Source of the DNA: Bacteroidetes bacterium GWE2_42_24
Lineage (GTDB): Bacteria; Bacteroidota; Bacteroidia; Bacteroidales; TTA-H9
NCBI GenBank assembly: GCA_001768515.1
Contig: MEOA01000015.1
Span: 6,226-70,225 of the forward strand
DNA: 64,000 nucleotides
Reading direction: 5' to 3'
The position numbers and the translations under genes are program-made. The notes under the pieces were generated by a model. That model had not been told where the DNA came from, did not search any database, and worked only from the letters and a program-made list of their open reading frames with translations. Below are positions 1-64,000 of the stretch, one piece after another; the first letter of the stretch is position 1, and the number at the start of each line of letters is the position of its first letter.

Positions 1-162
1 GTTCCTCCTTTCTATGCAGATATGCCAAACACTCTTGACGAGATCATGGAATCAGAACGACATTACCTGGAGGCCTATGCCAGGAGTCCTTTTCTCACCG
101 ATTGGAAGTATTTCTGGAAGTCTTTCTTTAATATTTTTTTCCGAAAAGCCCGAAGCCATTAG
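1..162 (+). CDS. 3' end of a CDS truncated by the window edge; possibly the C-terminus of a polysaccharide-biosynthesis sugar transferase
   Basis: Frame 1 is open from position 1 to TAG at 160-162 (..ERHYLEAYARSPFLTDWKYFWKSFFNIFFRKARSH*). It has no start in the window, so it is absent from the ORF track. The tail resembles Bac_transf-type C-termini and the neighbours are capsule/EPS genes. Weak call. Confidence 0.3.
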   Translation, partial: VPPFYADMPNTLDEIMESERHYLEAYARSPFLTDWKYFWKSFFNIFFRKARSH

Positions 163-351
163 CCCCCGGTTATGGCCATAACAAACAGTTTAAATGCCCG
201 CTGCTAAAAAATCTGCTGGTCGGCAGCCTGATCGAAATGCTTACTGCCGGTTGCCAGAGAGTCTATTATTGTCCCAATTCACAATCATGTCAGGTAGTCA
301 ACCCGGACATAACGAACCAGGATTTGTTTTATTTAAATACAGAGAAAACCT

Positions 352-2022
352 ATGAATAAATACTTGACCGCGCTGATCATCGGATGGATGATGATGCCAT
401 TGACTGGTCGGTCGCAATACTTGCCCGAGGCAACAACTAACTTGGGGATCTACGAGTTTATTGATGAGCTTGCCACCATCGGACTGATAAGTCCCAATTC
501 GGCAATAAAGCCGTATGGCCGCGACCAGATCGCCATATGGCTTACGTCAGCGGAGAAGGAACAGCAAAAACTTTCACTGCGCCAGAAGGCGGAACTCGAC
601 TTTTATCTTAAAGAATTTGTGCCAGGTTGGCAGGAAAAGCGTTACAAGCTGTTTGCCGGGTACTTTAAACCTGTTTCACTATACCCGACATCGCTGTCGG
701 TGAGCTATGCCGATTCCCTTTTCCGGTTCGATCTCCGCCCTATTCTGGGCTATCAGATAACACGAAACTCTGACGATAACCTGACCCGAAGTTACTGGGG
801 TGCTGCTTTTTCCGCCACCTTTGGCAGGAATTGGAGTGCCTGGGCCAGCCTGCGTGATAACCACGAGAGTGAGGCCATCGTCAGGCCCGGTTATTTCATC
901 AACCGACCCGGTGTACCACTCAAGAATAACCCTGATGGCGGGGTTGATTTCAGCGAGATGAACGGTGGAATTGTTTATTCATGGAAGTGGGGTAGTTTCG
1001 GATTGGTGAAAGATCACCTCACTTGGGGAAACAACCGCAATGGCAGCAATATTCTGAGTGGTAACTCCCCCAGTTTTGCCCACATAGCCCTGAAGATAAA
1101 GCCTGTCAGATGGCTTGAGCTGAACTACATTCATGGCTGGCTGGTGAGCAACGTAGTGGATAGCACCCGTAGTTTCTGGGACGACTATGTTTACCGGGTA
1201 GTGATGCGTTCTAAATACATTGCAGCCAACATGATTACCATCACCCCGTTGAGAAGGCTCGATATCTCCTTTGGTAATTCTGTGATATACAGTGATCAGG
1301 GTGTTCATCCTGCCTATCTGATCCCGATCTTCTTTTACAAATCGGTTGACCATACCCTCAACAACACCAATTCAAGAGGTGAGTCGGGACAGAATGCCCA
1401 GTTGTTTTTCGATATCAGCAGTCGCCAGATTAATCACCTGCACTTGTTTATGTCAGCCTATTTCGACGAATTGCACATCAGCCGGATCAAAGAGGGACTT
1501 ATTCATAACTTCTTCAGCCTGAAACCGGGTTTCAGGCTGGATGGATGGCCGCTGACGGGGCTTAGTCTGGAAGGGGAGTACACTCTTACCAAGCCATTGA
1601 CATATCAGCATAAAATCAGCACCACCACTTTTACATCCAACGATTACAACCTGGGGCATTATCTACGCGATAATTCAAAGGAACTCTACCTTGCAGTAAG
1701 GTACAAACCGATCAGGGGACTTAGTTTGACAGCCTGGCTCACCGATGCCAAACATTATAACAACTATGTGTATAATAACCGTGAGGGTGTAAGTGACGAC
1801 AAACCCTTTGCCGACCTCACATGGTCGCACGCTGAATACGGGCTGAAAGCGAGTTGGGAATTTGTTTATAATGGGTATTTATATGCATCGGTAAGCCGGT
1901 CAGAGACCAAAGGATACGATGCCGATGGTGTCAGTGCCGAACAGAACCTTAGTACTTTTACCCCTGCATTTTACAGAGGCACTCATACCTTAATCAATGC
2001 TGGTTTTGCACTTGGATTCTAA
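352..2022 (+). CDS. Outer-membrane capsule-assembly protein, Wzi family (putative)
   Basis: ATG start and signal peptide MNKYLTALIIGWMMMPLTGRSQ. The N-terminal motif YEFIDELATIGLI...KPYGRDQIAIWL is typical of Wzi. The body is Tyr/Gly/Ser-rich and beta-barrel-like, ending in ...GFALGF. Confidence 0.55.
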   Translation: MNKYLTALIIGWMMMPLTGRSQYLPEATTNLGIYEFIDELATIGLISPNSAIKPYGRDQIAIWLTSAEKEQQKLSLRQKAELDFYLKEFVPGWQEKRYKLFAGYFKPVSLYPTSLSVSYADSLFRFDLRPILGYQITRNSDDNLTRSYWGAAFSATFGRNWSAWASLRDNHESEAIVRPGYFINRPGVPLKNNPDGGVDFSEMNGGIVYSWKWGSFGLVKDHLTWGNNRNGSNILSGNSPSFAHIALKIKPVRWLELNYIHGWLVSNVVDSTRSFWDDYVYRVVMRSKYIAANMITITPLRRLDISFGNSVIYSDQGVHPAYLIPIFFYKSVDHTLNNTNSRGESGQNAQLFFDISSRQINHLHLFMSAYFDELHISRIKEGLIHNFFSLKPGFRLDGWPLTGLSLEGEYTLTKPLTYQHKISTTTFTSNDYNLGHYLRDNSKELYLAVRYKPIRGLSLTAWLTDAKHYNNYVYNNREGVSDDKPFADLTWSHAEYGLKASWEFVYNGYLYASVSRSETKGYDADGVSAEQNLSTFTPAFYRGTHTLINAGFALGF

Positions 2023-2140
2023 AAGGATAGTTGTTCAGGTAGTATATAGCTACCGGCATTTTATCCGGCGGCACGATTCTGTTTGCCGGTGGTTCATGGT
2101 CTGATTCAGCATAATAAAACAGTTACAATCGAAAATACTT

Positions 2141-2701
2141 ATGGTTAAACAGTTCATTATAATTTACGATAAAATTCCGGTGCCTGTTCGTAATGTGATG
2201 TGGTTTTCGATCATCACTCTTGGATTTCATTTTCTATACCGGGCAACGGCTTCCGGGATACATTCCTGGGCTTGGGTTATCTGGCTGAATGAGGCACTTA
2301 TGAAGACGGTGTTCGATTCGTCTGTATGGTTTAACCGGCACATCCTCGGACTTGAGTTTAACATACTCGATCCGCGTACAATGGTGTTCCCCGGTTCAGG
2401 TTATGTTTCTATTACGGCAGGGTGTAGTGGGCTTAAACAGCTTTACCAGGTATTGGTGTTGTTCTTGCTCTATCCCGGGCCCTGGAGGCACAAATTGTGG
2501 TACATTCCGATGGTCATGCTGGCCATGCACCTGACCAATCTGTTCAGGATTATCAGCCTCTCGGTCATGGTTATCTGGCAACCACAATACTGGCATTTTT
2601 CACACGATTGGATACTCCGTCCACTGTTCTATGCTGTGCTTTTCGCCCTATGGGTCGTCTGGGTGGAGAAATTTCAACTAATGAAGAAGAAAACAGTTTG
2701 A
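2141..2701 (+). CDS. Exosortase/archaeosortase-family transpeptidase, short XrtF-like form
   Basis: 186-aa polytopic membrane protein. It carries the ordered Cys (ITAGCSGLK), Arg (NLFRIISL) and His (FSHDW) signature of exosortases. Confidence 0.6.
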   Translation: MVKQFIIIYDKIPVPVRNVMWFSIITLGFHFLYRATASGIHSWAWVIWLNEALMKTVFDSSVWFNRHILGLEFNILDPRTMVFPGSGYVSITAGCSGLKQLYQVLVLFLLYPGPWRHKLWYIPMVMLAMHLTNLFRIISLSVMVIWQPQYWHFSHDWILRPLFYAVLFALWVVWVEKFQLMKKKTV

Positions 2702-2731
2702 TAAATACTTTAGTAATGAATTTCGGAATAT

Positions 2732-3880
2732 ATGAAAATTGATATTATAGCGGGTGCAAGGCCCAATTTCATGAAAATCGCGCCGATAATCGAGGCAATC
2801 TCTAAAGCGCGTGCGACTGGTGCTGACATTAGTTACCGGCTGATCCATACCGGGCAGCATTATGACAAGAATATGAGCGGCAGCTTTTTCGTGGAGCTGG
2901 AAATTCCCGAACCAGATGTGAACATGGGAGCCGGTGGCGGAACTCAGGCTGAGCAGACGGCTGCCATCATGGTGGGTTATGAACGGCTGCTGATGGAAGA
3001 GAGGAGCGACCTTTGTCTGGTGGTTGGCGACGTGACTTCTACCATGGCCTGTGCAATCAGTGCTCAGAAACTTCATGTGAAGGTGGCTCATGTAGAAGCA
3101 GGGATCCGTTCAGGCGACTGGACCATGCCCGAAGAGATCAACAGGATGGTGACCGACAGCATCACCAACTACTTCTTCACTACCACGACGATTGCTGATG
3201 AGAGCCTTCGTCGTTCGGGGGTAACTGACGACCGGATCTTCCGGGTGGGGAATACCATGATCGATACCCTGCTGCATCACAGACCACGGTTTGTGATGCC
3301 GCCTGTGTGGAATGAAATCGGACTGAAACAGGGTCAGTACATAGTGATGACCCTTCACCGGCCTGCCAATGTGGATGAGGAAGAGAAGTTCCGCGAGCTG
3401 CTGGGTGAAATCATTCACCATGCACATGGTCTTCCTGTCGTGTTTCCTGTCCATCCGCGTACCGCCAGAGTTATTCAGGCGATCCTTTCAGGAGCCAGCA
3501 TCGGGGAAGATGTGTCCGGACTTTCGAAAGCGCGGTCAGCGATTGAGGCCTCAAATCTGTACATGATCGAACCATTGGGATATCTGGAGTTCAACTATCT
3601 GGTTGAAAGAAGTAAGGCCGTCATCACCGATTCGGGTGGCATCACCGAAGAGACCACCGTGATGGGGATTCCCTGCATGACCTTACGCGACAATACTGAA
3701 CGCCCTGAGACTATTACTGTTGGAACTAACGAACTCATCGGCACCAACCCTGCAGCTATCGGTCCGGCTATGAAGCTTCTTTTCGACGGTGGTTGGAAAA
3801 AAGGCGCAATACCCGAGCTCTGGGACGGTCACACCGCCGAAAGAATTGTCAAGGTATTGCTGGAGTTGAGGGATTTGTAA
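2732..3880 (+). CDS. wecB: UDP-N-acetylglucosamine 2-epimerase (non-hydrolysing)
   Basis: MKIDIIAGARPNFMKIAPI..., HTGQHYD, ..DSGGITEE.. motifs. Length of 382 aa is typical. Confidence 0.9.
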   Translation: MKIDIIAGARPNFMKIAPIIEAISKARATGADISYRLIHTGQHYDKNMSGSFFVELEIPEPDVNMGAGGGTQAEQTAAIMVGYERLLMEERSDLCLVVGDVTSTMACAISAQKLHVKVAHVEAGIRSGDWTMPEEINRMVTDSITNYFFTTTTIADESLRRSGVTDDRIFRVGNTMIDTLLHHRPRFVMPPVWNEIGLKQGQYIVMTLHRPANVDEEEKFRELLGEIIHHAHGLPVVFPVHPRTARVIQAILSGASIGEDVSGLSKARSAIEASNLYMIEPLGYLEFNYLVERSKAVITDSGGITEETTVMGIPCMTLRDNTERPETITVGTNELIGTNPAAIGPAMKLLFDGGWKKGAIPELWDGHTAERIVKVLLELRDL

Positions 3881-4154
3881 GCTCTGGCTATTAGTTATCC
3901 GCTATCGACTTCAGTAACCATATTTCAGGATGTTGGGCTCATGGAGCGTTGGCGCAGACCATCGGTCTGCCAGACCTCATCCTTGCTGCCTCTGTTAAAG
4001 AGTTCAGGGAGCAGTCCTGCAAAATCAGTCCGGCAGTCCTTCTCTCGGACGGGATGGAGCAGATAGACTGGTGCTTCAGGAACTGATGACTTAGAGTCAT
4101 TCAGTAAATGATTTCGGGAAAGAATAGTAATTTCGTTTTAGACAAATTTAGTCA

Positions 4155-4556
4155 ATGCAACCCAGTCGACTGTTTCTCTTTCTTCAGCAACCCACCGTAC
4201 GACGGGGGATTTTCTTTCTCTACGTGGCATTGATTACAGCGCTGAGTCTTGTGTCGGGGCATGATTTACCGTCGGTGAAATTGTTCAGACATGCAGACAA
4301 GGTGATTCATATGTGCATGTATGCAGGTTTTACGTTTCTTTTGTTGTGGGGGTGGCCCCGTCTCTTCAGGGGCAGTCGGCAGTGGTTGCCGTTGTTTGTT
4401 GTGATGTTCTGGGGATTGTCGATGGAAATTCTTCAGGATTTGGGTCATTATGGCCGCTCGTTCGAATTGTTCGATTTGGTTGCCAACGTGCTGGGGTTCT
4501 TTCCTGGATGGCTTGCGTGGCATCTGATACATTGGTGGCGACCGGGAAAGGGTTGA
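4155..4556 (+). CDS. VanZ-family membrane protein
   Basis: 133 aa with 4 predicted TM helices. DKVIHMCMYAGFTFLLL and DLVANVLG motifs are typical of VanZ-like proteins. Confidence 0.6.
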   Translation: MQPSRLFLFLQQPTVRRGIFFLYVALITALSLVSGHDLPSVKLFRHADKVIHMCMYAGFTFLLLWGWPRLFRGSRQWLPLFVVMFWGLSMEILQDLGHYGRSFELFDLVANVLGFFPGWLAWHLIHWWRPGKG

Positions 4557-4626
4557 CTAAGGGCTTTGGCATTGACTTTAGCATTGGCTTTGGGCCGGAT
4601 TCCCTTAGATTCCAAACCTCCTGAAA

Positions 4627-4651
4627 TGCAAAAACCTCCCTTTTGAGGAGG
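4627..4651 (-). terminator. Short hairpin plus T-tract downstream of tRNA-Glu
   Basis: Minus strand reads CCTCC-TCAAAAG-GGAGG followed by TTTTTGCATTT. The stem is only 5 bp. Confidence 0.45.
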
Positions 4652-4660
4652 CTTAACATG

Positions 4661-4732
4661 TAGCCCGTAGGGGAATCGAACCCCTGTTAACAGGATGAAA
4701 ACCTGACGTCCTAACCCCTAGACGAACGGGCC
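4661..4732 (-). tRNA. tRNA-Glu (anticodon UUC)
   Basis: Minus strand: GGCCCGT acceptor pairing with ACGGGCT, D-arm TCTAGGGGTTAGGA, anticodon loop TTTTCAT (TTC), T-arm AGGGGTTCGATTCCCCT, discriminator A. No encoded CCA. Confidence 0.9.
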
Positions 4733-4768
4733 ATTTTTTGAAGAACTACCGTGTGGTTAACGGGTGTG

Positions 4769-4799
4769 CAAAAGTACTTCTTTTTTTGAACTTACCAAA
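4769..4799 (-). promoter_or_regulatory. Bacteroidota-type promoter for tRNA-Glu (-33 TTTG / -7 TACTTTTG)
   Basis: Minus strand has TTTG (4799-4796), a 19-nt spacer, then TACTTTTG (4776-4769), about 36 nt upstream of the tRNA 5' end. This matches the TTTG-N19-21-TAnnTTTG consensus. Confidence 0.55.
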
Positions 4800-4880
4800 T
4801 AGTGGCCTTAAAATTTTGAAAAAATGCGGGTAATATTTTTGTTGTTAATGAATGCGGATTGATTATCAATCGGTTTTTAT

Positions 4881-4945
4881 TTGACATTGGCTTTGGATTG
4901 CTATCGGGAGGCTTTGGCTTTGATTGGTGAATTGACTATTAACAA
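4881..4945. repeat. Dispersed intergenic word-repeat block (GGCTTTGG x2, GCTATCGGG, ATTGAC x2)
   Basis: ttgacattGGCTTTGGattGCTATCGGGaGGCTTTGGctttgattggtgaATTGACtattaac. It shares words with blocks at 4557-4608, 7988-8146, 16476-16540, 18057-18135, 18505-18672, 20111-20135 and 24571-24664. Confidence 0.6.
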
Positions 4946-5131
4946 TCTTATCGGAAACAATAGTATTAGTGAAACCCTCCGCGAATCAGAGCTTAATCAC
5001 TTCCAGATTGGTCTTTTCGGTTAATTCTCTATCTTTACCCAACCATCCGACGCCGCAGCATCATTGGGTACCAGCGGAAGTCACGGCGTTGGTTGTTTAT
5101 GATTTTGTCGTTTTAATATGGTCGTCAGACG

Positions 5132-6862
5132 ATGGCCTGGTTAAAGTTCTACAGCATGGATATTCCGATTCTGAAGAGCGTCATCATCTTATTCGCCATC
5201 GCAGTGGTGGTGGTTCTGATCAGCAAAAGACTGCATATTCCTGTTATCATTGGTTACCTGTTAACCGGCATGGTAGCGGGTCCTCATGGGTTAGGACTCG
5301 TGACCAACCTCCATGATATCGATATGCTGGCCGAGATCGGTATCATCCTGCTGCTGTTTTCAATCGGCATCGAATTCTCGCTTCAGAAGTTTATCAGAAT
5401 GAAGGCTATGGTGCTTGGCGGCGGTATGATTCAGGTAGTACTTACCATTTGTCTGGTGTTTCTGGTGGCTGGCATGGCTGGCTGTAGTGGCAAAGAGTCA
5501 TGGTTTATCGGGATGCTGCTGGCACTTAGCAGCACGGCTATCGTCATCAGGGTGATTCAGGAATCGGGGGCCATTGATAGTCCGCGGGGGCGTACTTCGC
5601 TCGCCATTTTGATATTTCAGGATCTGGCAATCATCCCCATGATTCTGGTGTTGCCGATATTAGCCGGGAGGTCATCAGGCGGTTTGAACGAAATAGCCTT
5701 ATTGGTTATTAAAGTCGTAGGCGTGACCGCTGTTGTCCTTATAGGTGCCCGCAAACTTGTTCCTTTGATCTTATTGAAAGTAGCCCGCACGCAGAGTAAT
5801 GAATTGTTTTTGCTCACCGTCATCGTGATCGCATTTGCTGTAGCATGGCTGACTTCTTTGGTTGGATTGTCGCTGGCATTGGGGGCATTTATGGCAGGAC
5901 TGATTATCTCGGAATCGGAATTCAGCGAGCATGCTTTGGGTAATATACTTCCATTTATTAGCGTGTTTACCAGTTTTTTCTTCATCTCGGTAGGGATGCT
6001 ACTCGACTTAAAGTTTTTGGTGACAAATATTGGATTGGTAGTGCTGGTGACAACGGTTGTGTTGTTGATCAAGTCGCTGACAGGGACCATTCCTGTTGTG
6101 CTGATGGGCTATCCGCTCAGGGTGGCAGTGATGACTGGGTTGTCGATTAGTCAGGTAGGGGAATTCTCGTTTATCCTCAGCAAGTTGGGGGTTCAGGAAG
6201 GGATACTCTCTCTTGGTAACTACCAGCTCTTTCTTAGTGTGTCGGTACTTACCATGGCGTTGACGCCCATGATGGTTAACAAGGCACATATAGTTGCCGA
6301 CCTGATGATCAGGCTCCCTTTGCCGGCGCGTCTGAAGAACGGGGGCAAGCAGGAGGAGGTGCCATTTAAAGGAGATGATGTGACGGATCACCTGATCATC
6401 ATTGGGTATGGCATCAATGGGCGAAATGTTGCTACAGCGGCACGCAGGGCCGGCATACGCTACCGGGTACTGGAAATGAATCCCGAGACAGTGAGGGTGG
6501 AATCGTCCAGGGGAGTACCAATAGCCTTTGGCGATGCCACACAGACCGGGGTACTTGAACATGCAGGGATCATGCTGGCAAGAGTACTAGTGGTTACCAT
6601 CGCCCATCCGCATGGCATCAGGCAGATCACCGGTTTAGCACGCCGTATGAATGCTGGTATTCACATCATCATTCGCACACGATTTATCGCAAACATCAAA
6701 CCGCTGTTTTTATTGGGTGCTAATGAGGTGATTCCCGAAGAGTTTGAAACCAGTATCGAGATCTTCACCCGGGTGTTGATACATTATCAGGTCGATCAGG
6801 GGAAAATTGCCGGGCTGGTCAGTGAAATCAGGGCTAACAGTTATCAGTTTTTGAGAAATTAA
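5132..6862 (+). CDS. Kef-type monovalent cation:proton antiporter (CPA2) with C-terminal TrkA-N/RCK domain
   Basis: About 12 TM helices, then LIIIGYGINGRNVA (Rossmann GxGxxG). The N-terminus ...LISKRLHIPVIIGYLLTGMVAGPHGLG is typical of KefB/C. An alternative start is the ATG at 5156. Confidence 0.85.
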   Translation: MAWLKFYSMDIPILKSVIILFAIAVVVVLISKRLHIPVIIGYLLTGMVAGPHGLGLVTNLHDIDMLAEIGIILLLFSIGIEFSLQKFIRMKAMVLGGGMIQVVLTICLVFLVAGMAGCSGKESWFIGMLLALSSTAIVIRVIQESGAIDSPRGRTSLAILIFQDLAIIPMILVLPILAGRSSGGLNEIALLVIKVVGVTAVVLIGARKLVPLILLKVARTQSNELFLLTVIVIAFAVAWLTSLVGLSLALGAFMAGLIISESEFSEHALGNILPFISVFTSFFFISVGMLLDLKFLVTNIGLVVLVTTVVLLIKSLTGTIPVVLMGYPLRVAVMTGLSISQVGEFSFILSKLGVQEGILSLGNYQLFLSVSVLTMALTPMMVNKAHIVADLMIRLPLPARLKNGGKQEEVPFKGDDVTDHLIIIGYGINGRNVATAARRAGIRYRVLEMNPETVRVESSRGVPIAFGDATQTGVLEHAGIMLARVLVVTIAHPHGIRQITGLARRMNAGIHIIIRTRFIANIKPLFLLGANEVIPEEFETSIEIFTRVLIHYQVDQGKIAGLVSEIRANSYQFLRN

Positions 6863-6916
6863 GCGTTTATTTGGTTTTAACATTTGTCCGGGTGACCGCC
6901 GCTAAACAAAACCATG

Positions 6917-6924
6917 TAATTTTG
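6917..6924 (+). promoter_or_regulatory. -7 promoter box TAATTTTG
   Basis: Exact TAnnTTTG match 30 nt upstream of the ATG at 6955. Confidence 0.4.
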
Positions 6925-6954
6925 TATCCGTCCCTAATTTTCTGTAAACTGCCT

Positions 6955-7965
6955 ATGTTACGCAAAAGTTATATTCTCATTGTTTTCGTCGTGGCTATTA
7001 TAGCCACGTCCTGCGTTACCACCCACAAGGTTGATTTTGAGGTGATGTGGCCGGCGAAGGCGCAGATACCGCCCCACATCCGACACCTGACTCTTGTTAA
7101 CAATACGCTGCTGAAGCAATCTGACAGTATGGGTACTTTTTATGGCTTTCAGGACAAACTCTATTATGATACTACGCGCATTGACACCATGTTGTCGATG
7201 TCGGCGCTGGATGGACTTGCTGCAAAACTTACTGAAACGGATCGCTACACGCTATCGTCCAATCCTGTGATAGTTCCGCTCAAAGACACAAGCGAAATGA
7301 GGAAGCCGATGTTGCCGGAGGTGCTGGGTCTGATTACGCCCGATGAGACTGAGGGGGTGGTAGTCCTGGAAAGTATCAGCACCTACGATCAGGTTGACTA
7401 TTATTACGGTTTCAACGATGTGGTAAATGCACAACTGACTGTTCTGGCAGCCTCGGCATGGCGTATGTATGATCTGACAGAGAAGCGTATTGTTGACAGA
7501 TGGGTTTATATCGACACCCTCAGGTTTTACGGTGATGGCTATACAGTGAACAGTGCCCTGAATCCGTTGCCTGGGCGGTATGAGTCGTTACGACGCGTTG
7601 CGCTTGCCGCAGGCGAACGTTATAGCATGCAGATTTCCCCCTTCTGGCTGTCTGTTAGCCGCCTGTATCTGAGTGATAAGAGTGGGGGGATGGAGAAGGG
7701 ACGTCTGGCAGCCGAAGCTGACCAATGGGAGACAGCATCAGCCGAATGGCAGAAATTGACGGAAAACAAAAGCAACCGGCGTGCCGCGATGGCCTGTTTT
7801 AACATGGCGGTAGCCTCAGAAGTGCTGGGTAATCTGGTGATGGCCCGCTATTGGTTGGACAAGTCGGTTGCCATAAAACAGCTACCTCAGGCCGCGCGGT
7901 ATAACGCGGCACTTAAAATCAGGGAGAAGAACCTGGAGGTGTTAAAGAGGCAGTTTGGGGAATAG
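6955..7965 (+). CDS. Lipoprotein with C-terminal TPR-like helical region (function unknown)
   Basis: Start moved to ATG 6955 (MLRKSYILIVFVVAIIATSC, lipobox-like ..TSC). The track start at 6871 is a TTG upstream of the promoter box. The C-terminal helical repeat is ..AAMACFNMAVASEVLGNLVMARYWLDKS... Confidence 0.6.
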   Translation: MLRKSYILIVFVVAIIATSCVTTHKVDFEVMWPAKAQIPPHIRHLTLVNNTLLKQSDSMGTFYGFQDKLYYDTTRIDTMLSMSALDGLAAKLTETDRYTLSSNPVIVPLKDTSEMRKPMLPEVLGLITPDETEGVVVLESISTYDQVDYYYGFNDVVNAQLTVLAASAWRMYDLTEKRIVDRWVYIDTLRFYGDGYTVNSALNPLPGRYESLRRVALAAGERYSMQISPFWLSVSRLYLSDKSGGMEKGRLAAEADQWETASAEWQKLTENKSNRRAAMACFNMAVASEVLGNLVMARYWLDKSVAIKQLPQAARYNAALKIREKNLEVLKRQFGE

Positions 7966-7987
7966 ACCAGCAATAGATTTCTTTATT

Positions 7988-8146
7988 GGCAAAGGCTATA
8001 GTTATCGGGAGGCTATGGCTTTCGGCAACTAGAGGGAGTTATTGACTTTGACTTCGATTCCGATGGCTATCGGGGCTATGGCTGACAAGCTAACAACGCT
8101 AATGATAGTCTGCTGATCAGTGCAACGTTGTGGCTATGGCTATGGT
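7988..8146. repeat. Largest dispersed intergenic word-repeat block (GGCTATGG x4, TATCGGG x2, ATTGAC, AATGATAGT)
   Basis: It fills the convergent gap between the lipoprotein gene and the MFS gene. Words are shared with the other blocks in both orientations. Confidence 0.6.
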
Positions 8147-8173
8147 TAATTCAGGAGTCTTCGAGTGCGTTAA

Positions 8174-9568
8174 TTATGCATCATTTTCTCTCGCAGTTTT
8201 TAATTCCGCGGCCTGTCCTTTCAGGAAGAGGGCTGCAACAGCCAGCCCGATGGCAATAATACCACAAAGGGTGAAGGCCATGCCAAATCCACCTCCAGTT
8301 CTGGAAGGGGCGGCTGCAATGGCGCCAATCATGGAGGCTCCTGTTAGTTGCCCGAGGCTGATGAAAATGGTAAGGAGACCCTGTGCTGATGCCCGGTCAC
8401 GACGATCGGCTTCACTCAGCATGATGTAGTTAAGCGAGCTTCGCATACTGAATCCTATACCGATCAGGGCACCCGCCAGATATATCAGCCATTTTTCGTG
8501 GGGGAGGGTACCTGTCAGCAGCAATCCGGTGGCTGCAATTATCAATCCGGCCAGGATGACTACGCGACTTCCTTTCCAGTCGGTTATCTGTCCTGCCAGC
8601 GGCGCTGCTATGGCGCTACCTGTGATGACAGGGATCAGCATAAAGCCCGCAGTCGATTCATCGACCCGGAAGAGAAAGATGATGAGTTGCGGCACAAAAA
8701 CAAAAGATGCCTGAAACAGTCCCAGCCCAAATGCCATCAGTCCTACCAGACGTACCTGCTTGTTGAACAGGAATTCGAGCTTCACCACGGGAAAAGGTTC
8801 CTGACGTTCGATGGCAACCAGGAGGGTGATAGAGAGGACGGCTGAGGTGAACCAGATGAGGGTGATGGGGTCGGTAAGTGAATGAAAGAAATGGTCGGGT
8901 TTCAGGTTGCTGATACCAAGAGTGATGAAGATTAGCCCGGCCGTGAGGGTTATAATGCCCCGTATATCAATGTCGTCGGCTGTGGCTATCGCTTTCGAGG
9001 GTAATGTTCGAAGGCTTACCAGAATGAGGATGAAACTGATCGGGACATTGATGAAAAAGAGTGCATTCCATCGAAAGAAGTGCAGCACGGTACCCGCCAG
9101 AACAGGCCCTATAATAAAAGCCACACCGAAGACAGCACCGATAAGACCAAGCATCCTGCCCCGTTTTTCGGGTGGGTAGATATCGCCGATGACAGCAGAG
9201 GCAACAGGCAGGATGCCGCTTACGCCGAAGCCCTGAATACCCCTTCCTATCAGAAGGATGACGTAGTTGTCGGTGAGTGAAACTACCAATGATCCAAGGC
9301 CAAAGATGCCCACAGCGGTGACATAAATATTGCGGCGTCCGAAAACATCCGACAGACGCGACATAAGGGGTATCCCGGCAAGGGAAGCCAGAACATAAAC
9401 CGAAAATATCCATGACAGGAACAAGGGATCCATCCACAATGTACGTTCGATTGAAGGCAAGGCAGGCCCAACGATCGAAATATCGAGTGCTCCCATCAGG
9501 ACTCCAGTGATCAAAACGGTCATTACCGACCGTCTGCTTGCTTCAGTTGGCTTATTATTTGGCGTCAT
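8174..9568 (-). CDS. MFS transporter, 14-TM drug:H+ antiporter-like
   Basis: 464 aa with many TM helices. Contains the MFS motif A-like SRLSDVFGRRNIY and motif C-like GPVLAG. Confidence 0.85.
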   Translation of the reverse strand: MTPNNKPTEASRRSVMTVLITGVLMGALDISIVGPALPSIERTLWMDPLFLSWIFSVYVLASLAGIPLMSRLSDVFGRRNIYVTAVGIFGLGSLVVSLTDNYVILLIGRGIQGFGVSGILPVASAVIGDIYPPEKRGRMLGLIGAVFGVAFIIGPVLAGTVLHFFRWNALFFINVPISFILILVSLRTLPSKAIATADDIDIRGIITLTAGLIFITLGISNLKPDHFFHSLTDPITLIWFTSAVLSITLLVAIERQEPFPVVKLEFLFNKQVRLVGLMAFGLGLFQASFVFVPQLIIFLFRVDESTAGFMLIPVITGSAIAAPLAGQITDWKGSRVVILAGLIIAATGLLLTGTLPHEKWLIYLAGALIGIGFSMRSSLNYIMLSEADRRDRASAQGLLTIFISLGQLTGASMIGAIAAAPSRTGGGFGMAFTLCGIIAIGLAVAALFLKGQAAELKTARENDA

Positions 9569-9660
9569 CTTCCGCTCAATCGTTTAGTAAGTTTTTTAAA
9601 AAAAGCTCATCTCACTGAAAAATCTCTATCTTCGTTTCCAGATTTCCAAGTTCAACATTC

Positions 9661-12258
9661 ATGCAGCACTTTGGTTCACATCCCCAAGATCACTTTTGCA
9701 GGTTAGTAATTCTATGCCTGTTGGTATTGGTCATGGTATCCTGTACCTTCCATTCAGGTGATGAAAAGAAAGAAACGCCAGGAGAAACAGTTCAACTGGC
9801 CGATTCACTCGTTGAAAGCGGCAACTTTCCTTTAACGGAGGAGTTGTTTGGTTATTTTAGGATCATTCATACAACCCGTGATGAAAAAGATGAAGCGCTT
9901 GAACGCACTTATGCCGCGCTTGCACTTTTCTATCATTACAAGGCAAAATCGGAGATCCCCGAAGCACTTCAATACGGTAATTTCATATACCGTCAGGCGC
10001 CCGATGGTTTCCCTGATAAGCGCAGGGCCTACTTTTACAACGATATCGGCTTTTGTTATGCGATGGCTGGTAAGTTTGATTCTGCCTTGCTTAATGTAAA
10101 GCTGAGTATTCCGCTACTTGAAAAGTTGAATGACAGCATGAAGTTAGCCTGGTCGTTTAATGCCCTGGGAAATATTCACCTGTTGATGAAGAACTTGCCG
10201 GAAGCAAGGCGGGAGTATCTTAAGGCCCTGCACATCAATCGAATTCAAAACCACCTGAGTGGCATCGCGCTCAATATGCTCAACATCGCCTCCATACAGG
10301 AAGATGAGAAACAACCCGATTCGGCCCTACTAACACTCGGGCAGGCATTACCGCTGGCACTCAGTTCAAATGCAAAGAAAGCAGCACTCGATATTGCCAA
10401 TAACATGGGCGGATTACTGTTTCGGCGTGAACAATACGATTCGGCTTACAGGTATTATAAACTGGCACAATCGTTAAAACTATCCTCCGGTTCGTATAAT
10501 GAGGTAAATCTGGCACTAAATCTGGCACTGTGTGAGGCTTTCATGGGGCAAATGCAAAAAGCCAGAAAGGCATTTGATAGTCTTTTGGTGGTTTCGAAGA
10601 AGCAAGGTTATGGAAAGCAGATGACTATCATCTACGGTTTTATGTCGAAGTTATACCTTCGACAGGGACGGATTGATCTGGCCCTGCAGTTTGAGAAAGA
10701 ATCTGGTGTCATCAAGGATAGTCTACTTGCCATGTACTGGGATAAGGAAATGAATGAATCGGTCAAGAAGACTGATATCAGTGAAAAGGAATTCAACCGG
10801 CAATTGCAGAACAGCCTTGCGCTCGAGAAGGTGAAGCAAACACGAAACATGCTGATATACATTATAGTATTCACTGTAGTGCTGTCAGTATTTATGTTTG
10901 TGGCTCTGCGGAAACAACGGTTTACAAGCAGGGAGTTGATTAAGACATCGGACGACCTGAAAGAAGCCAACCAGAATATTGTAAAGATAAGCGAGATTGG
11001 ACAAGACATCATTTCACACACCGGCAATTCCGACATCATCAGACACCTCTACAGCCACCTACAGAATCTGATGCCCTGCAACATACTGGCAATAGGGATG
11101 TACAATCAGTCCGATGAATCGCTGACGTTTACGGATGCCATCGAGAAAAACGAAACGATTCCTGCCTTTTCCTATCATTGTTCTGATAAAAATAGTTTTC
11201 CCGTACTCTGCTTCAACAGCCAACAGCCAATTGTGGTCAATAACATGCAGGCCGAAGTCGGTTTATGGTTTCCCCCTGACGCAGTGATTGAGCCCAATAC
11301 CGGTGTGCTTGCTCAGGCACGGGTATACATTCCGCTGACTGTGAGCGACAACAGAATTGGCGTTTTCACAGTGCAGTCGTTTAACACCGGGGTATATACC
11401 AATCACCATGTCTCAATTCTTCATAGCATCGGAATCTATCTCGCCATCGCCCTTCAGAATACACTCAACTATGAGTCGGTTACCCGTCAACGTGATGAAC
11501 GCGATAAGGCACTTGAGCAACTGAAGGTGAGGGAAGAGCAGTTGCGCGAAACCAATGCATCGAAGGATAAATTTTTCAGTATCATAGCACATGACCTTAA
11601 GAATCCTTTCAGCTCAATTCTGGGATTCAGTGATGTGCTAACGCGTGAATGGGACAATTTTGACGAAAAGGCAAAGCATACCTTTATCAGGAGCATCAGC
11701 CTTGCTTCCCAGAGCACCTATCGTCTGCTTGAGAACCTGTTGATGTGGTCGCGTACGCAAACAGGCGGGCTGCGCTTTAATCCGGAGGTAATCGATTTGA
11801 GTAATGTCGCCCTGGAGTCTATCAGGGTGGTAGCCGGACAGGCTGAGGCAAAGAGAGTTCAGGTGATCAGTTATATTCCTTTCAATACCGCGGTGGTGGC
11901 TGATGAGAATATGCTGCAAACGGTGTTTAGAAATCTACTGACCAATGCTATCAAGTTTAGCTTCCAGGGTGGATTGGTCTCATTGTCGGCTTTCACTGAT
12001 GACGATTGGTGTCGGATAGAGATTGTCGATAATGGTATAGGCATTACCATAGAAGATCAGGTAAATCTCTTCAGGATTGATCGGAGCGTAAAACAGTCGG
12101 GTACTGATAACGAGACCGGCTCGGGTCTTGGCCTATTGCTCTGTCATGAATTAATCAACCAGCATGGCGGAAGAATCTGGGTAGAGAGCGAGCTGGGAAG
12201 AGGGAGCCGTTTTAGTTTTATCCTTCCGATACAAAAAGCAAATAATGTTGAATCATGA
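9661..12258 (+). CDS. Sensor histidine kinase: lipoprotein-like signal, TPR repeats, one TM helix, GAF-like domain, HisKA, HATPase_c
   Basis: H-box FFSIIAHDLKNPF, N-box NLLTNAIKF, G-boxes DNGIGI and GSGLGL. TM helix MLIYIIVFTVVLSVFMFVAL. TPR-like repeats lie in residues ~80-350. No response regulator is adjacent. Confidence 0.9.
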   Translation: MQHFGSHPQDHFCRLVILCLLVLVMVSCTFHSGDEKKETPGETVQLADSLVESGNFPLTEELFGYFRIIHTTRDEKDEALERTYAALALFYHYKAKSEIPEALQYGNFIYRQAPDGFPDKRRAYFYNDIGFCYAMAGKFDSALLNVKLSIPLLEKLNDSMKLAWSFNALGNIHLLMKNLPEARREYLKALHINRIQNHLSGIALNMLNIASIQEDEKQPDSALLTLGQALPLALSSNAKKAALDIANNMGGLLFRREQYDSAYRYYKLAQSLKLSSGSYNEVNLALNLALCEAFMGQMQKARKAFDSLLVVSKKQGYGKQMTIIYGFMSKLYLRQGRIDLALQFEKESGVIKDSLLAMYWDKEMNESVKKTDISEKEFNRQLQNSLALEKVKQTRNMLIYIIVFTVVLSVFMFVALRKQRFTSRELIKTSDDLKEANQNIVKISEIGQDIISHTGNSDIIRHLYSHLQNLMPCNILAIGMYNQSDESLTFTDAIEKNETIPAFSYHCSDKNSFPVLCFNSQQPIVVNNMQAEVGLWFPPDAVIEPNTGVLAQARVYIPLTVSDNRIGVFTVQSFNTGVYTNHHVSILHSIGIYLAIALQNTLNYESVTRQRDERDKALEQLKVREEQLRETNASKDKFFSIIAHDLKNPFSSILGFSDVLTREWDNFDEKAKHTFIRSISLASQSTYRLLENLLMWSRTQTGGLRFNPEVIDLSNVALESIRVVAGQAEAKRVQVISYIPFNTAVVADENMLQTVFRNLLTNAIKFSFQGGLVSLSAFTDDDWCRIEIVDNGIGITIEDQVNLFRIDRSVKQSGTDNETGSGLGLLLCHELINQHGGRIWVESELGRGSRFSFILPIQKANNVES

Positions 12259-12794
12259 ACCAGTTATCTCCCGGGACACGGATCGACCATGATCGCTATG
12301 GTCTGGGTGTTGTAAGTCTTGTTAATCTTACCACCGTTGAAGTTTTTTTTGAAAGGGGCGGCCGCGTTGAGTTTGCTAAAAACAACCTCAATGCAAAAAT
12401 TCTGAGTCAGCCTGAGAACAGTCAGGGGGCTTCTTCTCAGATTGATGTGCAGCAATTGGCTGCTGCCATTGAGGATGTGTTGGATCGCTACGGTGCGCTT
12501 CAGAAGCACATCGAACTTGGAAGGAAGTGGGAGGGTGGCACCCTGCTGCTGCAGCCCGCCAACACAAGCCTGAAACCAAAAGAAATACCTGTGGAGGTAT
12601 TTTTCCACAAGATTGTGATGGCACGCGACAGGTTGAGGGTTCTTGAGCAGAGCATCAACAGTCATCCGGTGCTCACCGATGAGGAGAAAGTTAACCTTCA
12701 GCAATATATCACCAGAATCTACGGCTCATTTACTACTTTCAATATCTTGTTCGAGAACAAGGAGGATTTTTTTAGCGGAGGTAAAGCCGACTGA
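12255..12794 (+). CDS. Hypothetical protein with N-terminal Tudor/SH3-like barrel resembling the PcrA/UvrD C-terminal (DUF3553-like) domain
   Basis: The ATG overlaps the kinase stop (ATGA). The N-terminus GTRIDHDRYGLGVVSLVNLTTVEVFFERGGRVEF follows the G-x-R-V-x-H-x-x-F/Y-G-x-G-x-V pattern. The rest is helical and unrecognised. Confidence 0.45.
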   Translation: MNQLSPGTRIDHDRYGLGVVSLVNLTTVEVFFERGGRVEFAKNNLNAKILSQPENSQGASSQIDVQQLAAAIEDVLDRYGALQKHIELGRKWEGGTLLLQPANTSLKPKEIPVEVFFHKIVMARDRLRVLEQSINSHPVLTDEEKVNLQQYITRIYGSFTTFNILFENKEDFFSGGKAD

Positions 12795-13807
12795 TGGAGA
12801 TCACAAACAATGGTGCGATCGTTAACTCAGCGCAGTGCCATTTGCTGGGACAGCGGCTATCGGTCGTTACCTTCAGACCGGAATTTTTGAAGCGGCCTTT
12901 TCTGGTTTCGCCCATTTCCGAGGAACTTCGAAGTCGAATGTTCTTTTTCTCTGTCGCCATTTGTCATCAGACTTATACCCTTCAAAACAGGGAGATGAAT
13001 CTGTTTGGGTGGGATTATCTGGAAGACGGTTTTCTGAGAATGGCTCAGACGAAACCGCATTTTCTCGATCCTTCTTTTTTGGTTGAATTGCCGGCTGATC
13101 AACTGGCCGATGAACTGGCTTTGTTTTTCAGTTCTGAAGGCTCAGTTGCCTCTTCTACGCTTGACAGGCGGTCGGAGAGGGCTTTCCTGATGAAGGAGTC
13201 CGCACGCTTTGTTCATCAGTATTATAACAATTCAGTAAAAGATTTCCTTATTTCGACAGGTAATTGTTTGAAAAACAGTCCTGAGTCCTTTTATGAGCAA
13301 CTTCGACACGTATTGCCATTTGCTGATCCTCTGTACAAGAAGTCGACCTTTCTGCTTAAATTGCTTATTGATGCCCGGCTTTATCAGATAAATGATCCTG
13401 AGAATATCATTCCTGTTATGGATTATCATATGCAACGGGTACTGCTGCGAACAGGATGTGTGGAAATTGTCGATAATGAACTGTTCGGCAATCTTTCCAG
13501 TCGTAGGGGGCTTGCTGATGATTCTTCTGTCAGGGAGGCCTCTGTGGAAGCGATGAAGGTCGTTGCCAGGGCATCAGGGCTCAATCCTTTGCTTTTGAAT
13601 GATGTGTTTTATATGCTTGGACGCAGTTGCTGTCTTGAAGAACCCCTTTGTGTTTCGCATCAGTGTAGTAAGCAGCCGTGCAGTCTTACCCTTACGCTTC
13701 ATCTTGAATCGCACAACAAATGTCTGTTTACTTCCGTGTGTCGTGGCGAAATCGACTCAGCATACCGGAGACTGTGGCATCCAATGGTGGTCACTCATTA
13801 CTATTGA
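12794..13807 (+). CDS. Divergent Qng1/DUF2419 (queuosine-salvage, glycosidase-fold)-like protein with a Cys-rich C-terminal insert
   Basis: The start overlaps the previous stop (TGATG). Motifs line up with the DUF2419 blocks I recall: PLYKKSTFLLKLL (F-x-K-R-A-Q-like), VMDYHMQRVLLRTGCV (F-A-D-Y-R-x-P-x-x-L-like, and also like the V-D-x-H-V-x-R-V helix of HhH glycosylases), and C-terminal WHPMVVTHYY (H-R-x-R-x-x-Y-Y-like). An extra segment is CCLEEPLCVSHQCSKQPC...C...C. Confidence 0.4.
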   Translation: MEITNNGAIVNSAQCHLLGQRLSVVTFRPEFLKRPFLVSPISEELRSRMFFFSVAICHQTYTLQNREMNLFGWDYLEDGFLRMAQTKPHFLDPSFLVELPADQLADELALFFSSEGSVASSTLDRRSERAFLMKESARFVHQYYNNSVKDFLISTGNCLKNSPESFYEQLRHVLPFADPLYKKSTFLLKLLIDARLYQINDPENIIPVMDYHMQRVLLRTGCVEIVDNELFGNLSSRRGLADDSSVREASVEAMKVVARASGLNPLLLNDVFYMLGRSCCLEEPLCVSHQCSKQPCSLTLTLHLESHNKCLFTSVCRGEIDSAYRRLWHPMVVTHYY

Positions 13808-13840
13808 TCACCCCTGAAGGGTATTTTGTACCTTTGTGCC

Positions 13841-14554
13841 ATGAAAACAATCGTTTATTCCGACCCATTGCCGTTGTTGACTGCAGAAACTGATTACGAA
13901 GGTATGACCTATAGCCGGCTTGTGTTCGGTGAAAGGTACTGTGCCGTGATGCTGTCTGATGGCAGGTGCGGAGTCTGTGCAACACTTGGAGTTGCCTCTC
14001 CTGTAAGCCTTCCTGCTGTTTTTGTACCCGACTTCGGGACACCTGCCGGCCGTGTGATTACGCAGGCTACCGTGAATGCTGTCTTTAATATACACGACGG
14101 AATGAGTGACAATACAGATATCGGTGCTGCCATCCTTGCTTCTGGTTTTCGCTCGATGGTGATGATTGGGTATTTTTGTCCGCTTATTGCCCCCCTGCGC
14201 GAGGCTGGTATAGGGTTGACTATTTTTGACCCTGCAGTTGACCAATCGATGGTAAGCCCCCCGGAACAACTGCCCGATGCTATTGCCGGTTGTCATCTTT
14301 TAATGGTTACGGCCACTTCGATCACCAATAACACCTTTGTGTCGCTTATGGAGCAAGTCACTGATGGAACAGAAGTTTGGCTTGTCGGTCCTTCTACGCC
14401 ACTGAGCCCATTGATGTTCAGCCAGTATCCTGTAACCCGTCTCTTTGGTACCCGCTTTGCAGCAGGAAATCATGCTTTATTAAACCTGGTGGAAGAAGGG
14501 TATGGAACAAGAGGCTTTAACCGAACAGGGGATAAGGTGATGATTGTTAGTTGA
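13841..14554 (+). CDS. DUF4213/DUF364 family protein (Rossmann-like, putative metal-chelation fold; function unknown)
   Basis: Start moved to ATG 13841 (the track start is a TTG). The N-terminal block RYCAVMLSDGRCGVCATLG and the C-terminal blocks VMIGYFCPLI, LLMVTATSITNNTF and VWLVGPSTPLSP match the DUF364 pattern as I recall it. Confidence 0.6.
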   Translation: MKTIVYSDPLPLLTAETDYEGMTYSRLVFGERYCAVMLSDGRCGVCATLGVASPVSLPAVFVPDFGTPAGRVITQATVNAVFNIHDGMSDNTDIGAAILASGFRSMVMIGYFCPLIAPLREAGIGLTIFDPAVDQSMVSPPEQLPDAIAGCHLLMVTATSITNNTFVSLMEQVTDGTEVWLVGPSTPLSPLMFSQYPVTRLFGTRFAAGNHALLNLVEEGYGTRGFNRTGDKVMIVS

Positions 14555-14657
14555 TATTAACACGAGTTTGTTATTTAGTATTTGATTTTAAGCCTAAACT
14601 ATCACCTCGGAACTCAGAATTCAAGACTTCTGACTCAATTTATTGAATTTTTTACAA

Positions 14658-15689
14658 ATGAAATATCCCTGGCTTCGTGTTGTTGGATTTTTATTGTTGT
14701 TCTACCTGATTATACGGGGCGTGTTGTATTTGATGGTGTCAACTGTGGGTGGCGACAATAAGACTGTTGATCGTCACAGTAATGTATACATTATCAGTTC
14801 TGAGGAGTGTGGAGAGAGGTCTGCTGATGAGCTTTTTCTGTTGCTGAAGGATCAATCGGACTTTGAGGTGGAGCTTATAACACCGACAGCCTTCATGGCG
14901 CTTCCGATAACGCCTGGCGCAAAGATTGTTGTTCCACCTGCCTGTGGGCCATACTGTTGGAATTATTTAGGTCAGCCGATAGTGAACCGTTTACGTGATT
15001 GGGCTGATACCGGGGCCTTGGTGTTGACTTTTAGCCAGATACCTGATATGGCAAAATTTCAGGCTGGTAATGTGTTGATTAGCCATGGTTTTTATCAGGT
15101 GAATCTCACGCTTTCTCCTGACAGCATCGTGCTATGGTTTGATGAGGTAGATATCGATTCTGCAGATTCCGGAGTGGGAGTTCTTGCGAGTGTGCGTTTC
15201 GGGAAATATAATGTACCTGTCATCTGTGTCGCAGTTCAAGGCAGAGGAGTACTGATTTCCTGTCTTGCCCGCCCTCAGGTGACAGCGGGGGCTGAGAAGA
15301 TGGTAAGCCAGCTACTTAGAATTAGAAATGGAGCAACTTTGCAGACAAAGAATCTTTGCGCTATCGTACCAATGGTTTTCGATTCGCTAAGGACCAGTCA
15401 GGTGAATATACAACTACAGACCTTGCTGACTGGTGTCCCTTCGGCACAGGTCGTTGCTATCACCTGGCTTGCAGAGCACCCTTATCCCATGGCACGGTAT
15501 GCCATCGCTCCCTTACTGTTTAGTGCAGATCAAACGGTAGTGGCTGCCGCTGCTGATGCCCTTACCCGGTTACATGCACTGAATGCCATCGAACCCCTGA
15601 AGGCGGCCATACAGTTACAATCGCCTGAATTGCGGCCTCTGCTGCGTAAGGCTGAACAGTCACTTACCAGCTGCCTGCATCAGGATTAG
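14658..15689 (+). CDS. N-terminally membrane-anchored hypothetical protein with C-terminal HEAT/armadillo-like repeats
   Basis: ATG at 14658 (MKYPWLRVVGFLLLFYLIIRGVLYLMV). The C-terminal repeats ..AITWLAEHPYPMARYAIAPLL..VVAAAADALTRLHALNAIEPLKAAI.. look HEAT-like. Confidence 0.5.
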   Translation: MKYPWLRVVGFLLLFYLIIRGVLYLMVSTVGGDNKTVDRHSNVYIISSEECGERSADELFLLLKDQSDFEVELITPTAFMALPITPGAKIVVPPACGPYCWNYLGQPIVNRLRDWADTGALVLTFSQIPDMAKFQAGNVLISHGFYQVNLTLSPDSIVLWFDEVDIDSADSGVGVLASVRFGKYNVPVICVAVQGRGVLISCLARPQVTAGAEKMVSQLLRIRNGATLQTKNLCAIVPMVFDSLRTSQVNIQLQTLLTGVPSAQVVAITWLAEHPYPMARYAIAPLLFSADQTVVAAAADALTRLHALNAIEPLKAAIQLQSPELRPLLRKAEQSLTSCLHQD

Positions 15690-15766
15690 GTGGACCGGAT
15701 GAACCAAAACGATTGATGATTTTTTCTGTAAATGGATGTATTACCTTAGTGAATTAATTTGCAACG

Positions 15767-16423
15767 ATGTTATTAAACATACTTCAACAACCTTTAGCCG
15801 GATTGCCTCTGCAGGAGTGGATAGGTTATCTGGCCTCCCTGATGATTCTTATCGGGATGACGATGAATTCGGTGCGCCGGCTTCGCTGGATTAATCTGGG
15901 CGGTAATGTTCTGTTTGCATGTTATGGCTTTCTGATTGGTAGCTTGCCGGTAGGTCTGATGAATACCCTGATCGGAATGGTAAACATCTTTTACCTGACG
16001 AAGCTATACAACAAAAAGGAATCTTTCCGATTGCTGCCGGTGCAGTTAAGCAACCGTTACCTTAAAGCTTTTCTTGAATTTTATCAGGATGACATTAATA
16101 AGTTCTTTCCTGGTTTTAAATTCAATCCTGATATGTATAACCGTGCTTATGTTGTTCTTCGTGATATGACGGTAGCTTCTGTTATCCTGGGTAATGCCGG
16201 TGAATCCGGGACCTTGCGGGTTGAGCTTGATTATGCTATTGCCGCTTATCGCGACATGAAACCAGGGGGCTATGCCTTTGGCCCTGCTGGAGGCGGACTC
16301 TCGTCAGAGGGTTTTAAGTTGATTCAGACAGTGGCGCTGACGAGTGCGCATGAGAAATATCTGAAGAAATGTGGCTTTGCTCCTAATGCCGATAAAACGT
16401 GTTGGCAACAGACGATAGGCTGA
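15767..16423 (+). CDS. YgjV-like membrane protein (3 TM) fused to an unrecognised soluble C-terminal domain
   Basis: The N-terminal segment EWIGYLASLMILIGMTMNSVRRLRWINLGGNVLFACYGFLIGSLPVGLMN resembles YgjV-family proteins. Confidence 0.5.
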   Translation: MLLNILQQPLAGLPLQEWIGYLASLMILIGMTMNSVRRLRWINLGGNVLFACYGFLIGSLPVGLMNTLIGMVNIFYLTKLYNKKESFRLLPVQLSNRYLKAFLEFYQDDINKFFPGFKFNPDMYNRAYVVLRDMTVASVILGNAGESGTLRVELDYAIAAYRDMKPGGYAFGPAGGGLSSEGFKLIQTVALTSAHEKYLKKCGFAPNADKTCWQQTIG

Positions 16424-16475
16424 TCTGTGGTATTGGGGTTTTCTATGGACAAAGAATCACAGAACAAGAGAATCT

Positions 16476-16540
16476 CGTCCCGATAGCTATCGTGAGCCAA
16501 AAGCCAAAGTCAAAGCCAATCTTCCAATGATAGTTTGTTA
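16476..16540. repeat. Dispersed intergenic word-repeat block (CCCGATAGCTATCG, CCAAAAGCCAAAG, CAAAGCC, AATGATAGT)
   Basis: Convergent gap between the YgjV-like gene and prmC. TCGTCCCGATAGCtATCG recurs as TCGTCCCGATAGCcATCG at 18102-18119. Confidence 0.6.
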
Positions 16541-16544
16541 GTCT

Positions 16545-17405
16545 CTATTTTATCCCCTTTACCATCCTGTTTCGTTGTTGCATGTCATTTCTCAGTACGA
16601 CATCATGGAAACCCAATTGATTGAGTAATTCGACGGTGGCCGGGCCAAAGGCCTCATTGATTTCAAATAACAGTATTCCCCCCTCATTCAGTGCGGGGAG
16701 CGCGTATTCTCCGATGCGGTGATAAAAGCGCAGGGGGTCGTCATCGGGCACAAACAATGCCAACGTTGGTTCATGGTTTAATACATCAGGCTGCATCAGC
16801 GTTTTTTCGCTTTCCCTGACATAAGGAGGATTTGAAACAATCAGGTCGAACCGGCCTTCCGGGCCGCCAACAGGTAGTTGAAAGATGTCAACCTGAATGA
16901 ACTCAACCGCTGCGGCATGCATTTCAGCATTACGGCGCCCGGTTTCAAGAGCATCAGCAGAAATATCGATTGCTACAACTGAGAGATCGGGTCGCTCAAG
17001 CTTCAGTGTGATAGCGATGCAACCACTACCTGAACCAATGTCAAGAATTCGCCGGCCATAGTCCGACAGTTCCAGTGCCCAGGCAACCAGTTCCTCCGTT
17101 TCACGTCTTGGAATCAATACCGAAGGGGAAACACTGAAGGGACGGCCATAGAACCAACCTTTACCCAACACGTATTGAACCGGTTCGTGTCCGGCAATCC
17201 GCTTGAAGGCAAAATGGACGGTTAGTAATTCTGATTCACTTAACCTATAATCACTTTCGGTCAACATCTTTAGCCTGTTGATACCCAACTTCTCTTCGAT
17301 CACCCACCCGACGAGGGTAGCCGCTTCAGTTTTGTCGAAATGTTGTTGAAGATACTGCCGGTAATAAGATACGACATCGGCCAGCCGGTTTGATGCTACC
17401 TGCAT
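16545..17405 (-). CDS. prmC: Peptide chain release factor N5-glutamine methyltransferase
   Basis: SAM motif ILDIGSGSGCI and catalytic NPPY (VSNPPYV). Length of 286 aa is typical. Confidence 0.9.
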   Translation of the reverse strand: MQVASNRLADVVSYYRQYLQQHFDKTEAATLVGWVIEEKLGINRLKMLTESDYRLSESELLTVHFAFKRIAGHEPVQYVLGKGWFYGRPFSVSPSVLIPRRETEELVAWALELSDYGRRILDIGSGSGCIAITLKLERPDLSVVAIDISADALETGRRNAEMHAAAVEFIQVDIFQLPVGGPEGRFDLIVSNPPYVRESEKTLMQPDVLNHEPTLALFVPDDDPLRFYHRIGEYALPALNEGGILLFEINEAFGPATVELLNQLGFHDVVLRNDMQQRNRMVKGIK

Positions 17406-17476
17406 TTGAATTTCTGTATTAAAGGCGCTAATTTACTACCTTTATCCCGCATTTTGCACTACAATATCATACCGGA

Positions 17477-18016
17477 ATGAGTCATACAATAGTTTATGTC
17501 GTCGCGGGTGAACAGGGTTCAGGGAAAAGTACCCTGATGATGCAGTTATTGCAGGAAGCCCGCGGGCATGGTCTACGTTGCGGGGGCTTTTTGGCCAGGG
17601 GTTACTGGAACAACAACAAGAGAACGGGTTTCGATCTGCAACTTATCGATTCAGGACATTTACTTCCTTTTTGCCGCGATAACCAGTTACCGGGTTGGGA
17701 ACCATTGCGCCGGTTTTTCTTTTCACCTGAGGCGCTTCAAACCGGTATCAGAGAAATGAAAGCAATGCGCAATCAGGAAATAGATCTGTGGCTTATAGAT
17801 GAGATCGGTCCCATTGAGCTAAAAGGGGCGTTGTGGCATGATTTCTTTTTTGACCTGATCAGAAACCACAGGGTGCCGGTGGTTGTAAGCATGAGGCCGG
17901 CACTGATAGAAGAAATCTGTAATTATTTTGAGATAGATAAGTATGTGGTTCATTCCGTAGGAGAATTAACGGCAACAGAAATACTATCTGAAATCACGGC
18001 ACGGCAGGAAAAATAG
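17477..18016 (+). CDS. P-loop NTPase, THEP1/DUF2478-like
   Basis: Walker A AGEQGSGKST and Walker B-like DLWLIDEIGPIE. 179 aa. Confidence 0.65.
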   Translation: MSHTIVYVVAGEQGSGKSTLMMQLLQEARGHGLRCGGFLARGYWNNNKRTGFDLQLIDSGHLLPFCRDNQLPGWEPLRRFFFSPEALQTGIREMKAMRNQEIDLWLIDEIGPIELKGALWHDFFFDLIRNHRVPVVVSMRPALIEEICNYFEIDKYVVHSVGELTATEILSEITARQEK

Positions 18017-18115
18017 AAGTTTATTTGATCTGGATTAAGGTTGTTTGCGTGTCGGCCAGCCAAAGCTGAAAGAGATTCAGCAATTTGGAAATTTCCGGTT
18101 TTCGTCCCGATAGCC

Positions 18116-18143
18116 ATCGCCCCAATGGTTATTGGCGATTTTT
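18116..18143 (+). terminator. Hairpin plus T-tract, likely terminator of the NTPase gene
   Basis: ATCG-(CC bulge)-CCAAT GGTT ATTGG-CGAT followed by TTTTT. Confidence 0.5.
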
Positions 18144-18303
18144 AGCAGGGAGTCTTTTGGTAGAAACAAGCCATGCCTTGTCTCTGCTAAAATGATATCG
18201 TCTCCAATCCATAAATTCCAATCAATATCAGAGAATATTGCATCAGACGGATGCCGGACATTTCAGCTTCTGTAAGGATGTGCAAAATGTATCATTTTTT
18301 TAA

Positions 18304-18358
18304 ATCGACCGTAGATCGACCGTAGATCAACCGTAGATCAACCGTAGATCAACCGTAG
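18304..18358. repeat. Perfect-register tandem repeat, 11 bp x 5 (ATCGACCGTAG x2, ATCAACCGTAG x3)
   Basis: Read directly from the sequence. The units start at 18304, 18315, 18326, 18337 and 18348. The only variable position is G/A at unit position 4. Confidence 0.95.
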
Positions 18359-18530
18359 TTTAAGCGTCCAGCTAAGGTCGATCTTTGCTTGATTTTCGCA
18401 TGATTCTTGTTCTATATTCTTTTAATTGCATAATGTATGTAAGGCAAGAATTGTGCCAGAGCAAGCTGCCTTTTTTTGATGGATAGGAGAGAAGTGTCTT
18501 TTTTTTATGGCTATGCCTTCAGGAAACGCT

Positions 18531-18590
18531 AAAGCCCATAGCTGTTAACATTGACTGCCGGCGCGTGATGTTGGCAACGCGATTGCTTCA
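18531..18590 (+). repeat. Copy 1 of a conserved intergenic element (AAAGCCCATAGCTGT + 45-nt core TAACATTGACTGCCGGCGCGTGATGTTGGCAACGCGATTGCTTCA)
   Basis: The 45-nt core matches 24620-24664 at 40 of 45 positions in the same orientation. Confidence 0.8.
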
Positions 18591-18711
18591 AGGATGTCCA
18601 CAGAGTTAAGAATGATTTCGCTATATAATCAGACCTTGCCTCATGGTCGCTATCTGAAGCCAAAGCCATAGTTTATGAGCGAAAAACTAATAGTAAATCC
18701 TGAGTATTGGA

Positions 18712-19842
18712 TTAACCTTCCATCAATCCCCTGCCTGTTTTTGTGATTTTTCCGGCAGCCTTCAGGTCGGTAACCAAGCGGTCGAGTACACCATTTACAA
18801 ACATCTTGCTGTTTGGCGAACTGTAGATCTTGGTCAGTTCGATGTACTCATTCATGGTGACTTTGATGGGGATGGAGTTAAACTCGGTGAGTTCGCACAG
18901 AGCCATTTGAAGGATCAGGATGTCCATGATTGAAATGCGGTCGGCTTCCCAGTTCTCGGCACGTTCAGCAATCTGTGCAAGGTATGGCTGGCGGTTGATC
19001 AGTACTTTGCGGAAAAGGCGCAAAAGGTAATCGCGGTCATCATCCTGATGCGTAGAGTCGGTTTTCAGCATTGAGGGCAAGGGAGCAAACTCATCCGAAT
19101 CGGGTGTCATTTCCCGCAGGTAGCGGTCGGTGACATAAGCAGCCATGAAGTAATCATTTTCAGGAAACATGATCGACTCTTCGCAGGTTACTTCCATATC
19201 GCCCTGATTGTCGGCCACGTAATGATACATCCTTCCAATCACATCTTTATCGATAAAGCGGAACAGATCGTTGTTTTCAAACGACTCGCTGCCCGTGATG
19301 GTGATAGTCTCTGTCTGTGCATCAGTAGCCCAAAAGATATTTTTTTCTTCAAAAAGGAACTGTACGACGGGCATCGGGAAGATGATGTCGTTGAACAGGT
19401 GGCGGACAACATCACGGTGTTCGTTGAACCCAACCGTTGGAGCCGACATATATTTTTTGTAAAAGTCAGCCTCACGTAGTTTGTTGTGAATTTTTCTGAT
19501 TACATCATCATGATCGCGCCATGAGATTTTTAACTGATCGATGCTGCGGTTGATGGCTCTGTTCGCACGGAGGCTCCCGATAAATGGATTTTCAATAAAA
19601 CGAAGGTTGGGATTGATATCCTCGGCTGTGGGAAGGTGCTTCTGTTTCCCTTCGTCAATTCTTTTTTCGGCAAAATCGGCCACTTCAAAGAGTAGCGAAA
19701 AGTGGTGAACTGTCAGTTCGAGAATCCGATCGATACTTTGGAGCAATTGGCGTTCGGCCTGATCCATGCGATCGTTTTCTGATTGAATGAAGGCATACAG
19801 TGATTGCAACACCTTGATTCGGAGATGACGGCGACTAAGCAT
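18712..19842 (-). CDS. nusB: Transcription antitermination factor NusB (long Bacteroidota form)
   Basis: Start placed at the ATG at 19842 (MLSRRHLRIKVLQSLYAF..., the canonical NusB N-terminus). The C-terminus ..ISIMDILILQMALCELTEF..IPIKVTMNEYIELTKIYSSPNSKMFVNGVLDRL is the NusB core. The track ORF extends 40 codons upstream. Confidence 0.8.
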   Translation of the reverse strand: MLSRRHLRIKVLQSLYAFIQSENDRMDQAERQLLQSIDRILELTVHHFSLLFEVADFAEKRIDEGKQKHLPTAEDINPNLRFIENPFIGSLRANRAINRSIDQLKISWRDHDDVIRKIHNKLREADFYKKYMSAPTVGFNEHRDVVRHLFNDIIFPMPVVQFLFEEKNIFWATDAQTETITITGSESFENNDLFRFIDKDVIGRMYHYVADNQGDMEVTCEESIMFPENDYFMAAYVTDRYLREMTPDSDEFAPLPSMLKTDSTHQDDDRDYLLRLFRKVLINRQPYLAQIAERAENWEADRISIMDILILQMALCELTEFNSIPIKVTMNEYIELTKIYSSPNSKMFVNGVLDRLVTDLKAAGKITKTGRGLMEG

Positions 19843-20207
19843 AAGCGACGAAGGAACGTTAATAAAATGGAGTGCAAAAGTAAGAAATTTACCGGTGCCC
19901 GGAACGCTTTTCCTAGATGTTTGCTGTTGTAATCCTGAAATATCTTTTAGATTTAGCTGCAAGTATCAAAGAATGTGTATTTTATTGTTGAACTATGATG
20001 AGTTTTCAGATGTGTAATTTTTTATCATCGGGTTGCTAACCCGGGTTGAATAGTTGGATTTTCCTGACAATCTTTTATGGGGCTGATTCTGTGCAACCAT
20101 AAAAACAATTGATTGAGGGGGAGGCTTTGGCATAAAACGTCAGCTATTTGAATTCGAAACGATTGTTCTTTTTTCTTTTGATGAATCAGCACTGCTTTAT
20201 AAAGTTG

Positions 20208-20215
20208 TACCTTTG
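20208..20215 (+). promoter_or_regulatory. -7 promoter box TACCTTTG upstream of parA
   Basis: Exact TAnnTTTG match 27 nt upstream of the ATG at 20242. Confidence 0.45.
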
Positions 20216-20241
20216 TCCCGAAGTTACGATTAAACTGTTTT

Positions 20242-21030
20242 ATGGGAAAAGTAATCGCTATTGCGAATCAAAAAGGCGGTGTCGGGAAGACCACCACTGC
20301 CATCAATCTGGGCGCCAGCCTCGCTGTTCTTGAGTACCGCACACTCCTTGTGGATGCCGATCCTCAGGCTAACGCTACATCCGGTGTGGGTTTTGATCCT
20401 AAAAACATCAAGACAAGTATCTATGAGTGCATTATTGACAATGCCGATCCAAAACAAATCATCCTTCAAACCACTACTCCCAATCTCGACATAATTCCGG
20501 CTCATATTGATCTGGTAGGTGCTGAAATCGAAATGATAGGGTTGCCTAATCGTGAGTATATGATGAAGAAGGTGATTGATCAGGTAAAAGATGATTACGA
20601 CTTCGTGATTATCGATTGTTCTCCCTCACTTGGATTGATTACCGTAAACTCTCTGACGGCTGCCGACTCGGTCATCGTTCCGGTACAATGCGAGTATTTT
20701 GCGCTCGAGGGTTTGGGAAAATTACTGAATACCATCAAAATTGTTCAGTCGCGGCTGAATACAGCCCTCGATATCGAAGGGATACTTCTGACGATGTACG
20801 ACAGCCGGCTTCGTCTGTCAAAGCAGGTGGTTGAAGAGGTGAAAACTCACTTTCAGCAGATCGTTTTCGATACCCTTATTACAAGAAATACCCGTTTGAG
20901 TGAAGCTCCGAGCTATGGCGAGACCATCATCATGTTCGACGCCAACAGCACTGGTGCTGTAAATCACCTGAATCTGGCACGTGAGATTCTTCAGAAAAAT
21001 AATCTTGCCAATACAAAACAGCCGAACTAG
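20242..21030 (+). CDS. parA: Chromosome partitioning ATPase ParA/Soj
   Basis: Deviant Walker A NQKGGVGKTTT. 262 aa. Confidence 0.9.
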   Translation: MGKVIAIANQKGGVGKTTTAINLGASLAVLEYRTLLVDADPQANATSGVGFDPKNIKTSIYECIIDNADPKQIILQTTTPNLDIIPAHIDLVGAEIEMIGLPNREYMMKKVIDQVKDDYDFVIIDCSPSLGLITVNSLTAADSVIVPVQCEYFALEGLGKLLNTIKIVQSRLNTALDIEGILLTMYDSRLRLSKQVVEEVKTHFQQIVFDTLITRNTRLSEAPSYGETIIMFDANSTGAVNHLNLAREILQKNNLANTKQPN

Positions 21031-21034
21031 AACC

Positions 21035-21934
21035 ATGACGCAGATGAAACCAAAAAAAAGTGCACTTGGAAGAGGTCTGAGTGCTATCCTTGAAAGCCCT
21101 GAAACCGATATCACCTCGAGGGATATTTCAGGTGAATTTGTCGTTGGCGCTGTAGCTTCAATCGAAATTAATAAAATAGAGGCCAATCCCTTTCAACCCC
21201 GTAATGAGTTTGAAGAACTCGCCTTGCAGGAACTCTGTGAGTCGATTAAACAGCAGGGGATTATCCAGCCCGTCACGGTACGCAAGCTTGGGTATGATAA
21301 ATACCAGCTTATTAGTGGTGAGCGGCGTCTGAGGGCCTCTAAAATGGCCGGCATGACCGATATCCCGGCCTATATCCGTGTCGCCGATGATCAGCAGATG
21401 CTGGAAATGGCATTGATCGAAAATATTCATCGCGAAGATCTGAATGCCATCGAGATTGGGATCAGCTACCAACGCTTAATGGAGGAATGCAGTCTTTCGG
21501 TCAACGATATGGCTGATCGTATCGGACAAAATCGTTCCACCATCACTAACTATATCCGGCTTTTGAAACTGCCCCCTGAAATTCAGGTTGCCATCCGCGA
21601 CCATCAGATTACGATGGGTCATGCCCGAGCATTGATTACTGTAGACAGTATGGAACAACAACTGTTGCTTCTGCGCGATGTGATCGGGCAGGATTTGTCG
21701 GTTCGTGATGTCGAGAACCGGGTGAAAGAGATTAACCAACCTGCCGTGAAAACCTTTAAGCAACCTGCAGAGAAATTGTTGCTTCCTGATCGGTTTATCG
21801 AAGCGCGGAATAGCTTAAGTGAGAAAACAGGTACGAAAATTGAGATTAAACGGAACCAACGGGGTAGGGGGGCTATCAGCATCTCGTTCCGCAGCGACGA
21901 GGAGTTTAATCGCATCCTTTCGCTATTTCAATGA
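21035..21934 (+). CDS. parB: Chromosome partitioning protein ParB/Spo0J
   Basis: Start at ATG 21035 (MTQMKPKKSALGRGLSAIL). ParB box GERRLRASKMAG and an HTH region are present. Confidence 0.9.
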   Translation: MTQMKPKKSALGRGLSAILESPETDITSRDISGEFVVGAVASIEINKIEANPFQPRNEFEELALQELCESIKQQGIIQPVTVRKLGYDKYQLISGERRLRASKMAGMTDIPAYIRVADDQQMLEMALIENIHREDLNAIEIGISYQRLMEECSLSVNDMADRIGQNRSTITNYIRLLKLPPEIQVAIRDHQITMGHARALITVDSMEQQLLLLRDVIGQDLSVRDVENRVKEINQPAVKTFKQPAEKLLLPDRFIEARNSLSEKTGTKIEIKRNQRGRGAISISFRSDEEFNRILSLFQ

Positions 21935-22623
21935 CCGCCAGACGCTTTATTCGTATAATTATTTTCATCCTGATGATGACCACAGGGTCGGTTGCCGCGC
22001 AGGTTACCGACCCTGTTGTTGCCGATTCAGCAAATAGAAAGCAGTTCACAGCGCCGGTTGTCGCTCCCGATACCAGTACTGCCACCTCTGTTGTCATTAA
22101 GCGGAAGCGGTCTGATTCGCCGACAGGCGATACTGCTGCCGTTAAGATCCATTCAGCTAAACGTGCAACCCTATATTCTATGGTACTGCCTGGTCTGGGG
22201 CAGGCTTACAACAGAAAGTACTGGAAGATACCCGTTATTTACGCCGGCCTGGGAGGATTGTTATACATGGGTATTCAAAATAGCAACGAGTACCGGCGGT
22301 GGCACGAAGCGTACCTCTACAAGGTAAATAAAGATACCTATCCCATCGACAACGAACTTGTCGACAAGTATGATGCGACCCAACTGAAGAGCCAAAGTGA
22401 TTATTACCGGCGAAATATAGAACTTACCTACATCTTTGGCTCCCTGCTTTATATTCTCAATATGGTGGATGCCACTGTAGATGCCCACCTTTTCAACTAT
22501 GACATCTCAGATGACCTTACATTCCGTTTTATTCAGGCTCCTATGGAGCAACAGGCAATGACCACTCCTTTTATACAGCCGCTTCCGCCTGTTCAGGGGC
22601 TGACGGTCACCTGGCGTTTCTGA
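21931..22623 (+). CDS. DUF5683 domain membrane protein (conserved ParB neighbour in Bacteroidota)
   Basis: The ATG overlaps the parB stop. The motif SMVLPGLGQAYNRKYWKIPVIYAGLGG is typical of DUF5683. Confidence 0.75.
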   Translation: MTARRFIRIIIFILMMTTGSVAAQVTDPVVADSANRKQFTAPVVAPDTSTATSVVIKRKRSDSPTGDTAAVKIHSAKRATLYSMVLPGLGQAYNRKYWKIPVIYAGLGGLLYMGIQNSNEYRRWHEAYLYKVNKDTYPIDNELVDKYDATQLKSQSDYYRRNIELTYIFGSLLYILNMVDATVDAHLFNYDISDDLTFRFIQAPMEQQAMTTPFIQPLPPVQGLTVTWRF

Positions 22624-22652
22624 TACTTCATCGTTAATCCCTTTCAAGATTT

Positions 22653-24542
22653 ATGAATCTTCTACTGGCCGAGAACCTGACACATACCGTCGGAGAGAAA
22701 ACCTTATTCCGAAACATTACCTTTGGTATCGACCAGGGACAGAAAACTGCGCTGATCGCTCGCAATGGAACAGGAAAAACTACCCTGCTAAACCTACTTG
22801 CCGGTATTGAGCCTCCTGACGAAGGCCTGGTGTCGAAGCGGAATGGCCTGCGTATGGCTTATCTGCCTCAGAATCCACCTATCCCGGCCGGCATCACAGT
22901 TGCTGAATATCTGTTTGCCGGCGACCATCCTGCCACTGCGGCTATGCGACGCTATGAGGTTTGTCTTGAACTCTACCGGAAAGACCATTCTACTGAAACA
23001 GAAAAGGCACTTGAAGAGGCTACTACGCTGATGGATGTCCATCAGGCCTGGGATTTTGAAAGCCGGGCCAGGGAAATAGCCGACAGGTTAGGTATCACCC
23101 AATTTGATCAATTGGCCGACAACCTTTCGGGCGGACAGCGTAAAAAGGTTGCTCTTGCAGCCGTACTCCTGGCTGAAGCGGAATTTTTAATTCTCGATGA
23201 ACCGACTAACCATCTCGACATCGAGATGACACAATGGCTCGAGAGTTATCTTTCACGTGAGAAAATGACGCTTTTGGTGGTTACCCACGACCGTTATTTT
23301 CTGGATGCCGTGTGTAACGATCTGATAGAACTTGATGGCGGGAAAATTTACAGGTACAAGGGTGGTTATAGTGAGTTTCTTTCCAGACGGGAGGAGCGGA
23401 TGGCAGCCGATGCCGCATGGCGTGAAAAAGCCATGAACCTTTATCGTACCGAACTGGAATGGATGCGCAGAATGCCTCAGGCAAGAGCCACCAAAGCCCG
23501 TTCGCGTGAAGATGCATTCTATGACCTTGAAGAGAAACTTCAGCGTCAGGGTGACAAACATTCTGACAGGGGGTTTGCCGTTAATATGCAGCGTATGGGG
23601 CGCAAAATATTGGAGATGAATAATGTGAGTAAGGCTTTCGGTGATCTTACCATTCTCGATCGGTTCTCCTATACATTTAAGCGCGGCGATAAAATTGGTG
23701 TGGTTGGCCGTAATGGCGCCGGCAAGACGACACTGTTGAGAATGATCATGGGAAAATTGGCGCAGGACAGTGGCACAATCGATGCAGGTGAAACCATCGC
23801 CTTTGGTTATTTTGAACAGGATGGATTAAAACTGCCCTCACATGAAAGGGTTATCGATCTTGTAAAGGCCATCGCTGAGGAGGTAAAAACTGGTGATGGC
23901 TCAATGGCAGCCCCTCAGTTTCTGAATTACTTTGGAATTGGTTACGACGTTCAATACGCACCCTACTCACAACTTAGTGGTGGTGAGCGCCGGAAACTAA
24001 GCCTGCTGATCACGCTCATGCAAAACCCCAATTTTTTGATACTCGATGAGCCAACCAACGACCTCGATATTCAGACATTGAATTTGCTCGAAGATTTTCT
24101 TCTTGATTTTCCGGGTTGCGTATTGGTCGTTTCGCACGATCGTTATTTTCTTGACCGGGTAGCCGACCATCTCTTCGTACTTGATGGTGTGGGTGCACTC
24201 AAGGATTTTCCTGGCAATTACAGTGGATACCGGGAATGGAAAAAGGAGCAGGAGCGACAGGCTGCCGAAGAACTGAAAAACCAGACAAAAAAACCAGAAG
24301 TTGAATCTGCCCGTCAGGCAAAGCTTGTTAGCAAACCCACCTGGGCCGAGAAAAAGGAATATGAACAACTGATAATCGACATCGCACGTCTGGAAAAGCG
24401 CAAGTTGGAGCTGTCTGATTGTATGAACAGCGGCACAGGTTCACCCGATCAGTTGATGGGATGGTCGACGGTTTATGGCGAAGTCGTTGCCGAACTCGAC
24501 ACCTGTGAACTCCGCTGGTTAGAACTCGATGAGAAAATGTAA
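22653..24542 (+). CDS. ABC-F family ATPase (two ABC domains, C-terminal coiled coil; Uup/EttA-like)
   Basis: Two Walker A motifs (ARNGTGKTT, GRNGAGKTT), two signature motifs (LSGGQRKK, LSGGERRK) and no TM segments. Confidence 0.9.
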   Translation: MNLLLAENLTHTVGEKTLFRNITFGIDQGQKTALIARNGTGKTTLLNLLAGIEPPDEGLVSKRNGLRMAYLPQNPPIPAGITVAEYLFAGDHPATAAMRRYEVCLELYRKDHSTETEKALEEATTLMDVHQAWDFESRAREIADRLGITQFDQLADNLSGGQRKKVALAAVLLAEAEFLILDEPTNHLDIEMTQWLESYLSREKMTLLVVTHDRYFLDAVCNDLIELDGGKIYRYKGGYSEFLSRREERMAADAAWREKAMNLYRTELEWMRRMPQARATKARSREDAFYDLEEKLQRQGDKHSDRGFAVNMQRMGRKILEMNNVSKAFGDLTILDRFSYTFKRGDKIGVVGRNGAGKTTLLRMIMGKLAQDSGTIDAGETIAFGYFEQDGLKLPSHERVIDLVKAIAEEVKTGDGSMAAPQFLNYFGIGYDVQYAPYSQLSGGERRKLSLLITLMQNPNFLILDEPTNDLDIQTLNLLEDFLLDFPGCVLVVSHDRYFLDRVADHLFVLDGVGALKDFPGNYSGYREWKKEQERQAAEELKNQTKKPEVESARQAKLVSKPTWAEKKEYEQLIIDIARLEKRKLELSDCMNSGTGSPDQLMGWSTVYGEVVAELDTCELRWLELDEKM

Positions 24543-24570
24543 GGGATCAAAATTTAGGGATTGGTACTGA

Positions 24571-24664
24571 TGAATATCGGGGGCCAAAGCCAAAGCCCCA
24601 TAGCTGTGGGGCTTGACATTAACATTGACTGCTGGCGCGTGATGTTGGCAGTGCGTTTGTTTCA
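24571..24664 (+). repeat. Copy 2 of the conserved intergenic element, preceded by CCAAAGCCAAAGCC words
   Basis: tatcgggGGCCAAAGCCAAAGCCCCATAGCTGTggggcttgacatTAACATTGACTGCTGGCGCGTGATGTTGGCAGTGCGTTTGTTTCA, starting 29 nt after the ABC-F stop. Confidence 0.8.
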
Positions 24665-24678
24665 CAGAGAACCGCACA

Positions 24679-24704
24679 TAGAGACGCACGGCCGTGCGTC
24701 TCTA
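24679..24704. repeat. Perfect 26-bp GC-rich palindrome TAGAGACGCACGG|CCGTGCGTCTCTA
   Basis: Self-complementary with no mismatch and no spacer. It lies in the convergent gap between the ABC-F gene and porV. Confidence 0.9.
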
Positions 24705-25030
24705 CGTCCCCCAAACTTCCCTCTAATATACTAGACTCCAGTTGAAAAGATATATGAAAAACAGCTTTAGTCCTTCTTCATTATAATGTGGATCTATTGA
24801 AGACCTGATTGTCAGTATTCTTTAAGTATAATAATTGTTACTTAATCGTCCTTAAACAATTATTGAACAGTTTTTAGACATTGGTATGAGTTATGAAAAG
24901 GGGCACCTTCGATTTTTAAACGCGGGCATTTATACTTATTGTTTAAAATTATTTAACCCTGAACTGTCAACTACGGAAATAGGTTAACTTGAGCAATGCT
25001 GCATAGAGGTATAATACAATGGGCAGCTGC

Positions 25031-25058
25031 AAAAAAAAGGCCACCTTAAGGCAGCCTT
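25031..25058 (-). terminator. Rho-independent terminator of porV
   Basis: Minus strand reads AAGGCTGCC TTAA GGTGGCCTT followed by TTTTTTT, 23 nt after the porV stop. Confidence 0.7.
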
Positions 25059-25080
25059 TGTATAATCTGGAGCAGATATT

Positions 25081-26283
25081 TTATTTCGATTCCTGAGCTT
25101 TAAAGGCATCCATGTCGAATGTGAGACTGAACCGAAGGGTATTGTCGAGAGGGTTACGTTGGTCGGTACTCACTAGGTATGAGAAATCAAGTCCAAACAC
25201 GTTGTAGCGGAGGCCGGCACCGAAGGTGAAAAACTTGCGATCACCCTTATCTGCACTTTCGTGATGATAACCACCTCTGATGGCAAACTGTTTGTTGTAC
25301 CAATATTCAACGCCCACAGCCCAGGTGATTTCTTTCAACTCTTCGCTGAAACCATCAGGAGCATCATAGAATGATTGTAACATCCCCTGAAAAACAGAAA
25401 CATTATCATTCATACCTCTCAGGATAGGCGTTTCATTGTTAACATCCACGCCGGTATCATAAATCGGGGGTGTAGGGACGAGCAGTTTGGTAAACTCAAC
25501 CGTGCCTGTAATCGTATTAAAGTTATCGATATTATAGGTGAAGGCAGGGCCAATACGTAGCTGGGTGGGGATAAAGTCTTTTTCTATATCACTGGTATAG
25601 CTGATTTTTGAACCAATGTTGGCAATGTTAACCCCCAACGCAAACTGACCCGACTGTCCGGAGGAGAAGTCGATAGGTTTACGGTAATAGATTGAAACAT
25701 CGGCAGCAACAGAAGTCCCGGCGTGGGTTTCTACATTTCCGGATCCGACTGACTGGCCCTGAGTCAGGTTTGAATAGATAAATTTTGCCGAAACAGCTCC
25801 TGACAGATGATCGGTAAATAAACGTGAGTAGGTCCCCTGAATGGTGAACTCGTTGGGTTTGTATATGCCTTTATCCGCTCCTGAGGCATCGGTAAATTGA
25901 ATTTCGCCCAGCGAAAAATATCTGAGGGAACCGGCAATTGTCTGACGTTTGTCTAGTTTGTAGTAACCCGTAAGATAACCGAGGCCGATGTCATCAACGA
26001 GTTCTTTTAGCCAGGGGCTATATGAGACTGAAAATCCCATTTGTTTGTCAATGAAAGCGTATTTTGCAGGATTCCAATGCATGGAGTTTACATCAGGGTC
26101 GGTAGCTACACCGGTTTCTCCCATTGAGCCACCACGGGCATCAGGTGCAATCAGCATAAAAGGCACGGCAGTTGTGATGGCCAGGGGACGATATACATTC
26201 GATTCCTGCGCCCGGACCATCTGGCTGTTCAGGGAAAGACCGGCTATCAGAGCCAATGAAAAATATTTCAGTTTGAAACGCAT
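25081..26283 (-). CDS. porV: T9SS outer-membrane channel/shuttle protein PorV (LptO)
   Basis: Signal peptide, then the hallmark ITTAVPFMLIAPDARGGSMGETGVATDPDVNSMHWNPAKYAF. 400 aa beta-barrel adjacent to porU. Confidence 0.9.
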   Translation of the reverse strand: MRFKLKYFSLALIAGLSLNSQMVRAQESNVYRPLAITTAVPFMLIAPDARGGSMGETGVATDPDVNSMHWNPAKYAFIDKQMGFSVSYSPWLKELVDDIGLGYLTGYYKLDKRQTIAGSLRYFSLGEIQFTDASGADKGIYKPNEFTIQGTYSRLFTDHLSGAVSAKFIYSNLTQGQSVGSGNVETHAGTSVAADVSIYYRKPIDFSSGQSGQFALGVNIANIGSKISYTSDIEKDFIPTQLRIGPAFTYNIDNFNTITGTVEFTKLLVPTPPIYDTGVDVNNETPILRGMNDNVSVFQGMLQSFYDAPDGFSEELKEITWAVGVEYWYNKQFAIRGGYHHESADKGDRKFFTFGAGLRYNVFGLDFSYLVSTDQRNPLDNTLRFSLTFDMDAFKAQESK

Positions 26284-26414
26284 AGGATAATTAGTTTTCC
26301 TCTTAGAGATGTGTTTGTACGGTTATTAACGTAGTGTTTCCAAAAAAGTATGCAAAACTAAGGAATATTTCTAAAAAATCATTTCAACAGGGATCAGTCC
26401 CTTTCAATATAGAG

Positions 26415-37378: not shown

Positions 37379-37722
37379 GTTTCCTTGTCCTCCCTATGCT
37401 TACCTGATCTATATTTGACTTTACCTATTAATTATGCATAAAGTTTAGCGTTTTTAATGGTAGCTTAATCCCTTTACAAGCCGACCGTTTCCTGAATATG
37501 GGTTCAGTATGTTTTGCTATATCGTTGGTTGTTAATTTTTTTATTTCTACTGCCAGGATGAAACATGCCATTTTGTGTATATCATGAAGCGTGCACCTAC
37601 GACTCGTAACTATTGACAACAGGCTATATGTTATATGTCCGTACTATCTCAGCGGATCTTGCCCGGCGAAACGATCTCGCCGAAAGTAAACCAGAAACAG
37701 TACAATTAACCCGGCTCTTTGT

Positions 37723-37730
37723 TAACTTTG
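37723..37730 (+). promoter_or_regulatory. -7 promoter box TAACTTTG upstream of dapD
   Basis: Exact TAnnTTTG match 18 nt upstream of the ATG at 37748. Confidence 0.4.
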
Positions 37731-37747
37731 CAATAAGAATTTTTATT

Positions 37748-38563
37748 ATGCATAATTTAAAAAGCACCATTGAAAACGCATGGGATGACCCTCATCAACG
37801 ATCAGAGCCTGTTACCCGGGAGGCTGTCAATGAGGTGATATGTCTTCTTGATAAGGGCAAGGTTCGGGTTGCTGAACCTTTCGGTGATTCCTGGCATGTA
37901 AATGATTGGGTGAAGAAGGCGGTTCTGCTCTATTTTCCACAGCAAATCATGCAGACTATTACCTGTGGGCCTTTGGAGTTTCATGATAAGATTCCGCTTA
38001 AGTCTGATTATGCCGCTCAGGGCGTGAGGGTTGTTCCTCATGCTATCGCACGATATGGTGCCTTTATTTCTCCCGGTGTCATTCTGATGCCTTCGTATGT
38101 GAACATTGGAGCATGGATTGGCCCTGGTACTATGGTTGATACCTGGGCTACTGTTGGGTCATGCGCACAGATTGGTGCCGGTGTCCATCTCAGCGGTGGT
38201 GTGGGTATCGGCGGTGTGCTTGAGCCTGTACAGGCTGCGCCTGTCATTGTGGAGGATGGCTGTTTCCTTGGATCCCGTTGCATTGTGGTTGAAGGCGCTC
38301 ATATTGGCAGGGAGGCAGTACTCGGGGCCAATGTAGTTATCACAGCCTCTACCCATATCATTGATGTTACCGGAAAAAGCCCCGTCGAATACAAAGGTTT
38401 TATCCCTCCACGTTCAGTTGTTATTCCGGGTAGTTACCCGAAGAAATTCCCTGCAGGTGAATACTATGTACCCTGTGCCCTGATTATTGGACAGCGAAAA
38501 CCCGCCACTGATCTTAAAACCAGTCTGAATAATGCCTTGCGTGAGTTTGGTGTAGCCGTCTGA
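37748..38563 (+). CDS. dapD: 2,3,4,5-tetrahydropyridine-2,6-dicarboxylate N-succinyltransferase
   Basis: Start at ATG 37748. Hexapeptide-repeat left-handed beta-helix region (GAWIGPGTMVDTWATVGSCAQIGAGVHLSGGVGIGGVLEP..). 271 aa. Confidence 0.9.
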   Translation: MHNLKSTIENAWDDPHQRSEPVTREAVNEVICLLDKGKVRVAEPFGDSWHVNDWVKKAVLLYFPQQIMQTITCGPLEFHDKIPLKSDYAAQGVRVVPHAIARYGAFISPGVILMPSYVNIGAWIGPGTMVDTWATVGSCAQIGAGVHLSGGVGIGGVLEPVQAAPVIVEDGCFLGSRCIVVEGAHIGREAVLGANVVITASTHIIDVTGKSPVEYKGFIPPRSVVIPGSYPKKFPAGEYYVPCALIIGQRKPATDLKTSLNNALREFGVAV

Positions 38564-38705
38564 ACGGAAGCATTATCTGGAATTTGATAGTCCCGGAAAG
38601 TCGTTCAGTTTCTTGGGGAATTGGTAATTACTCAACCTCAATAGCTTTTAAACCGTCTGCATATTCTTTCTTCTGAGCGGTTTCTTGTTTATTTTAAACC
38701 GAAAA

Positions 38706-39692
38706 ATGAAAAAAATTCTCATCATACAAACTGCTTCAATCGGCGATGTGATACTGGCTACTCCTGTTATCGAAAAATGGCATCGCTACCATCCGGACGA
38801 TGCTGTTGATATCTTGGTGAAAAAGGGGAATGACCGTCTTTTTACTGCACACCCCTTTCTGCGGCATGTTTTAGTATGGAATAAGCAGAATGATAAATAC
38901 AGAAACCTGCTGGAGTTGCTCCGTTTTATTCAACAGGAGCGCTACGACTTGATTATAAACCTTCAGCGGTTTGCATCCTCCGGTTTTCTTACCGCGTTCA
39001 GTCGTGCAGTACATACCAGAGGCTTCAGTAAAAATCCTTTTTCGGTCTTCTTTTCAAAGCGTTTTCCACACTATTTGGATGGCAGGCATGAGGTGGATCG
39101 TAATCTATCTTTGCTATCAGGCCTGGTACCTGAGGGAACTACACCTATGCAGCTATATCCTCCTGCGGATTCCTTTGCAAAAGTTTCGCAATATAAGACT
39201 CATTCATATCTGACGGTAGCTCCCGCCTCTTTGTGGGTTACCAAACAGTTTCCCGCCGTAAAATGGAGCGGGTTTCTTAAACAGGTGACAGATTATCAGG
39301 TTTTATTGTTGGGGAGTAAGGACGACGTTTTGTTGTGTGATTCCATTGTTACAAGTGTTGGCGGGCATCATGTACTAAACCTCGCTGGCAAGCTGTCACT
39401 AATGGATACAGCCGCGCTTATGCGTGATGCCGTTATGAATTATGTAAATGACTCGGCTCCGATGCATCTGGCCTCTGCTATGAATGCTCCTGTTACTGCT
39501 GTTTATTGTAGTACTGTTCCTCATTTTGGATTCGGCCCGCGAAGTGATAACTCATCGGTCATTGAGACAAGTGAATCGCTGGCTTGCCGTCCATGCGGGC
39601 TACACGGATACAAGGAGTGTCCGGAAAAGCATTTTAAATGTGCAACAACGATTGATATAAATAAATTACTAAGCAGACTAAACAATGAATGA
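38706..39692 (+). CDS. Glycosyltransferase family 9 (LPS heptosyltransferase-like)
   Basis: MKKILIIQTASIGDVILATPVIE.. N-terminus and the motif ..YVNDSAPMHLASAM.. are typical of GT9. Confidence 0.8.
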   Translation: MKKILIIQTASIGDVILATPVIEKWHRYHPDDAVDILVKKGNDRLFTAHPFLRHVLVWNKQNDKYRNLLELLRFIQQERYDLIINLQRFASSGFLTAFSRAVHTRGFSKNPFSVFFSKRFPHYLDGRHEVDRNLSLLSGLVPEGTTPMQLYPPADSFAKVSQYKTHSYLTVAPASLWVTKQFPAVKWSGFLKQVTDYQVLLLGSKDDVLLCDSIVTSVGGHHVLNLAGKLSLMDTAALMRDAVMNYVNDSAPMHLASAMNAPVTAVYCSTVPHFGFGPRSDNSSVIETSESLACRPCGLHGYKECPEKHFKCATTIDINKLLSRLNNE

Positions 39693-40263
39693 GGAACTGA
39701 TCAATGCCGACCTTGATCAGTCGGTTGATGCTTTACGAAAGGGTGGCGTGATTTTATATCCTACCGATACCATCTGGGGACTTGGTTGCGATGCCACCAA
39801 CAGCAAAGCTGTTGAGAAAATCTATACGATCAAGAAACGTAATGAAGGTAAAAGTCTCATTATTCTGGTTGACGGTGAAGAGATGTTAACTCATTACGTT
39901 CAATCGGTGCCTGCGATTGTGCACGATTTGATCGAACAATATGACAGACCACTGACTATCATATACCCTGACGCACGGAACCTGCCTAAAAATCTTATAG
40001 CGCCCGATGGTAGTATTGCCATCCGTATCGTACGCAATGTATTCTGTAGAGGTATGATTGCTCAATTTGGCAAGCCAATTACCTCTACATCGGCCAATGT
40101 CTCGGGCTTGCCTTCCCCGGCTTCTTTTCAAGCGATCCCGGAAGAGGTTATCCTGGCTGTTGATTATACCGTAGCGCATGGACGTGATGATCTGAAAGCT
40201 ACTTTTCCTTCTACCATTATTCGAATTGATACCAATGGAGAATTTGAAATTATCAGGAGTTGA
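39685..40263 (+). CDS. tsaC: L-threonylcarbamoyladenylate synthase (TsaC/YrdC family)
   Basis: GGVILYPTDTIWGLGCDA and ..TSTSANVSG.. motifs. It overlaps the GT9 stop by 8 nt. Confidence 0.85.
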   Translation: MNEELINADLDQSVDALRKGGVILYPTDTIWGLGCDATNSKAVEKIYTIKKRNEGKSLIILVDGEEMLTHYVQSVPAIVHDLIEQYDRPLTIIYPDARNLPKNLIAPDGSIAIRIVRNVFCRGMIAQFGKPITSTSANVSGLPSPASFQAIPEEVILAVDYTVAHGRDDLKATFPSTIIRIDTNGEFEIIRS

Positions 40264-40270
40264 TACCCAA

Positions 40271-41071
40271 ATGCCTGTAGTGGCTTTGGTACAGTTTGCT
40301 CCGCTTTTGGGTAATATTGAAGCAAACATCAGCAGGATTGGTTTGCTGCTTAATAAAGTGAAGGCTGATGTCGTTGTATTACCTGAACTTGCCTCAAGCG
40401 GCTATGCTTTTTCCGACAGGAACGAAGCTTTTCAATGCGCTGAGACGGTTTATGATTCTGTGTACATCAGGTTTTTAACATCTCGTGCTGCCGACGGAAA
40501 CTATTTTATTGTTTCGGGTTTTAACGAAAGAGATGGTGACAGGTTGTTCAATACAGCCATCTTGGTGGGGCCTTCAGGATTCATTGGAAAGTATCGTAAA
40601 ATGCACCTCTTCTGGAATGAAGCAGATCTTTTTGAACCTGGTGACACTGGATTGCCTGTTTTTGAAATTGCCGGAATAAAATTGGGAATGCTGGTATGCT
40701 TCGATTGGATGTTCCCTGAAGTCTGGCGTATACTGGCACTTAAAGGAGTTGATCTGGTGGCGCATCCTTCAAACCTTGTCTTACCTTTCTGTCAGCAGGC
40801 TGTGGCCGTACATGCCCTGTGTAACCGGTTTTATGTGGCGACTGCCAACCGTATCGGAAGTGAACGTGATCTGCACTTTACCGGTGGTTCGGTACTTGTC
40901 TCTCCGCTGGGGGAAACCCTGGTTAAAGGACCACTGGAGGATCCGTTTGTTGGAAATCAGGCGATTGATCTCACCTTTAGCCGTAACAAGAATATTACTC
41001 CGAGAAATACTCTTAAAGAAAGCAGGCGCCCTGAATGCTACACCTTTCTCACTTCGGAGAAGAAGAATTGA
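40271..41071 (+). CDS. Carbon-nitrogen hydrolase (nitrilase superfamily)
   Basis: Start at ATG 40271. The catalytic triad contexts are LPELASSGY (Glu), YRKMHLF (Lys) and LVCFDWMFPE (Cys). Confidence 0.85.
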   Translation: MPVVALVQFAPLLGNIEANISRIGLLLNKVKADVVVLPELASSGYAFSDRNEAFQCAETVYDSVYIRFLTSRAADGNYFIVSGFNERDGDRLFNTAILVGPSGFIGKYRKMHLFWNEADLFEPGDTGLPVFEIAGIKLGMLVCFDWMFPEVWRILALKGVDLVAHPSNLVLPFCQQAVAVHALCNRFYVATANRIGSERDLHFTGGSVLVSPLGETLVKGPLEDPFVGNQAIDLTFSRNKNITPRNTLKESRRPECYTFLTSEKKN

Positions 41072-41120
41072 AGGGTTAGGATTCCCCGCTTCTTCACTTA
41101 ATCATCCGGTTGTCAACAAT

Positions 41121-41152
41121 AAAAACGCTCCGCAGGTATAATCTGCGGAGCG
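41121..41152 (-). terminator. Rho-independent terminator of the giant T9SS cargo gene
   Basis: CGCTCCGCAG-gtataat-CTGCGGAGCG, a 10-bp stem. On the minus strand it is followed by TTTTTATTGTTG. Confidence 0.75.
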
Positions 41153-41175
41153 GGCTTGCTGAATCACACCTGTCC

Positions 41176-44100
41176 TTACCGTGCAATGGTAAGTTTTCGG
41201 ATCAGGGTTGTTCCTGTGCTTGTTTTAAGTCTCAGGAGGTAAACTCCTGAAGATATTGTTGATGTATTTAACTTCAATCTACCCGATGAGTGTCCGAGTT
41301 CGGTGAAGAATACCTCATTACCCAGTGCAGTTATCAAACTCAACCTGCCTTTGTCTTCTTTTGCTATATGCCATGCTATTTCGGCATATTGATTTGCCGG
41401 ATTGGGACCTACTGTGAAAAGACAGGCGCCATCCTCTTCCTGTTGCCCGATTGTAATGTCGCTTTGAACTTCGTTACTCATGGCAGATTCGCAATTTCCT
41501 CCGTGAATCGCAGAAACCGTGTAATAATGAATCAGGTCAAACCCGGGGATGTCAATATAGAAGGTGTCTGCAACTGGTGAGGAGTTCAGAAATACTCCGT
41601 CACGGTATATCTGGTAACCATTCACTGAGCGTGAATCATCATCGGGCGAACTCCATAGTAAACCAGCATCTGGAAATGTGTTCACATCAGAAAGCCCTGC
41701 CAGTATGATGGCATTGGAATCGGATGACAGGGTCAGCAAACCCGTTGTCTCTCCCGCAGGGATGGCTCTTAGAGCCAATTTGCCATCAACTGGCCAGTCC
41801 AGACCGCGGGAAGGGCTTATCTCAATCCATCCCTCAGCTACAGGGGCTGTAATATTAACTGTATCCATTAAGTTAAGGCCTTCTGAAGAAGATACAATGA
41901 AAGAATAGTTCTCGCTTTTAAGCCTGCCGGCATTATAAATTTTTAACGATGCGAGTCCGTTCCCACTGGCCGAAACAAAAGAGAGACTGGCCTCATTCAC
42001 TCTGACATCTGTCGGAATACCATTCCATGGGCGGATAAATAAGGGGACAGTTTTGCTGGTAAGGCAGTCGGGGGCTTCCCAGTTAAGCGTTATACCCTCA
42101 GTCGCCTGGTTTAAGGTAAGTCCTATAGGCGCCTTGCAAACCGGATCTATTCTGATGTTGTCCATCATCCATGAACCCAATAAGGACGAGTTATTACCCC
42201 ATGCCTTGAATCTTAGACGAAACGGCTCACTATTCCAGAGGGTTATATCAGTAGAAACAGGTGTCCATTCAAACGACTCCTGTGCCTGATACTGATGAAG
42301 TGGTATCCATTGGCCACCAGCAAAGATATCAACATCAAAGTGGTTTTCGGAAGTTCCGTTGCATAGGAGCTTTAGGTCGAAAGAAAGAAGAATGTCGGCA
42401 CAATCGAATAAGGAAGCTGAGAAGTAAGGGCTTAACATTGCATAGCTGTATTCGCTGAAAACAGGCGTGCCGTTGAAGGCAGCACAGAACCCGCTCTTGC
42501 CGGAAGTTGGTGTGATTGACCAGTTTCCCTGAGAAGGATCAAATATCCAGTTGTTATCTTCGAACGACATGGCAGACCAATCCTCATTAAATGGGATCAT
42601 CATTGCATCGGAATTCTGAACGGTGTCACAGAGAACCATGCGCGATCTGAGTGTGTCACCTCCTGGAAAGGTGTTATAGCAAACTGTAACACCATAGATA
42701 AGAGCAGTATCTGGTATGCCTTCATCGGTGTAACCAATGGCAGACTGTTCTGCAAACGAGATTAGCGAATCATTCCGAACCACTTCATATCCAAGTTTGT
42801 TAAGTATCGTACCTGAAGGGAGGGGTGGTGGAACCCATCCCACATACCCCGTCCCCTCTGTCGCGGTCGCCCATGCGTCATCAACCGGAGGCAGGTACCC
42901 TGAAGCGAATGTAAGTGACGCGCAGGCTGAATCACCAGGATACATGGCACAAACTGTGGCAATATGTTCTGTCCCATAAGCAAGCAACGATGACGGGAGT
43001 AAACAGGTGGTATCCTGAGTAGTAAGAATATAATTGCCGTCGAGAGAAACATTGTAACCCTCGAAACAGGGTGATGGGTCAACATAAAAAGCATCAATTA
43101 ATATATTGTCGATGTACCAGTAATTTATGTCATTGCTGTTAACACCTCTGGCTACAAATGAGAGATATTCAGGTTGGTAACCATAATCGACGATTATACT
43201 TTCATGACGCCAATCAAAACTGCCATTTAGGTTCGAATAAGTACACAAGGGCGAAGAAGAGTACCCGTTTATTTCTACCGCCATTGTATTCTCATTTGTT
43301 GTCGCATAATTATCAAGTTTTAAGTCAAATCTAATTCTAATTTTATTTGATAATGGATTAATTACTTGACCGGTTGCGAATCTAATCCTTGATTCATAAT
43401 TTGTGAGTTGAGGCGACCAGCTAAATCTGGCAGAAAGTGAGTCTTGTCCCGATTGTTCAACGCCCCAGTTTGCCCCATGGTTTACGCAGGAAGCTGGCCA
43501 GGTTCCTTCATTAAAGTTTACCTGCAATAATGTATCCAGATAAATTGGCTGAATTCTCCAGGCTAATCGGGCAGTGGTGGTGTCAATTTTTAGCTCTCCG
43601 GGTGAAGGAGTTAGTAATTGAGGGAAGAGGCTGACAATAGTATCATTGTAAATTGTTATTGTATCAACTATCAAACCATAGTTTGGACTATAAACTTTCA
43701 GTTGGTATCTGCCATTCCAGACCGCAGGGAATGTGAGCTGGTTACCTGTTGAACTAAGAATATAAACTGAATCATATAGATAGTTAATAAGGACTATGTC
43801 AAATCTCGAAGTATCACCAGTACAATCGCGGTTGAATATAAAAGTAACCGAGTCTACCCAATTTTTACCCACAACCGGTGAAAAGTAGAATTCTGATTTT
43901 CTGTTCATGGAGTACACTACTCTGTTTGCCCAACGATAGCCATTGTCAGGAAGCTGTGGCCAATTGGTATCGGCGAATACTAAACTATCCGACTCCCCAA
44001 GAAAAGTAAAAAGCGCGGGTTGCGGTTCATCACCCTGCTTTACTCTGAAAAATTCGTAACTAACAGGACCAACGGCCTCTTTTCCTCCAATTATCGGATT

Positions 44101-45456
44101 TATTTCGTTTGTCTCGCAAGTTGCCCGTATGAGAAAATTTCCTCCGGTATAGGGTTGCCAGCCATTAACAGCGTCATAGATATAGCTTCTGCCACTCGAT
44201 GATTGATCCACCCCGATTTTTGTGCTGTTAATTAAAGGCGAACCTAAGGCTATACAAAAGTTTCCATCGAACATTTTATTGGGTAAAAACAGATTATATA
44301 GTTGCCATTTTTCTGTACTCATTGTCCAAATTTCCATTGAATCAACAGGAGTAGCAGGTAAACCAGTTGATCTATCAATAGGCATCTGGTATACATAACA
44401 GCCCATGATACTGTTATCATTATTATAAATGCTAATATCGCACGGGAAGAGCTTCTCATTGGAAGGGAGGCTGTCGAAAAAAACGGCATATCGTTTCCCC
44501 TGCTCCATTGTTATATATGATTCAGCGGTACCATCATCGTGAATGTATTCGATTTTTTTTATAGGTAATTTCCACTTTATGATAACCTCTGTCTGATCCG
44601 GAGACAGAACGGCATATCCATATTGGCTCGGGGGGAGTGATTCCAGCATGGCGAAGTTACGAGCTAAAGGCTGTCCATTGGGGAAATTCAGGCTAATGGT
44701 CATATCCTGATAACCTGGCTTTTGAATCCGCACCACGTTCTGACCGGCTGGTATATTTTCGAATGAGAATGTCCCGTTGGGAATTGTCCATTCTGAAACA
44801 GATGGGTTACTTACGGTTCCGGGAAAGAAGATTCTGGCACCATGTATAGGCTCTTGTGTAACAGAGTCATAAACGATTCCTGAGAAAGAGCTGTGTCCCA
44901 ATAAGATTCCAATGTTTGGCCTGTAGTTTAACAACGCTGTTCCTCCTGGTAGGCAATTATTGGATACTGGTTTCGCTGTCCGGCCTGAAATAAGTGATGC
45001 TTTGACCATGCTGGTTGCACCATCGGTTTCAACATGCGGACAAAAATTAACCAACAGGTTTTTACTGCCATTCCAGTAAAAGCTGCCATTGATTGGTATG
45101 GTTATCTCTCCCAGTGAACCCATCAAAATTGTTTTAACTGCGGTTTTGCTTTCGGATGAAAAATCTGCGGATGCAGCCGTTGTTGCATCTGTATTCCCAA
45201 TTTCAACTGACAAAGTGATGTTTGTGCTGGCAGGGGTTGAAAGAAATAACCTGATTTCAGTCACATAACCGGGTGTTCCGCCTCCGGCTATTAATTCTTC
45301 TTTTTTGATTAAAACAGTAGTTGCTTTTTGAGCTCCATAAGTTGTGTAGAGAGGGTATTCGGTCTCGTAATTTCCATTTCCGATCCAGAGGATACTTTGT
45401 GCATTTAAGGAGAGGGATATTAAAAAGTATGTCAGGAGAAATAGCAGGTGTTTCAT
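41176..45456 (-). CDS. Giant secreted/surface protein, T9SS type A CTD cargo
   Basis: 1426 aa with signal peptide MKHLLFLLTYFLISLSLNAQ. It has a CarboxypepD_reg-like segment (GIVYDSVTQEPIHGARIFFPG) and repeated MAM/choice-of-anchor-like module ends (WYIDNILID, WMMDNIRID). The C-terminal type A sorting domain is ..VGPNPANQYAEIAW...GVYLLRLKTSTGTTLIRKLTIAR. Confidence 0.85.
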   Translation of the reverse strand: MKHLLFLLTYFLISLSLNAQSILWIGNGNYETEYPLYTTYGAQKATTVLIKKEELIAGGGTPGYVTEIRLFLSTPASTNITLSVEIGNTDATTAASADFSSESKTAVKTILMGSLGEITIPINGSFYWNGSKNLLVNFCPHVETDGATSMVKASLISGRTAKPVSNNCLPGGTALLNYRPNIGILLGHSSFSGIVYDSVTQEPIHGARIFFPGTVSNPSVSEWTIPNGTFSFENIPAGQNVVRIQKPGYQDMTISLNFPNGQPLARNFAMLESLPPSQYGYAVLSPDQTEVIIKWKLPIKKIEYIHDDGTAESYITMEQGKRYAVFFDSLPSNEKLFPCDISIYNNDNSIMGCYVYQMPIDRSTGLPATPVDSMEIWTMSTEKWQLYNLFLPNKMFDGNFCIALGSPLINSTKIGVDQSSSGRSYIYDAVNGWQPYTGGNFLIRATCETNEINPIIGGKEAVGPVSYEFFRVKQGDEPQPALFTFLGESDSLVFADTNWPQLPDNGYRWANRVVYSMNRKSEFYFSPVVGKNWVDSVTFIFNRDCTGDTSRFDIVLINYLYDSVYILSSTGNQLTFPAVWNGRYQLKVYSPNYGLIVDTITIYNDTIVSLFPQLLTPSPGELKIDTTTARLAWRIQPIYLDTLLQVNFNEGTWPASCVNHGANWGVEQSGQDSLSARFSWSPQLTNYESRIRFATGQVINPLSNKIRIRFDLKLDNYATTNENTMAVEINGYSSSPLCTYSNLNGSFDWRHESIIVDYGYQPEYLSFVARGVNSNDINYWYIDNILIDAFYVDPSPCFEGYNVSLDGNYILTTQDTTCLLPSSLLAYGTEHIATVCAMYPGDSACASLTFASGYLPPVDDAWATATEGTGYVGWVPPPLPSGTILNKLGYEVVRNDSLISFAEQSAIGYTDEGIPDTALIYGVTVCYNTFPGGDTLRSRMVLCDTVQNSDAMMIPFNEDWSAMSFEDNNWIFDPSQGNWSITPTSGKSGFCAAFNGTPVFSEYSYAMLSPYFSASLFDCADILLSFDLKLLCNGTSENHFDVDIFAGGQWIPLHQYQAQESFEWTPVSTDITLWNSEPFRLRFKAWGNNSSLLGSWMMDNIRIDPVCKAPIGLTLNQATEGITLNWEAPDCLTSKTVPLFIRPWNGIPTDVRVNEASLSFVSASGNGLASLKIYNAGRLKSENYSFIVSSSEGLNLMDTVNITAPVAEGWIEISPSRGLDWPVDGKLALRAIPAGETTGLLTLSSDSNAIILAGLSDVNTFPDAGLLWSSPDDDSRSVNGYQIYRDGVFLNSSPVADTFYIDIPGFDLIHYYTVSAIHGGNCESAMSNEVQSDITIGQQEEDGACLFTVGPNPANQYAEIAWHIAKEDKGRLSLITALGNEVFFTELGHSSGRLKLNTSTISSGVYLLRLKTSTGTTLIRKLTIAR

Positions 45457-46164
45457 TTTCTGAAGATCGTTTCGTATATATCAACTTGGTTGTATTAAAT
45501 ATACAGACTACGATAATATATTTTGGTTGCCTGTAATTTAAACTATTTGAAAAATGTTCTTTTCTGATGAATCCCCAAGAGAAGTATTGATGTTCTTCTT
45601 TGTAATGATCATACCATCGTGAGTATTCGGATCACGATTGTTTCATCGGTTGCATTATTTGTTGGATTGAATCCACATGGGAAAAAACCACATTTTTCTA
45701 CTACAAACCACAAAACACGAAAAGTACTGACAAACAGTAGTTAAACATAGCGCCGGTTCGTTGTCGCTTCGAAGTAGCTTCGAAGGCGCTTCGTGTTTTC
45801 ACGAAACGGGAACGAAGCAACTATGAAGCGGTTTCAAATGCAGTATGACTATGATTTAACTCATGTATTAAAAAGAACAGAACAGCTTCTTATCGTTAAA
45901 AGAAAAGTTAGCCTGTGCGAATTATGCTTCTTGCCCGGAATTCTGCATGCCGGCTGCCTCAGGCAAATGCTGATGGCTTAATGGTTAATAAAAGTCGGGA
46001 AACAGCCACATGAAAAGTGCTTCAATGGCCTGTTGTTTAGCTATGATTCACACATGAAAACAAGCTGATTACCGAACAGGATAATAATGAGGGAAGAAAT
46101 GGCTTATCTCGGTTTATTAGTTTTATTAAAAAAACTTTATCAATTGTTTCGACCGGGAAATAAA

Positions 46165-46198
46165 ATAAAAAACGCCCTGCTTCGTGGTTAGCAGGGCG
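46165..46198 (-). terminator. Rho-independent terminator downstream of anmK
   Basis: Minus strand reads CGCCCTGC-taaccacgaa-GCAGGGCG followed by TTTTTTATTTTATTT. Confidence 0.75.
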
Positions 46199-46300
46199 CA
46201 TGCAGCAAATTTGGATGTCTGTTAAACTAAAATGTTGTGAAGCTTATGTTGCCTTAAAGACTGCAATTTTAGTTTAAAGTTGCCTGAGTGCTGAAAATTT

Positions 46301-47362
46301 TTATGGCAGGTAGACAGCTCCGCCACAGGATGCCCTGATGGCTCCTGTTACATCGGCTATTATGTTGTTTCGATGCTCCATTCTCAGGAGGCCCAGAAAG
46401 GCGAAAATCAATGCTTCTTTGAAGTCGATGATCTGACGGGCGGGTATTTCGACGGTGAGTTGCGTGTGTGACCTGATTTCCTCCATGAGGAAGCTGTTTA
46501 GTGCGCCGCCACCTGTTGTAAGAACAGTCCCGAAATCTTTGCCGGGGAATGCCGCAGCAATGGTCCGTGCAATCCATCGTGTCAGGGTGTGCAATAAATC
46601 TTCGGGTTGTGTTTGCCAGGGAGTTATTAATGGTAGAAAATGGTCGGTAAACCATTCCCTTCCCAGCGATTTTGGAGGGGCTAAGGCGAACCAGTGCAGA
46701 TTTGACAGTTGAGCGGCTAGTCCCGGAATCTCTTTGCCGTTGCGGGCAATGGCTCCATCCTTGTCCATCGGAAGCCCCAGCCAGCCGGCTGCCATGTTCA
46801 GTGCCATATTGGCGGGACAGATATCCCATGCAAGTCGTTGGCCGGCCATCCTTAAAGATAGGTTGGCAATTCCTCCGATGTTAAGGCATACCGTGTAATG
46901 TCCGAAGAGCCATTCATCCCCGATGGGGACGAGTGGTGCTCCCTGACCACCCAGTGCTACATCGGTTGACCGGAAATCGCAAACCACCGGCAATCCTGTA
47001 ACAGCTGCCAATGAGGCGCCAGAGCCAATTTGAAAGGTATATCCGTGTTGAGGGTCATGAAAGATGGTATGTCCATGCGATGCAATGAAGGACGGGTTTA
47101 CGCGATGTTGGCTGATGAATTTCTTCGCCATCTTTCCCGTTTCCAGACCATAGGAAGCATGCCGTCGGGCAAGTTCAGCGGCAGTACCCTGCATCAGGAG
47201 GGTAATTTCGGCTGCCCATCCTTCAGGGTAGGGAAGTGTTTCGGCAGCTTCTATCTTGAAATGCCACCGCTGATCATACCAGAAGCGGCAACAGGCTATG
47301 TCGAGTCCATCCATTGAAGAGCCCGACATCAGCCCCAGTACGCTGACGGGTTTTTGCGTCAT
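46301..47362 (-). CDS. anmK: Anhydro-N-acetylmuramic acid kinase
   Basis: The N-terminus VLGLMSGSSMDGLDIA is the AnmK hallmark. 353 aa. The start overlaps the murF stop (ATGA). Confidence 0.9.
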   Translation of the reverse strand: MTQKPVSVLGLMSGSSMDGLDIACCRFWYDQRWHFKIEAAETLPYPEGWAAEITLLMQGTAAELARRHASYGLETGKMAKKFISQHRVNPSFIASHGHTIFHDPQHGYTFQIGSGASLAAVTGLPVVCDFRSTDVALGGQGAPLVPIGDEWLFGHYTVCLNIGGIANLSLRMAGQRLAWDICPANMALNMAAGWLGLPMDKDGAIARNGKEIPGLAAQLSNLHWFALAPPKSLGREWFTDHFLPLITPWQTQPEDLLHTLTRWIARTIAAAFPGKDFGTVLTTGGGALNSFLMEEIRSHTQLTVEIPARQIIDFKEALIFAFLGLLRMEHRNNIIADVTGAIRASCGGAVYLP

Positions 47363-48636
47363 AATAAGGGCAGGATTGTTTCAAGGTGGTTCCCGTGCGA
47401 TCCTTTAATCAGGATAAGGGCATTGCTGATGGGTGATTCTTCGAGTGCTACAGCCAACGTTTCTGTGTCAGCAAACCAATCGTTGTGCATCCCTTTAAAT
47501 TCGTCCCCTACCAGAAGTACGCGGTCAGGCAACATGGCCAGTACTTTTTCGAGTATCCGGTGATGCTCTTGATCTGATTCATCACCCAGTTCACGCATAC
47601 CACCAAGAATCAGTACCCGTGGCCTGTCGGTTGCGATAGCAGCAAAAACGTCCAGTGCTGCTTCCATGCTCGATGGATTGGCATTGTAGGCATCCATGAC
47701 CACCTGATTGGTTTTGGTGGTGATCCATTGCGACCGGTGATTTGAGGGTGTATAGCTTTCAATTGCTTTTACAACATTTTCGGGCTTAATCCCAAATGTT
47801 AGTCCCACGGCAACTGCAGCCATCACATTGTCGAAATTGTAGTGACCTATAAGTTGCGTTCTGACGGGGTATTCCTGCTCCATGTGAGTGAATGCGAACG
47901 CCAGCTTTGGCCCCTCGTTGAGAATCCGTCCATTGAAGGTCGCGCCGGCTGATGCTCCGTAGGTAATTTGGTTTAAGCCTTCCGCATGTGTGATCAACAG
48001 CGGGTTATCTGTATTTACAAAGGCATTTCCGCGGAAGGCCTTCAGGTGATTGTATAACTCTGTTTTGGCTTTTACCACTCCTTCAAATCCACCAAATCCC
48101 CCCAGATGAGCCCTCCCGATGTTGGTGATAAGTCCATAATCGGGTTCGGCAATGGCGCAGAGTTGGGCAATTTCACCCTGATGATTGGCTCCCATTTCTA
48201 CAACGGCCATCTCATGTTCTGTAGTGACTGAAAGCAATGTTAATGGAACGCCGATGTGGTTGTTCAGGTTTCCACGGGTGTAACAGGTCTTGAAGCGTTG
48301 CGACAGCACTGCCGCTATCAGTTCCTTGGTGGTTGTCTTTCCGTTCGAACCTGTGATTCCGATAAAGGGGATGGAGAGATGCAACCTGTGATAGCGGGCA
48401 AGCTGCTGTAGCTCCGACAGTACATTATCTACCAACAGACACTTGTGGTCGGCTGAATACTGCGGATCATCGACTACTGCACATATTGCACCGGCTTCGA
48501 TTGCCTTCAGTGCATAGCGGTTTCCGTCGAAATTATCTCCACGAAGGGCGAAGAACAATGATCCTGGTGTAACACTACGGGAATCTGTACAGATGACAGG
48601 ATGTTGTTGAAAGAGTTGATAGAGGAGTTCGGTCAT
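47359..48636 (-). CDS. murF: UDP-N-acetylmuramoyl-tripeptide--D-alanyl-D-alanine ligase
   Basis: Start at the ATG at 48636 (MTELLYQLFQQHPVICTDSRSV..). P-loop GITGSNGKTTTKE and the Mur ligase C-terminal domain are present. Confidence 0.9.
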   Translation of the reverse strand: MTELLYQLFQQHPVICTDSRSVTPGSLFFALRGDNFDGNRYALKAIEAGAICAVVDDPQYSADHKCLLVDNVLSELQQLARYHRLHLSIPFIGITGSNGKTTTKELIAAVLSQRFKTCYTRGNLNNHIGVPLTLLSVTTEHEMAVVEMGANHQGEIAQLCAIAEPDYGLITNIGRAHLGGFGGFEGVVKAKTELYNHLKAFRGNAFVNTDNPLLITHAEGLNQITYGASAGATFNGRILNEGPKLAFAFTHMEQEYPVRTQLIGHYNFDNVMAAVAVGLTFGIKPENVVKAIESYTPSNHRSQWITTKTNQVVMDAYNANPSSMEAALDVFAAIATDRPRVLILGGMRELGDESDQEHHRILEKVLAMLPDRVLLVGDEFKGMHNDWFADTETLAVALEESPISNALILIKGSHGNHLETILPLL

Positions 48637-48700
48637 GTTTGATTCAATTGAAGCTATAAAGGTAAAGAATCGCTCTGATAGCCCGATAATCGTTGCAATA

Positions 48701-48730
48701 AAAAATGCCGGAGGATGATCCGGCATTTTT
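48701..48730. terminator. Bidirectional hairpin terminator (serves the NhaD gene on the minus strand)
   Basis: AAAA-ATGCCGGA-ggatga-TCCGGCAT-TTTT. Confidence 0.65.
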
Positions 48731-48797
48731 GTTAAACGGTTTTTATTTCAGAAGGAGGTGGGAAGCGAAGCTTTCAATTTGATGATTTTATGCCCGA

Positions 48798-50510
48798 CTA
48801 ATGTCCTTCCAATGAGCTATCCCATTCAAAGCCTATCCCATTGACGGCGGCAGTATCCTCCTCAAAGAGTTTGCGGTCGCCGGTAAGGTAATAGGTAATG
48901 CCCTGGATTTCCAGTTTCACTTTGTCACCTATTGGTTCAATTTTCATGGAAGCGGGAATCATGTTAATTGATTCGCTTTTCCCTTCTGAACTGCTTATAT
49001 TGTTTTTAACGCCGGTAAACGTCTCGCCATTCTCTGTGAATTCAAAGAAGTGCCTGGTTATCGTGCCTGAGTCTTGTTTGGTGGTAAATTCTACTGATGT
49101 AAGGTAATCCCGGATGGTCTGCCGGTTGGTCATGTCAATTGAACTTATTTGTTGAGGTTCGATATGGAGAATGCCTGATTCTTCCTGAGCAATGTAAACA
49201 AGACCACCCGCAAAATAGCCAATCAAAGCCAGTAGACTCACTTTTTTAAGATACCATATAAAGTCGATCTTTTCCATTCCCATAACGGCTACGCCGGCTG
49301 CCGACCCAATGATCAGGATGCTGCCACCCGTCCCGGCACAATAGGCCAGAAACTCCCAAAAGTAATGGTCTGCAGGAAAACTGCCGGCATACATTCCCAT
49401 AGCACCTGCTACCAACGGGACGTTATCTACGATGCTTGACAATATGCCAATTATAAGATTGATGACATAGAGGTTACCTACATTGTCATTCAGGTAGCCC
49501 GATAACAGGGTCAGGTGCCCGGCGACCTGAAGTGCAGCCACTGCAATTAAAATACCGAGGAAGAACAGGATACTTGGAACATCAATTTTCCGTAAAACCC
49601 CAACGATCGTGAGATGAGCTTTATCTTCATCGTTTTTGGATTTGTGAAGCAATTCAGTGGTCAGCCACAATATCCCGAGTCCAAATAACATGCCCAGATA
49701 AGGGGGAAGGTGGGTAACCGTCTTGAATACAGGAACGAAGAGAAGTAGTCCAATACCCAGGAAGAACAGAAAGTTTCTTTCTAAAGTAGTTGATTGAGTT
49801 CCATGTCCATGCGCCTTATCCGCTTTTGGTCTTGAAACAGTTCCTTTCATGGTAAAGGAAAGGATTGCCAGAGGAACCAGCATACTTACCAGACTGGGGA
49901 GGAAGGTTTTAAGCATAATATTTACAGTGGTCACATGGCCTCCAATCCAAAGCATGATGGTGGTCACATCACCTATCGGGCTCCATGCTCCACCGGCATT
50001 GGCAGCAACGATAACCATCCCGGCATAAAACCAGCGGTCGTGACGGTCAGCAATAAGTTTACGCAACAGTGCAACCATTACAATCGACGTGGTGAGGTTG
50101 TCGAGCGCGGCTGACATGAAAAAGGTGATTATACTGGTCACCCAAAGCAGCTTGACCTTTTTGGTGGTCTTTATCTTGTCGGTGATGATTCTGAAGCCTT
50201 CATGTGAATCAACCAGTTCAACGATAGTCATTGCTCCCATCAGGAAGAAAATAATTTCGCTGACCTCACCCAGATGTTCAAGTAAGGCGTGGTGAGAAAG
50301 CCAATCGGCAAAAGTGCCGCCCGGGACTTCAGAAAGGTATTTTGTAAATGCTTCAGTGCTGACGAGTAATTCTTTTCCGCCAAACATGAGTAAGACCCAA
50401 AGAACCACCGCCAATAACAGAGCAGAGGCTGATTTGTTGACTTTGAGCGGGTGCTCCAGCGCGATAGCTGTATAGCCTAAAATAAAAACCAGGATCATCA
50501 GGTAGAACAT
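48798..50510 (-). CDS. NhaD/ArsB-superfamily Na+/H+ antiporter with a ~125-aa soluble C-terminal extension
   Basis: N-terminus MFYLMILVFILGYTAIALEHPLKVNKSA.. and ~12 TM helices over ~440 aa. A hydrophilic tail follows (..EPQQISSIDMTNRQ...GFEWDSSLEGH). Confidence 0.8.
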   Translation of the reverse strand: MFYLMILVFILGYTAIALEHPLKVNKSASALLLAVVLWVLLMFGGKELLVSTEAFTKYLSEVPGGTFADWLSHHALLEHLGEVSEIIFFLMGAMTIVELVDSHEGFRIITDKIKTTKKVKLLWVTSIITFFMSAALDNLTTSIVMVALLRKLIADRHDRWFYAGMVIVAANAGGAWSPIGDVTTIMLWIGGHVTTVNIMLKTFLPSLVSMLVPLAILSFTMKGTVSRPKADKAHGHGTQSTTLERNFLFFLGIGLLLFVPVFKTVTHLPPYLGMLFGLGILWLTTELLHKSKNDEDKAHLTIVGVLRKIDVPSILFFLGILIAVAALQVAGHLTLLSGYLNDNVGNLYVINLIIGILSSIVDNVPLVAGAMGMYAGSFPADHYFWEFLAYCAGTGGSILIIGSAAGVAVMGMEKIDFIWYLKKVSLLALIGYFAGGLVYIAQEESGILHIEPQQISSIDMTNRQTIRDYLTSVEFTTKQDSGTITRHFFEFTENGETFTGVKNNISSSEGKSESINMIPASMKIEPIGDKVKLEIQGITYYLTGDRKLFEEDTAAVNGIGFEWDSSLEGH

Positions 50511-50675
50511 AAGTAATTTTTTGGAGTGTTTGCCGGCAAAGATAAGGAAACCATTTTACCCGCCAAGGGGTTATAGCCTGATAATTGGCTATGCTCACCT
50601 GAGTTAATTGCGGGTTCAATACAATTCCTTTCCACCAGAAACGTTGTATCTTTTTATAACAAGTTGTATAGTTTT

Positions 50676-51050
50676 ATGAGAACACCCTCAGGCGAAACGA
50701 TTGTTGTGTTAGGAGCCAGCTCTAAACCATTCAGGTATTCTTATGCTGCGGTTAAAGAACTGGCCGGCAATGGCTATCATGTTGTTGCCATCGGTAGCAC
50801 ATCGGGCATGATTGGGGATGTTGAGATCTTCGGGAGCATGTCGCCTGATACAAAGGCGCATACGGCAACCGTTTACCTCAGCCCCGGCCATCAGGATATG
50901 TATGAGCGATGGCTTACGGGTGGTAATGTGAAAAGGATAATTTTCAATCCAGGAACCGAAAACATACCCTTGAGGAAGAAATTGGAGGAAGCAGGTGTTG
51001 AGGTGATCTGGGGTTGTACCCTTGTAATGTTGTCAACCGGAGGTTTTTAA
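50676..51050 (+). CDS. CoA-binding domain protein (YccU/YneT-like)
   Basis: Start at ATG 50676. The motif VVLGASSKPFRYSYAAVKELAGNGYHVVAIG is typical of the CoA_binding_2 family. Confidence 0.75.
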   Translation: MRTPSGETIVVLGASSKPFRYSYAAVKELAGNGYHVVAIGSTSGMIGDVEIFGSMSPDTKAHTATVYLSPGHQDMYERWLTGGNVKRIIFNPGTENIPLRKKLEEAGVEVIWGCTLVMLSTGGF

Positions 51051-51145
51051 TCGCCAAATAAAAGCCGGTTGATGTTCGCGCCGGTAATTTTCATAATTTA
51101 GTGCCCGCTTAGGGTATGGTAACTCAAGCTAATACTTACGGTCAA

Positions 51146-52459
51146 ATGAAGTTTTCGAAAATATCTTTTAAAGCGGCGGTAGTTTGGTTCATTACTGCAT
51201 TGAGCCTGACACAGATCCAAGCTCAACCTGTCATCAAACTCATCAGCGATACTGCCTGTAGTCCCGATACCGTACAAATTTCCATTACCGGCACCAGGGT
51301 AATTGGTGTTAACAGCTTTGAGCTTTTGGTTCATTTTGATGATTCGCGTATGCGGTTCGATAGTGTCTTTTATGCTATGAATTTTCTGGATAGACATTTC
51401 CAGACCGATTTGATATCGTCTTCTGTCGTTAAGCTTACCTGGGATTCTGTCAGAGCCTTAACCATAGGCTCCGAGGCTGTCATGTTTAAACTTCAGTTTA
51501 CGGTGCTTAACCCGGGTAATCCTGCTATCATTTGGGAAGGTACTTCGGCACTTCGTGATGCGGAACAGCAACTGGTTATTTCCGAATTTGTTGATGCCAA
51601 TGTTTTGATTAATTCCAAATATATCAGGTACACCCTGACCCAGATCATGGAGGGATGTGTCAAGGAGAAAAAGGGACGCTATTCTGTCTCGGTAACTTAC
51701 GGATCGCCTCCATTTATATACGACTGGCATGGTGGATTTCTGAATCCTGGTGTTGATACTATTGTGCTGGGACTAAAGGGTGGCCCAAACAAGCTGACGA
51801 TATACGACAGCAAGTGGTGCCGGTTTGATACTACTTTTCAGGTGAAGGTAAAGCCTGCTCCGGCGATCAGGTTATCAACCGAGGAGGCTGTACCTTATGT
51901 GATTGTTCAGAAACCAGATGTTCAATTTTATTCAAACATCGATTCCATTAATCTGATCGATAATTCGATACCCAACTGGCAATGGGATTTCGGCGAACCA
52001 GATAGTTCGAGGTCGGTTGAAACAGATCCCTTGCATACATTCAAGACAGCATTTACTGTTCTGGAGGCTGGTACGACGAGTTATATGATTAAACTCTGGG
52101 CCATCAGCAACGATGGGTGCGACACAAGTGTTTATAAAGAAGTTCAGATAGATAAACCCGAGCCGGAAGTGTTTAATGTATTTACTCCCAATGGTGACGG
52201 ACAAAATGAGTTGTTTACCATTCATGGAAGTAAAAAGGCAGATCTCGAGGAATGGCCTCTCAGTGATTTTTATGATCGGATGGAATTACTGGTGTACGAC
52301 CGTAACGGAAGGAAGGTCTATGAATCGACAGATTATCAAAACGATTGGGATGGCGGCGGTCATGCCGATGGTACTTACTTCTATGTTTTGAAATGTTATG
52401 GCCGATTTGGCGATGAAACCTACCAGGGGTCGCTGATGATTCTTACCGGCGGCAAGTAG
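51146..52459 (+). CDS. Secreted protein with T9SS type B C-terminal sorting domain (gliding-motility-associated CTD)
   Basis: Start at ATG 51146 with a signal peptide. It has a PKD-like segment (WQWDFGEPDS). The C-terminus VFNVFTPNGDGQNELFTIHG...YDRNGRKVYES..WDG...DGTYFYVL matches the type B CTD. Confidence 0.85.
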   Translation: MKFSKISFKAAVVWFITALSLTQIQAQPVIKLISDTACSPDTVQISITGTRVIGVNSFELLVHFDDSRMRFDSVFYAMNFLDRHFQTDLISSSVVKLTWDSVRALTIGSEAVMFKLQFTVLNPGNPAIIWEGTSALRDAEQQLVISEFVDANVLINSKYIRYTLTQIMEGCVKEKKGRYSVSVTYGSPPFIYDWHGGFLNPGVDTIVLGLKGGPNKLTIYDSKWCRFDTTFQVKVKPAPAIRLSTEEAVPYVIVQKPDVQFYSNIDSINLIDNSIPNWQWDFGEPDSSRSVETDPLHTFKTAFTVLEAGTTSYMIKLWAISNDGCDTSVYKEVQIDKPEPEVFNVFTPNGDGQNELFTIHGSKKADLEEWPLSDFYDRMELLVYDRNGRKVYESTDYQNDWDGGGHADGTYFYVLKCYGRFGDETYQGSLMILTGGK

Positions 52460-52549
52460 TATTTATTGTTAAATGTATTATAAGATTCAGGGTGGTTTCT
52501 GCAGTGCAGGAGTCCCCCTTTTTTAATGCTGCTTTCAGAGGTCATTTAC

Positions 52550-52557
52550 TACCTTTG
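52550..52557 (+). promoter_or_regulatory. -7 promoter box TACCTTTG upstream of mnmH
   Basis: Exact TAnnTTTG match 17 nt upstream of the ATG at 52575. Confidence 0.4.
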
Positions 52558-52574
52558 CAGGAGATTATAGACCC

Positions 52575-53594
52575 ATGCCAAACGAACCATTGCCAGTCAT
52601 CACTTTTCTTAAGGCATCTGCCAATAATCCTTTAGTGGATGTACGGGCGCCGCAGGAGTTTCTGCGGGGACACATCCCGGGGGCAATCAATATTCCAATT
52701 TTCAGCGATGAACAACGGGCCAGGGTTGGCACCGAATATGCCCGTAAAGGGCAACAAGCTGCCATTTTGTTAGGATTGGATTTAATTGGACCTGAGTTGA
52801 CTCTTCGATGCCGGCAACTGATGAAACATGCTCCTGCCGGATCAATTGTCAGTCTTTACTGCTGGCGGGGTGGTCTGCGGAGCGCTGCCATGGAATGGTT
52901 GTTTAACCTGATTGGGTATTCCACCAATCGACTGCAAGGGGGTTACAAGGCTTTCAGACTTGAAGTTCAGGGATCATTCGGACTTGCATATAACCTCAGG
53001 GTGATAGCAGGCCCTACAGGTTCAGGTAAGACAGAGATACTCCGGCATATGAGTGTGCTTGGTGCTCAGGTGCTTGATCTTGAAGCGCTGGCCAACCATC
53101 GTGGTTCTGTTTTCGGTGGTTTGGGTATGGAACCCCAGCCTGGTACCGAGCATTTCGAGAACCTGCTTTATTACAGGTTATCAACCTTTAACAGAGATCA
53201 GGTTATTTGGGTTGAAGATGAGAGCCTTTCCATCGGCAACTGTTTTATTCCAAGAGAATTCTATAATCAGATGCAACAGGTCCGAACCTATGTGACAGGT
53301 GCTTCAAGGACTGAAAGGGTTGAAAGACTGGTCGGGATGTACGGATCTATAGACATAATCCTGTTGAAAGAGGCACTGGTTAAAATTGGGAAAAGGCTTG
53401 GTGGTGATAAGCTAAAGATCGCGCTTGAGGCATTGGCTGTTGGTGATCTGCATGAGGTTGCGCGGCTTTCGCTTGATTATTACGATAAAACCTATGCGGG
53501 AGGCTTATCCGCACGAAATCCAGAAAGTGTTGTTTATATCACACCTTCAGCTCAGGATACTGCTGCGATAGCCCGTCACCTCCTAGCGCTGTAA
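52575..53594 (+). CDS. mnmH: tRNA 2-selenouridine synthase
   Basis: Rhodanese domain with active-site loop YCWRGGLRS, followed by P-loop AGPTGSGKTE. 339 aa. Confidence 0.85.
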   Translation: MPNEPLPVITFLKASANNPLVDVRAPQEFLRGHIPGAINIPIFSDEQRARVGTEYARKGQQAAILLGLDLIGPELTLRCRQLMKHAPAGSIVSLYCWRGGLRSAAMEWLFNLIGYSTNRLQGGYKAFRLEVQGSFGLAYNLRVIAGPTGSGKTEILRHMSVLGAQVLDLEALANHRGSVFGGLGMEPQPGTEHFENLLYYRLSTFNRDQVIWVEDESLSIGNCFIPREFYNQMQQVRTYVTGASRTERVERLVGMYGSIDIILLKEALVKIGKRLGGDKLKIALEALAVGDLHEVARLSLDYYDKTYAGGLSARNPESVVYITPSAQDTAAIARHLLAL

Positions 53595-54248
53595 TGAATC
53601 TTTCTCTTTGTTGGTTTCTGCGGCAAAATGCCTGCACAAGGCACTGATGCCGCATTCGTTACATTTAGGCTTTCTGGCCTGACAAACATACCTGCCATGC
53701 AATATGAGCCAGTGGTGGGCTTTGGGAATCAATTCCGCGGGGATGTGTTTTACCAGTTGCCTCTCTGTTTCGAGCGGTGTTTTAGCACCACGGGTTAATC
53801 CGATACGCGCCGAAACCCTGAAAACATGAGTATCGACTGCCATAGCTGGCTTGTTGAATACCACCGATGCGATCACATTTGCTGTTTTGCGTCCGACGCC
53901 CGGAAGCTGCGTCAATTCTTCAATTGTCGGGGGGACAATTCCATTGAATTTTTCGGTAAGCATTTTGCCCATACCCAGCAAGTTCACTGCTTTGTTATTT
54001 GGATAGGAGCATGATTTGATCAGGTTAAAAACTTCTTCCTGTGTGGCTTTTGCCAATTTTTCTGCGTTGGGGAACTGTTTGAAAAATGCCGGTGTAATGA
54101 TGTTTACCCGTTTGTCGGTACATTGAGCCGAAAGGATCACTGCCACAAGCAACTGAAAGGGGTCGTGATACTGTAACTCCGTTTCGGGTTGTGGCATGTG
54201 ATGGCTGAACCAGTCGATGATGTTGTTGTAGCGTTCTGAGATCGTCAT
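53583..54248 (-). CDS. nth: Endonuclease III (DNA glycosylase/AP lyase)
   Basis: HhH motif LPGVGRKTANV, VDTHVFRVSARIGL, and the 4Fe-4S loop CQARKPKCNECGISALC. Confidence 0.9.
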   Translation of the reverse strand: MTISERYNNIIDWFSHHMPQPETELQYHDPFQLLVAVILSAQCTDKRVNIITPAFFKQFPNAEKLAKATQEEVFNLIKSCSYPNNKAVNLLGMGKMLTEKFNGIVPPTIEELTQLPGVGRKTANVIASVVFNKPAMAVDTHVFRVSARIGLTRGAKTPLETERQLVKHIPAELIPKAHHWLILHGRYVCQARKPKCNECGISALCRHFAAETNKEKDSLQR

Positions 54249-54284
54249 GCATTCTATAGATTATGGAGCGAAGTTATACAAAAA

Positions 54285-54319
54285 GAAAAAAAGGCCTCCG
54301 CATGACGGAGGCCTTTTTG
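54285..54319. terminator. Strong bidirectional terminator after the thrS-infC-rpmI-rplT operon
   Basis: AAAAAAA-AGGCCTCCG-catga-CGGAGGCCT-TTTTT, a 9-bp GC-rich stem. Confidence 0.8.
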
Positions 54320-54337
54320 ATACGTATTAGCAAAAGG

Positions 54338-54682
54338 CTATTTTACTTTATCAACAACGGCCTTGAATGCTTCAGGGTTGTTCATGGCGATGTCGGCCAA
54401 TACCTTACGGTTGAGTTCGATTCCTGCATCATGGAGTTTTCCCATGAAAACGGAATACGACATTCCGAACTGACGAACACCTGCGTTGATACGGGTGATC
54501 CACAGTGCGCGGAAACTTCTCTTTTTGGCTTTACGGTCGCGGTAAGCGTACTGCTGACCTTTTTCCCATGAGTTTTTGGCTACCGTCCAAACGTTTTTAC
54601 GACGACCAAACTGTCCCCTGGTGAGGCTAAGGATTTTTTTGCGGCGTGCCCTTGAGGCTACTGCATTTACTGATCTTGGCAT
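54338..54682 (-). CDS. rplT: 50S ribosomal protein L20
   Basis: [18 protein letters not shown]...; 114 aa. Confidence 0.95.
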
Positions 54683-54759
54683 AATTCAGTGTTTTTCACT
54701 TCAGCGCCCCGTCTATACGGGATCTTGCATGCTGAAAGTAAGGTTAATAATTTGATTTG

Positions 54760-54954
54760 TTAACAGGCTAACATGCGTTTAACGTTGGCAACATCGGCTT
54801 TCTCAACGATGGCTGAATACGTAAGATTACGTTTCCGCTTGGTTGATTTTTTCGTGAGGATGTGGCTTTTGTAAGCATGAGCCCTCTTGATCTTACCAGT
54901 GCCGGTAAAGGTGAACCTTTTTTTGGCGCTGGATTTGGTCTTCATCTTAGGCAT
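54760..54954 (-). CDS. rpmI: 50S ribosomal protein L35
   Basis: [14 protein letters not shown]..; 64 aa. Confidence 0.95.
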
Positions 54955-54988
54955 TACTTCGCAGTATTTAAATTAATGGGTTTCATTC

Positions 54989-55558
54989 TTATTTGTCGCT
55001 TTGCTTCTTGGGAGAGAGAATCATAATCATCCTTTTCCCTTCCAGTTTGGGCAGACTTTCAACCTTACCATACTCGGCAAGAGCCTGAGCAAACTTCAGC
55101 ATGATAATCTCGCCTTTATCTTTGTAAACGATGGTACGTCCTCTGAAGAACACTTCCACTTTTACTTTGGCGCCTTCCTGAAGAAAACTTGCTGCATGTT
55201 TGAGTTTGAATTCAAAATCGTGGTCATCGGTATTGGGACCAAGTCTGATCTCTTTTACCACAATTTTGGCCGATTTGGCTTTTAATTCCTTCTGCTTGCG
55301 TTTCATTTCATACAGAAATTTGCTGTAATCGATGAGTTTGCAAACGGGTGGATTAGCAGTAGCGCTGATCTCAACTAAGTCGAGATCCATGCTGCGGGCA
55401 ATGTCAAGTGCCTCTTTTACAGAGACGATCCTTTGCTCGAAATCTTCACCCACAACACGTACCATCGGGGCTTTGATCTTCTCATTTACTTTGTAAGGCT
55501 CTTCTTTTCCCTTTGAGGGAAACCTTGAAGGCCGGTTATTTGGTGCAGCTATTGTAAT
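54989..55558 (-). CDS. infC: Translation initiation factor IF-3, probable non-canonical start (ATT at 55558 or ATA at 55552)
   Basis: The track ORF starts at ATG 55465 (MVRVVGED..). The frame stays open upstream to TAG at 55565-55567. It encodes ..EPYKVNEKIKAP, which completes the conserved IF-3 N-terminal INExI..x.VR motif. No ATG, GTG or TTG exists in that stretch. Confidence 0.8.
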   Translation of the reverse strand: MTIAAPNNRPSRFPSKGKEEPYKVNEKIKAPMVRVVGEDFEQRIVSVKEALDIARSMDLDLVEISATANPPVCKLIDYSKFLYEMKRKQKELKAKSAKIVVKEIRLGPNTDDHDFEFKLKHAASFLQEGAKVKVEVFFRGRTIVYKDKGEIIMLKFAQALAEYGKVESLPKLEGKRMIMILSPKKQSDK

Positions 55559-55635
55559 TTCCTCCTATCAGGTTTGTACAACATTTATTTTTTTTTGGGG
55601 ATTGCAAAGGTATTAAAATTAATGCGTTCGCAATA

Positions 55636-57570
55636 TCAGTTCGTCATTTTTTTTACATCTTCACGAATCATTTCTGCAAATTCAAGTGTCGGGCGACTCC
55701 CCAGGTCTCCTTCTCCCTGTTTACGGACGGAGACATTTCCTTCGGCTTCTTCTTTCTCGCCAACAATAAGCATGAATGGAATACGCTGAAGTTCAGCATC
55801 CCGAATTTTCTTGCCGGTTTTTTCATTGCGCTCGTCTACCAGTGCCCTGACTTCATTTTCTTCAAGAATCTGCTGGACTTTTTTGGCGTAATCGATGAAC
55901 TTCTCACTAATGGGTAAAATCATCACCTGGGTTGGAGTTAACCAAAGCGGGAATTTGCCGGCAGTGTGTTCAAGCAATACGGCAACAAAACGTTCCATTG
56001 AACCGAAAGGAGCACGGTGAATCATGATGGGGCGGTGTTTTTGGTTATCGGCACCGATGTATTCAAGCTCAAAGCGTTCGGGTAAATTATAGTCAACCTG
56101 AATGGTTCCCAATTGCCACTTACGGCCTATCGCGTCGCGTACCATGAAGTCGAGTTTCGGGCCATAAAAGGCTGCCTCTCCTTCGACAATGGTGGCTGTG
56201 AGCCCTTTTTCCTGAACGGCCTCGATGATGGCCCGTTCTGCTTTTTCCCAGTTCTCATCTGACCCGATGTACTTCTCGGTGTTCTTGGCGTCCCTGATTG
56301 AAATCTGTGTAATGAAATTCTCGAAATTGAGTGTCTTAAATATATGCAACACGATGTCAATAACACCGATAAACTCAGTCTTCAATTGATCGGGACGACA
56401 GAAAATATGGGCATCGTCTTGCGTGAAGCTCCTTACCCTGGTTAGTCCGTGTAGTTCTCCACTCTGCTCATAACGGTAAACCGTTCCAAATTCTGCCAGA
56501 CGGATGGGCAGCTCTTTGTAACTATGAGGTTTGTAACTGTAGATTTCGCAATGATGGGGACAATTCATCGGCTTGAGCATGTATTGTTCGCCTTCTACAG
56601 GTGTAGCGATCGGTTGGAACGAGTCCTTTCCATATTTCTGGAAGTGACCCGAGGTTTTGTATAATTCTACATTGCCAATGTGCGGTGTGATAACCTGTTG
56701 GTAACCTGCCTTTTTCTGCACCGATTTCAGGAAGTTTTCAAGTCTTTCTCTCAGGGCCGCTCCTTTAGGAAGCCAGATGGGCAATCCCTGTCCGACTTTC
56801 TGAGAGAAGGTGAAGAGCTCGAGTTCCTTACCCAGCTTACGGTGGTCGCGTTTCTTGGCTTCTTCCAATAAAGCAAGGTGTTCGGTAAGCTGACTAGCCT
56901 TAGGGAAGGTGATGCCGTAGATACGGGTCAGCATCTTGCGCTTTTCATCACCACGCCAGTATGCGCCTGCGGTGGCTAGTAATTTTATGGCCTTAATGCT
57001 TGAAGTATCGGGCAGGTGAGGTCCACGGCAAAGGTCAGTGAACTGTCCTGATTCATAGAAGGAGATGGTTCCATCAGCAAGGTCGCTGATAAGCTCAAGT
57101 TTATACTCATCGCCTTTCTTGTTGAAATATTCGAGTGCTTCGGCTTTCGATACCTCCCGACGAACATACTGTTGTTTTTCGCGGGCAAACTGAAGCATGG
57201 TATCTTCTATTTTTTTGAAATCATCCGATGATATCTGTCGATCGCCAAAGTCAATATCATAATAGAACCCGTTTTCAATATCGGGTCCGATTCCGAATTT
57301 GGTACCGGGATAGAGATGTTCGATGGCTTCGGCCATGAGATGGGCGGATGAATGCCAGAAGGTGGCTTTCCCTTCTTCGTTATCCCATGTGAACAACCTG
57401 ATGTTGGCGTCGGTAGTGATGGGGCGGGTGAGATCCCATGTCGCGTCGTTAACTTTGATGGATAATACATTGCGCGCAAGTCCTTCGCTGATACTACGGG
57501 CGATTTCAAGACCTGTAACGCCTTCGGGGTACTGTCGTACGCTTTTGTCGGGGAGCGTGATGTTAATCAT
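55636..57570 (-). CDS. thrS: Threonine--tRNA ligase
   Basis: 644 aa with TGS, editing, class II core and anticodon-binding regions (..[10 protein letters not shown].., ..[10 protein letters not shown].., ..FYGPKLDF..). Confidence 0.95.
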
Positions 57571-57624
57571 AGATATAAGTATTTAAACCGACTGCTACAA
57601 ACCAGCCGGCTGGTTAAGAGGGTG

Positions 57625-57632
57625 CAAAAGTA
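57625..57632 (-). promoter_or_regulatory. -7 promoter box TACTTTTG upstream of thrS
   Basis: The minus strand reads TACTTTTGCACC, the same extended box as the tRNA-Glu promoter. It lies 55 nt upstream of the thrS ATG. Confidence 0.45.
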
Positions 57633-57687
57633 ATGAAATATCTACACATGCCTTCTGTGGGACTGTAAAATACAATCCACAGGCCTT

Positions 57688-58140
57688 TCAGCAGCCAATT
57701 CCCATTTGCTGAAGTAATTCAACGGCATCGTATACACATGGGATACATACTGCGGCAGTAAGCCCCTGATCGGCTACCGCTTCGCGGCCTTCCTGTGTGT
57801 TAAGGTTTTGCCCTAAAAGTTCACTGCAGGAGGTGGCGTGGTGTTTTTCAGAGAACTGCAGGGTGATCTGTTGTATTAGTTCCCGTGCCTTCGCTTTGCG
57901 GGTCGCTTCATCGGTAACAGTCGTACTGCAATGTAGTCCAATGACCATATAGGCACCCGTTAAAGCACCACAGGTTAGTTGTAGTCTGCCCATACCACCT
58001 CCGAAACCAGAAGCGATGTTGATGGCTTGCCGGTTGTCTTCTGAAATAAGTTCTTCAAATGTACCCAATACCGATTGGGCACAGTTATATCCTGATTTTA
58101 ACATTTGAAGGGCATTCGAAGCTCTGTCGTGATTTATCAT
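57688..58140 (-). CDS. C_GCAxxG_C_C family (putative redox-active) protein
   Basis: 150 aa with YNCAQSVL, LTCGALTGAYMVIG and the later Cys residues (..TSCSELL.., ..CIPCVYD..) in the family order. Confidence 0.7.
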   Translation of the reverse strand: MINHDRASNALQMLKSGYNCAQSVLGTFEELISEDNRQAINIASGFGGGMGRLQLTCGALTGAYMVIGLHCSTTVTDEATRKAKARELIQQITLQFSEKHHATSCSELLGQNLNTQEGREAVADQGLTAAVCIPCVYDAVELLQQMGIGC

Positions 58141-58152
58141 GGGTGGTTTCTA

Positions 58153-59445
58153 TTATTTTGTATTAGTAGTTTTGTTTCCCAGCCAATCATTCAGGGTGTC
58201 CAGAACTTTCTTTTTTGGTTCACTGCTCAATGTCCCGATTCGTGTTCCATGACAGCCTCCCGGTGCAATGATGCGAAGGGCATTGGTCGCCGTCGACGGC
58301 AGGGCGGCTGAGGCACACCAAGGGTCGTTGCCCCCGTATATATAGATGATGTTGTTACCTTCCAGCGCAATGAAATCACGCACACGCTGAAGTGTGAGGG
58401 GATTAAACTTGTAATGCGGTCCTTTGGGGGCCATGATACTGTTGCTGATGTAACCGTTTTTGATGGAGAGCAAATCACCTACGCCGGTGGTGTCGTAACC
58501 ATAATAACCAATTTCAGTGTAGGCCTGATAGAAGAAAGCCTGTGTTCCATCCATCCCCGGGTGGGTGAAGTTGTCAAGGCCAACCGTGGCTGTGAGATGC
58601 ATGTATAGCTCACGGGGTGTGGCTGATGCTCCTGGTATGTTTTCAGGCTTATTGCACCATTGCCAGTAACTGAACGGGTATTCCAGTACCATATAATCCA
58701 ACGTACTGTCAGGACTCATTGCCCATGTGTATTGACGCTTCCCGGCCTGATTCTTTAACAGGTCAAGCACCGCCGAACGTTGCTTCAATACATTCCGCTG
58801 AAAAGTGGTGATCTTACTACGGGTGATCGAATCGCCCACCTGTTTCAGGAACCAGATTTCGCGGGGATCTTCCTGAGCGATATTGTAGGGCGCTACGTAT
58901 GCTACTGTAGCATCGGCATCGTTGGGGTAAAACGTGCGGTGGTAAACGGCTGTCTGGCCGCCTTTGCTGATGCCGGTGGTGATCCATTTGCCCTTATAGA
59001 TGGTTTTCAGCAATTCGATAACATGATGATGGTCAGCGGCTGCATTTTCAACGGTAAGGTAATCCCATGGCTGCCCTTCGGGTTTGGATCCTGAAAAGTA
59101 TCTGTGTTCTACAACCAGTTGATTACTTTGGAGTATGTTTGCCAGCTCTTCCTCAAAAAAGGTATTGTTGGCGTAATCGGCCGAATATCCTTCAGTGGTC
59201 ATCACCATGGGTTTGCTGAAACCCCGATGCGAAAGGAAAGCCCGTTGTGTGAAAGTCCCTTTCTCAGGATGACGATGATCGAGGGGCTGGGTGATTGTGA
59301 GGATGTATGATTCGGTGAAACCGGGAGCAGCAGCTTTGGTTTCAACCTTTACACCGGGTAGGGCGTTCAGTTGCTCCTGCAACGTCTCACTGATAACGGT
59401 GAGTGCGCTTGAGAGGAATAGCATAAGAAGAAGTCTGGCTTTCAT
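58153..59445 (-). CDS. Secreted alpha/beta-hydrolase serine peptidase, S28/S37-like (Pro-directed / tripeptidyl aminopeptidase families)
   Basis: Signal peptide MKARLLLMLFLSSALTVIS. N-terminal block ITQPLDHRHPEKGTFTQRAFLSH..PMVMTTEGY and nucleophile elbow GISKGG. Confidence 0.55.
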   Translation of the reverse strand: MKARLLLMLFLSSALTVISETLQEQLNALPGVKVETKAAAPGFTESYILTITQPLDHRHPEKGTFTQRAFLSHRGFSKPMVMTTEGYSADYANNTFFEEELANILQSNQLVVEHRYFSGSKPEGQPWDYLTVENAAADHHHVIELLKTIYKGKWITTGISKGGQTAVYHRTFYPNDADATVAYVAPYNIAQEDPREIWFLKQVGDSITRSKITTFQRNVLKQRSAVLDLLKNQAGKRQYTWAMSPDSTLDYMVLEYPFSYWQWCNKPENIPGASATPRELYMHLTATVGLDNFTHPGMDGTQAFFYQAYTEIGYYGYDTTGVGDLLSIKNGYISNSIMAPKGPHYKFNPLTLQRVRDFIALEGNNIIYIYGGNDPWCASAALPSTATNALRIIAPGGCHGTRIGTLSSEPKKKVLDTLNDWLGNKTTNTK

Positions 59446-59481
59446 ACTGTAGTATTTGAGTTGTTATTTATTTCGTTTTTA

Positions 59482-60450
59482 CTATCCGAACAGATGCCCT
59501 GCTTGCAGCAGGGAGACATTCAGGGTTACCGACATGGTTATAATATCAGAACCGGACGAGTTATCCGTTTCAGTAATGGCGACCAACGATTGGTATCCAA
59601 ACAGACTCCTGATGATGAATGTGGCTTCCCGGGGCTGTTTAAGGGCGGCCAGGGAAGCGACTCTTGTACACGATGCTGCTGCGCCGGGTGAGTGGTTAAT
59701 GGTTCCCTGAGGGGTTGCAGTGGCTTGTATGGGAAAGGCGTTATCTGTTCCGGTGAAAACAACGGCTGATGGTATCGCCTCTTGCATTGTAAAGGGGTTT
59801 ATCTGCTTCAGATTGATTGCGGCTGCCCGCAATATCCATTGGCCGTAATCCTCCATCCTTCGCAGCATCGTCTTTTCATGGCTTAACGTGATACCCAAGG
59901 TGTCAGCTGCTGTAAGAAGATAAAATTCACCGGCAAAAACAATGTCAAATTTCACCAGCCCTATACCCGGAACACCTGTCTCCTGACCAGTAGCCACAGT
60001 TTTAACCGGGATGTTCATGAGTTTACATTCGAAATCGTAACCTGTCAATGGAGTAACCATACATTGAATCGAAGCGGCTGGTGTGTTGTATGAGTAGCTG
60101 CCTGCATTGGTTGCGCCGCTTTGCAGATAACGCCTGACAGATAGAGCTGCCATACCATCCAATGATAATCCTGTGTTCAGTCCGTAAGATTCATTTATAA
60201 GATCAATGATCCTGCTGTTATCTCCACTTCTTTTGGTGAAAAGCATCGTTTGATCTGGGCTTAATTGAAGTTTGTCCAGTCGGTCTTTTGCTAGGTCTGC
60301 CAACCGTTCCGTTGCGATTCCCATCTCTGTCTGATCTGCTTTAACTAAATCAGGCAGGGTCGTGATGATTACGGGCTGCCCGGCTACAGTGAAGCTATAC
60401 ACTTCCGGAAGTGTAAGCGAAGATTGGTAACCGGGATTAGAAGTATACAT
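59482..60450 (-). CDS. Divergent proline racemase / hydroxyproline epimerase-fold protein lacking both catalytic cysteines
   Basis: Family blocks are recognisable. SFTVAGQPVIITTLPDL aligns to IDSHTGGEPTRxVxGGxPDL, and VPGIGLVKFDIVFAGEFYLL to VPGxGxVxxDIAxGGxFFxxV. HSPGAAASCTRVASLAA replaces DRSPCGTGTSAKLAxLxA, and GLSLDGMAAL replaces GYLxMCGHGTIG. No signal peptide. Confidence 0.55.
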   Translation of the reverse strand: MYTSNPGYQSSLTLPEVYSFTVAGQPVIITTLPDLVKADQTEMGIATERLADLAKDRLDKLQLSPDQTMLFTKRSGDNSRIIDLINESYGLNTGLSLDGMAALSVRRYLQSGATNAGSYSYNTPAASIQCMVTPLTGYDFECKLMNIPVKTVATGQETGVPGIGLVKFDIVFAGEFYLLTAADTLGITLSHEKTMLRRMEDYGQWILRAAAINLKQINPFTMQEAIPSAVVFTGTDNAFPIQATATPQGTINHSPGAAASCTRVASLAALKQPREATFIIRSLFGYQSLVAITETDNSSGSDIITMSVTLNVSLLQAGHLFG

Positions 60451-60508
60451 GATACGAGGTTGGTTTATTGTGGATTGAGTGAACCATGGTGAAGGCAGGT
60501 GTCAGGAG

Positions 60509-60516
60509 CAAAGGTA
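60509..60516 (-). promoter_or_regulatory. -7 promoter box TACCTTTG upstream of the racemase-fold gene
   Basis: The minus strand has an exact TAnnTTTG match 58 nt upstream of the ATG at 60450. Confidence 0.35.
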
Positions 60517-60833
60517 AAAAAGGTGATTCAATTGAACCATGTTAAAATAAACTGATTTCTTATTTCGCTCAGCTATCTGTTGCCTTTCGCTGTCTGCCGA
60601 TGAAACGCTTCTTTGCTAAAACAGTTAAAAATATCTTTGGCCTTTTGTCCTGACGAATCACGGCATCGGATTGATTATTCTCCGGCAATGGCAAATAACA
60701 CCAGCAATTCAGCATAGCAATCTCTTCGCTGGTCTGTGTATTGTTTAGCCGATGTATATCTGAGACTATTAACCCCGTAGGATATGGGCTTTTCTCACGT
60801 CATTGAAGTAAAAGCTCCTCATGTAACACCCTA

Positions 60834-63200
60834 TTAGCAATCGCTGTGTTCCGTCCTTCGGATGATTTCATCCTGAAGGTCTTCACCCAGATCGTTGAAG
60901 TAATCGCTGTAGCCTGCAACACGAACAATAAGATCCCGGTATTTCTCCGGATGTTTTTGTGCATCACGCAGTGTATCGGCATTTACTACGTTAAACTGAA
61001 TGTGGTGCCCGTCCATCCGAAAGTAGCTGCGGATGAGTGCCGTTAGTTTGCCGTAGCTTTCGTTGTCGTCGAAGAATGAGGGAGTGAACTTCTGGTTTAG
61101 CAAGGTCCCTCCGGTTTTGATGTGATCAATCTTTGCCGCCGATTTTAAAACGGCAGTTGGACCACAATGGTCGGCTCCCTGTACAGGACTGATTCCTTCT
61201 GATAGTGGGATGCCTGACAACCTTCCGTCAGGGGTAGCTCCTGTTACCTGACCGAAATAGATATGGCAGGTTGTGGGCAGCATGTTGATGCGGTAAGTAG
61301 CGCCACGTGGTGATTGCCTTCCATCCACAGCCTTGAAGAAGAGATTGAATATCCCGATGGCATGCCTGTCGGCGGTGTCATCGTCGTTACCCCATTTCGG
61401 AGTATTGAAAACCAACTCTTTTCTGAGTTCCTGATAATCCTGAAAATTACTGTCAAGCGCCTGGATCATTCCTTTCATCGTAATTGTCTGCTGATCATAA
61501 ACATGTTGTTTAATTGCGGTCAGGCTGTCGGTCAGACTACCTAATCCAACACCCTGGATGTAGGAACTGTTGTAGCGGGTGCCTCCGGCATTGTAATCAC
61601 ACCCGTTGGCTATGCAGTCGTCGATAAGCAGCGAAAGAAAAGGAACCGGCAGGTTAATGGCAAAGAGCTTTTCAATCACATTGTTGCCTCTGATCTTGAT
61701 GTCAACGAAATAGTTAACCTGTTTCTCAAAGGCCTCCATCATAAGGTTAAACGTACTGAATTTATCCGCCTCACCTGTGTGAAGGCCAACCTGTCTTCCG
61801 GTGCGGGGATCAAAGCCGTCATGGAGGGTTAACTCAAAAATTTTTGTCAGGTTAAAATAACCGGTCAGTATGTAGGCTTCGGTACCAAAGGCACCACTTT
61901 CAACACAACCCGAAGCCCCGCCGTTACGGGCATCTTCAGGTGTTTTTCCTTGTCGCATCAGTTCCTGAACGATGGCATCGGTGTTGAAGATGCTGGGTTG
62001 CCCAAATCCTGTCCTGATAATATTGAGTGTTTTGTGGATGAAACGATCCGGGTTTTTTTTGCTTACCTGTATCATGCTGCTTGGCTGTAGCAGCCTCATT
62101 TCCTGAATTACTTCGAGCAACAGGTAGGTCATTTCGTTTACAGCGTCAGAGCCGTCCTCTTTTACACCACCTAAGTTGATGAGTGAGAAATCGGTATAGG
62201 TGTTGCTCTCGAGTGCAGTGACGCCAATCTTGGGCGGCGCCGGATGGTTATTGAACTTAATCCAGAAACAATGAAGCAGTTCACGGGCCTCTTCTTTCGT
62301 GAGGCGCCCTGATGCAAGGTCTTGCTGATAAAAGGGGAGGAGGTGCTGATCGAGTCGTCCCGGATTAAATGAGTCCCAGGGGTTGAGTTCGGTGATCACC
62401 CCCAGATGAATGAACCAGTAATGCTGAAGGGCTTCATGAAGGGTTTCGGGTTTATGGGCTGGAACTCGTCGGCAGACTGCTGCCATCTGCTCAAGTTCTT
62501 TCTTTCGCTTATCGTCAGTTTCTGCTTGTGCCAGCTGCACCAATTCTTCGGCATGCCTTTCGCTGTAACGAATCAAAGCACTGGCAGCGAGTTCCATGCC
62601 TGCGAGTTCTTCCTGCTTTTCAAAGGCCTGCGGGTCGTTGAAAAAGTCGAGCGAAGCACGACTTTTTTCGATGTCGTCGATGATGTCGAGCAGCCCCTTG
62701 CTCCACATCTTTTTTCCAAGTACCGTGTGCCCGGGTGCCCGTTGCTCCTGAAATTCGGTGAAGATACCTGCATCGTAGGCTGCCTTCCATTCGCTGGTCA
62801 TGTTTCCCATCATTTTATCACGATGTGTCTTGCCCTGCCAGAACGGGATAATGACGTCGCGATATGCCTCACGTACGGCCTCATCTGATTTAAAGGAGAC
62901 TTTCGCGCGATTGTGCAATACGTCGAGGTCTTCGAGCGAGTGAAGTGTCACTTCGGGGTAAGTGGAGGTTGCTTTTGGTGCAGGTCCCCGTTCTCCGACA
63001 ATCAACTCTCCCGGATTGATGCAGATTGTTTTGTTGTTGAGCAGGTACATGAGGCAGCGGCCCCTTCTGACGGGAGCCGAAACTTCCCGCGCTGCATCAC
63101 TTTGGTGAAAACGGGTAACTATTAACGCTCTTTCCGCGCTGATACAATTGATGGCGTCCAGACTCTGACGGCGGAGTTTATTTACACGTTCGGTGATCAT
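60834..63200 (-). CDS. hypD: Glycyl radical enzyme, PFL2/dehydratase class; probable trans-4-hydroxy-L-proline dehydratase
   Basis: 788 aa. Glycyl radical motif IVRVAGYSDYF (G763) and Cys loop GGASGCVES (C432, E434). H158, D276, S332, F338, Y448 and T643 sit at a constant -2 offset from the HypD active-site residues I recall. Confidence 0.65.
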   Translation of the reverse strand: MITERVNKLRRQSLDAINCISAERALIVTRFHQSDAAREVSAPVRRGRCLMYLLNNKTICINPGELIVGERGPAPKATSTYPEVTLHSLEDLDVLHNRAKVSFKSDEAVREAYRDVIIPFWQGKTHRDKMMGNMTSEWKAAYDAGIFTEFQEQRAPGHTVLGKKMWSKGLLDIIDDIEKSRASLDFFNDPQAFEKQEELAGMELAASALIRYSERHAEELVQLAQAETDDKRKKELEQMAAVCRRVPAHKPETLHEALQHYWFIHLGVITELNPWDSFNPGRLDQHLLPFYQQDLASGRLTKEEARELLHCFWIKFNNHPAPPKIGVTALESNTYTDFSLINLGGVKEDGSDAVNEMTYLLLEVIQEMRLLQPSSMIQVSKKNPDRFIHKTLNIIRTGFGQPSIFNTDAIVQELMRQGKTPEDARNGGASGCVESGAFGTEAYILTGYFNLTKIFELTLHDGFDPRTGRQVGLHTGEADKFSTFNLMMEAFEKQVNYFVDIKIRGNNVIEKLFAINLPVPFLSLLIDDCIANGCDYNAGGTRYNSSYIQGVGLGSLTDSLTAIKQHVYDQQTITMKGMIQALDSNFQDYQELRKELVFNTPKWGNDDDTADRHAIGIFNLFFKAVDGRQSPRGATYRINMLPTTCHIYFGQVTGATPDGRLSGIPLSEGISPVQGADHCGPTAVLKSAAKIDHIKTGGTLLNQKFTPSFFDDNESYGKLTALIRSYFRMDGHHIQFNVVNADTLRDAQKHPEKYRDLIVRVAGYSDYFNDLGEDLQDEIIRRTEHSDC

Positions 63201-63234
63201 GATGATTCAGTGTTTCTGATTTGGTTTGAAAAAT

Positions 63235-64000
63235 TTATCCTCCTTCCTTTACCCTGAAGCCTGCCGCTGAGAACAGGGAAAGGGCTTCACGGGTATTGGT
63301 GGTGGCTTGTTGGTTGGGTAGTTTGGGAGACGGTTGCAGCCCGAGTGCTTCGTATTTGTGTTGACCCAACCTGTGAAAAGGGAGGAAATCAACACGCTCG
63401 ACGGGCTGTCTGATGGTCTTAAGAAAATTGATTGTTTCGGTCAGCGATTTTAATCCATCGTTGACGCCTGGAATAAGCGGGATACGGATGATAAGCCTTA
63501 GCCCCGGTACATCAAGCGATACCAGATTTTTAAGGATTACATGGTTTGATTGTCCTGTTGTCTCATAATGACATTGGTCGTCAATTGATTTTATGTCGAA
63601 CAGGAGGAGGTCTGTCGTAGCTGCGACTTTTGAGAATACTTCACTGGTCGCAAAACCACTGGTGTCAACTGCTGTATTGATACCTTCTTCGTGGCACTGT
63701 TGTAGCATCTCCAGCAGAAAACCGTGTTGCATCAGCGGCTCTCCTCCCGAAAAGGTGACTCCGCCCTTGCTCTCTTCGAAATATAGCCTGTCGCGGATGA
63801 TTTCCCGCATCACTTCATCTGCCGTCATTTCTTTGCCAACAGTGCTGGCTAACCATTCTACACTGCCATCCAGTGTACGGCGTTTGTTAATGGTTCCGAT
63901 AGCCGATGTCTGGCTCTCAGGATTGTGGCACCAGAAACAACGCAACGGACAGCCTTTCAGGAAGACCGTAGTGCGTATGCCCGGGCCATCATGCACGGCG
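63235..64000 (-). CDS. Glycyl-radical enzyme activating protein (radical SAM), 5' end beyond the window
   Basis: ..HDGPGIRTTVFLKGCPLRCFWCHNPE (CX3CX2C) and SGGEPL. The first codon in the track is GTG inside a frame that stays open to the window edge. No additional Cys clusters are present. Confidence 0.85.
   Translation of the reverse strand, partial: AVHDGPGIRTTVFLKGCPLRCFWCHNPESQTSAIGTINKRRTLDGSVEWLASTVGKEMTADEVMREIIRDRLYFEESKGGVTFSGGEPLMQHGFLLEMLQQCHEEGINTAVDTSGFATSEVFSKVAATTDLLLFDIKSIDDQCHYETTGQSNHVILKNLVSLDVPGLRLIIRIPLIPGVNDGLKSLTETINFLKTIRQPVERVDFLPFHRLGQHKYEALGLQPSPKLPNQQATTNTREALSLFSAAGFRVKEGG

What the first reader, a model, noticed from the sequence alone, without database searches (positions are those of the whole stretch)
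9661..15689. Orphan TPR-GAF histidine kinase translationally coupled to Tudor-like and Qng1-like proteins, followed by DUF364 and HEAT genes
The kinase stop overlaps the next start (ATGA at 12255-12258), and that gene's stop overlaps the following start (TGATG at 12792-12796). The three are therefore almost certainly co-translated. No response regulator is nearby. The next two genes follow after 33-nt and 103-nt gaps on the same strand. I know of no described system combining these families. One possibility is a signalling-controlled nucleoside/nucleotide (queuosine-like) salvage or modification module. Another is a kinase output through a Tudor-like domain, which in PcrA/UvrD contacts RNA polymerase, in place of a receiver domain.
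Basis: inference. Interest (0 to 1): 0.6.

Follow-up and report, generated by a model that had tools for sequence, protein, structure and literature searches.

The report
Clade-specific kinase beside Qng1-like enzyme
The overlapping genes are real, but the kinase is a recent addition beside two older, mostly unlinked genes: a Bacteroidota protein family with a helicase-type Tudor domain, and a cysteine-rich relative of the queuine-salvage enzyme Qng1 that elsewhere sits in purine-degradation clusters. This looks like ordinary gene packing, not a new signalling system.

Summary
All six ORFs, both overlaps (ATGA at 12255-12258, TGATG at 12792-12796) and both gaps are as described. No receiver domain occurs anywhere in the 64 kb. 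Four family calls hold up: TPR-GAF kinase, UvrD/PcrA-type Tudor domain (g2, by fold), Qng1 fold with the catalytic Asp/Lys/Tyr conserved (g3), and DUF364. The HEAT call is weak.

The "system" does not hold up. Full-length relatives of the kinase exist only in one small uncultured Bacteroidales clade. There the whole chromosomal backbone is syntenic, not just these genes. Sister lineages keep g2-g3 without the kinase. About 65 of 80 species with g3 lack g2. None of 80 metagenomic g2 loci has g3 or an adjacent kinase.

Elsewhere g3 sits beside a selenium-dependent xanthine dehydrogenase, an SsnA-like amidohydrolase, HIT and EamA genes. That fits a nucleotide or nucleobase role. A conserved TACCTTTG box directly before DUF364 suggests two transcription units.

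The salvage idea is partly supported. Kinase output through the Tudor domain is not. The most interesting by-product is g3: a Qng1-like branch with seven invariant cysteines in its C-terminal region.

The parts
9627..9634 (+). Promoter-like box TATCTTCG, a one-mismatch version of the Bacteroidetes -7 element TAnnTTTG, 26 nt before the kinase ATG
   Evidence: The TA(T/C)CTTCG box and the downstream CAAGTTCAACAT(T/C)CATG are conserved in the five contigs where this region was read: the window, L005, L166, L167 and L168. Its function as a promoter is inferred.
9661..12258 (+). Sensor histidine kinase, 865 aa. It has an N-terminal hydrophobic segment ending in Cys, a TPR-rich extracytoplasmic region, a TM helix near residue 400, a GAF domain, HisKA and HATPase_c.
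   Evidence: Pfam: HATPase_c 94.8 bits, HisKA 39.2, TPR_12 65.5, GAF_2 31.1. The best NCBIfam hit is FimS at 226 bits against a cut-off of 600. The H-box AHDLKNP and the G boxes are visible in the translation. Full-length orthologues occur only in a small clade.
12255..12794 (+). g2, 179 aa. An N-terminal UvrD/PcrA-type Tudor barrel (residues ~4-52) is followed by a highly conserved C-terminal domain (residues ~90-172) of unknown function.
   Evidence: Foldseek matches 9dqs, 7egt, 7egs and 5dma with target TM 0.79-0.91 and rmsd 0.9-1.5 A. It has no Pfam or NCBIfam hit of its own. It keeps all 45 invariant columns of alignment A1. The family has 1018 representatives at 50% identity.
12794..13807 (+). 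g3, 337 aa. A Qng1/DUF2419-fold (HhH glycosylase superfamily) enzyme with a family-specific C-terminal module of seven invariant Cys and an invariant C-terminal T-H-x-Y motif (THYY in the window protein).
   Evidence: The AF2 model has pLDDT 95.4. Foldseek top hits are Qng1 structures 7u07/7u91 at E 1e-9 and TM 0.63-0.68. The family profile hits Qng1 at E 1.2e-3, with D231/Y232/K199 aligned to the invariant D210/Y211/K182. Of 44 family members, 32 hit PF10343.
13829..13836 (+). TACCTTTG, a Bacteroidetes -7 promoter consensus, 4 nt before the DUF364 ATG
   Evidence: TACCTTTG (TACATTTG in L167) lies 4-5 nt before the DUF364 ATG in all six kinase-clade contigs, although the g3-DUF364 spacer varies from 33 to 237 nt. 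Promoter function is inferred.
13841..14554 (+). g4, a DUF4213 + DUF364 protein of 237 aa
   Evidence: Pfam: DUF364 81 bits (cut-off 23) and DUF4213 27.6 bits (cut-off 23.5). PDB 3l5o matches at E 3.8e-4. Among the loci examined it occurs only in the kinase clade.
14658..15689 (+). g5, 343 aa. A fast-evolving protein with an N-terminal membrane anchor and a weak HEAT-like C-terminus.
   Evidence: HEAT_2 scores 21.2 bits, below the 27.7 cut-off. There are weak alphaRep/HEAT matches in the PDB. It is only 32-34% identical within the clade. It also follows g3 in L008 and L010.
15767..16423 (+). g6, 218 aa. Three TM helices weakly similar to half of YgjV, followed by a C-terminal GNAT-like domain.
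   Evidence: All 7 orthologues weakly match Imp-YgjV (best E 7.5e-5), and 3 of 7 match GNAT Acetyltransf_1 (best E 1.2e-5). It lies next to or near g3 in three separate g3 clades.

Best explanation
This is a gene array built up stepwise around an older g2-g3 pair, not a dedicated signalling system.

Assembly. In one small clade of uncultured Bacteroidales, a clade-specific sensor kinase landed between an MFS transporter gene and g2. DUF364 and g6 were added downstream of g3.

Transcription (inferred). The array is probably read as two units. The first is kinase-g2-g3: these genes overlap by 4 nt and 1 nt, and no promoter or terminator motif lies between them. The second is DUF364-g5-g6, which sits behind its own conserved TACCTTTG box.

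Functions.
- g3 is the informative enzyme. It is a Qng1-fold N-glycosidase with the catalytic Asp, Lys and Tyr conserved, plus a metal-binding-looking module of seven invariant Cys. It most likely releases a purine or 7-deazapurine base from a nucleoside 5'-phosphate or nucleoside, for salvage or catabolism. The substrate is unknown.
- g6 (a small membrane domain plus GNAT) is the most plausible functional partner of g3. DUF364 and g5 are less likely partners.
- g2 belongs to a widespread, mostly Bacteroidota protein family with an RNA-polymerase-binding-type Tudor domain. It keeps its general function here.
- The kinase is a conventional sensor with an extracytoplasmic TPR region and a cytoplasmic GAF domain. 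It presumably phosphorylates an unlinked response regulator.

The overlaps mean co-expression in this clade. They do not show a shared mechanism.
For: Shown by tool results:
- Family and fold assignments are supported.
- The kinase has only seven other full-length relatives in the database, at 49-100% identity. The next hits cover just the catalytic core.
- In that clade the order MFS(-)|kinase-g2-g3-DUF364-g5-g6 is conserved. So are unrelated flanking genes: Na/H exchanger, DUF6340, NTPase, PrmC, NusB-like, ParA, ParB, DUF5683 and ABC-F.
- Sister lineages have MFS(-) or other genes directly before g2-g3, with no kinase.
- On the g3 tree, the g2-linked genes form one clade and the kinase clade is nested inside it.
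- About 65 of 80 species-level g3 loci lack g2.
- None of 80 metagenomic g2 loci has g3, DUF364, g5 or g6. An adjacent kinase is rare, and no neighbour is conserved in more than 12 of 54 loci. Maribellus comscasis g2 sits between a LysE gene and an esterase gene.
- Neighbours of g3 elsewhere: Se-dependent XDH, which passes the TIGR03311 cut-off, in 24 loci; SsnA-like in 18; HIT in 13; EamA in 24.
- SsnA and the Se-dependent hydroxylases act in anaerobic purine degradation (bioRxiv 10.1101/2025.04.24.650524).
- A conserved -7 box lies before DUF364.
- 4-nt and 8-nt overlaps also join unrelated genes in this window.

Inferred: the direction of gain or loss, the transcription units, the substrate class of g3, and metal binding by the Cys module.
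Against: - The kinase/g2 4-nt overlap and the kinase-g3 neighbourhood persist while kinase identity falls to 49%. They persist even in L167, where g2 is deleted. Some selection for co-expression therefore cannot be excluded.
- No response regulator is found in 64 kb or in the clade's contigs, so the kinase's output is unexplained.
- L026 and L035, a sister lineage, carry receiver-kinase hybrid genes just downstream of g3. This hints at a second association with signalling genes.
- The window contains none of the XDH, SsnA or HIT genes, so carrying that context over to this g3 is indirect.
- The seven-Cys module is typical of Fe-S DNA glycosylases, so a nucleic-acid substrate is not excluded.
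- Most contigs are MAG or metagenome fragments, so an absence is only local.
Confidence: 0.55

Rival explanations
1. Signalling-controlled nucleoside salvage module. The kinase senses the substrate or a related cue through its TPR or GAF domains. It is co-translated with g2 and g3 so that sensing and salvage are expressed together, and it controls the module through an unlinked regulator.
For: The overlapping kinase-g2-g3 order is conserved in six divergent contigs, with kinase identity 49-87%. Kinase-g3 adjacency survives loss of g2 in L167. No promoter motif was found between the kinase and g2. GAF domains commonly bind nucleotides and small ligands (general knowledge). g3 is Qng1-like and sits in nucleobase contexts elsewhere.
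Against: The linkage has a single evolutionary origin. Unrelated flanking genes are equally syntenic. Most g3 and g2 genes have no kinase nearby. There is no response regulator. There is no riboswitch or other regulatory link. Same-strand overlaps are routine in this window.
Confidence: 0.2
2. Transcription-coupled base-excision idea. g2 uses its UvrD/Mfd-type Tudor domain to dock on RNA polymerase. It recruits g3, which acts as an Fe-S HhH glycosylase on DNA or RNA and not on free nucleotides.
For: The g2 Tudor domain superposes on UvrD Tudor domains that bind the RNA polymerase lobe or UvrB (7egs, 7egt). Multi-Tudor relatives pass the Pfam PcrA_UvrD_tudor and CarD_TRCF_RID cut-offs. g3 belongs to the HhH glycosylase superfamily and has a Cys-rich C-terminus like EndoIII and MutY. 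g2 and g3 overlap by 1 nt and are adjacent in about 13 of 80 species.
Against: g3 is much closer to Qng1 (TM 0.63-0.68) than to DNA glycosylases (TM 0.38-0.45). In Qng1 the DNA-binding cleft is blocked (PMC9881137). The Cys spacing differs from the EndoIII C-X6-C-X2-C-X5-C loop. Most g3 genes sit with small-molecule enzymes and transporters, not repair genes. The g2-g3 linkage arose once. A canonical HhH-GPD glycosylase is encoded elsewhere in the window at 53583-54248.
Confidence: 0.08
3. Kinase output through the Tudor protein. g2 replaces a receiver domain and carries the kinase signal to RNA polymerase.
For: The kinase stop overlaps the g2 start. There is no receiver in the window. The g2 N-terminus is a Tudor domain of the RNA-polymerase-binding type.
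Against: The g2 family has 1018 representatives at 50% identity, and its members are almost never beside a kinase. The window g2 keeps every invariant family residue, so nothing suggests specialisation. g2 is deleted in kinase-clade contig L167 while the kinase is intact. No precedent or phospho-acceptor motif was identified.
Confidence: 0.04

Closest known systems
Qng1 / DUF2419 (PF10343), the queuosine-5'-phosphate N-glycosylase (PDB 7u07, 7u91; PMC9881137)
   Same: The fold is the same two-lobe HhH-type fold (Foldseek E 1e-9, TM 0.63-0.68). The catalytic Asp, the ribose-stacking Tyr and the HhH Lys align to invariant D210, Y211 and K182. The protein ends in an invariant aromatic residue, as Qng1 does with Y323.
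   Different: Identity is only 16%. The window protein scores 14.7 bits against the Pfam cut-off of 25. The C-terminal region that carries the Qng1 7-deazaguanine contacts (D298, W302) is replaced by a module with seven invariant Cys, whereas Qng1 is metal-independent. The genomic context is purine degradation (Se-XDH, SsnA), HIT and EamA, with no queuosine genes seen.
Fe-S HhH DNA glycosylases (EndoIII/Nth, MutY) and AGOG
   Same: Same superfamily. Both have a Cys-rich C-terminal segment and a catalytic Asp after the HhH motif.
   Different: The fold match is much weaker (E 1e-3 to 0.1, TM 0.38-0.45). There is no HhH-GPD Pfam hit. The Cys spacing (CC-x5-C-x4-C-x4-C-x13-C-x5-C) is not the EndoIII cluster loop.
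C-terminal Tudor domain of UvrD/PcrA (PF21196) and the CarD/TRCF RID (PF02559)
   Same: The g2 N-terminal five-strand barrel superposes at 0.9-1.5 A with 28-37% identity to the UvrD1 and T. thermophilus UvrD Tudor domains, and 15-17% to the E. coli UvrD and PcrA domains. The G-x-R-V-x-H-x-x-Y-G-x-G motif is shared. Multi-Tudor relatives pass both Pfam cut-offs.
   Different: g2 is a stand-alone 179-aa protein with no helicase. Its defining part is a different, highly conserved C-terminal domain with no PDB or Pfam match. It shows no detectable homology to the CarD C-terminal domain (hhalign probability 0.3%, using a CarD sequence recalled from memory). CarD is reported absent from Bacteroidetes (PMC4593161).
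FimS-type TPR sensor kinases of Porphyromonas (NF053520)
   Same: Both have an N-terminal TPR sensor region, a membrane anchor, and a HisKA/HATPase_c core. FimS is the best-scoring NCBIfam model.
   Different: The score of 226 bits is far below the 600-bit cut-off. This kinase has an extra cytoplasmic GAF domain. It has no adjacent FimR-like response regulator.
DUF364 family (PDB 3l5o Dhaf4260; Orf5 methyl-SAM cyclase, PMC12930334)
   Same: g4 has both the DUF4213 and DUF364 domains above the cut-offs.
   Different: The only characterised member cyclises 4''-methyl-SAM within a Streptomyces natural-product cluster. No radical-SAM methylase or NRPS is present here, so that activity cannot be transferred.

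Membership tests
Two-component sensor histidine kinase | HisKA dimerisation/phospho-acceptor domain with the H-box histidine | tested here: met
   PF00512 scores 39.2 bits against a cut-off of 26.9, at residues 635-702. The motif AHDLKNP is in the translation.
Two-component sensor histidine kinase | HATPase_c catalytic domain | tested here: met
   PF02518 scores 94.8 bits against a cut-off of 26.4.
Two-component sensor histidine kinase | Cognate response regulator encoded nearby | tested here: not met
   There is no Response_reg domain in any window ORF or in the kinase-clade contigs. This makes the kinase an orphan. It does not stop it being a kinase.
FimS (NF053520) | Score above the NCBIfam equivalog cut-off | tested here: not met
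   226.2 bits against a cut-off of 600.
PcrA/UvrD Tudor domain (PF21196) | Pfam profile match | tested here: not met
   The window g2 has no hit, even at E<=10. The relatives P0280 and P0380 pass, at 36.1 and 34.9 bits against a cut-off of 23.9.
PcrA/UvrD Tudor domain (PF21196) | Five-strand Tudor/SH3-like barrel that superposes on solved domains | tested here: met
   Foldseek matches 9dqs, 7egt, 7egs and 5dma with target TM 0.79-0.91 and rmsd 0.9-1.5 A. The model pLDDT in this region is about 70-79.
PcrA/UvrD Tudor domain (PF21196) | Binding to the RNA polymerase beta lobe or UvrB | not testable with these tools
   This needs a pull-down or a complex prediction. No multimer tool was available.
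Qng1 / Q_salvage (PF10343) | Pfam profile match above the gathering score | tested here: not met
   The window g3 scores 14.7 bits against a cut-off of 25. Of 44 family members, 32 match at E<=0.1, with a best E of 9.8e-9. The family therefore lies at the edge of the model.
Qng1 / Q_salvage (PF10343) | Qng1 fold | tested here: met
   The AF2 model has pLDDT 95.4. Eleven Qng1/QNG1 chains are the top hits, at E 1e-9 to 2e-8 and TM 0.59-0.68.
Qng1 / Q_salvage (PF10343) | Catalytic Asp (D231), HhH Lys (K199) and ribose-stacking Tyr (Y232) | tested here: met
   The profile alignment puts D231/Y232 on the invariant D210/Y211 and K199 on the invariant K182. The roles of these residues come from PMC9881137.
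Qng1 / Q_salvage (PF10343) | 7-Deazaguanine recognition residues (D298, W302) and the cyclopentenediol pocket | tested here: inconclusive
   The sequence alignment to Qng1 stops at profile position 254. The g3 C-terminus is the Cys-rich module instead. No model coordinates were available for inspection.
Qng1 / Q_salvage (PF10343) | Hydrolysis of queuosine 5'-phosphate to queuine | not testable with these tools
   This needs an enzyme assay.
EndoIII/MutY-type Fe-S DNA glycosylase | HhH-GPD profile match and the C-X6-C-X2-C-X5-C cluster loop | tested here: not met
   There is no HhH-GPD hit. The invariant Cys are at 279, 280, 286, 291, 296, 310 and 316, a different spacing. The structural match is only E 3.5e-3 or worse.
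DUF364 / DUF4213 | Both Pfam domains above their cut-offs | tested here: met
   81.0 bits against 23, and 27.6 bits against 23.5.
HEAT repeat protein | HEAT profile match above the cut-off | tested here: not met
   HEAT_2 scores 21.2 bits against a cut-off of 27.7, at residues 261-323 only. The alphaRep matches have E 0.7-2.7.
CarD/CdnL | Homology of the C-terminal domain to the CarD C-terminal domain | tested here: not met
   hhalign probability is 0.3%, and only 18 N-terminal residues align.
Known anti-phage defence systems (PADLOC) | Any component matching a defence model | tested here: not met
   The only hit is a generic TPR match at E 9e-4.

The most novel reading that the evidence does not exclude
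g3 defines an uncharacterised branch of the Qng1/HhH-glycosylase superfamily with seven invariant cysteines (presumably binding Fe-S or Zn). In anaerobic Bacteroidales it would liberate a purine or 7-deazapurine base from a nucleotide. The base would then enter selenium-dependent purine degradation (Se-XDH, SsnA) or salvage. g6, a small membrane protein fused to a GNAT domain, would be a recurrent partner. In this clade the enzyme has been captured into the transcript of a clade-specific sensor kinase.
Probability: 0.3. Interest if true: 0.55.

Novelty: new variant of a known kind. Interest (0 to 1): 0.33.

Why it matters
As a system it matters little. The kinase linkage is a local, single-origin arrangement, and overlapping start and stop codons are routine here.

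Two components are worth a specialist's attention.

- **g3.** This is a Qng1-like enzyme with a conserved catalytic triad and a novel seven-Cys module. It recurs next to selenium-dependent xanthine dehydrogenase and SsnA. It could be a missing nucleotide-to-base entry step for the recently described anaerobic purine degradation pathways, or a new route for deazapurine salvage.
- **g2.** This family is widespread, mainly in Bacteroidota. It has no Pfam, NCBIfam or PDB assignment, yet carries an RNA-polymerase-binding-type Tudor domain, in a phylum reported to lack CarD.

Both ideas can be tested with standard biochemistry.

Tried and rejected
- **Defence system.** PADLOC found nothing.
- **Riboswitch link to queuosine or purines.** Rfam found only a tRNA in the window, and nothing in 16 g3 loci.
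- **A conserved functional neighbour for g2.** Clustering the neighbours in 80 metagenome loci gave no partner in more than 12 of 54 loci.
- **g2 as a CarD homologue.** hhalign probability was 0.3%.
- **PDB sequence matches.** Only noise for g5 and g6 and nothing for the g2 C-terminal domain.
- **Sigma-70 promoter and intrinsic terminator scans.** Neither was enriched over shuffles. TAnnTTTG is not enriched window-wide either (40 found, 44.8 expected). Only its position and its conservation before DUF364 are informative.
- **XDH, SsnA, HIT and EamA homologues in the window.** None found.
- **A second copy of g2 or g3 in the window.** None found.
- **A compositional anomaly at the kinase.** None; GC is 0.457 against a window-wide value of about 0.46.

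Full report
**1. Observation**

The region holds six same-strand ORFs:
- kinase, 9661-12258, 865 aa
- g2, 12255-12794, 179 aa
- g3, 12794-13807, 337 aa
- g4, 13841-14554, 237 aa
- g5, 14658-15689, 343 aa
- g6, 15767-16423, 218 aa

The surrounding 64 kb is ordinary chromosome. It carries ParA/ParB, ThrRS, type IX secretion components, gingipain-like proteases and peptidoglycan-recycling genes. Composition is flat.

The proteins are 100% identical to entries from the MAGs "Bacteroidetes bacterium HGW-Bacteroidetes-22" and "GWE2_42_24".

Overlapping junctions are not unusual here. Three more occur in the window: ParB/DUF5683, heptosyltransferase/Sua5-YrdC, and Mur ligase/AnmK. At least two of these pairs have no evident functional relationship.

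**2. What the proteins are**

*Kinase.* It passes the Pfam cut-offs for HATPase_c, HisKA, TPR_12 and GAF_2. The sequence shows an N-terminal hydrophobic segment ending in Cys, about 370 residues of TPR, a TM helix near residue 400, then GAF and the kinase core with an intact H-box. The best NCBIfam model is Porphyromonas FimS, but the score is far below its cut-off: 226 bits against 600. No receiver domain exists anywhere in the window, by Pfam or by phmmer.

*g2.* It has no Pfam or NCBIfam match.
- Its AF2 model (pLDDT 73) has an N-terminal five-strand barrel that superposes on the UvrD/PcrA Tudor domains 9dqs, 7egt, 7egs and 5dma. Target TM is 0.79-0.91 and rmsd is 0.9-1.5 Å.
- Relatives with several Tudor repeats pass the Pfam cut-offs for PcrA_UvrD_tudor and CarD_TRCF_RID.
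- The most conserved part is a C-terminal domain (residues ~90-172) with no match in the PDB.

*g3.* It scores below the Pfam cut-off for Q_salvage (14.7 bits against 25), but 32 of 44 family members hit that model.
- Its AF2 model (pLDDT 95.4) matches the Qng1 structures first, at E 1e-9 and TM 0.63-0.68. DNA glycosylases match only weakly.
- A family profile aligns Qng1 D231/Y232/K199 onto the invariant D210/Y211/K182. The roles of these residues come from PMC9881137.
- Unlike Qng1, the family carries seven invariant Cys between residues 279 and 316, plus C57. It ends in an invariant T-H-x-Y motif, THYY in the window protein.

*g4.* It is a DUF4213 + DUF364 protein, above both cut-offs. The only characterised DUF364 enzyme cyclises a methyl-SAM derivative (PMC12930334).

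*g5.* It is membrane-anchored, evolves fast and is only weakly HEAT-like.

*g6.* It combines three TM helices weakly similar to half of YgjV with a GNAT-like domain.

**3. Is the linkage conserved?**

*Anchoring on g3* (80 species-level genome loci):
- The full array occurs only in the closest relatives.
- About 13 loci have g2 next to g3.
- About 65 loci have g3 without g2.

*Anchoring on the kinase*: only seven other full-length relatives exist in 5.8 billion proteins, at 49-100% identity. All further hits cover only the catalytic core.

*The kinase-clade contigs* L003/L005, L165, L166, L167 and L168 keep the order MFS(-)|kinase-g2-g3-DUF364-g5-g6 and the 4-nt overlap. They also keep the unrelated backbone: Na/H exchanger, DUF6340, NTPase, PrmC, NusB-like, ParAB, DUF5683 and ABC-F. 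Synteny here is therefore general and not specific to these genes.

*Sister lineages* have MFS(-), DUF6340 or a NifX/ferredoxin cluster directly before g2-g3, and no kinase.

*A neighbour-joining tree of g3* places all g2-linked genes but one in a single clade, with the kinase clade nested inside it. The g2-g3 linkage and the kinase insertion are therefore each one event.

*In L167*, g2 is reduced to a 44-codon remnant, while the kinase, g3 and DUF364 remain.

*Anchoring on g2* (80 metagenome loci at 46-58% identity): no g3, DUF364, g5 or g6 is nearby, and no neighbour is conserved in more than 12 of 54 loci. In Maribellus comscasis, g2 sits beside LysE, an esterase and a NUDIX gene. The family has 1018 representatives at 50% identity, and its C-terminal domain often occurs without the Tudor domain. 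The window g2 keeps all 45 invariant family positions.

**4. Context of g3 elsewhere**

In the 80 species, the recurrent neighbours of g3 are:

| Neighbour | Loci | Position relative to g3 |
|---|---|---|
| Selenium-dependent xanthine dehydrogenase (TIGR03311, 881 bits against an 830 cut-off) | 24 | upstream |
| SsnA-like amidohydrolase | 18 | immediately downstream |
| CoA-binding protein | 17 | immediately upstream |
| HIT protein | 13 | downstream |
| EamA transporters | 24 | either side |

- SsnA and the selenium-dependent hydroxylases act in anaerobic purine degradation (bioRxiv 10.1101/2025.04.24.650524).
- These contexts are spread across the g3 tree, including one g2-linked locus, L054.
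- None of these genes is in the window.
- g6 lies next to or near g3 in three separate g3 clades, which makes it the best candidate partner.
- g5 follows g3 in L008 and L010.
- No riboswitch was found.

**5. Transcription units (inferred)**

- A perfect Bacteroidetes -7 consensus, TACCTTTG (TACATTTG in L167), lies 4-5 nt before the DUF364 ATG in all six clade contigs. This holds although the g3-DUF364 spacer varies from 33 to 237 nt.
- A conserved TA(T/C)CTTCG box lies 26 nt before the kinase ATG.
- No such motif and no terminator-like hairpin separates the kinase, g2 and g3.
- The likely units are kinase-g2-g3 and DUF364-g5-g6.

**6. Interpretation**

The best-supported reading is stepwise accretion. 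An old g2-g3 pair, itself a single-origin juxtaposition, acquired a clade-specific kinase upstream and DUF364 and g6 downstream.

- Co-transcription of the kinase with g2 and g3, and possibly termination-reinitiation between them, is plausible in this clade.
- Nothing indicates that the kinase acts on or through g2 or g3.
- g3 is most likely a nucleotide or nucleoside N-glycosidase for a purine-like base, with an added metal-binding module. Its substrate is unknown, and specificity for queuosine is neither supported nor excluded.
- g2 belongs to a widespread, mostly Bacteroidota family that may bind RNA polymerase. CarD is reported absent from the phylum (PMC4593161), but no CarD homology was detected.

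Points that keep the signalling rival alive:
- the overlap persists down to 49% kinase identity;
- kinase-g3 adjacency survives the loss of g2;
- no response regulator was found;
- receiver-kinase hybrid genes lie downstream of g3 in L026 and L035.

**7. Verdict**

The family calls and the nucleoside theme hold. The conserved five-gene system and the Tudor-as-output idea do not.
- Novelty lies in g3 as a new variant of the Qng1 kind, and in the uncharacterised g2 family, not in a new signalling system.
- Interest is about 0.33.

Noticed in passing
window 15767-16423; L032 2397-3014; L045 5903-6589; L044 12060-12698: g6 (three TM helices weakly YgjV-like, plus a GNAT-like domain) lies directly after g3 in L032 and L045 and one gene away in L044. 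With the kinase clade, that makes three separate branches of the g3 tree. It is the only neighbour of g3 in this window whose association recurs independently.
   Followed up: partly
window 13829-13836; L005 11036; L165 4255; L006 1510; L168 5807; L167 5339: TACCTTTG (TACATTTG in L167) is conserved 4-5 nt before the DUF364 ATG although the spacer length varies from 33 to 237 nt. This suggests a dedicated promoter giving a leaderless or near-leaderless mRNA.
   Followed up: partly
L167 4031-4165: In this kinase-clade contig g2 is reduced to a 44-codon remnant that still overlaps the kinase stop by 4 nt, and g3 follows directly. It is a single Logan contig, so an assembly artefact is not excluded.
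   Followed up: partly
g2 family (P0264-P0413; e.g. P0280, P0287, P0292, P0380): The conserved g2 C-terminal domain often occurs alone or behind unrelated N-termini. Some 490-515-aa relatives carry four to six Tudor-like repeats. The family has no Pfam, NCBIfam or PDB assignment, in a phylum reported to lack CarD.
   Followed up: partly
L026 11276-12388; L035 11108-14171: In a sister lineage that has g2-g3 but no upstream kinase, receiver-plus-kinase hybrid genes lie about 170-320 nt downstream of g3 on the same strand. Their kinase cores are only distantly related to the window kinase (E 1e-7 to 1e-12).
   Followed up: no
L007 7414-9227; L009 7160-9210: Between MFS and g2 these loci carry a small cluster: a DUF134-like HTH/zinc-ribbon protein, two NifX/NifB-like proteins with His-rich tails, and a 4Fe-4S ferredoxin-like protein. 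The slot upstream of g2 is therefore a hotspot for different insertions.
   Followed up: no
window 9661 versus 9733: The public annotation of the identical kinase (P0241, 841 aa) starts 24 codons downstream. That start removes the hydrophobic N-terminal segment ending in Cys (LVILCLLVLVMVSC), which looks like a signal or lipoprotein anchor. The long start is conserved in the 865-aa orthologues.
   Followed up: partly
window 16545-18016 versus L165 6710-8164: The PrmC-like methyltransferase and NTPase_1 gene pair is inverted between the window and the L165/L006 lineage.
   Followed up: no
window 25081-37325: Two tandem giant Peptidase_C25 (gingipain-family) proteins of 1278 and 1377 aa are flanked by PorV and PorP/SprF type IX secretion genes and an FGE-sulfatase-domain protein.
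   Followed up: no
window 53583-54248 (-): A canonical HhH-GPD/EndoIII-type glycosylase is encoded elsewhere in the window, so g3 is not the organism's standard Nth.
   Followed up: no
L025, L048, L051 (also P0105): A few g3 homologues come from bins labelled Aenigmatarchaeota, Methanosarcinales, 'archaeon' or Patescibacteria. The three archaeal-bin genes cluster together on the g3 tree. This is either horizontal transfer or mis-binning.
   Followed up: no
window 4661-4732 (-): This tRNA gene is the only Rfam match in the window.
   Followed up: no

Follow-up and report, generated by a model that had tools for sequence, protein, structure and literature searches.

The window, by which we mean the whole 64,000-nucleotide stretch of DNA that was analysed, carries, judged by its sequence, a genuine hypD locus in which a degenerate proline-racemase-superfamily (PRS) fold protein and an exported S37-family peptidase have become fixed; with moderate confidence, we take the whole to form a small peptide-to-hydroxyproline salvage module. 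The initial annotation had described five minus-strand genes here, separated in part by gaps of 12, 36 and 383 bp, the last with a TACCTTTG box, and had read them as a single collagen-peptide and hydroxyproline (Hyp) catabolic island. That layout was borne out in every detail, and the family assignments of the five genes were upheld by Pfam and NCBIfam; the interpretation as a whole is supported in part. The features are:

57688..58140, minus strand: C_GCAxxG_C_C family protein, 150 aa (PF09719, TIGR01909)
58153..59445, minus strand: signal-peptide-bearing S37-family serine peptidase, 430 aa (PF05576 and PF05577)
59482..60450, minus strand: degenerate PRS-fold protein, predicted to be cytoplasmic, 322 aa (PF05544, AF2, Foldseek, hhalign)
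60451..60833, minus strand: spacer between hypD and the racemase-like gene, 383 bp
60509-60516, minus strand: TACCTTTG box, a putative Bacteroidota -7-type promoter of the racemase-like/S37 unit (TAnnTTTG conservation)
60834..63200, minus strand: trans-4-hydroxy-L-proline dehydratase HypD, a glycyl radical enzyme (GRE), 788 aa (NF043068, 6VXC)
63235..64000, minus strand: predicted HypD-activating radical-SAM enzyme, short form (TIGR02494, CX3CX2C motif)

The GRE, initially called HypD-like, is a secure HypD by all sequence tests at hand. It scored 1211.7 bits against NF043068 (equivalog cutoff 1100) and 988 bits, with 53% identity, against C. difficile HypD (6VXC), versus 529 bits for the next class, glycerol dehydratase. 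The glycyl radical site is G763, within RVAGYS, and the Cys-x-Glu loop is C432-V433-E434. Twelve of twelve residues essential in C. difficile HypD are matched (R154, H158, D276, K324, S332, D337, F338, C432, E434, Y448, T643 and G763). Among the essential residues listed for the C. difficile enzyme are His160, Asp278, Asp339, Phe340, Ser334, Tyr450 and Thr645 (PMC7077986); H158, D276, D337, F338, S332, Y448 and T643 of the window protein are identical to these HypD-specific residues. Dehydration of trans-4-L-Hyp to P5C would be the expected chemistry.

The adjoining activase gene is cut by the window edge, with about 11 N-terminal codons lying beyond it: the L003 protein begins MNGIVFDIRRYAVHDGPG, the window copy AVHDGPG. 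It was matched by the glycyl-radical activase model TIGR02494 (271 bits versus a cutoff of 174) and has the radical-SAM CX3CX2C motif as CPLRCFWC. The best specific model, NF043069 (T4HPD activase), gave 263 bits for the window protein and 263-279 bits in all, under its cutoff of 425, and positions ~53-97 of that profile, which correspond to the ferredoxin-like insert with its auxiliary clusters, are unmatched in the window protein, as they are in the full-length activases of L003, L007 and L014. By its context we interpret this gene as the HypD activase, but of a short, PflA-like form.

Roughly 270 bp of the 383-bp spacer (about 60560-60830) is extra, being missing from relatives in an alignment with L002, L003 and L006, whose corresponding spacers measure 103-113 bp. 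The ORFs overlapping the spacer are small (no more than 60 aa; the largest lying wholly inside it has 48 aa). A riboswitch or other RNA element in the spacer was considered and rejected, as an Rfam search gave no match at E<=1. The TACCTTTG box lies ~58 nt 5' of the racemase-like ATG and conforms to TAnnTTTG, which we take to be the Bacteroidota -7 element. Across the whole window this pattern is not above chance (40 found versus 44.8 expected); the significance of the box derives instead from its being kept at the same position in related loci, six of seven of which have a TAnnTTTG box 31-66 nt ahead of the racemase-like start, the remaining spacer being poorly conserved. There are probably two transcription units, activase-hypD and racemase-like-S37(-C_GCAxxG), and with a separate conserved promoter the peptidase unit could be regulated independently. 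Predicted sigma-70 promoters and intrinsic terminators are about as frequent in the window as expected by chance, and are uninformative for Bacteroidota.

The peptidase is matched by PF05576 with 211 bits (cutoff 27) and by PF05577 with 54 bits, and its triad of S160 (GxSKGG; here TGISKGG), D374 and H399 is invariant in 14 diverse homologues. Its nearest solved relatives (DPP2/DPP7, the A. niger prolyl endoprotease and Pro-X carboxypeptidase) are all proline-specific, and the S37 enzyme that has been characterised acts as a prolyl tri/tetrapeptidyl aminopeptidase (PMC11878206). Both observations agree with the proline-directed S28/S37 activity that had been proposed, and suggest that the enzyme is probably a post-proline exopeptidase. 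The initial annotation had also called it secreted and had suggested that, in a T9SS-bearing organism, the locus could tie secreted proteolysis to anaerobic Hyp use. A signal peptide is indeed present in all orthologues, T9SS genes do occur in the window, and T9SS C-terminal domains are detectable elsewhere in it (41176-45456), with CHU_C carried by the L003 orthologue of the window gene at 51116-52459. In the peptidase itself, however, neither Por_Secre_tail nor CHU_C gave a match, and since the S37 match covers residues 23-424 of 430 there is no room for such a domain. The peptidase was thus ruled out as T9SS cargo, and a signal peptide without a T9SS tail suggests that it is probably periplasmic.

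In the racemase-fold protein, PF05544 matches only residues 120-309 (49 bits; gathering threshold 27), and its AF2 model, made without the L006 and L007 rows, has a pLDDT of 82 and a pTM of 0.82, with a site-1 loop below pLDDT 50. The top Foldseek match was the trans-3-Hyp (t3Hyp) dehydratase 6R76 (TM 0.78, 13-20% identity), and direct comparison with solved canonical enzymes gave 46 bits for 6R76 and 34 bits for 7QPO. An hhalign alignment at 99.8% probability places T93 at the first catalytic Cys, L95 at the His, N252 at the Asp and G256 at the second Cys, and the EPRGH motif is gone. The known PRS dyads are Cys/Cys, Cys/Thr, Ser/Cys and Ser/Thr (PMC4113996), and the Thr93/Gly256 pair falls outside them. 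The term “Cys-less” that had been applied to the protein is correct for the two catalytic positions, but not overall, as there are three cysteines, of which C130 and C142 are conserved in the family. In 10 family members the site-1 residues are T, T, S, S, C, T, E, K and E, with a gap in the tenth; at site 2, nine have Gly and one has Pro. The ligands of the prolyl nitrogen, in canonical enzymes a His or Ser that follows site 1 and the Asp of DRSPC, are not conserved, with L/F/I/H/P in place of the His and N/S/G/D/L in place of the Asp. The family has strongly conserved motifs (QxxG[VI]PGxGL, FAGxFY, R.EDYG, Q242 and SPG) and conserved residues of its own (Q156, E200-D201, T221, Q242 and C142). 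Judged by these positions, the protein is no racemase, epimerase or dehydratase of known mechanism.

It also evolves several-fold faster than its neighbours while remaining under purifying selection: on unsaturated pairs its dN/dS is 0.25-0.47, versus 0.07-0.14 for the neighbours, and is below 1 in all comparisons. Omega is 0.13-0.28 in the core (residues 150-265) and 0.25-0.47 in the N-terminal half. Between the window and L003 it is 43% identical, the neighbours 71-99%, making it the fastest-evolving gene of the locus. The family is tiny (~10 sequences among 1.8 billion representatives; ~7 of 1.84 billion at E<1e-10). When the metagenome collection was scanned twice with degenerate DNA motifs, in patterns that match all known racemase-like family loci except L007, no further racemase-like loci emerged, and the SZUA-528 MAG was the sole match in a scan of genome contigs.

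Could this protein nonetheless be an active enzyme, so that 4-Hyp (by way of HypD) and 3-Hyp derived from one set of peptides would both be handled by the locus? Among canonical enzymes it is closest to t3Hyp dehydratases (6R76, 7QPO, NF047722 and the top Foldseek match), and t3Hyp dehydratases are known with a Ser/Thr dyad whose site-2 residue plays no catalytic part (PMC4113996). Site 1 is occupied by T, S or C in six of the 10 family members, and the SPG-helix motif, part of the carboxylate-binding site in canonical enzymes, is kept. We regard this as unlikely: the remaining four members carry E, K, E or a gap at site 1, no equivalent is present of the Asn proposed to position the catalytic Ser (Ser90/Asn93; PMC4113996), and neither the His and Asp ligands nor EPRGH are conserved. 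The site-1 loop is also modelled with low confidence and belongs to a protein whose N-terminal half is the less constrained, and NCBIfam equivalogs, of which NF047722 is the top, score 25-33 bits against cutoffs of 376-556. The loss of all canonical catalytic and ligand residues, along with the rapid evolution (dN/dS up to 0.47), would also fit a gene that descends from an ancestral Hyp epimerase or dehydratase, has no function left and is decaying. We consider decay very unlikely, as the ORF is intact at 309-325 aa in at least eight lineages, across HypD divergence down to 67% identity, dN/dS stays below 1 throughout, family-specific motifs are strongly conserved, and coupling to the peptidase gene is tight, the two genes overlapping by 4 bp in L011.

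By negative inference, then, the racemase-fold protein is most likely a non-catalytic or neofunctionalised accessory with a constrained C-terminal domain, candidate roles being the binding of a Pro/Hyp/P5C-type ligand or of a partner protein. A more specific version, in which it is neofunctionalised for the missing peptidase-to-HypD step and, with a permease serving as dedicated importer of Hyp or Hyp-peptides, completes a self-contained five-gene module, strikes us as rather doubtful; the protein might then liberate or supply free Hyp from peptides that end in a C-terminal Hyp, or act on P5C, by way of new residues such as E200/D201, Q156, Q242 or T221.

The set of activase, HypD, racemase-fold protein and S37 peptidase was found in all eight loci in which the racemase-fold gene could be seen in context, the order of GRE, racemase-like and S37 genes being counted in the window, L002, L003/L004, L005 (partial), L006, L007, L011 and L016. 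The proposed linkage of the peptidase and racemase-fold genes to hypD thus holds in relatives, including L007, whose flanks are otherwise unrelated (PhoU/PHO4 upstream; LysR/AhpC/AhpF downstream). L007 keeps the four genes together with a divergently transcribed permease, weakly similar to the NhaD/CitMHS type, which is also conserved at L003 (79% identity between the two) and which would lie beyond the window edge, outside the window DNA. The L007 proteins are 67% (HypD), 63% (S37) and ~46% (activase, versus the window activase) identical. From this conservation, the permease appears to belong to the module. Conservation across Bacteroidota, put forward as a check of the initial annotation, proved narrower than it implied: the module is fixed in a single small clade, made up of environmental members of the phylum, and other Bacteroidales HypD loci have different peptidases (DPPIV_N+S9, DUF885 or M64) or none of these genes. 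As other peptidases occur at those loci, the pairing of HypD with a peptidase recurs independently.

In an NJ tree the HypDs linked to the racemase-like/S37 pair group as a single clade, so that common ancestry, and not selection for linkage, could account for part of the conservation. Only L007 supplies an independent flanking context, and most module loci share thrS-infC-rplT synteny. The adjacency could be historical, the racemase-like/S37 genes being a general peptide-scavenging operon, regulated on its own, that came by chance to lie downstream of hypD in a single lineage. The conserved promoter box of the unit, the single HypD clade and the common synteny all fit such an ancestral arrangement, as do the closest standalone peptidase orthologues, in L008 and L009 (55-60% identity), which lie away from HypD and indicate that the peptidase could be a general peptide scavenger. 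We nevertheless hold a chance origin to be improbable: L007 keeps the set from permease to S37 though all other flanking genes differ and its HypD has diverged to 67%, the racemase-like family was not met elsewhere in the database and metagenome searches, and the unrelated peptidase families beside HypD in other Bacteroidales argue for functional coupling.

The fifth gene fared differently. The C_GCAxxG_C_C protein is well supported as such (PF09719, 101.6 bits versus 27; TIGR01909, 70.7 bits versus 47.4), but its gene was found only in the window, L002 and L003/L004, the closest relatives. It is missing from L007 and L006, in the latter of which thrS directly follows S37, and is for that reason not core. 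It was rejected as the redox member of the pathway, and is a recent passenger, a lineage-specific add-on. This bears on the original model, in which the five genes together make up a single collagen-peptide/Hyp pathway supplied by T9SS-secreted proteolysis. The 12-bp gap does suggest that the gene is co-transcribed with the peptidase here, it is under purifying selection (dN/dS 0.14-0.19), and the window has T9SS genes; against this stand its absence from L006 and L007, a peptidase lacking the T9SS C-terminal domain, the lack of any specific pointer to collagen, and the names of the relatives' MAGs, which we take to denote groundwater- or vent-type environmental bins. We give that model very little credence. 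A full Hyp pathway at the locus is conjecture, and collagen as the substrate pure conjecture: proC (P5C reductase), putA, prolidase and POT/peptide transporter genes were found neither in the locus nor among 30 surveyed ORFs (180 aa or longer) from the first ~50 kb of the window.

Under the salvage reading that we favour, the S37 enzyme would act in the periplasm as a post-Pro/post-Hyp exopeptidase on Pro/Hyp-rich oligopeptides, as its family membership suggests, and its products, or free Hyp, would be imported, possibly by the conserved permease. Unlinked cytoplasmic peptidases, of which the locus has none, would then free trans-4-L-Hyp; HypD, switched on by the short-form activase, would dehydrate it to P5C; and housekeeping enzymes would presumably turn P5C into proline or glutamate.

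HypD ranks with the most abundant glycyl radical enzymes of anaerobic communities. The bacterial route to free Hyp from proteins is listed as an open problem in a review from the Balskus lab (PMC6219649). The locus and its relatives offer testable candidates for Hyp release, namely (i) an exported S37 peptidase with a genetic link to hypD, (ii) the DPP-IV-type S9 and M64 peptidases at other Bacteroidales hypD genes, and (iii) a conserved, uncharacterised permease. The locus also brings to light a small, fast-evolving PRS offshoot that has lost all known catalytic machinery and is strictly kept between hypD and a peptidase gene; it would be a pseudoenzyme or else stand for a new activity. With a distribution as narrow as ~8 metagenomic lineages, its wider importance is limited. 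In a literature search that left most subscription papers outside its reach, we found no match to this layout, in line with its initial description as unreported, no work linking HypD to peptidase or racemase-like neighbours, and no earlier description of S37- or S9-type peptidases genetically linked to hypD.

The nearest known system is the hypD, hypD-activase and proC locus of C. difficile, reportedly from Levin et al. 2017. That locus has been reviewed (PMC6219649) and the structure of its HypD described (PMC7077986). The window shares with it an orthologous HypD (53% identity, essential residues identical) and an adjoining radical-SAM activase. Unlike it, the window locus has no adjacent P5C reductase, its activase is short and without the ferredoxin-like insert, its conserved extras are the S37 peptidase, the degenerate PRS-fold protein and the divergent permease, and its host is an environmental Bacteroidota rather than a Stickland-fermenting clostridium.

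The racemase-fold protein is built on the two-domain fold of the PRS enzymes (ProR, 4-Hyp 2-epimerase and trans-3-Hyp dehydratase; 6R76, 1W61, 4LB0 and 4K7G), with a TM of 0.70-0.78, and has kept the VPGxG hairpin, the (F/Y)(A/G)GxFY strand and the SP-x-helix motif; like them, it has a genomic tie to hydroxyproline metabolism. It differs in being fast-evolving and only 13-20% identical, in having lost the His/Asp ligands and EPRGH, and in its variable site 1 and Gly at site 2, which make no known dyad (PMC4113996).

The window peptidase, with its intact Ser-Asp-His triad, belongs to the same family, S37, as the Streptomyces mobaraensis prolyl tri/tetrapeptidyl aminopeptidase (PMC11878206). As in the periplasmic DPP-IV/PTP-A system of Porphyromonas gingivalis (PMC5382784), it is an exported enzyme, here in a Bacteroidota that probably imports di-/tripeptides; PTP-A and DPP-IV are S9 rather than S37 peptidases. 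Post-proline exopeptidase activity would suit Gly-Pro-Hyp-type repeats. Lastly, the Bacteroidales hypD loci L012 and L013-L015 lack the racemase-fold gene, S37 and the NhaD-like permease, and carry instead either a DPPIV_N+S9 peptidase together with DUF885 or a peptidase of type M64; like the window, they pair a short-form activase with HypD (71-72% identical) and have a peptidase gene immediately beside it.

The five consecutive minus-strand genes that the initial annotation had read as an island for the catabolism of collagen peptides and hydroxyproline (Hyp) were recovered at exactly the coordinates and spacing claimed, and Pfam and NCBIfam agreed on the families:

57688-58140, minus strand: C_GCAxxG_C_C protein
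58153-59445, minus strand: S37/S28 peptidase
59482-60450, minus strand: Pro_racemase-like protein
60834-63200, minus strand: glycyl radical enzyme (GRE; HypD, trans-4-hydroxy-L-proline dehydratase)
63235 to the window edge (64000), minus strand: radical-SAM activase

The intergenic gaps within the run include 12, 36 and 383 bp. The activase N-terminus is cut by the window edge: the protein of the related locus L003 starts MNGIVFDIRRYAVHDGPG, and the window copy begins at AVHDGPG. The GRE scored 1211.7 bits against the NCBIfam HypD equivalog model (cutoff, 1100) and 988 bits against the C. difficile HypD crystal structure 6VXC, with the next class, glycerol dehydratase, at 529 bits. At an overall identity of 53%, the window protein retains all 12 residues essential in C. 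difficile HypD (Arg156, His160, Asp278, Lys326, Ser334, Asp339, Phe340, Cys434, Glu436, Tyr450, Thr645 and Gly765; PMC7077986). Given both scores and these residues, the alternative that the GRE is not HypD is very unlikely at the sequence level. Proteins 100% identical to this HypD occur on contigs of up to 163 kb ('MAG TPA'), and the protein P0012, named 'Bacteroidetes bacterium HGW-Bacteroidetes-22', is 99% identical to the peptidase; the source of the window is therefore an uncultured environmental member of the Bacteroidota of which only MAGs are known.

The racemase-like protein is extremely rare: a word-indexed search of 5.8 billion proteins returned three relatives, and a HMMER profile search of 1.84 billion representatives returned about seven at E<1e-10, below which scores dropped to canonical superfamily members (E~1e-9). 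In every locus that gives the gene a context (the window, L002, L003 and its duplicate L004, L005 (partial), L006, L007, L011 and L016), the order is GRE, racemase-like, S37 peptidase. Because most of these loci share thrS-infC-rpmI-rplT-nth-selU synteny, they do not constitute independent evidence. The exception is L007, which has unrelated neighbours (PHO4/PhoU upstream, LysR/AhpC/AhpF downstream) and a HypD of just 67% identity, yet keeps the activase, HypD, racemase-like and S37 genes. In a simple NJ tree, a single clade takes in all HypDs whose genes neighbour a racemase-like/S37 pair, as would be expected had the arrangement arisen once and then been retained. The C_GCAxxG_C_C gene, found only in the window, L002 and L003/L004, is missing from L006 and L007 and therefore falls outside the conserved unit to which it had been assigned. 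NCBIfam describes its family as a '(seleno)protein'; the window copy has Cys at the relevant positions, and its ORF does not need an in-frame TGA. Elsewhere in the window, the gene at 52575-53594 has an L003 orthologue (76% identical) with Rhodanese and AAA_SelU domains, on the basis of which it probably encodes a tRNA 2-selenouridine synthase, and selenium use by the organism is likewise probable.

The claimed TACCTTTG box is present in the 383-bp gap (60509-60516, minus strand), about 58 nt upstream of the racemase-like ATG. Six of seven loci have a TAnnTTTG box, the -7-type promoter box of Bacteroidota, 31-66 nt ahead of the racemase-like start, in spacers otherwise poorly conserved; as the motif occurs about 3 times per 10 kb per strand across the window, this recurrence is unlikely to be due to chance. 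Its retention points to separate transcription of activase-hypD and of racemase-like-S37(-C_GCAxxG); read-through between the two may occur. In the window, the hypD stop codon is immediately followed by about 270 bp (~60560-60830) that the spacers of L002, L003 and L006, at 103-113 bp, do not contain. This extra DNA matches nothing in Rfam, and the largest ORF within it, at 60569-60715 on the minus strand, encodes 48 aa. About 55 nt before thrS begins lies a second box of the Bacteroidota type, TACTTTTG (57625-57632, minus strand); it sets thrS-infC-rpmI-rplT apart as a downstream unit of its own and forms the island's boundary on this side.

The AF2 model of the racemase-fold protein (pLDDT 82, pTM 0.82) resembles structures of trans-3-Hyp (t3Hyp) dehydratase, proline racemase and 4-Hyp epimerase (TM 0.70-0.78, 13-20% identity). 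Profile-profile alignment to canonical enzymes (99.8% probability, 295 columns) places the following window residues at the catalytic and ligand positions, and the EPRGH motif is absent:

T93: canonical Cys1 (MCGH)
L95: canonical His
N252: canonical Asp (DRSPC)
G256: canonical Cys2

In the ten family members compared, the residues at site 1 run T, T, S, S, C, T, E, K, E and a gap, site 2 is Gly in nine and Pro in one, and both prolyl-N ligands are unconserved; the site-1 loop (residues 77-93) is modelled at pLDDT below 50. None of the functional dyads known in the proline racemase superfamily (PRS), namely Cys/Cys, Cys/Thr, Ser/Cys and Ser/Thr (PMC4113996), fits these residues. The gene is the fastest-evolving of the locus, at 43% identity between the window and L003 (HypD 89%, S37 86%, activase 81%, C_GCAxxG 71%, ThrS 97%). 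In unsaturated pairs, its dN/dS was 0.25 (window vs L005, dS 0.19) and 0.47 (L003 vs L002, dS 0.35; neighbouring genes 0.07-0.14); constraint centres on residues 150-265 (omega 0.13-0.28), with drift in the N-terminal half (omega 0.25-0.47). Every lineage has kept an intact ORF of full length, and the family has strongly conserved motifs and residues of its own (QxxG[VI]PGxGL, FAGxFY, R.EDYG, T221, Q242, SPG and C142). The 243-aa L011 product is a gene-calling artefact; its open frame starts MKLSAPYEFY. The racemase-like gene is thus real and under selection, and its product, judged from its residues, can carry out none of the reactions known for the superfamily. The protein is either a pseudoenzyme, serving as an accessory that binds a ligand or a partner, or else a neofunctionalised enzyme. 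Among canonical members, t3Hyp dehydratases are its nearest relatives, which suggests descent from a genuine enzyme of Hyp catabolism.

In the S37 peptidase, S160 (in TGISKGG), D374 and H399 are invariant in 14 homologues, at identities down to 43%. Prolyl tri/tetrapeptidyl aminopeptidase activity is known for the characterised S37 member (PMC11878206), and the nearest solved relatives, all weak (E~1e-7), are DPP2/DPP7, A. niger prolyl endoprotease and Pro-X carboxypeptidase; a putative post-proline exopeptidase is a reasonable reading on these grounds. The peptidase had been called secreted and linked to type IX secretion (T9SS). A signal peptide, usually ending ...G/S|Q, is indeed found in all S37 orthologues, and in none of the racemase-like proteins, but the window peptidase has no T9SS C-terminal domain, since the Pfam match takes up residues 23-424 of 430; its location is most likely periplasmic. 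A T9SS gene cluster lies at 25081-37325, with a cargo gene beyond it:

25081-26283: PorV
26415-30251 and 30414-34250: two tandem Peptidase_C25 (PorU-like) paralogues, 1278 aa each, mutual identity 36%
34571-35575: PorP/SprF
35616-37325: FGE-sulfatase-domain protein
41176-45456: Por_Secre_tail cargo protein, 1426 aa

Divergent from the activase is a gene for an uncharacterised polytopic membrane protein (433-439 aa) with weak NhaD/CitMHS-type similarity, found in each of the three distinct loci whose upstream sequence extends far enough, on the minus strand (L003:4502-5803, with duplicate L004; L002:3272-4573; L007:1848-3167). At 79% identity between L003 and L007, above HypD, S37 and activase for the same genomes, it is the best-conserved gene of the module between two loci with otherwise unrelated flanks. 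By synteny, it should lie just past position 64000, and it is a candidate importer of Hyp or Hyp-peptides.

In a scheme that is mostly inferred, S37 would trim Pro/Hyp-rich oligopeptides in the periplasm, the products would be imported, possibly via the conserved permease, unlinked cytoplasmic peptidases would release free Hyp, HypD and its activase would turn Hyp into P5C, and P5C would be processed further by housekeeping enzymes. A survey of the locus and of 30 ORFs in the window's first ~50 kb revealed no gene for proC, putA, a prolidase or a peptide transporter. Nothing specific supports collagen as the Hyp source; any Hyp-containing protein, such as plant/algal HRGPs or necromass, would be usable.

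Comparison across Bacteroidota did not bear out a phylum-wide five-gene layout. Four more distant Bacteroidales loci (L012-L015) encode HypD orthologues 71-72% identical without racemase-like or S37 genes, and S37 orthologues in L008 and L009 (55-60% identity) stand alone without HypD. A peptidase next to hypD nevertheless recurs, with unrelated families: in L013-L015, activase-hypD adjoins a divergent DPPIV_N+Peptidase_S9 gene and a convergent DUF885 gene (L013:4482-6836; L014:4654-6936, 10379-12166), and in L012 an M64 peptidase gene slightly overlaps the activase gene start (L012:156-1442). HypD with an adjoining peptidase may thus be a general theme.

The full-text literature searched, which takes in few subscription journals, yielded no account that links hypD to peptidase or racemase-like genes. 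A 2018 review reported proC, in Clostridia, as the sole conserved hypD neighbour and called the enzymes releasing free Hyp an open challenge (PMC6219649). The locus supplies candidates, open to testing, for how Hyp is released and taken up, along with an unusual degenerate PRS family. Its reach is limited, as the module occurs in just a handful of metagenomic lineages; the reading of its function is inferred throughout. The Bacteroidota HypD activases examined are short forms of 260-265 aa (window 63235-64000; L003:6689-7486; L007:3713-4495; L014:7126-7914). They score 237-279 bits (equivalog cutoff, 425) and are without the ~45-residue ferredoxin-like auxiliary-cluster insert of HypD/CutC/HPAD-type activase models; in overall alignment they resemble PflA.

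Follow-up and report, generated by a model that had tools for sequence, protein, structure and literature searches.

A divergent proline-racemase-fold protein without the catalytic cysteines, encoded between hypD and a secreted peptidase gene in an uncultured Bacteroidales lineage

Within the 64,000-nucleotide stretch of DNA analyzed here (the window), the gene beside hypD encodes a divergent protein of the proline racemase superfamily (PRS), which we label PRL, in which both catalytic cysteines of the family are replaced. The gene evolves fast and remains under residual purifying selection. A non-catalytic helper appears the most likely function, because the catalytic and ligand-binding residues have been lost and yet the gene is always kept between hypD and a peptidase gene. 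To the specific proposal that PRL has been retained as a pseudoenzyme and works through binding within a hydroxyproline-peptide gene block, we would give about an even chance.

Family and fold of PRL

59482..60450, minus strand: PRL, 322-aa ORF, divergent proline-racemase-fold protein (ORF analysis, Pfam, hhalign, AF2, Foldseek)

An initial annotation of the window had described a 322-aa ORF with blocks of the proline racemase family, and both points were borne out. The PRL frame contains 0 stops, compared to 10 to 26 in the other five frames and an average of 16 in shuffled sequences. The protein matches the Pfam PF05544 HMM over residues 120 to 309 with 49 bits (gathering score 27, E 6e-13), and hhalign pairs it with 15 canonical members at a probability of 99.7% (E 7e-26, 293 columns, residues 16 to 313). 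In the hhalign alignment, the three sequence blocks that had been named by eye are homologous to the family blocks. The AF2 model of PRL (pTM 0.79), which includes helices spanning residues 97 to 111 and 257 to 270, is predicted to contain two pseudo-symmetric α/β domains, each with the N terminus of its central helix directed toward the cleft. Foldseek searches with this model gave an E of 2e-18 and a TM of 0.75 to 6r76; the top 37 matches were all family members (TM 0.61 to 0.75), and PhzF was also among the fold matches. PRL is a genuine PRS member. It nevertheless scores below all of the NCBIfam equivalog cutoffs, with 13 to 33 bits versus 376 to 556. Specifically, it obtained 29.7 bits against ProR (cutoff 556), 25.8, 24.7 and 12.7 bits against the HypE models (cutoffs 376, 450 and 442, respectively) and 32.6 and 25.7 bits against the dehydratase models (cutoffs 550 and 540).

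Catalytic positions and ligand-contact residues

60166..60177, minus strand: N92-T93-G94-L95, degenerate counterpart of M-C-G-H (PDB alignments, MAFFT, hhalign)
59674..59697, minus strand: N252-H253-S254-P255-G256-A257-A258-A259, counterpart of D-R-S-P-C-G-T-G (same alignments)

The register of the catalytic columns was set by three PDB alignments, MAFFT and hhalign, and all five were concordant. They place Thr93 in the column of the first catalytic cysteine (position 1) and Gly256 in that of the second (position 2). The initial annotation was correct that both cysteines are lost and that the second is the Gly of NHSPGAAA. However, it had equated MCGH with LDGM, putting Asp98 at position 1; the five alignments rule out this register, as LDGM comes 6 residues later, beneath the canonical "TIG". 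Because MCGH aligns to N92-T93-G94-L95, the pair is Thr/Gly and not Asp/Gly, so that the Gly of the proposed pair stands while its Asp does not, and position 1 is in any case variable in the clade. As had been suggested, no characterized catalytic pair fits PRL, the known combinations at positions 1/2 being Cys/Cys, Ser/Cys, Cys/Thr and Ser/Thr (PMC4364671, PMC4113996).

Across the nine clade members, position 1 is occupied by T, T, S, S, C, T, E, K and E, and there is no conserved Cys or Ser. The helix-cap Gly94 beside it is not conserved in the clade, and the loop that bears position 1 (residues 75 to 93) is predicted to be disordered, with pLDDT values <50 in the AF2 model. Position 2 is Gly in 9/9 members, where S254 is likewise invariant, and helix 257–270 begins right after G256. 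In canonical enzymes, the ring nitrogen and carboxylate of the ligand are hydrogen-bonded by the His of MCGH and by the Asp and Thr of DRSPCGTG (PMC4364671). In PRL these residues are Leu95, Asn252 (a position that is Ser in P0002 and P0003) and Ala258; because of these replacements, canonical binding of a proline-type ligand is not expected from the sequence, and the earlier statement that the genomic context strongly suggests a proline-derivative substrate is unsupported. The hydrophobic specificity sites, as defined in PMC4364671, are Ser228 and Thr246. The Asp-Arg pair that closes the domains, which stabilizes the open and closed states in the family (PMC9309405), is replaced by Gln62 and His253. 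In the hhalign alignment, the EPRGH motif falls in a 5-residue deletion in PRL and the DPxDPxxxGF C-terminal tail is absent. Every pocket substitution brings in a smaller residue (Gly for Cys, Ala for Thr, Thr/Asn for Trp/Phe and Ser/Ala for Leu/His), and motif loss is stepwise: GEPVR and DRSPG persist in group C, the group B form is GRS[PA]G and that of the window's group is [NS]HSPG.

A conventional proline racemase or 4-hydroxyproline epimerase, its cysteines simply misaligned by eye, is an extremely improbable identity for PRL. PRL does contain cysteines at positions 130, 142 and 261, C142 being invariant in the clade, and the initial annotation had itself named the cysteines of SIQCMV and AASCTR as ones that might prove catalytic. 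However, C130 and C261 are not at the catalytic columns. The canonical counterpart of C130 is a strand Ala, and P0091 has Gly there; C142 aligns to a canonical Val; and C261, which groups B and C do not conserve, falls under a canonical [SC] five residues past the catalytic position; none of them serves as a relocated catalytic cysteine. With five independent alignments giving Thr93 and Gly256, and with the equivalog scores described above, the ordinary racemase or epimerase reading is refuted as far as sequence can tell.

The best match to PRL among solved structures is the Cys/Thr dehydratase 6r76 (phmmer E 1e-7, profile E 3.5e-11). The two proteins share the two-domain fold, the VPGxGxVxxDIxFGGxFY block and a non-Cys residue at position 2, but are ~19% identical, with MCGH and DRSPTGTG in the dehydratase corresponding to NTGL and NHSPGAAA in PRL, which also lacks the dehydratase's EPRGH and C-terminal tail. 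Another structural match is the Ser/Cys 4-hydroxyproline 2-epimerase from Agrobacterium vitis (B9K4G4; 4LB0), in which a hydroxyl residue replaces the position-1 Cys (PMC4113996); similarly, group A of the PRL proteins has Thr or Ser there. This epimerase keeps the position-2 Cys and the DRSPCGTG contacts, whereas PRL has Gly at position 2 and a position 1 that varies among its relatives. The nearest precedent for a Cys-free family member is the Ser/Thr dehydratase, which has Cys at neither catalytic position and yet is active (PMC4364671). Its Ser base is conserved and its position 2 is Thr, in contrast to the variable position 1 of PRL and its invariant Gly, which offers no side chain. Gly at position 2 is also found in P0044 (SMCGH, DRSPGGTATC), which is encoded on a 2.2-kb contig and is otherwise canonical in its motifs; members of this type keep MCGH, DRSP and the canonical length, and are not close to PRL (E ~1e-5). 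We found no literature on pseudoenzymes of the proline racemase family.

Gene context and selection on PRL

63235..64000, minus strand: HypD-activating radical SAM enzyme, 5′ end beyond the window (TIGR02494, 271 bits)
60834..63200, minus strand: hypD, trans-4-hydroxy-L-proline dehydratase, a glycyl radical enzyme (NF043068, 6vxc match)
60562..60833, minus strand: extra intergenic stretch of ~270 bp after the hypD stop (alignment A4)
60509..60516, minus strand: TACCTTTG box, promoter-like, 58 nt upstream of the PRL ATG (alignment of relatives)
58153..59445, minus strand: secreted S37/S28 (proline-type) serine peptidase, 36 bp downstream of PRL (PF05576 211 bits, PF05577 54 bits)
57688..58140, minus strand: C_GCAxxG_C_C family protein, last gene of the block (profile matches)

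PRL was found in one narrow, uncultured Bacteroidales lineage only, as about nine sequence clusters, and a genome scan with alignment A1 returned a single MAG. The MAGs that carry it come from groundwater, sediment and digester samples. Wherever the contig reaches, PRL lies between hypD and the gene for the secreted S37/S28 peptidase (12/12 loci). hypD is directly upstream at all 11 loci whose contig extends that way (the contig of L011 stops short upstream of PRL, and this locus is outside the count), which bears out the tight linkage to HypD noted initially, and the peptidase gene is next downstream in every locus whose contig extends past PRL. The neighboring radical enzyme, initially called HypD-like, is a true HypD orthologue: it scores 1211.7 bits against the HypD equivalog NF043068 (cutoff 1100) and 988 bits against the 6vxc HypD, compared to 467, 427 and 402 bits against HpyG, HpzG and HplG, identities that can be rejected. 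The gene for the HypD activase, orthologues of which have 265 aa, completes the physical linkage of PRL to a HypD cluster. The peptidase has an N-terminal signal-like hydrophobic segment and the invariant GISKGG, and the C_GCAxxG_C_C gene occurs in the window, L001 and L003 but not in L004 or L008. A scan of the 20 window ORFs with 200 aa or more revealed no proC, prolidase or P5C dehydrogenase gene.

Outside the lineage, no PRL-like gene was present at outgroup hypD loci at 71 to 72% identity, and none of 80 outgroup peptidase loci showed the peptidase–PRL pairing. A canonical epimerase beside hypD, from which PRL might have arisen, was looked for in sister lineages and not found, the three nearest outgroup hypD loci carrying DPP-IV/S9, DUF885 or M64 peptidase genes instead.

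The 383-bp gap between hypD and PRL gave no Rfam match to an RNA element at E up to 1. L001 and L003, with a gap of ~113 bp, lack the ~270-bp stretch that follows hypD. The TACCTTTG box, which is kept as TAACTTTG in distant relatives, fits the Bacteroidetes −7 promoter consensus, TAnnTTTG. From its sequence and position, the box is a putative PRL promoter, and its conservation suggests that PRL and the peptidase gene may share their own transcript.

PRL diverges at ~5 times the rate of its neighbors. Between the window and L001, PRL is 44% identical, compared to 89% for HypD, 86% for the peptidase and 97% for ThrS; the corresponding values with L004 are 27%, 80%, 74% and 93%. PRL dN/dS ratios are 0.25 to 0.47, versus 0.03 to 0.08 for the neighbors. 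In three independent pairs, the whole-gene values were 0.25 (95% interval, 0.15 to 0.38), 0.47 (0.34 to 0.68) and 0.31 (0.22 to 0.41). All three intervals exclude 1, and PRL is still under purifying selection. The ORF is intact and full length in 9 lineages past synonymous saturation. P0005 (243 aa) and P0006 (274 aa) had the appearance of decayed N-terminal truncations, but their annotated starts are wrong, because the missing strands are encoded in frame further upstream.

Constraint is uneven along the protein, being strongest in the first of the following regions, and the C-terminal segment reaches a dN/dS of 1.06 in one pair.

59806..60021, minus strand: residues 144 to 215, block of strongest constraint, at the beginning of the C-terminal "jaw" domain, NIPVK...VPGIGLVKFDIVFAGEFY...helix 193–213 (dN/dS, pLDDT)
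59836..59862, minus strand: R197–W205 (RRMEDYGQW), clade-specific conserved patch on helix 193–213 (clade alignments)

For residues 144 to 215, dN/dS was 0.03, 0.26 and 0.19 in the same three pairs, against whole-gene values of 0.25, 0.47 and 0.31. The AF2 model has a pLDDT of ~90 here, and the invariant residues, 22 in the whole protein, cluster in this block. Along helix 193–213, M199, G203 and I206 match canonical conserved positions, while E200 and D201 are invariant (9/9) at positions that are variable in canonical enzymes. Judging from helical periodicity, the RRMEDYGQW patch would be solvent-exposed.

Possible functions of PRL

The initial annotation had offered a new activity, a ligand-binding pseudoenzyme or a regulator. 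The evidence leans toward a non-catalytic role, in which PRL may bind either a ligand or a partner, and disfavors a new activity, although an enzyme with non-canonical catalytic residues, while unlikely, is a reading to be taken seriously. Such an enzyme might convert a HypD-related metabolite (P5C or a Hyp isomer) as an isomerase or dehydratase that needs one base or none, or it might accept a bulkier Hyp derivative, for example an X-Hyp dipeptide from the adjacent peptidase, in a pocket enlarged by the Gly. Gly256 is invariant, and the clade-invariant polar residues Q156, E200, D201, T221, Q242 and S254 could, together with the equally invariant C142, form a new active site; the uniformly smaller pocket residues would also be in keeping with a pocket widened to take a bulkier substrate. 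The strict linkage to hypD and to a proline-type peptidase gene is consistent with catalysis as well, as is the recurrence of Gly at position 2 in otherwise canonical, uncharacterized members such as P0044. In addition, the wider DapF/PhzF fold hosts non-Cys chemistry. Moreover, the Thr or Ser of group A could still act as a base, since known Ser/Cys epimerases and Ser/Thr dehydratases catalyze their reactions with Ser at position 1 (PMC4113996, PMC4364671). However, position 1 ranges over T, S, C, E and K in a loop that is predicted to be disordered, the helix-cap Gly94 is not conserved either, and PRL has lost both the residues that hydrogen-bond the ligand and the salt bridge of domain closure. 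A dN/dS four to six times that of the neighboring true enzymes would also be unusual for a defined active site, and E200 and D201 probably lie on an outer helix, at canonically variable positions, rather than in the cleft. A broader proposal, that PRL founds a Cys-free, Gly-opened branch of the proline racemases with a new job in anaerobic hydroxyproline metabolism, whether as a cofactor-independent enzyme acting on an X-Hyp dipeptide or P5C or as a partner that feeds or regulates HypD, strikes us as rather doubtful.

We also regard it as improbable that PRL is a functionless relic of an epimerase or dehydratase gene, drifting to loss inside a selected block. Decay would be consistent with the rarity of the gene (9 sequence clusters), with its NCBI annotation as only "hypothetical protein", with the stepwise loss of the canonical motifs and with the fastest evolution in the neighborhood, including the dN/dS of 1.06 in the C-terminal segment of one pair. 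Against this stand the whole-gene intervals that exclude 1 in three independent pairs, ~320 codons that have stayed open in 9 lineages since synonymous saturation where ~16 stops are expected by chance, and the strong constraint on residues 144 to 215 (dN/dS 0.03 to 0.26). Further, the seeming N-terminal truncations are annotation errors, the gene is missing from no locus of the lineage and a conserved promoter-like box lies just upstream.

The retained-pseudoenzyme reading combines the loss of the parent family's catalytic residues with retention under purifying selection. PRL keeps the two-domain fold, as predicted, and has lost the residues that serve every known family reaction, such that two-base racemization or epimerization and 3-hydroxyproline dehydration of the known type would be beyond it. 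The gene would then be an accessory of a lineage-specific hydroxyproline-peptide utilization block, arranged as activase, hypD, an apparent own promoter, PRL, the secreted S37/S28 peptidase and sometimes the C_GCAxxG_C_C protein. Binding would most likely occur via the well-conserved C-terminal jaw domain, which offers two candidate surfaces. One is the retained S-P-G helix N terminus, where canonical enzymes hold the substrate carboxylate via backbone amides; the other is the conserved RRxEDYGxW helix patch, which might contact a protein partner.

In every characterized member of the superfamily, position 1 carries a residue that transfers protons and position 2 is Cys or Thr. PRL lacks both and nevertheless has long been retained in a fixed place beside HypD and a proline-type peptidase. 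The reach of the finding is limited to about nine sequence clusters of one uncultured lineage. A catalytic PRL would broaden the chemistry known for the fold. A PRL that binds a ligand or partner would be the first pseudoenzyme to be reported with this fold, and the anaerobic breakdown of hydroxyproline and collagen peptides by Bacteroidales would gain a further component.

Superfamily membership and catalytic positions of PRL

PRL, the 322-aa divergent proline-racemase-fold protein of the window, is encoded by a stop-free frame at 59482-60450 on the minus strand; the other five frames contain 10-26 stops over this stretch, and shuffled sequence a mean of 16. NCBI labels it "hypothetical protein" (HAQ65294.1, OFY14497.1, and others), in entries derived from Bacteroidetes bacterium GWE2_42_24 and a Bacteroidales MAG. 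In line with the family proposed in the initial annotation, Pfam PF05544 matched PRL significantly (49 bits, gathering score 27, E 6e-13), with an alignment covering only residues 120-309. Profile-profile comparison (hhalign) of the nine-member PRL clade with 15 canonical members of the proline racemase superfamily (PRS) gave a probability of 99.7% and E 7e-26 over 293 columns (residues 16-313), and the three sequence blocks quoted in that annotation proved to be truly homologous in this alignment. The AlphaFold2 model (pLDDT 76.6, pTM 0.79) matches solved PRS structures along its entire length, with 6r76 as the top match (E 2e-18, TM 0.75), followed by Trypanosoma cruzi proline racemase, Hyp epimerases, and 3-Hyp dehydratases, and then by DapF and PhzF. 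By sequence and predicted fold, PRL is a genuine PRS member.

The second catalytic Cys column (position 2; DRSPCGTG) holds Gly256, within NHSPGAAA, in every alignment made, as had been proposed. The first (position 1; MCGH) had been read as the Asp of LDGM, but this column holds Thr93 (N92-T93-G94-L95) in all five alignments (6r76, 6j7c, and 7pb3 from the PDB, MAFFT, and hhalign); Asp98 falls under the canonical TIG, six residues downstream of MCGH. As candidate catalytic cysteines, C130 and C261 were ruled out by their alignment to noncatalytic columns: C130, which is replaced by Gly in one relative, aligns with a strand Ala of canonical members, and C261 aligns with a canonical Ser/Cys five residues past the catalytic position. 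The loss of both catalytic cysteines therefore stands. Among the nine clade members, the residue at position 1 varies (T, T, S, S, C, T, E, K, E); each of them has Gly at position 2. Known PRS catalytic pairs are Cys/Cys, Ser/Cys, Cys/Thr, and Ser/Thr, none with Gly (PMC4364671); a Ser/Cys epimerase has been demonstrated (PMC4113996). Position 2 is likewise Gly in a few otherwise canonical, uncharacterized PRS representatives, among them P0044, which retains SMCGH and DRSPGGTATC.

With ligand-contact sites defined as in Watanabe et al. 2015 (PMC4364671), PRL has Leu95 in place of the MCGH His, Asn252 and Ala258 in place of the DRSPCGTG Asp and Thr, and Ser228 and Thr246 at the two hydrophobic specificity sites (TlProR Leu221 and Trp241). 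An Asp-Arg salt bridge that stabilizes the open and closed states is reported family-wide (PMC9309405); hhalign places Gln62 and His253 at these residues. The same alignment reveals a five-residue deletion in EPRGH, replacement of the His, Glu, and Arg of HTxGEPxR by Thr21, Gln25, and Ile28, and absence of the C-terminal DPxDPxxxGF tail. Against all NCBIfam equivalogs for ProR, HypE, and 3-Hyp dehydratase, PRL scored 13-33 bits (cutoffs 376-556), and it lacks each tested defining feature of both the racemase/epimerase and the 3-Hyp dehydratase subfamily. Judged by its aligned residues, PRL does not have those required by any of the known PRS reactions.

Relatives of PRL and the hypD locus

A word-indexed search of 5.8 billion proteins returned three PRL relatives (90, 47, and 43% identity). 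When 1.84 billion representatives were searched exhaustively with HMMER, no more than seven proteins scored below E 1e-10, and a profile search contributed one further relative. PRL is thus very rare. Among GTDB species-level genomes, only one, Bacteroidetes MAG SZUA-528, has a relative. After correction of the mis-annotated starts of two members, nine full-length members were aligned, comprising group A (the window protein and P0001-3; [NS]HSPG), group B (P0004 and P0005; GRS[PA]G), and group C (P0006, P0007, and P0091), in which GEPVR and DRSPG are still present. The 22 clade-invariant residues (G24, F140, C142, Q156, G159, P161, G162, G164, L165, F172, L185, E200, D201, L207, P219, T221, F232, Q242, S254, G256, G285, and G318) cluster in the C-terminal domain. 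A distant PRS representative, P0008 (480 aa), in which no catalytic motif is recognizable and an N-terminal-domain segment appears to be duplicated, may be a mis-assembly or a further degenerate member.

The genes flanking PRL are:
60834-63200, directly upstream of PRL: hypD, trans-4-hydroxy-L-proline dehydratase gene (NCBIfam equivalog, 1211.7 bits, cutoff 1100)
Beyond hypD, extending past the window end: gene for the HypD activase, its radical SAM activating enzyme
36 bp downstream of PRL: gene for a secreted-type peptidase (S37/S28 families) with a signal-like N terminus

The above-cutoff equivalog score confirms the neighbor initially described as a HypD-like radical enzyme. Window HypD scored 988 bits against Clostridioides difficile HypD (6vxc), compared with 467, 427, and 402 bits against HpyG, HpzG, and HplG, and on this sequence evidence is assigned as a true HypD. 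Past the peptidase gene lie a gene for a C_GCAxxG_C_C protein and then thrS-infC-rpmI-rplT. As far as contigs reach, hypD directly precedes the clade gene and the peptidase gene directly follows it at 12 of 12 loci. HypD identity is at least 80% within the lineage and at most 72% outside. Three outgroup hypD loci contain no PRS gene, with DPP-IV/S9, DUF885, or M64 peptidase genes there, and at 80 outgroup peptidase loci (37-45% identity) no hypD or PRS gene lies within 6 kb. The hypD-PRL-peptidase arrangement is lineage-specific.

In the outgroup Bacteroidales loci L095, L096, L097, and L098, hypD and the activase gene lie beside DPP-IV/S9, M64, and DUF885 peptidase genes, which are proline-specific or collagen-related; an AraC regulator and a fasciclin protein are also present. 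HypD seems to be paired repeatedly with a proline-type peptidase, whose family differs by lineage. The C_GCAxxG_C_C gene ("putative redox-active (seleno)protein" family; window 57688-58140, 12310-12762 in relative locus L001) ends the block in group A and perhaps group B and is missing from group C loci (L004/L008); a SelU (tRNA 2-selenouridine synthase-like) gene lies near the block (window 52575-53594). At locus L005 (7532-9899), hypD is called as two ORFs (622 and 149 aa) with the glycyl radical domain split off, which is a frameshift or assembly error. Divergent upstream of the activase gene, L001 (4502-5803) and L004 (4455-5756) encode a 433-aa CitMHS-type transporter, a candidate importer for the pathway; its counterpart would fall beyond the right end of the window, which stops inside the activase gene. 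Another CitMHS gene lies within the window (48798-50510). The window also encodes the type IX secretion components PorV (25081-26283) and PorP/SprF (34571-35575), with three very large ORFs (1278, 1377, and 1426 aa) beside them (25081-45456), and a CHU_C-domain protein (51116-52459); these type IX and CHU_C genes are typical Bacteroidota surface machinery, unrelated to PRL.

The 383-bp hypD-PRL gap has two parts. The proximal ~110 bp is conserved across groups and contains a TACCTTTG box (window 60509-60516, minus strand), 58 nt before the PRL ATG, which reads TAACTTTG at the equivalent positions in L001 and L003 and which we take to match the Bacteroidetes -7 promoter consensus TAnnTTTG. The distal ~270 bp (window 60562-60833), straight after the hypD stop, contains no ORF of note; it is missing in L001 and L003, where the orthologous gap is ~113 bp, and at least partly present in L011, the 90%-identical relative. 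An Rfam search of the 383-bp gap found no family matches. The promoter-like box, conserved within conserved intergenic sequence, suggests that PRL and the peptidase gene may form their own transcript, apart from hypD.

Evolutionary rate and constraint

PRL is by far the fastest-evolving gene of the neighborhood.

Amino acid identity (%) of window proteins to those of two related loci
Locus: PRL, HypD, peptidase, ThrS
L001: 44, 89, 86, 97
L004: 27, 80, 74, 93

In three independent close pairs, PRL dN/dS (Nei-Gojobori) was 0.25, 0.47, and 0.31, with bootstrap 95% intervals of 0.15-0.38, 0.34-0.68, and 0.22-0.41, all of which exclude 1; HypD and the peptidase gave 0.03-0.08. PRL is under relaxed but real purifying selection. 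Residues 144-215 are the most constrained (dN/dS 0.03, 0.26, and 0.19), and constraint is weakest in the N-terminal domain and C-terminal strands. In canonical members, the N-terminal domain mediates dimerization and the C-terminal domain is a mobile "jaw" (PMC9309405). In PRL, the dimerization domain, in which loop 75-93 is predicted to be disordered in the AlphaFold2 model, drifts, and the jaw domain is conserved.

Possible roles of PRL

In one lineage, PRL shows strict linkage both to hypD and to a gene for a proline-type peptidase. We infer that it is not catalytic because position 1 is unconserved and position 2 has no side chain, because the ligand contacts and closure salt bridge are gone, and because its dN/dS is four- to sixfold higher than in the neighboring enzymes. 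The reading we favor, at roughly even odds, is that PRL would be a retained pseudoenzyme acting by binding. That it instead has a new catalytic activity, with noncanonical residues or a bulkier substrate, is rather unlikely, although every pocket change is to a smaller residue, Gly256 does not vary within the clade, and active PRS members without catalytic Cys are known. We consider it improbable that PRL is a functionless relic, given that dN/dS stays below 1, that the ORF is intact in nine lineages, that the gene is universally present, and that the promoter-like box is conserved; that it is an ordinary enzyme, misaligned, is scarcely credible.

Binding by such a pseudoenzyme would use what stays conserved, the SPG helix N terminus and/or a clade-specific RRxEDYGxW patch on helix 193-213. 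In canonical enzymes, the SPG helix N terminus holds the substrate carboxylate via backbone amides. The patch includes invariant Glu200 and Asp201, at positions variable in canonical proteins, which, judged from helical periodicity, would lie on the exposed face of the helix.

Among the papers searched, none describes a pseudoenzyme with the proline racemase fold or linkage of hypD to a PRS gene; the only hypD neighbor mentioned in a 2018 HypD survey is proC, in Clostridia (PMC6219649). Restricted to a handful of uncultured genomes, PRL has limited reach. It offers a clean, unusual example of a catalytic fold without its chemistry, yet retained in a defined metabolic locus.
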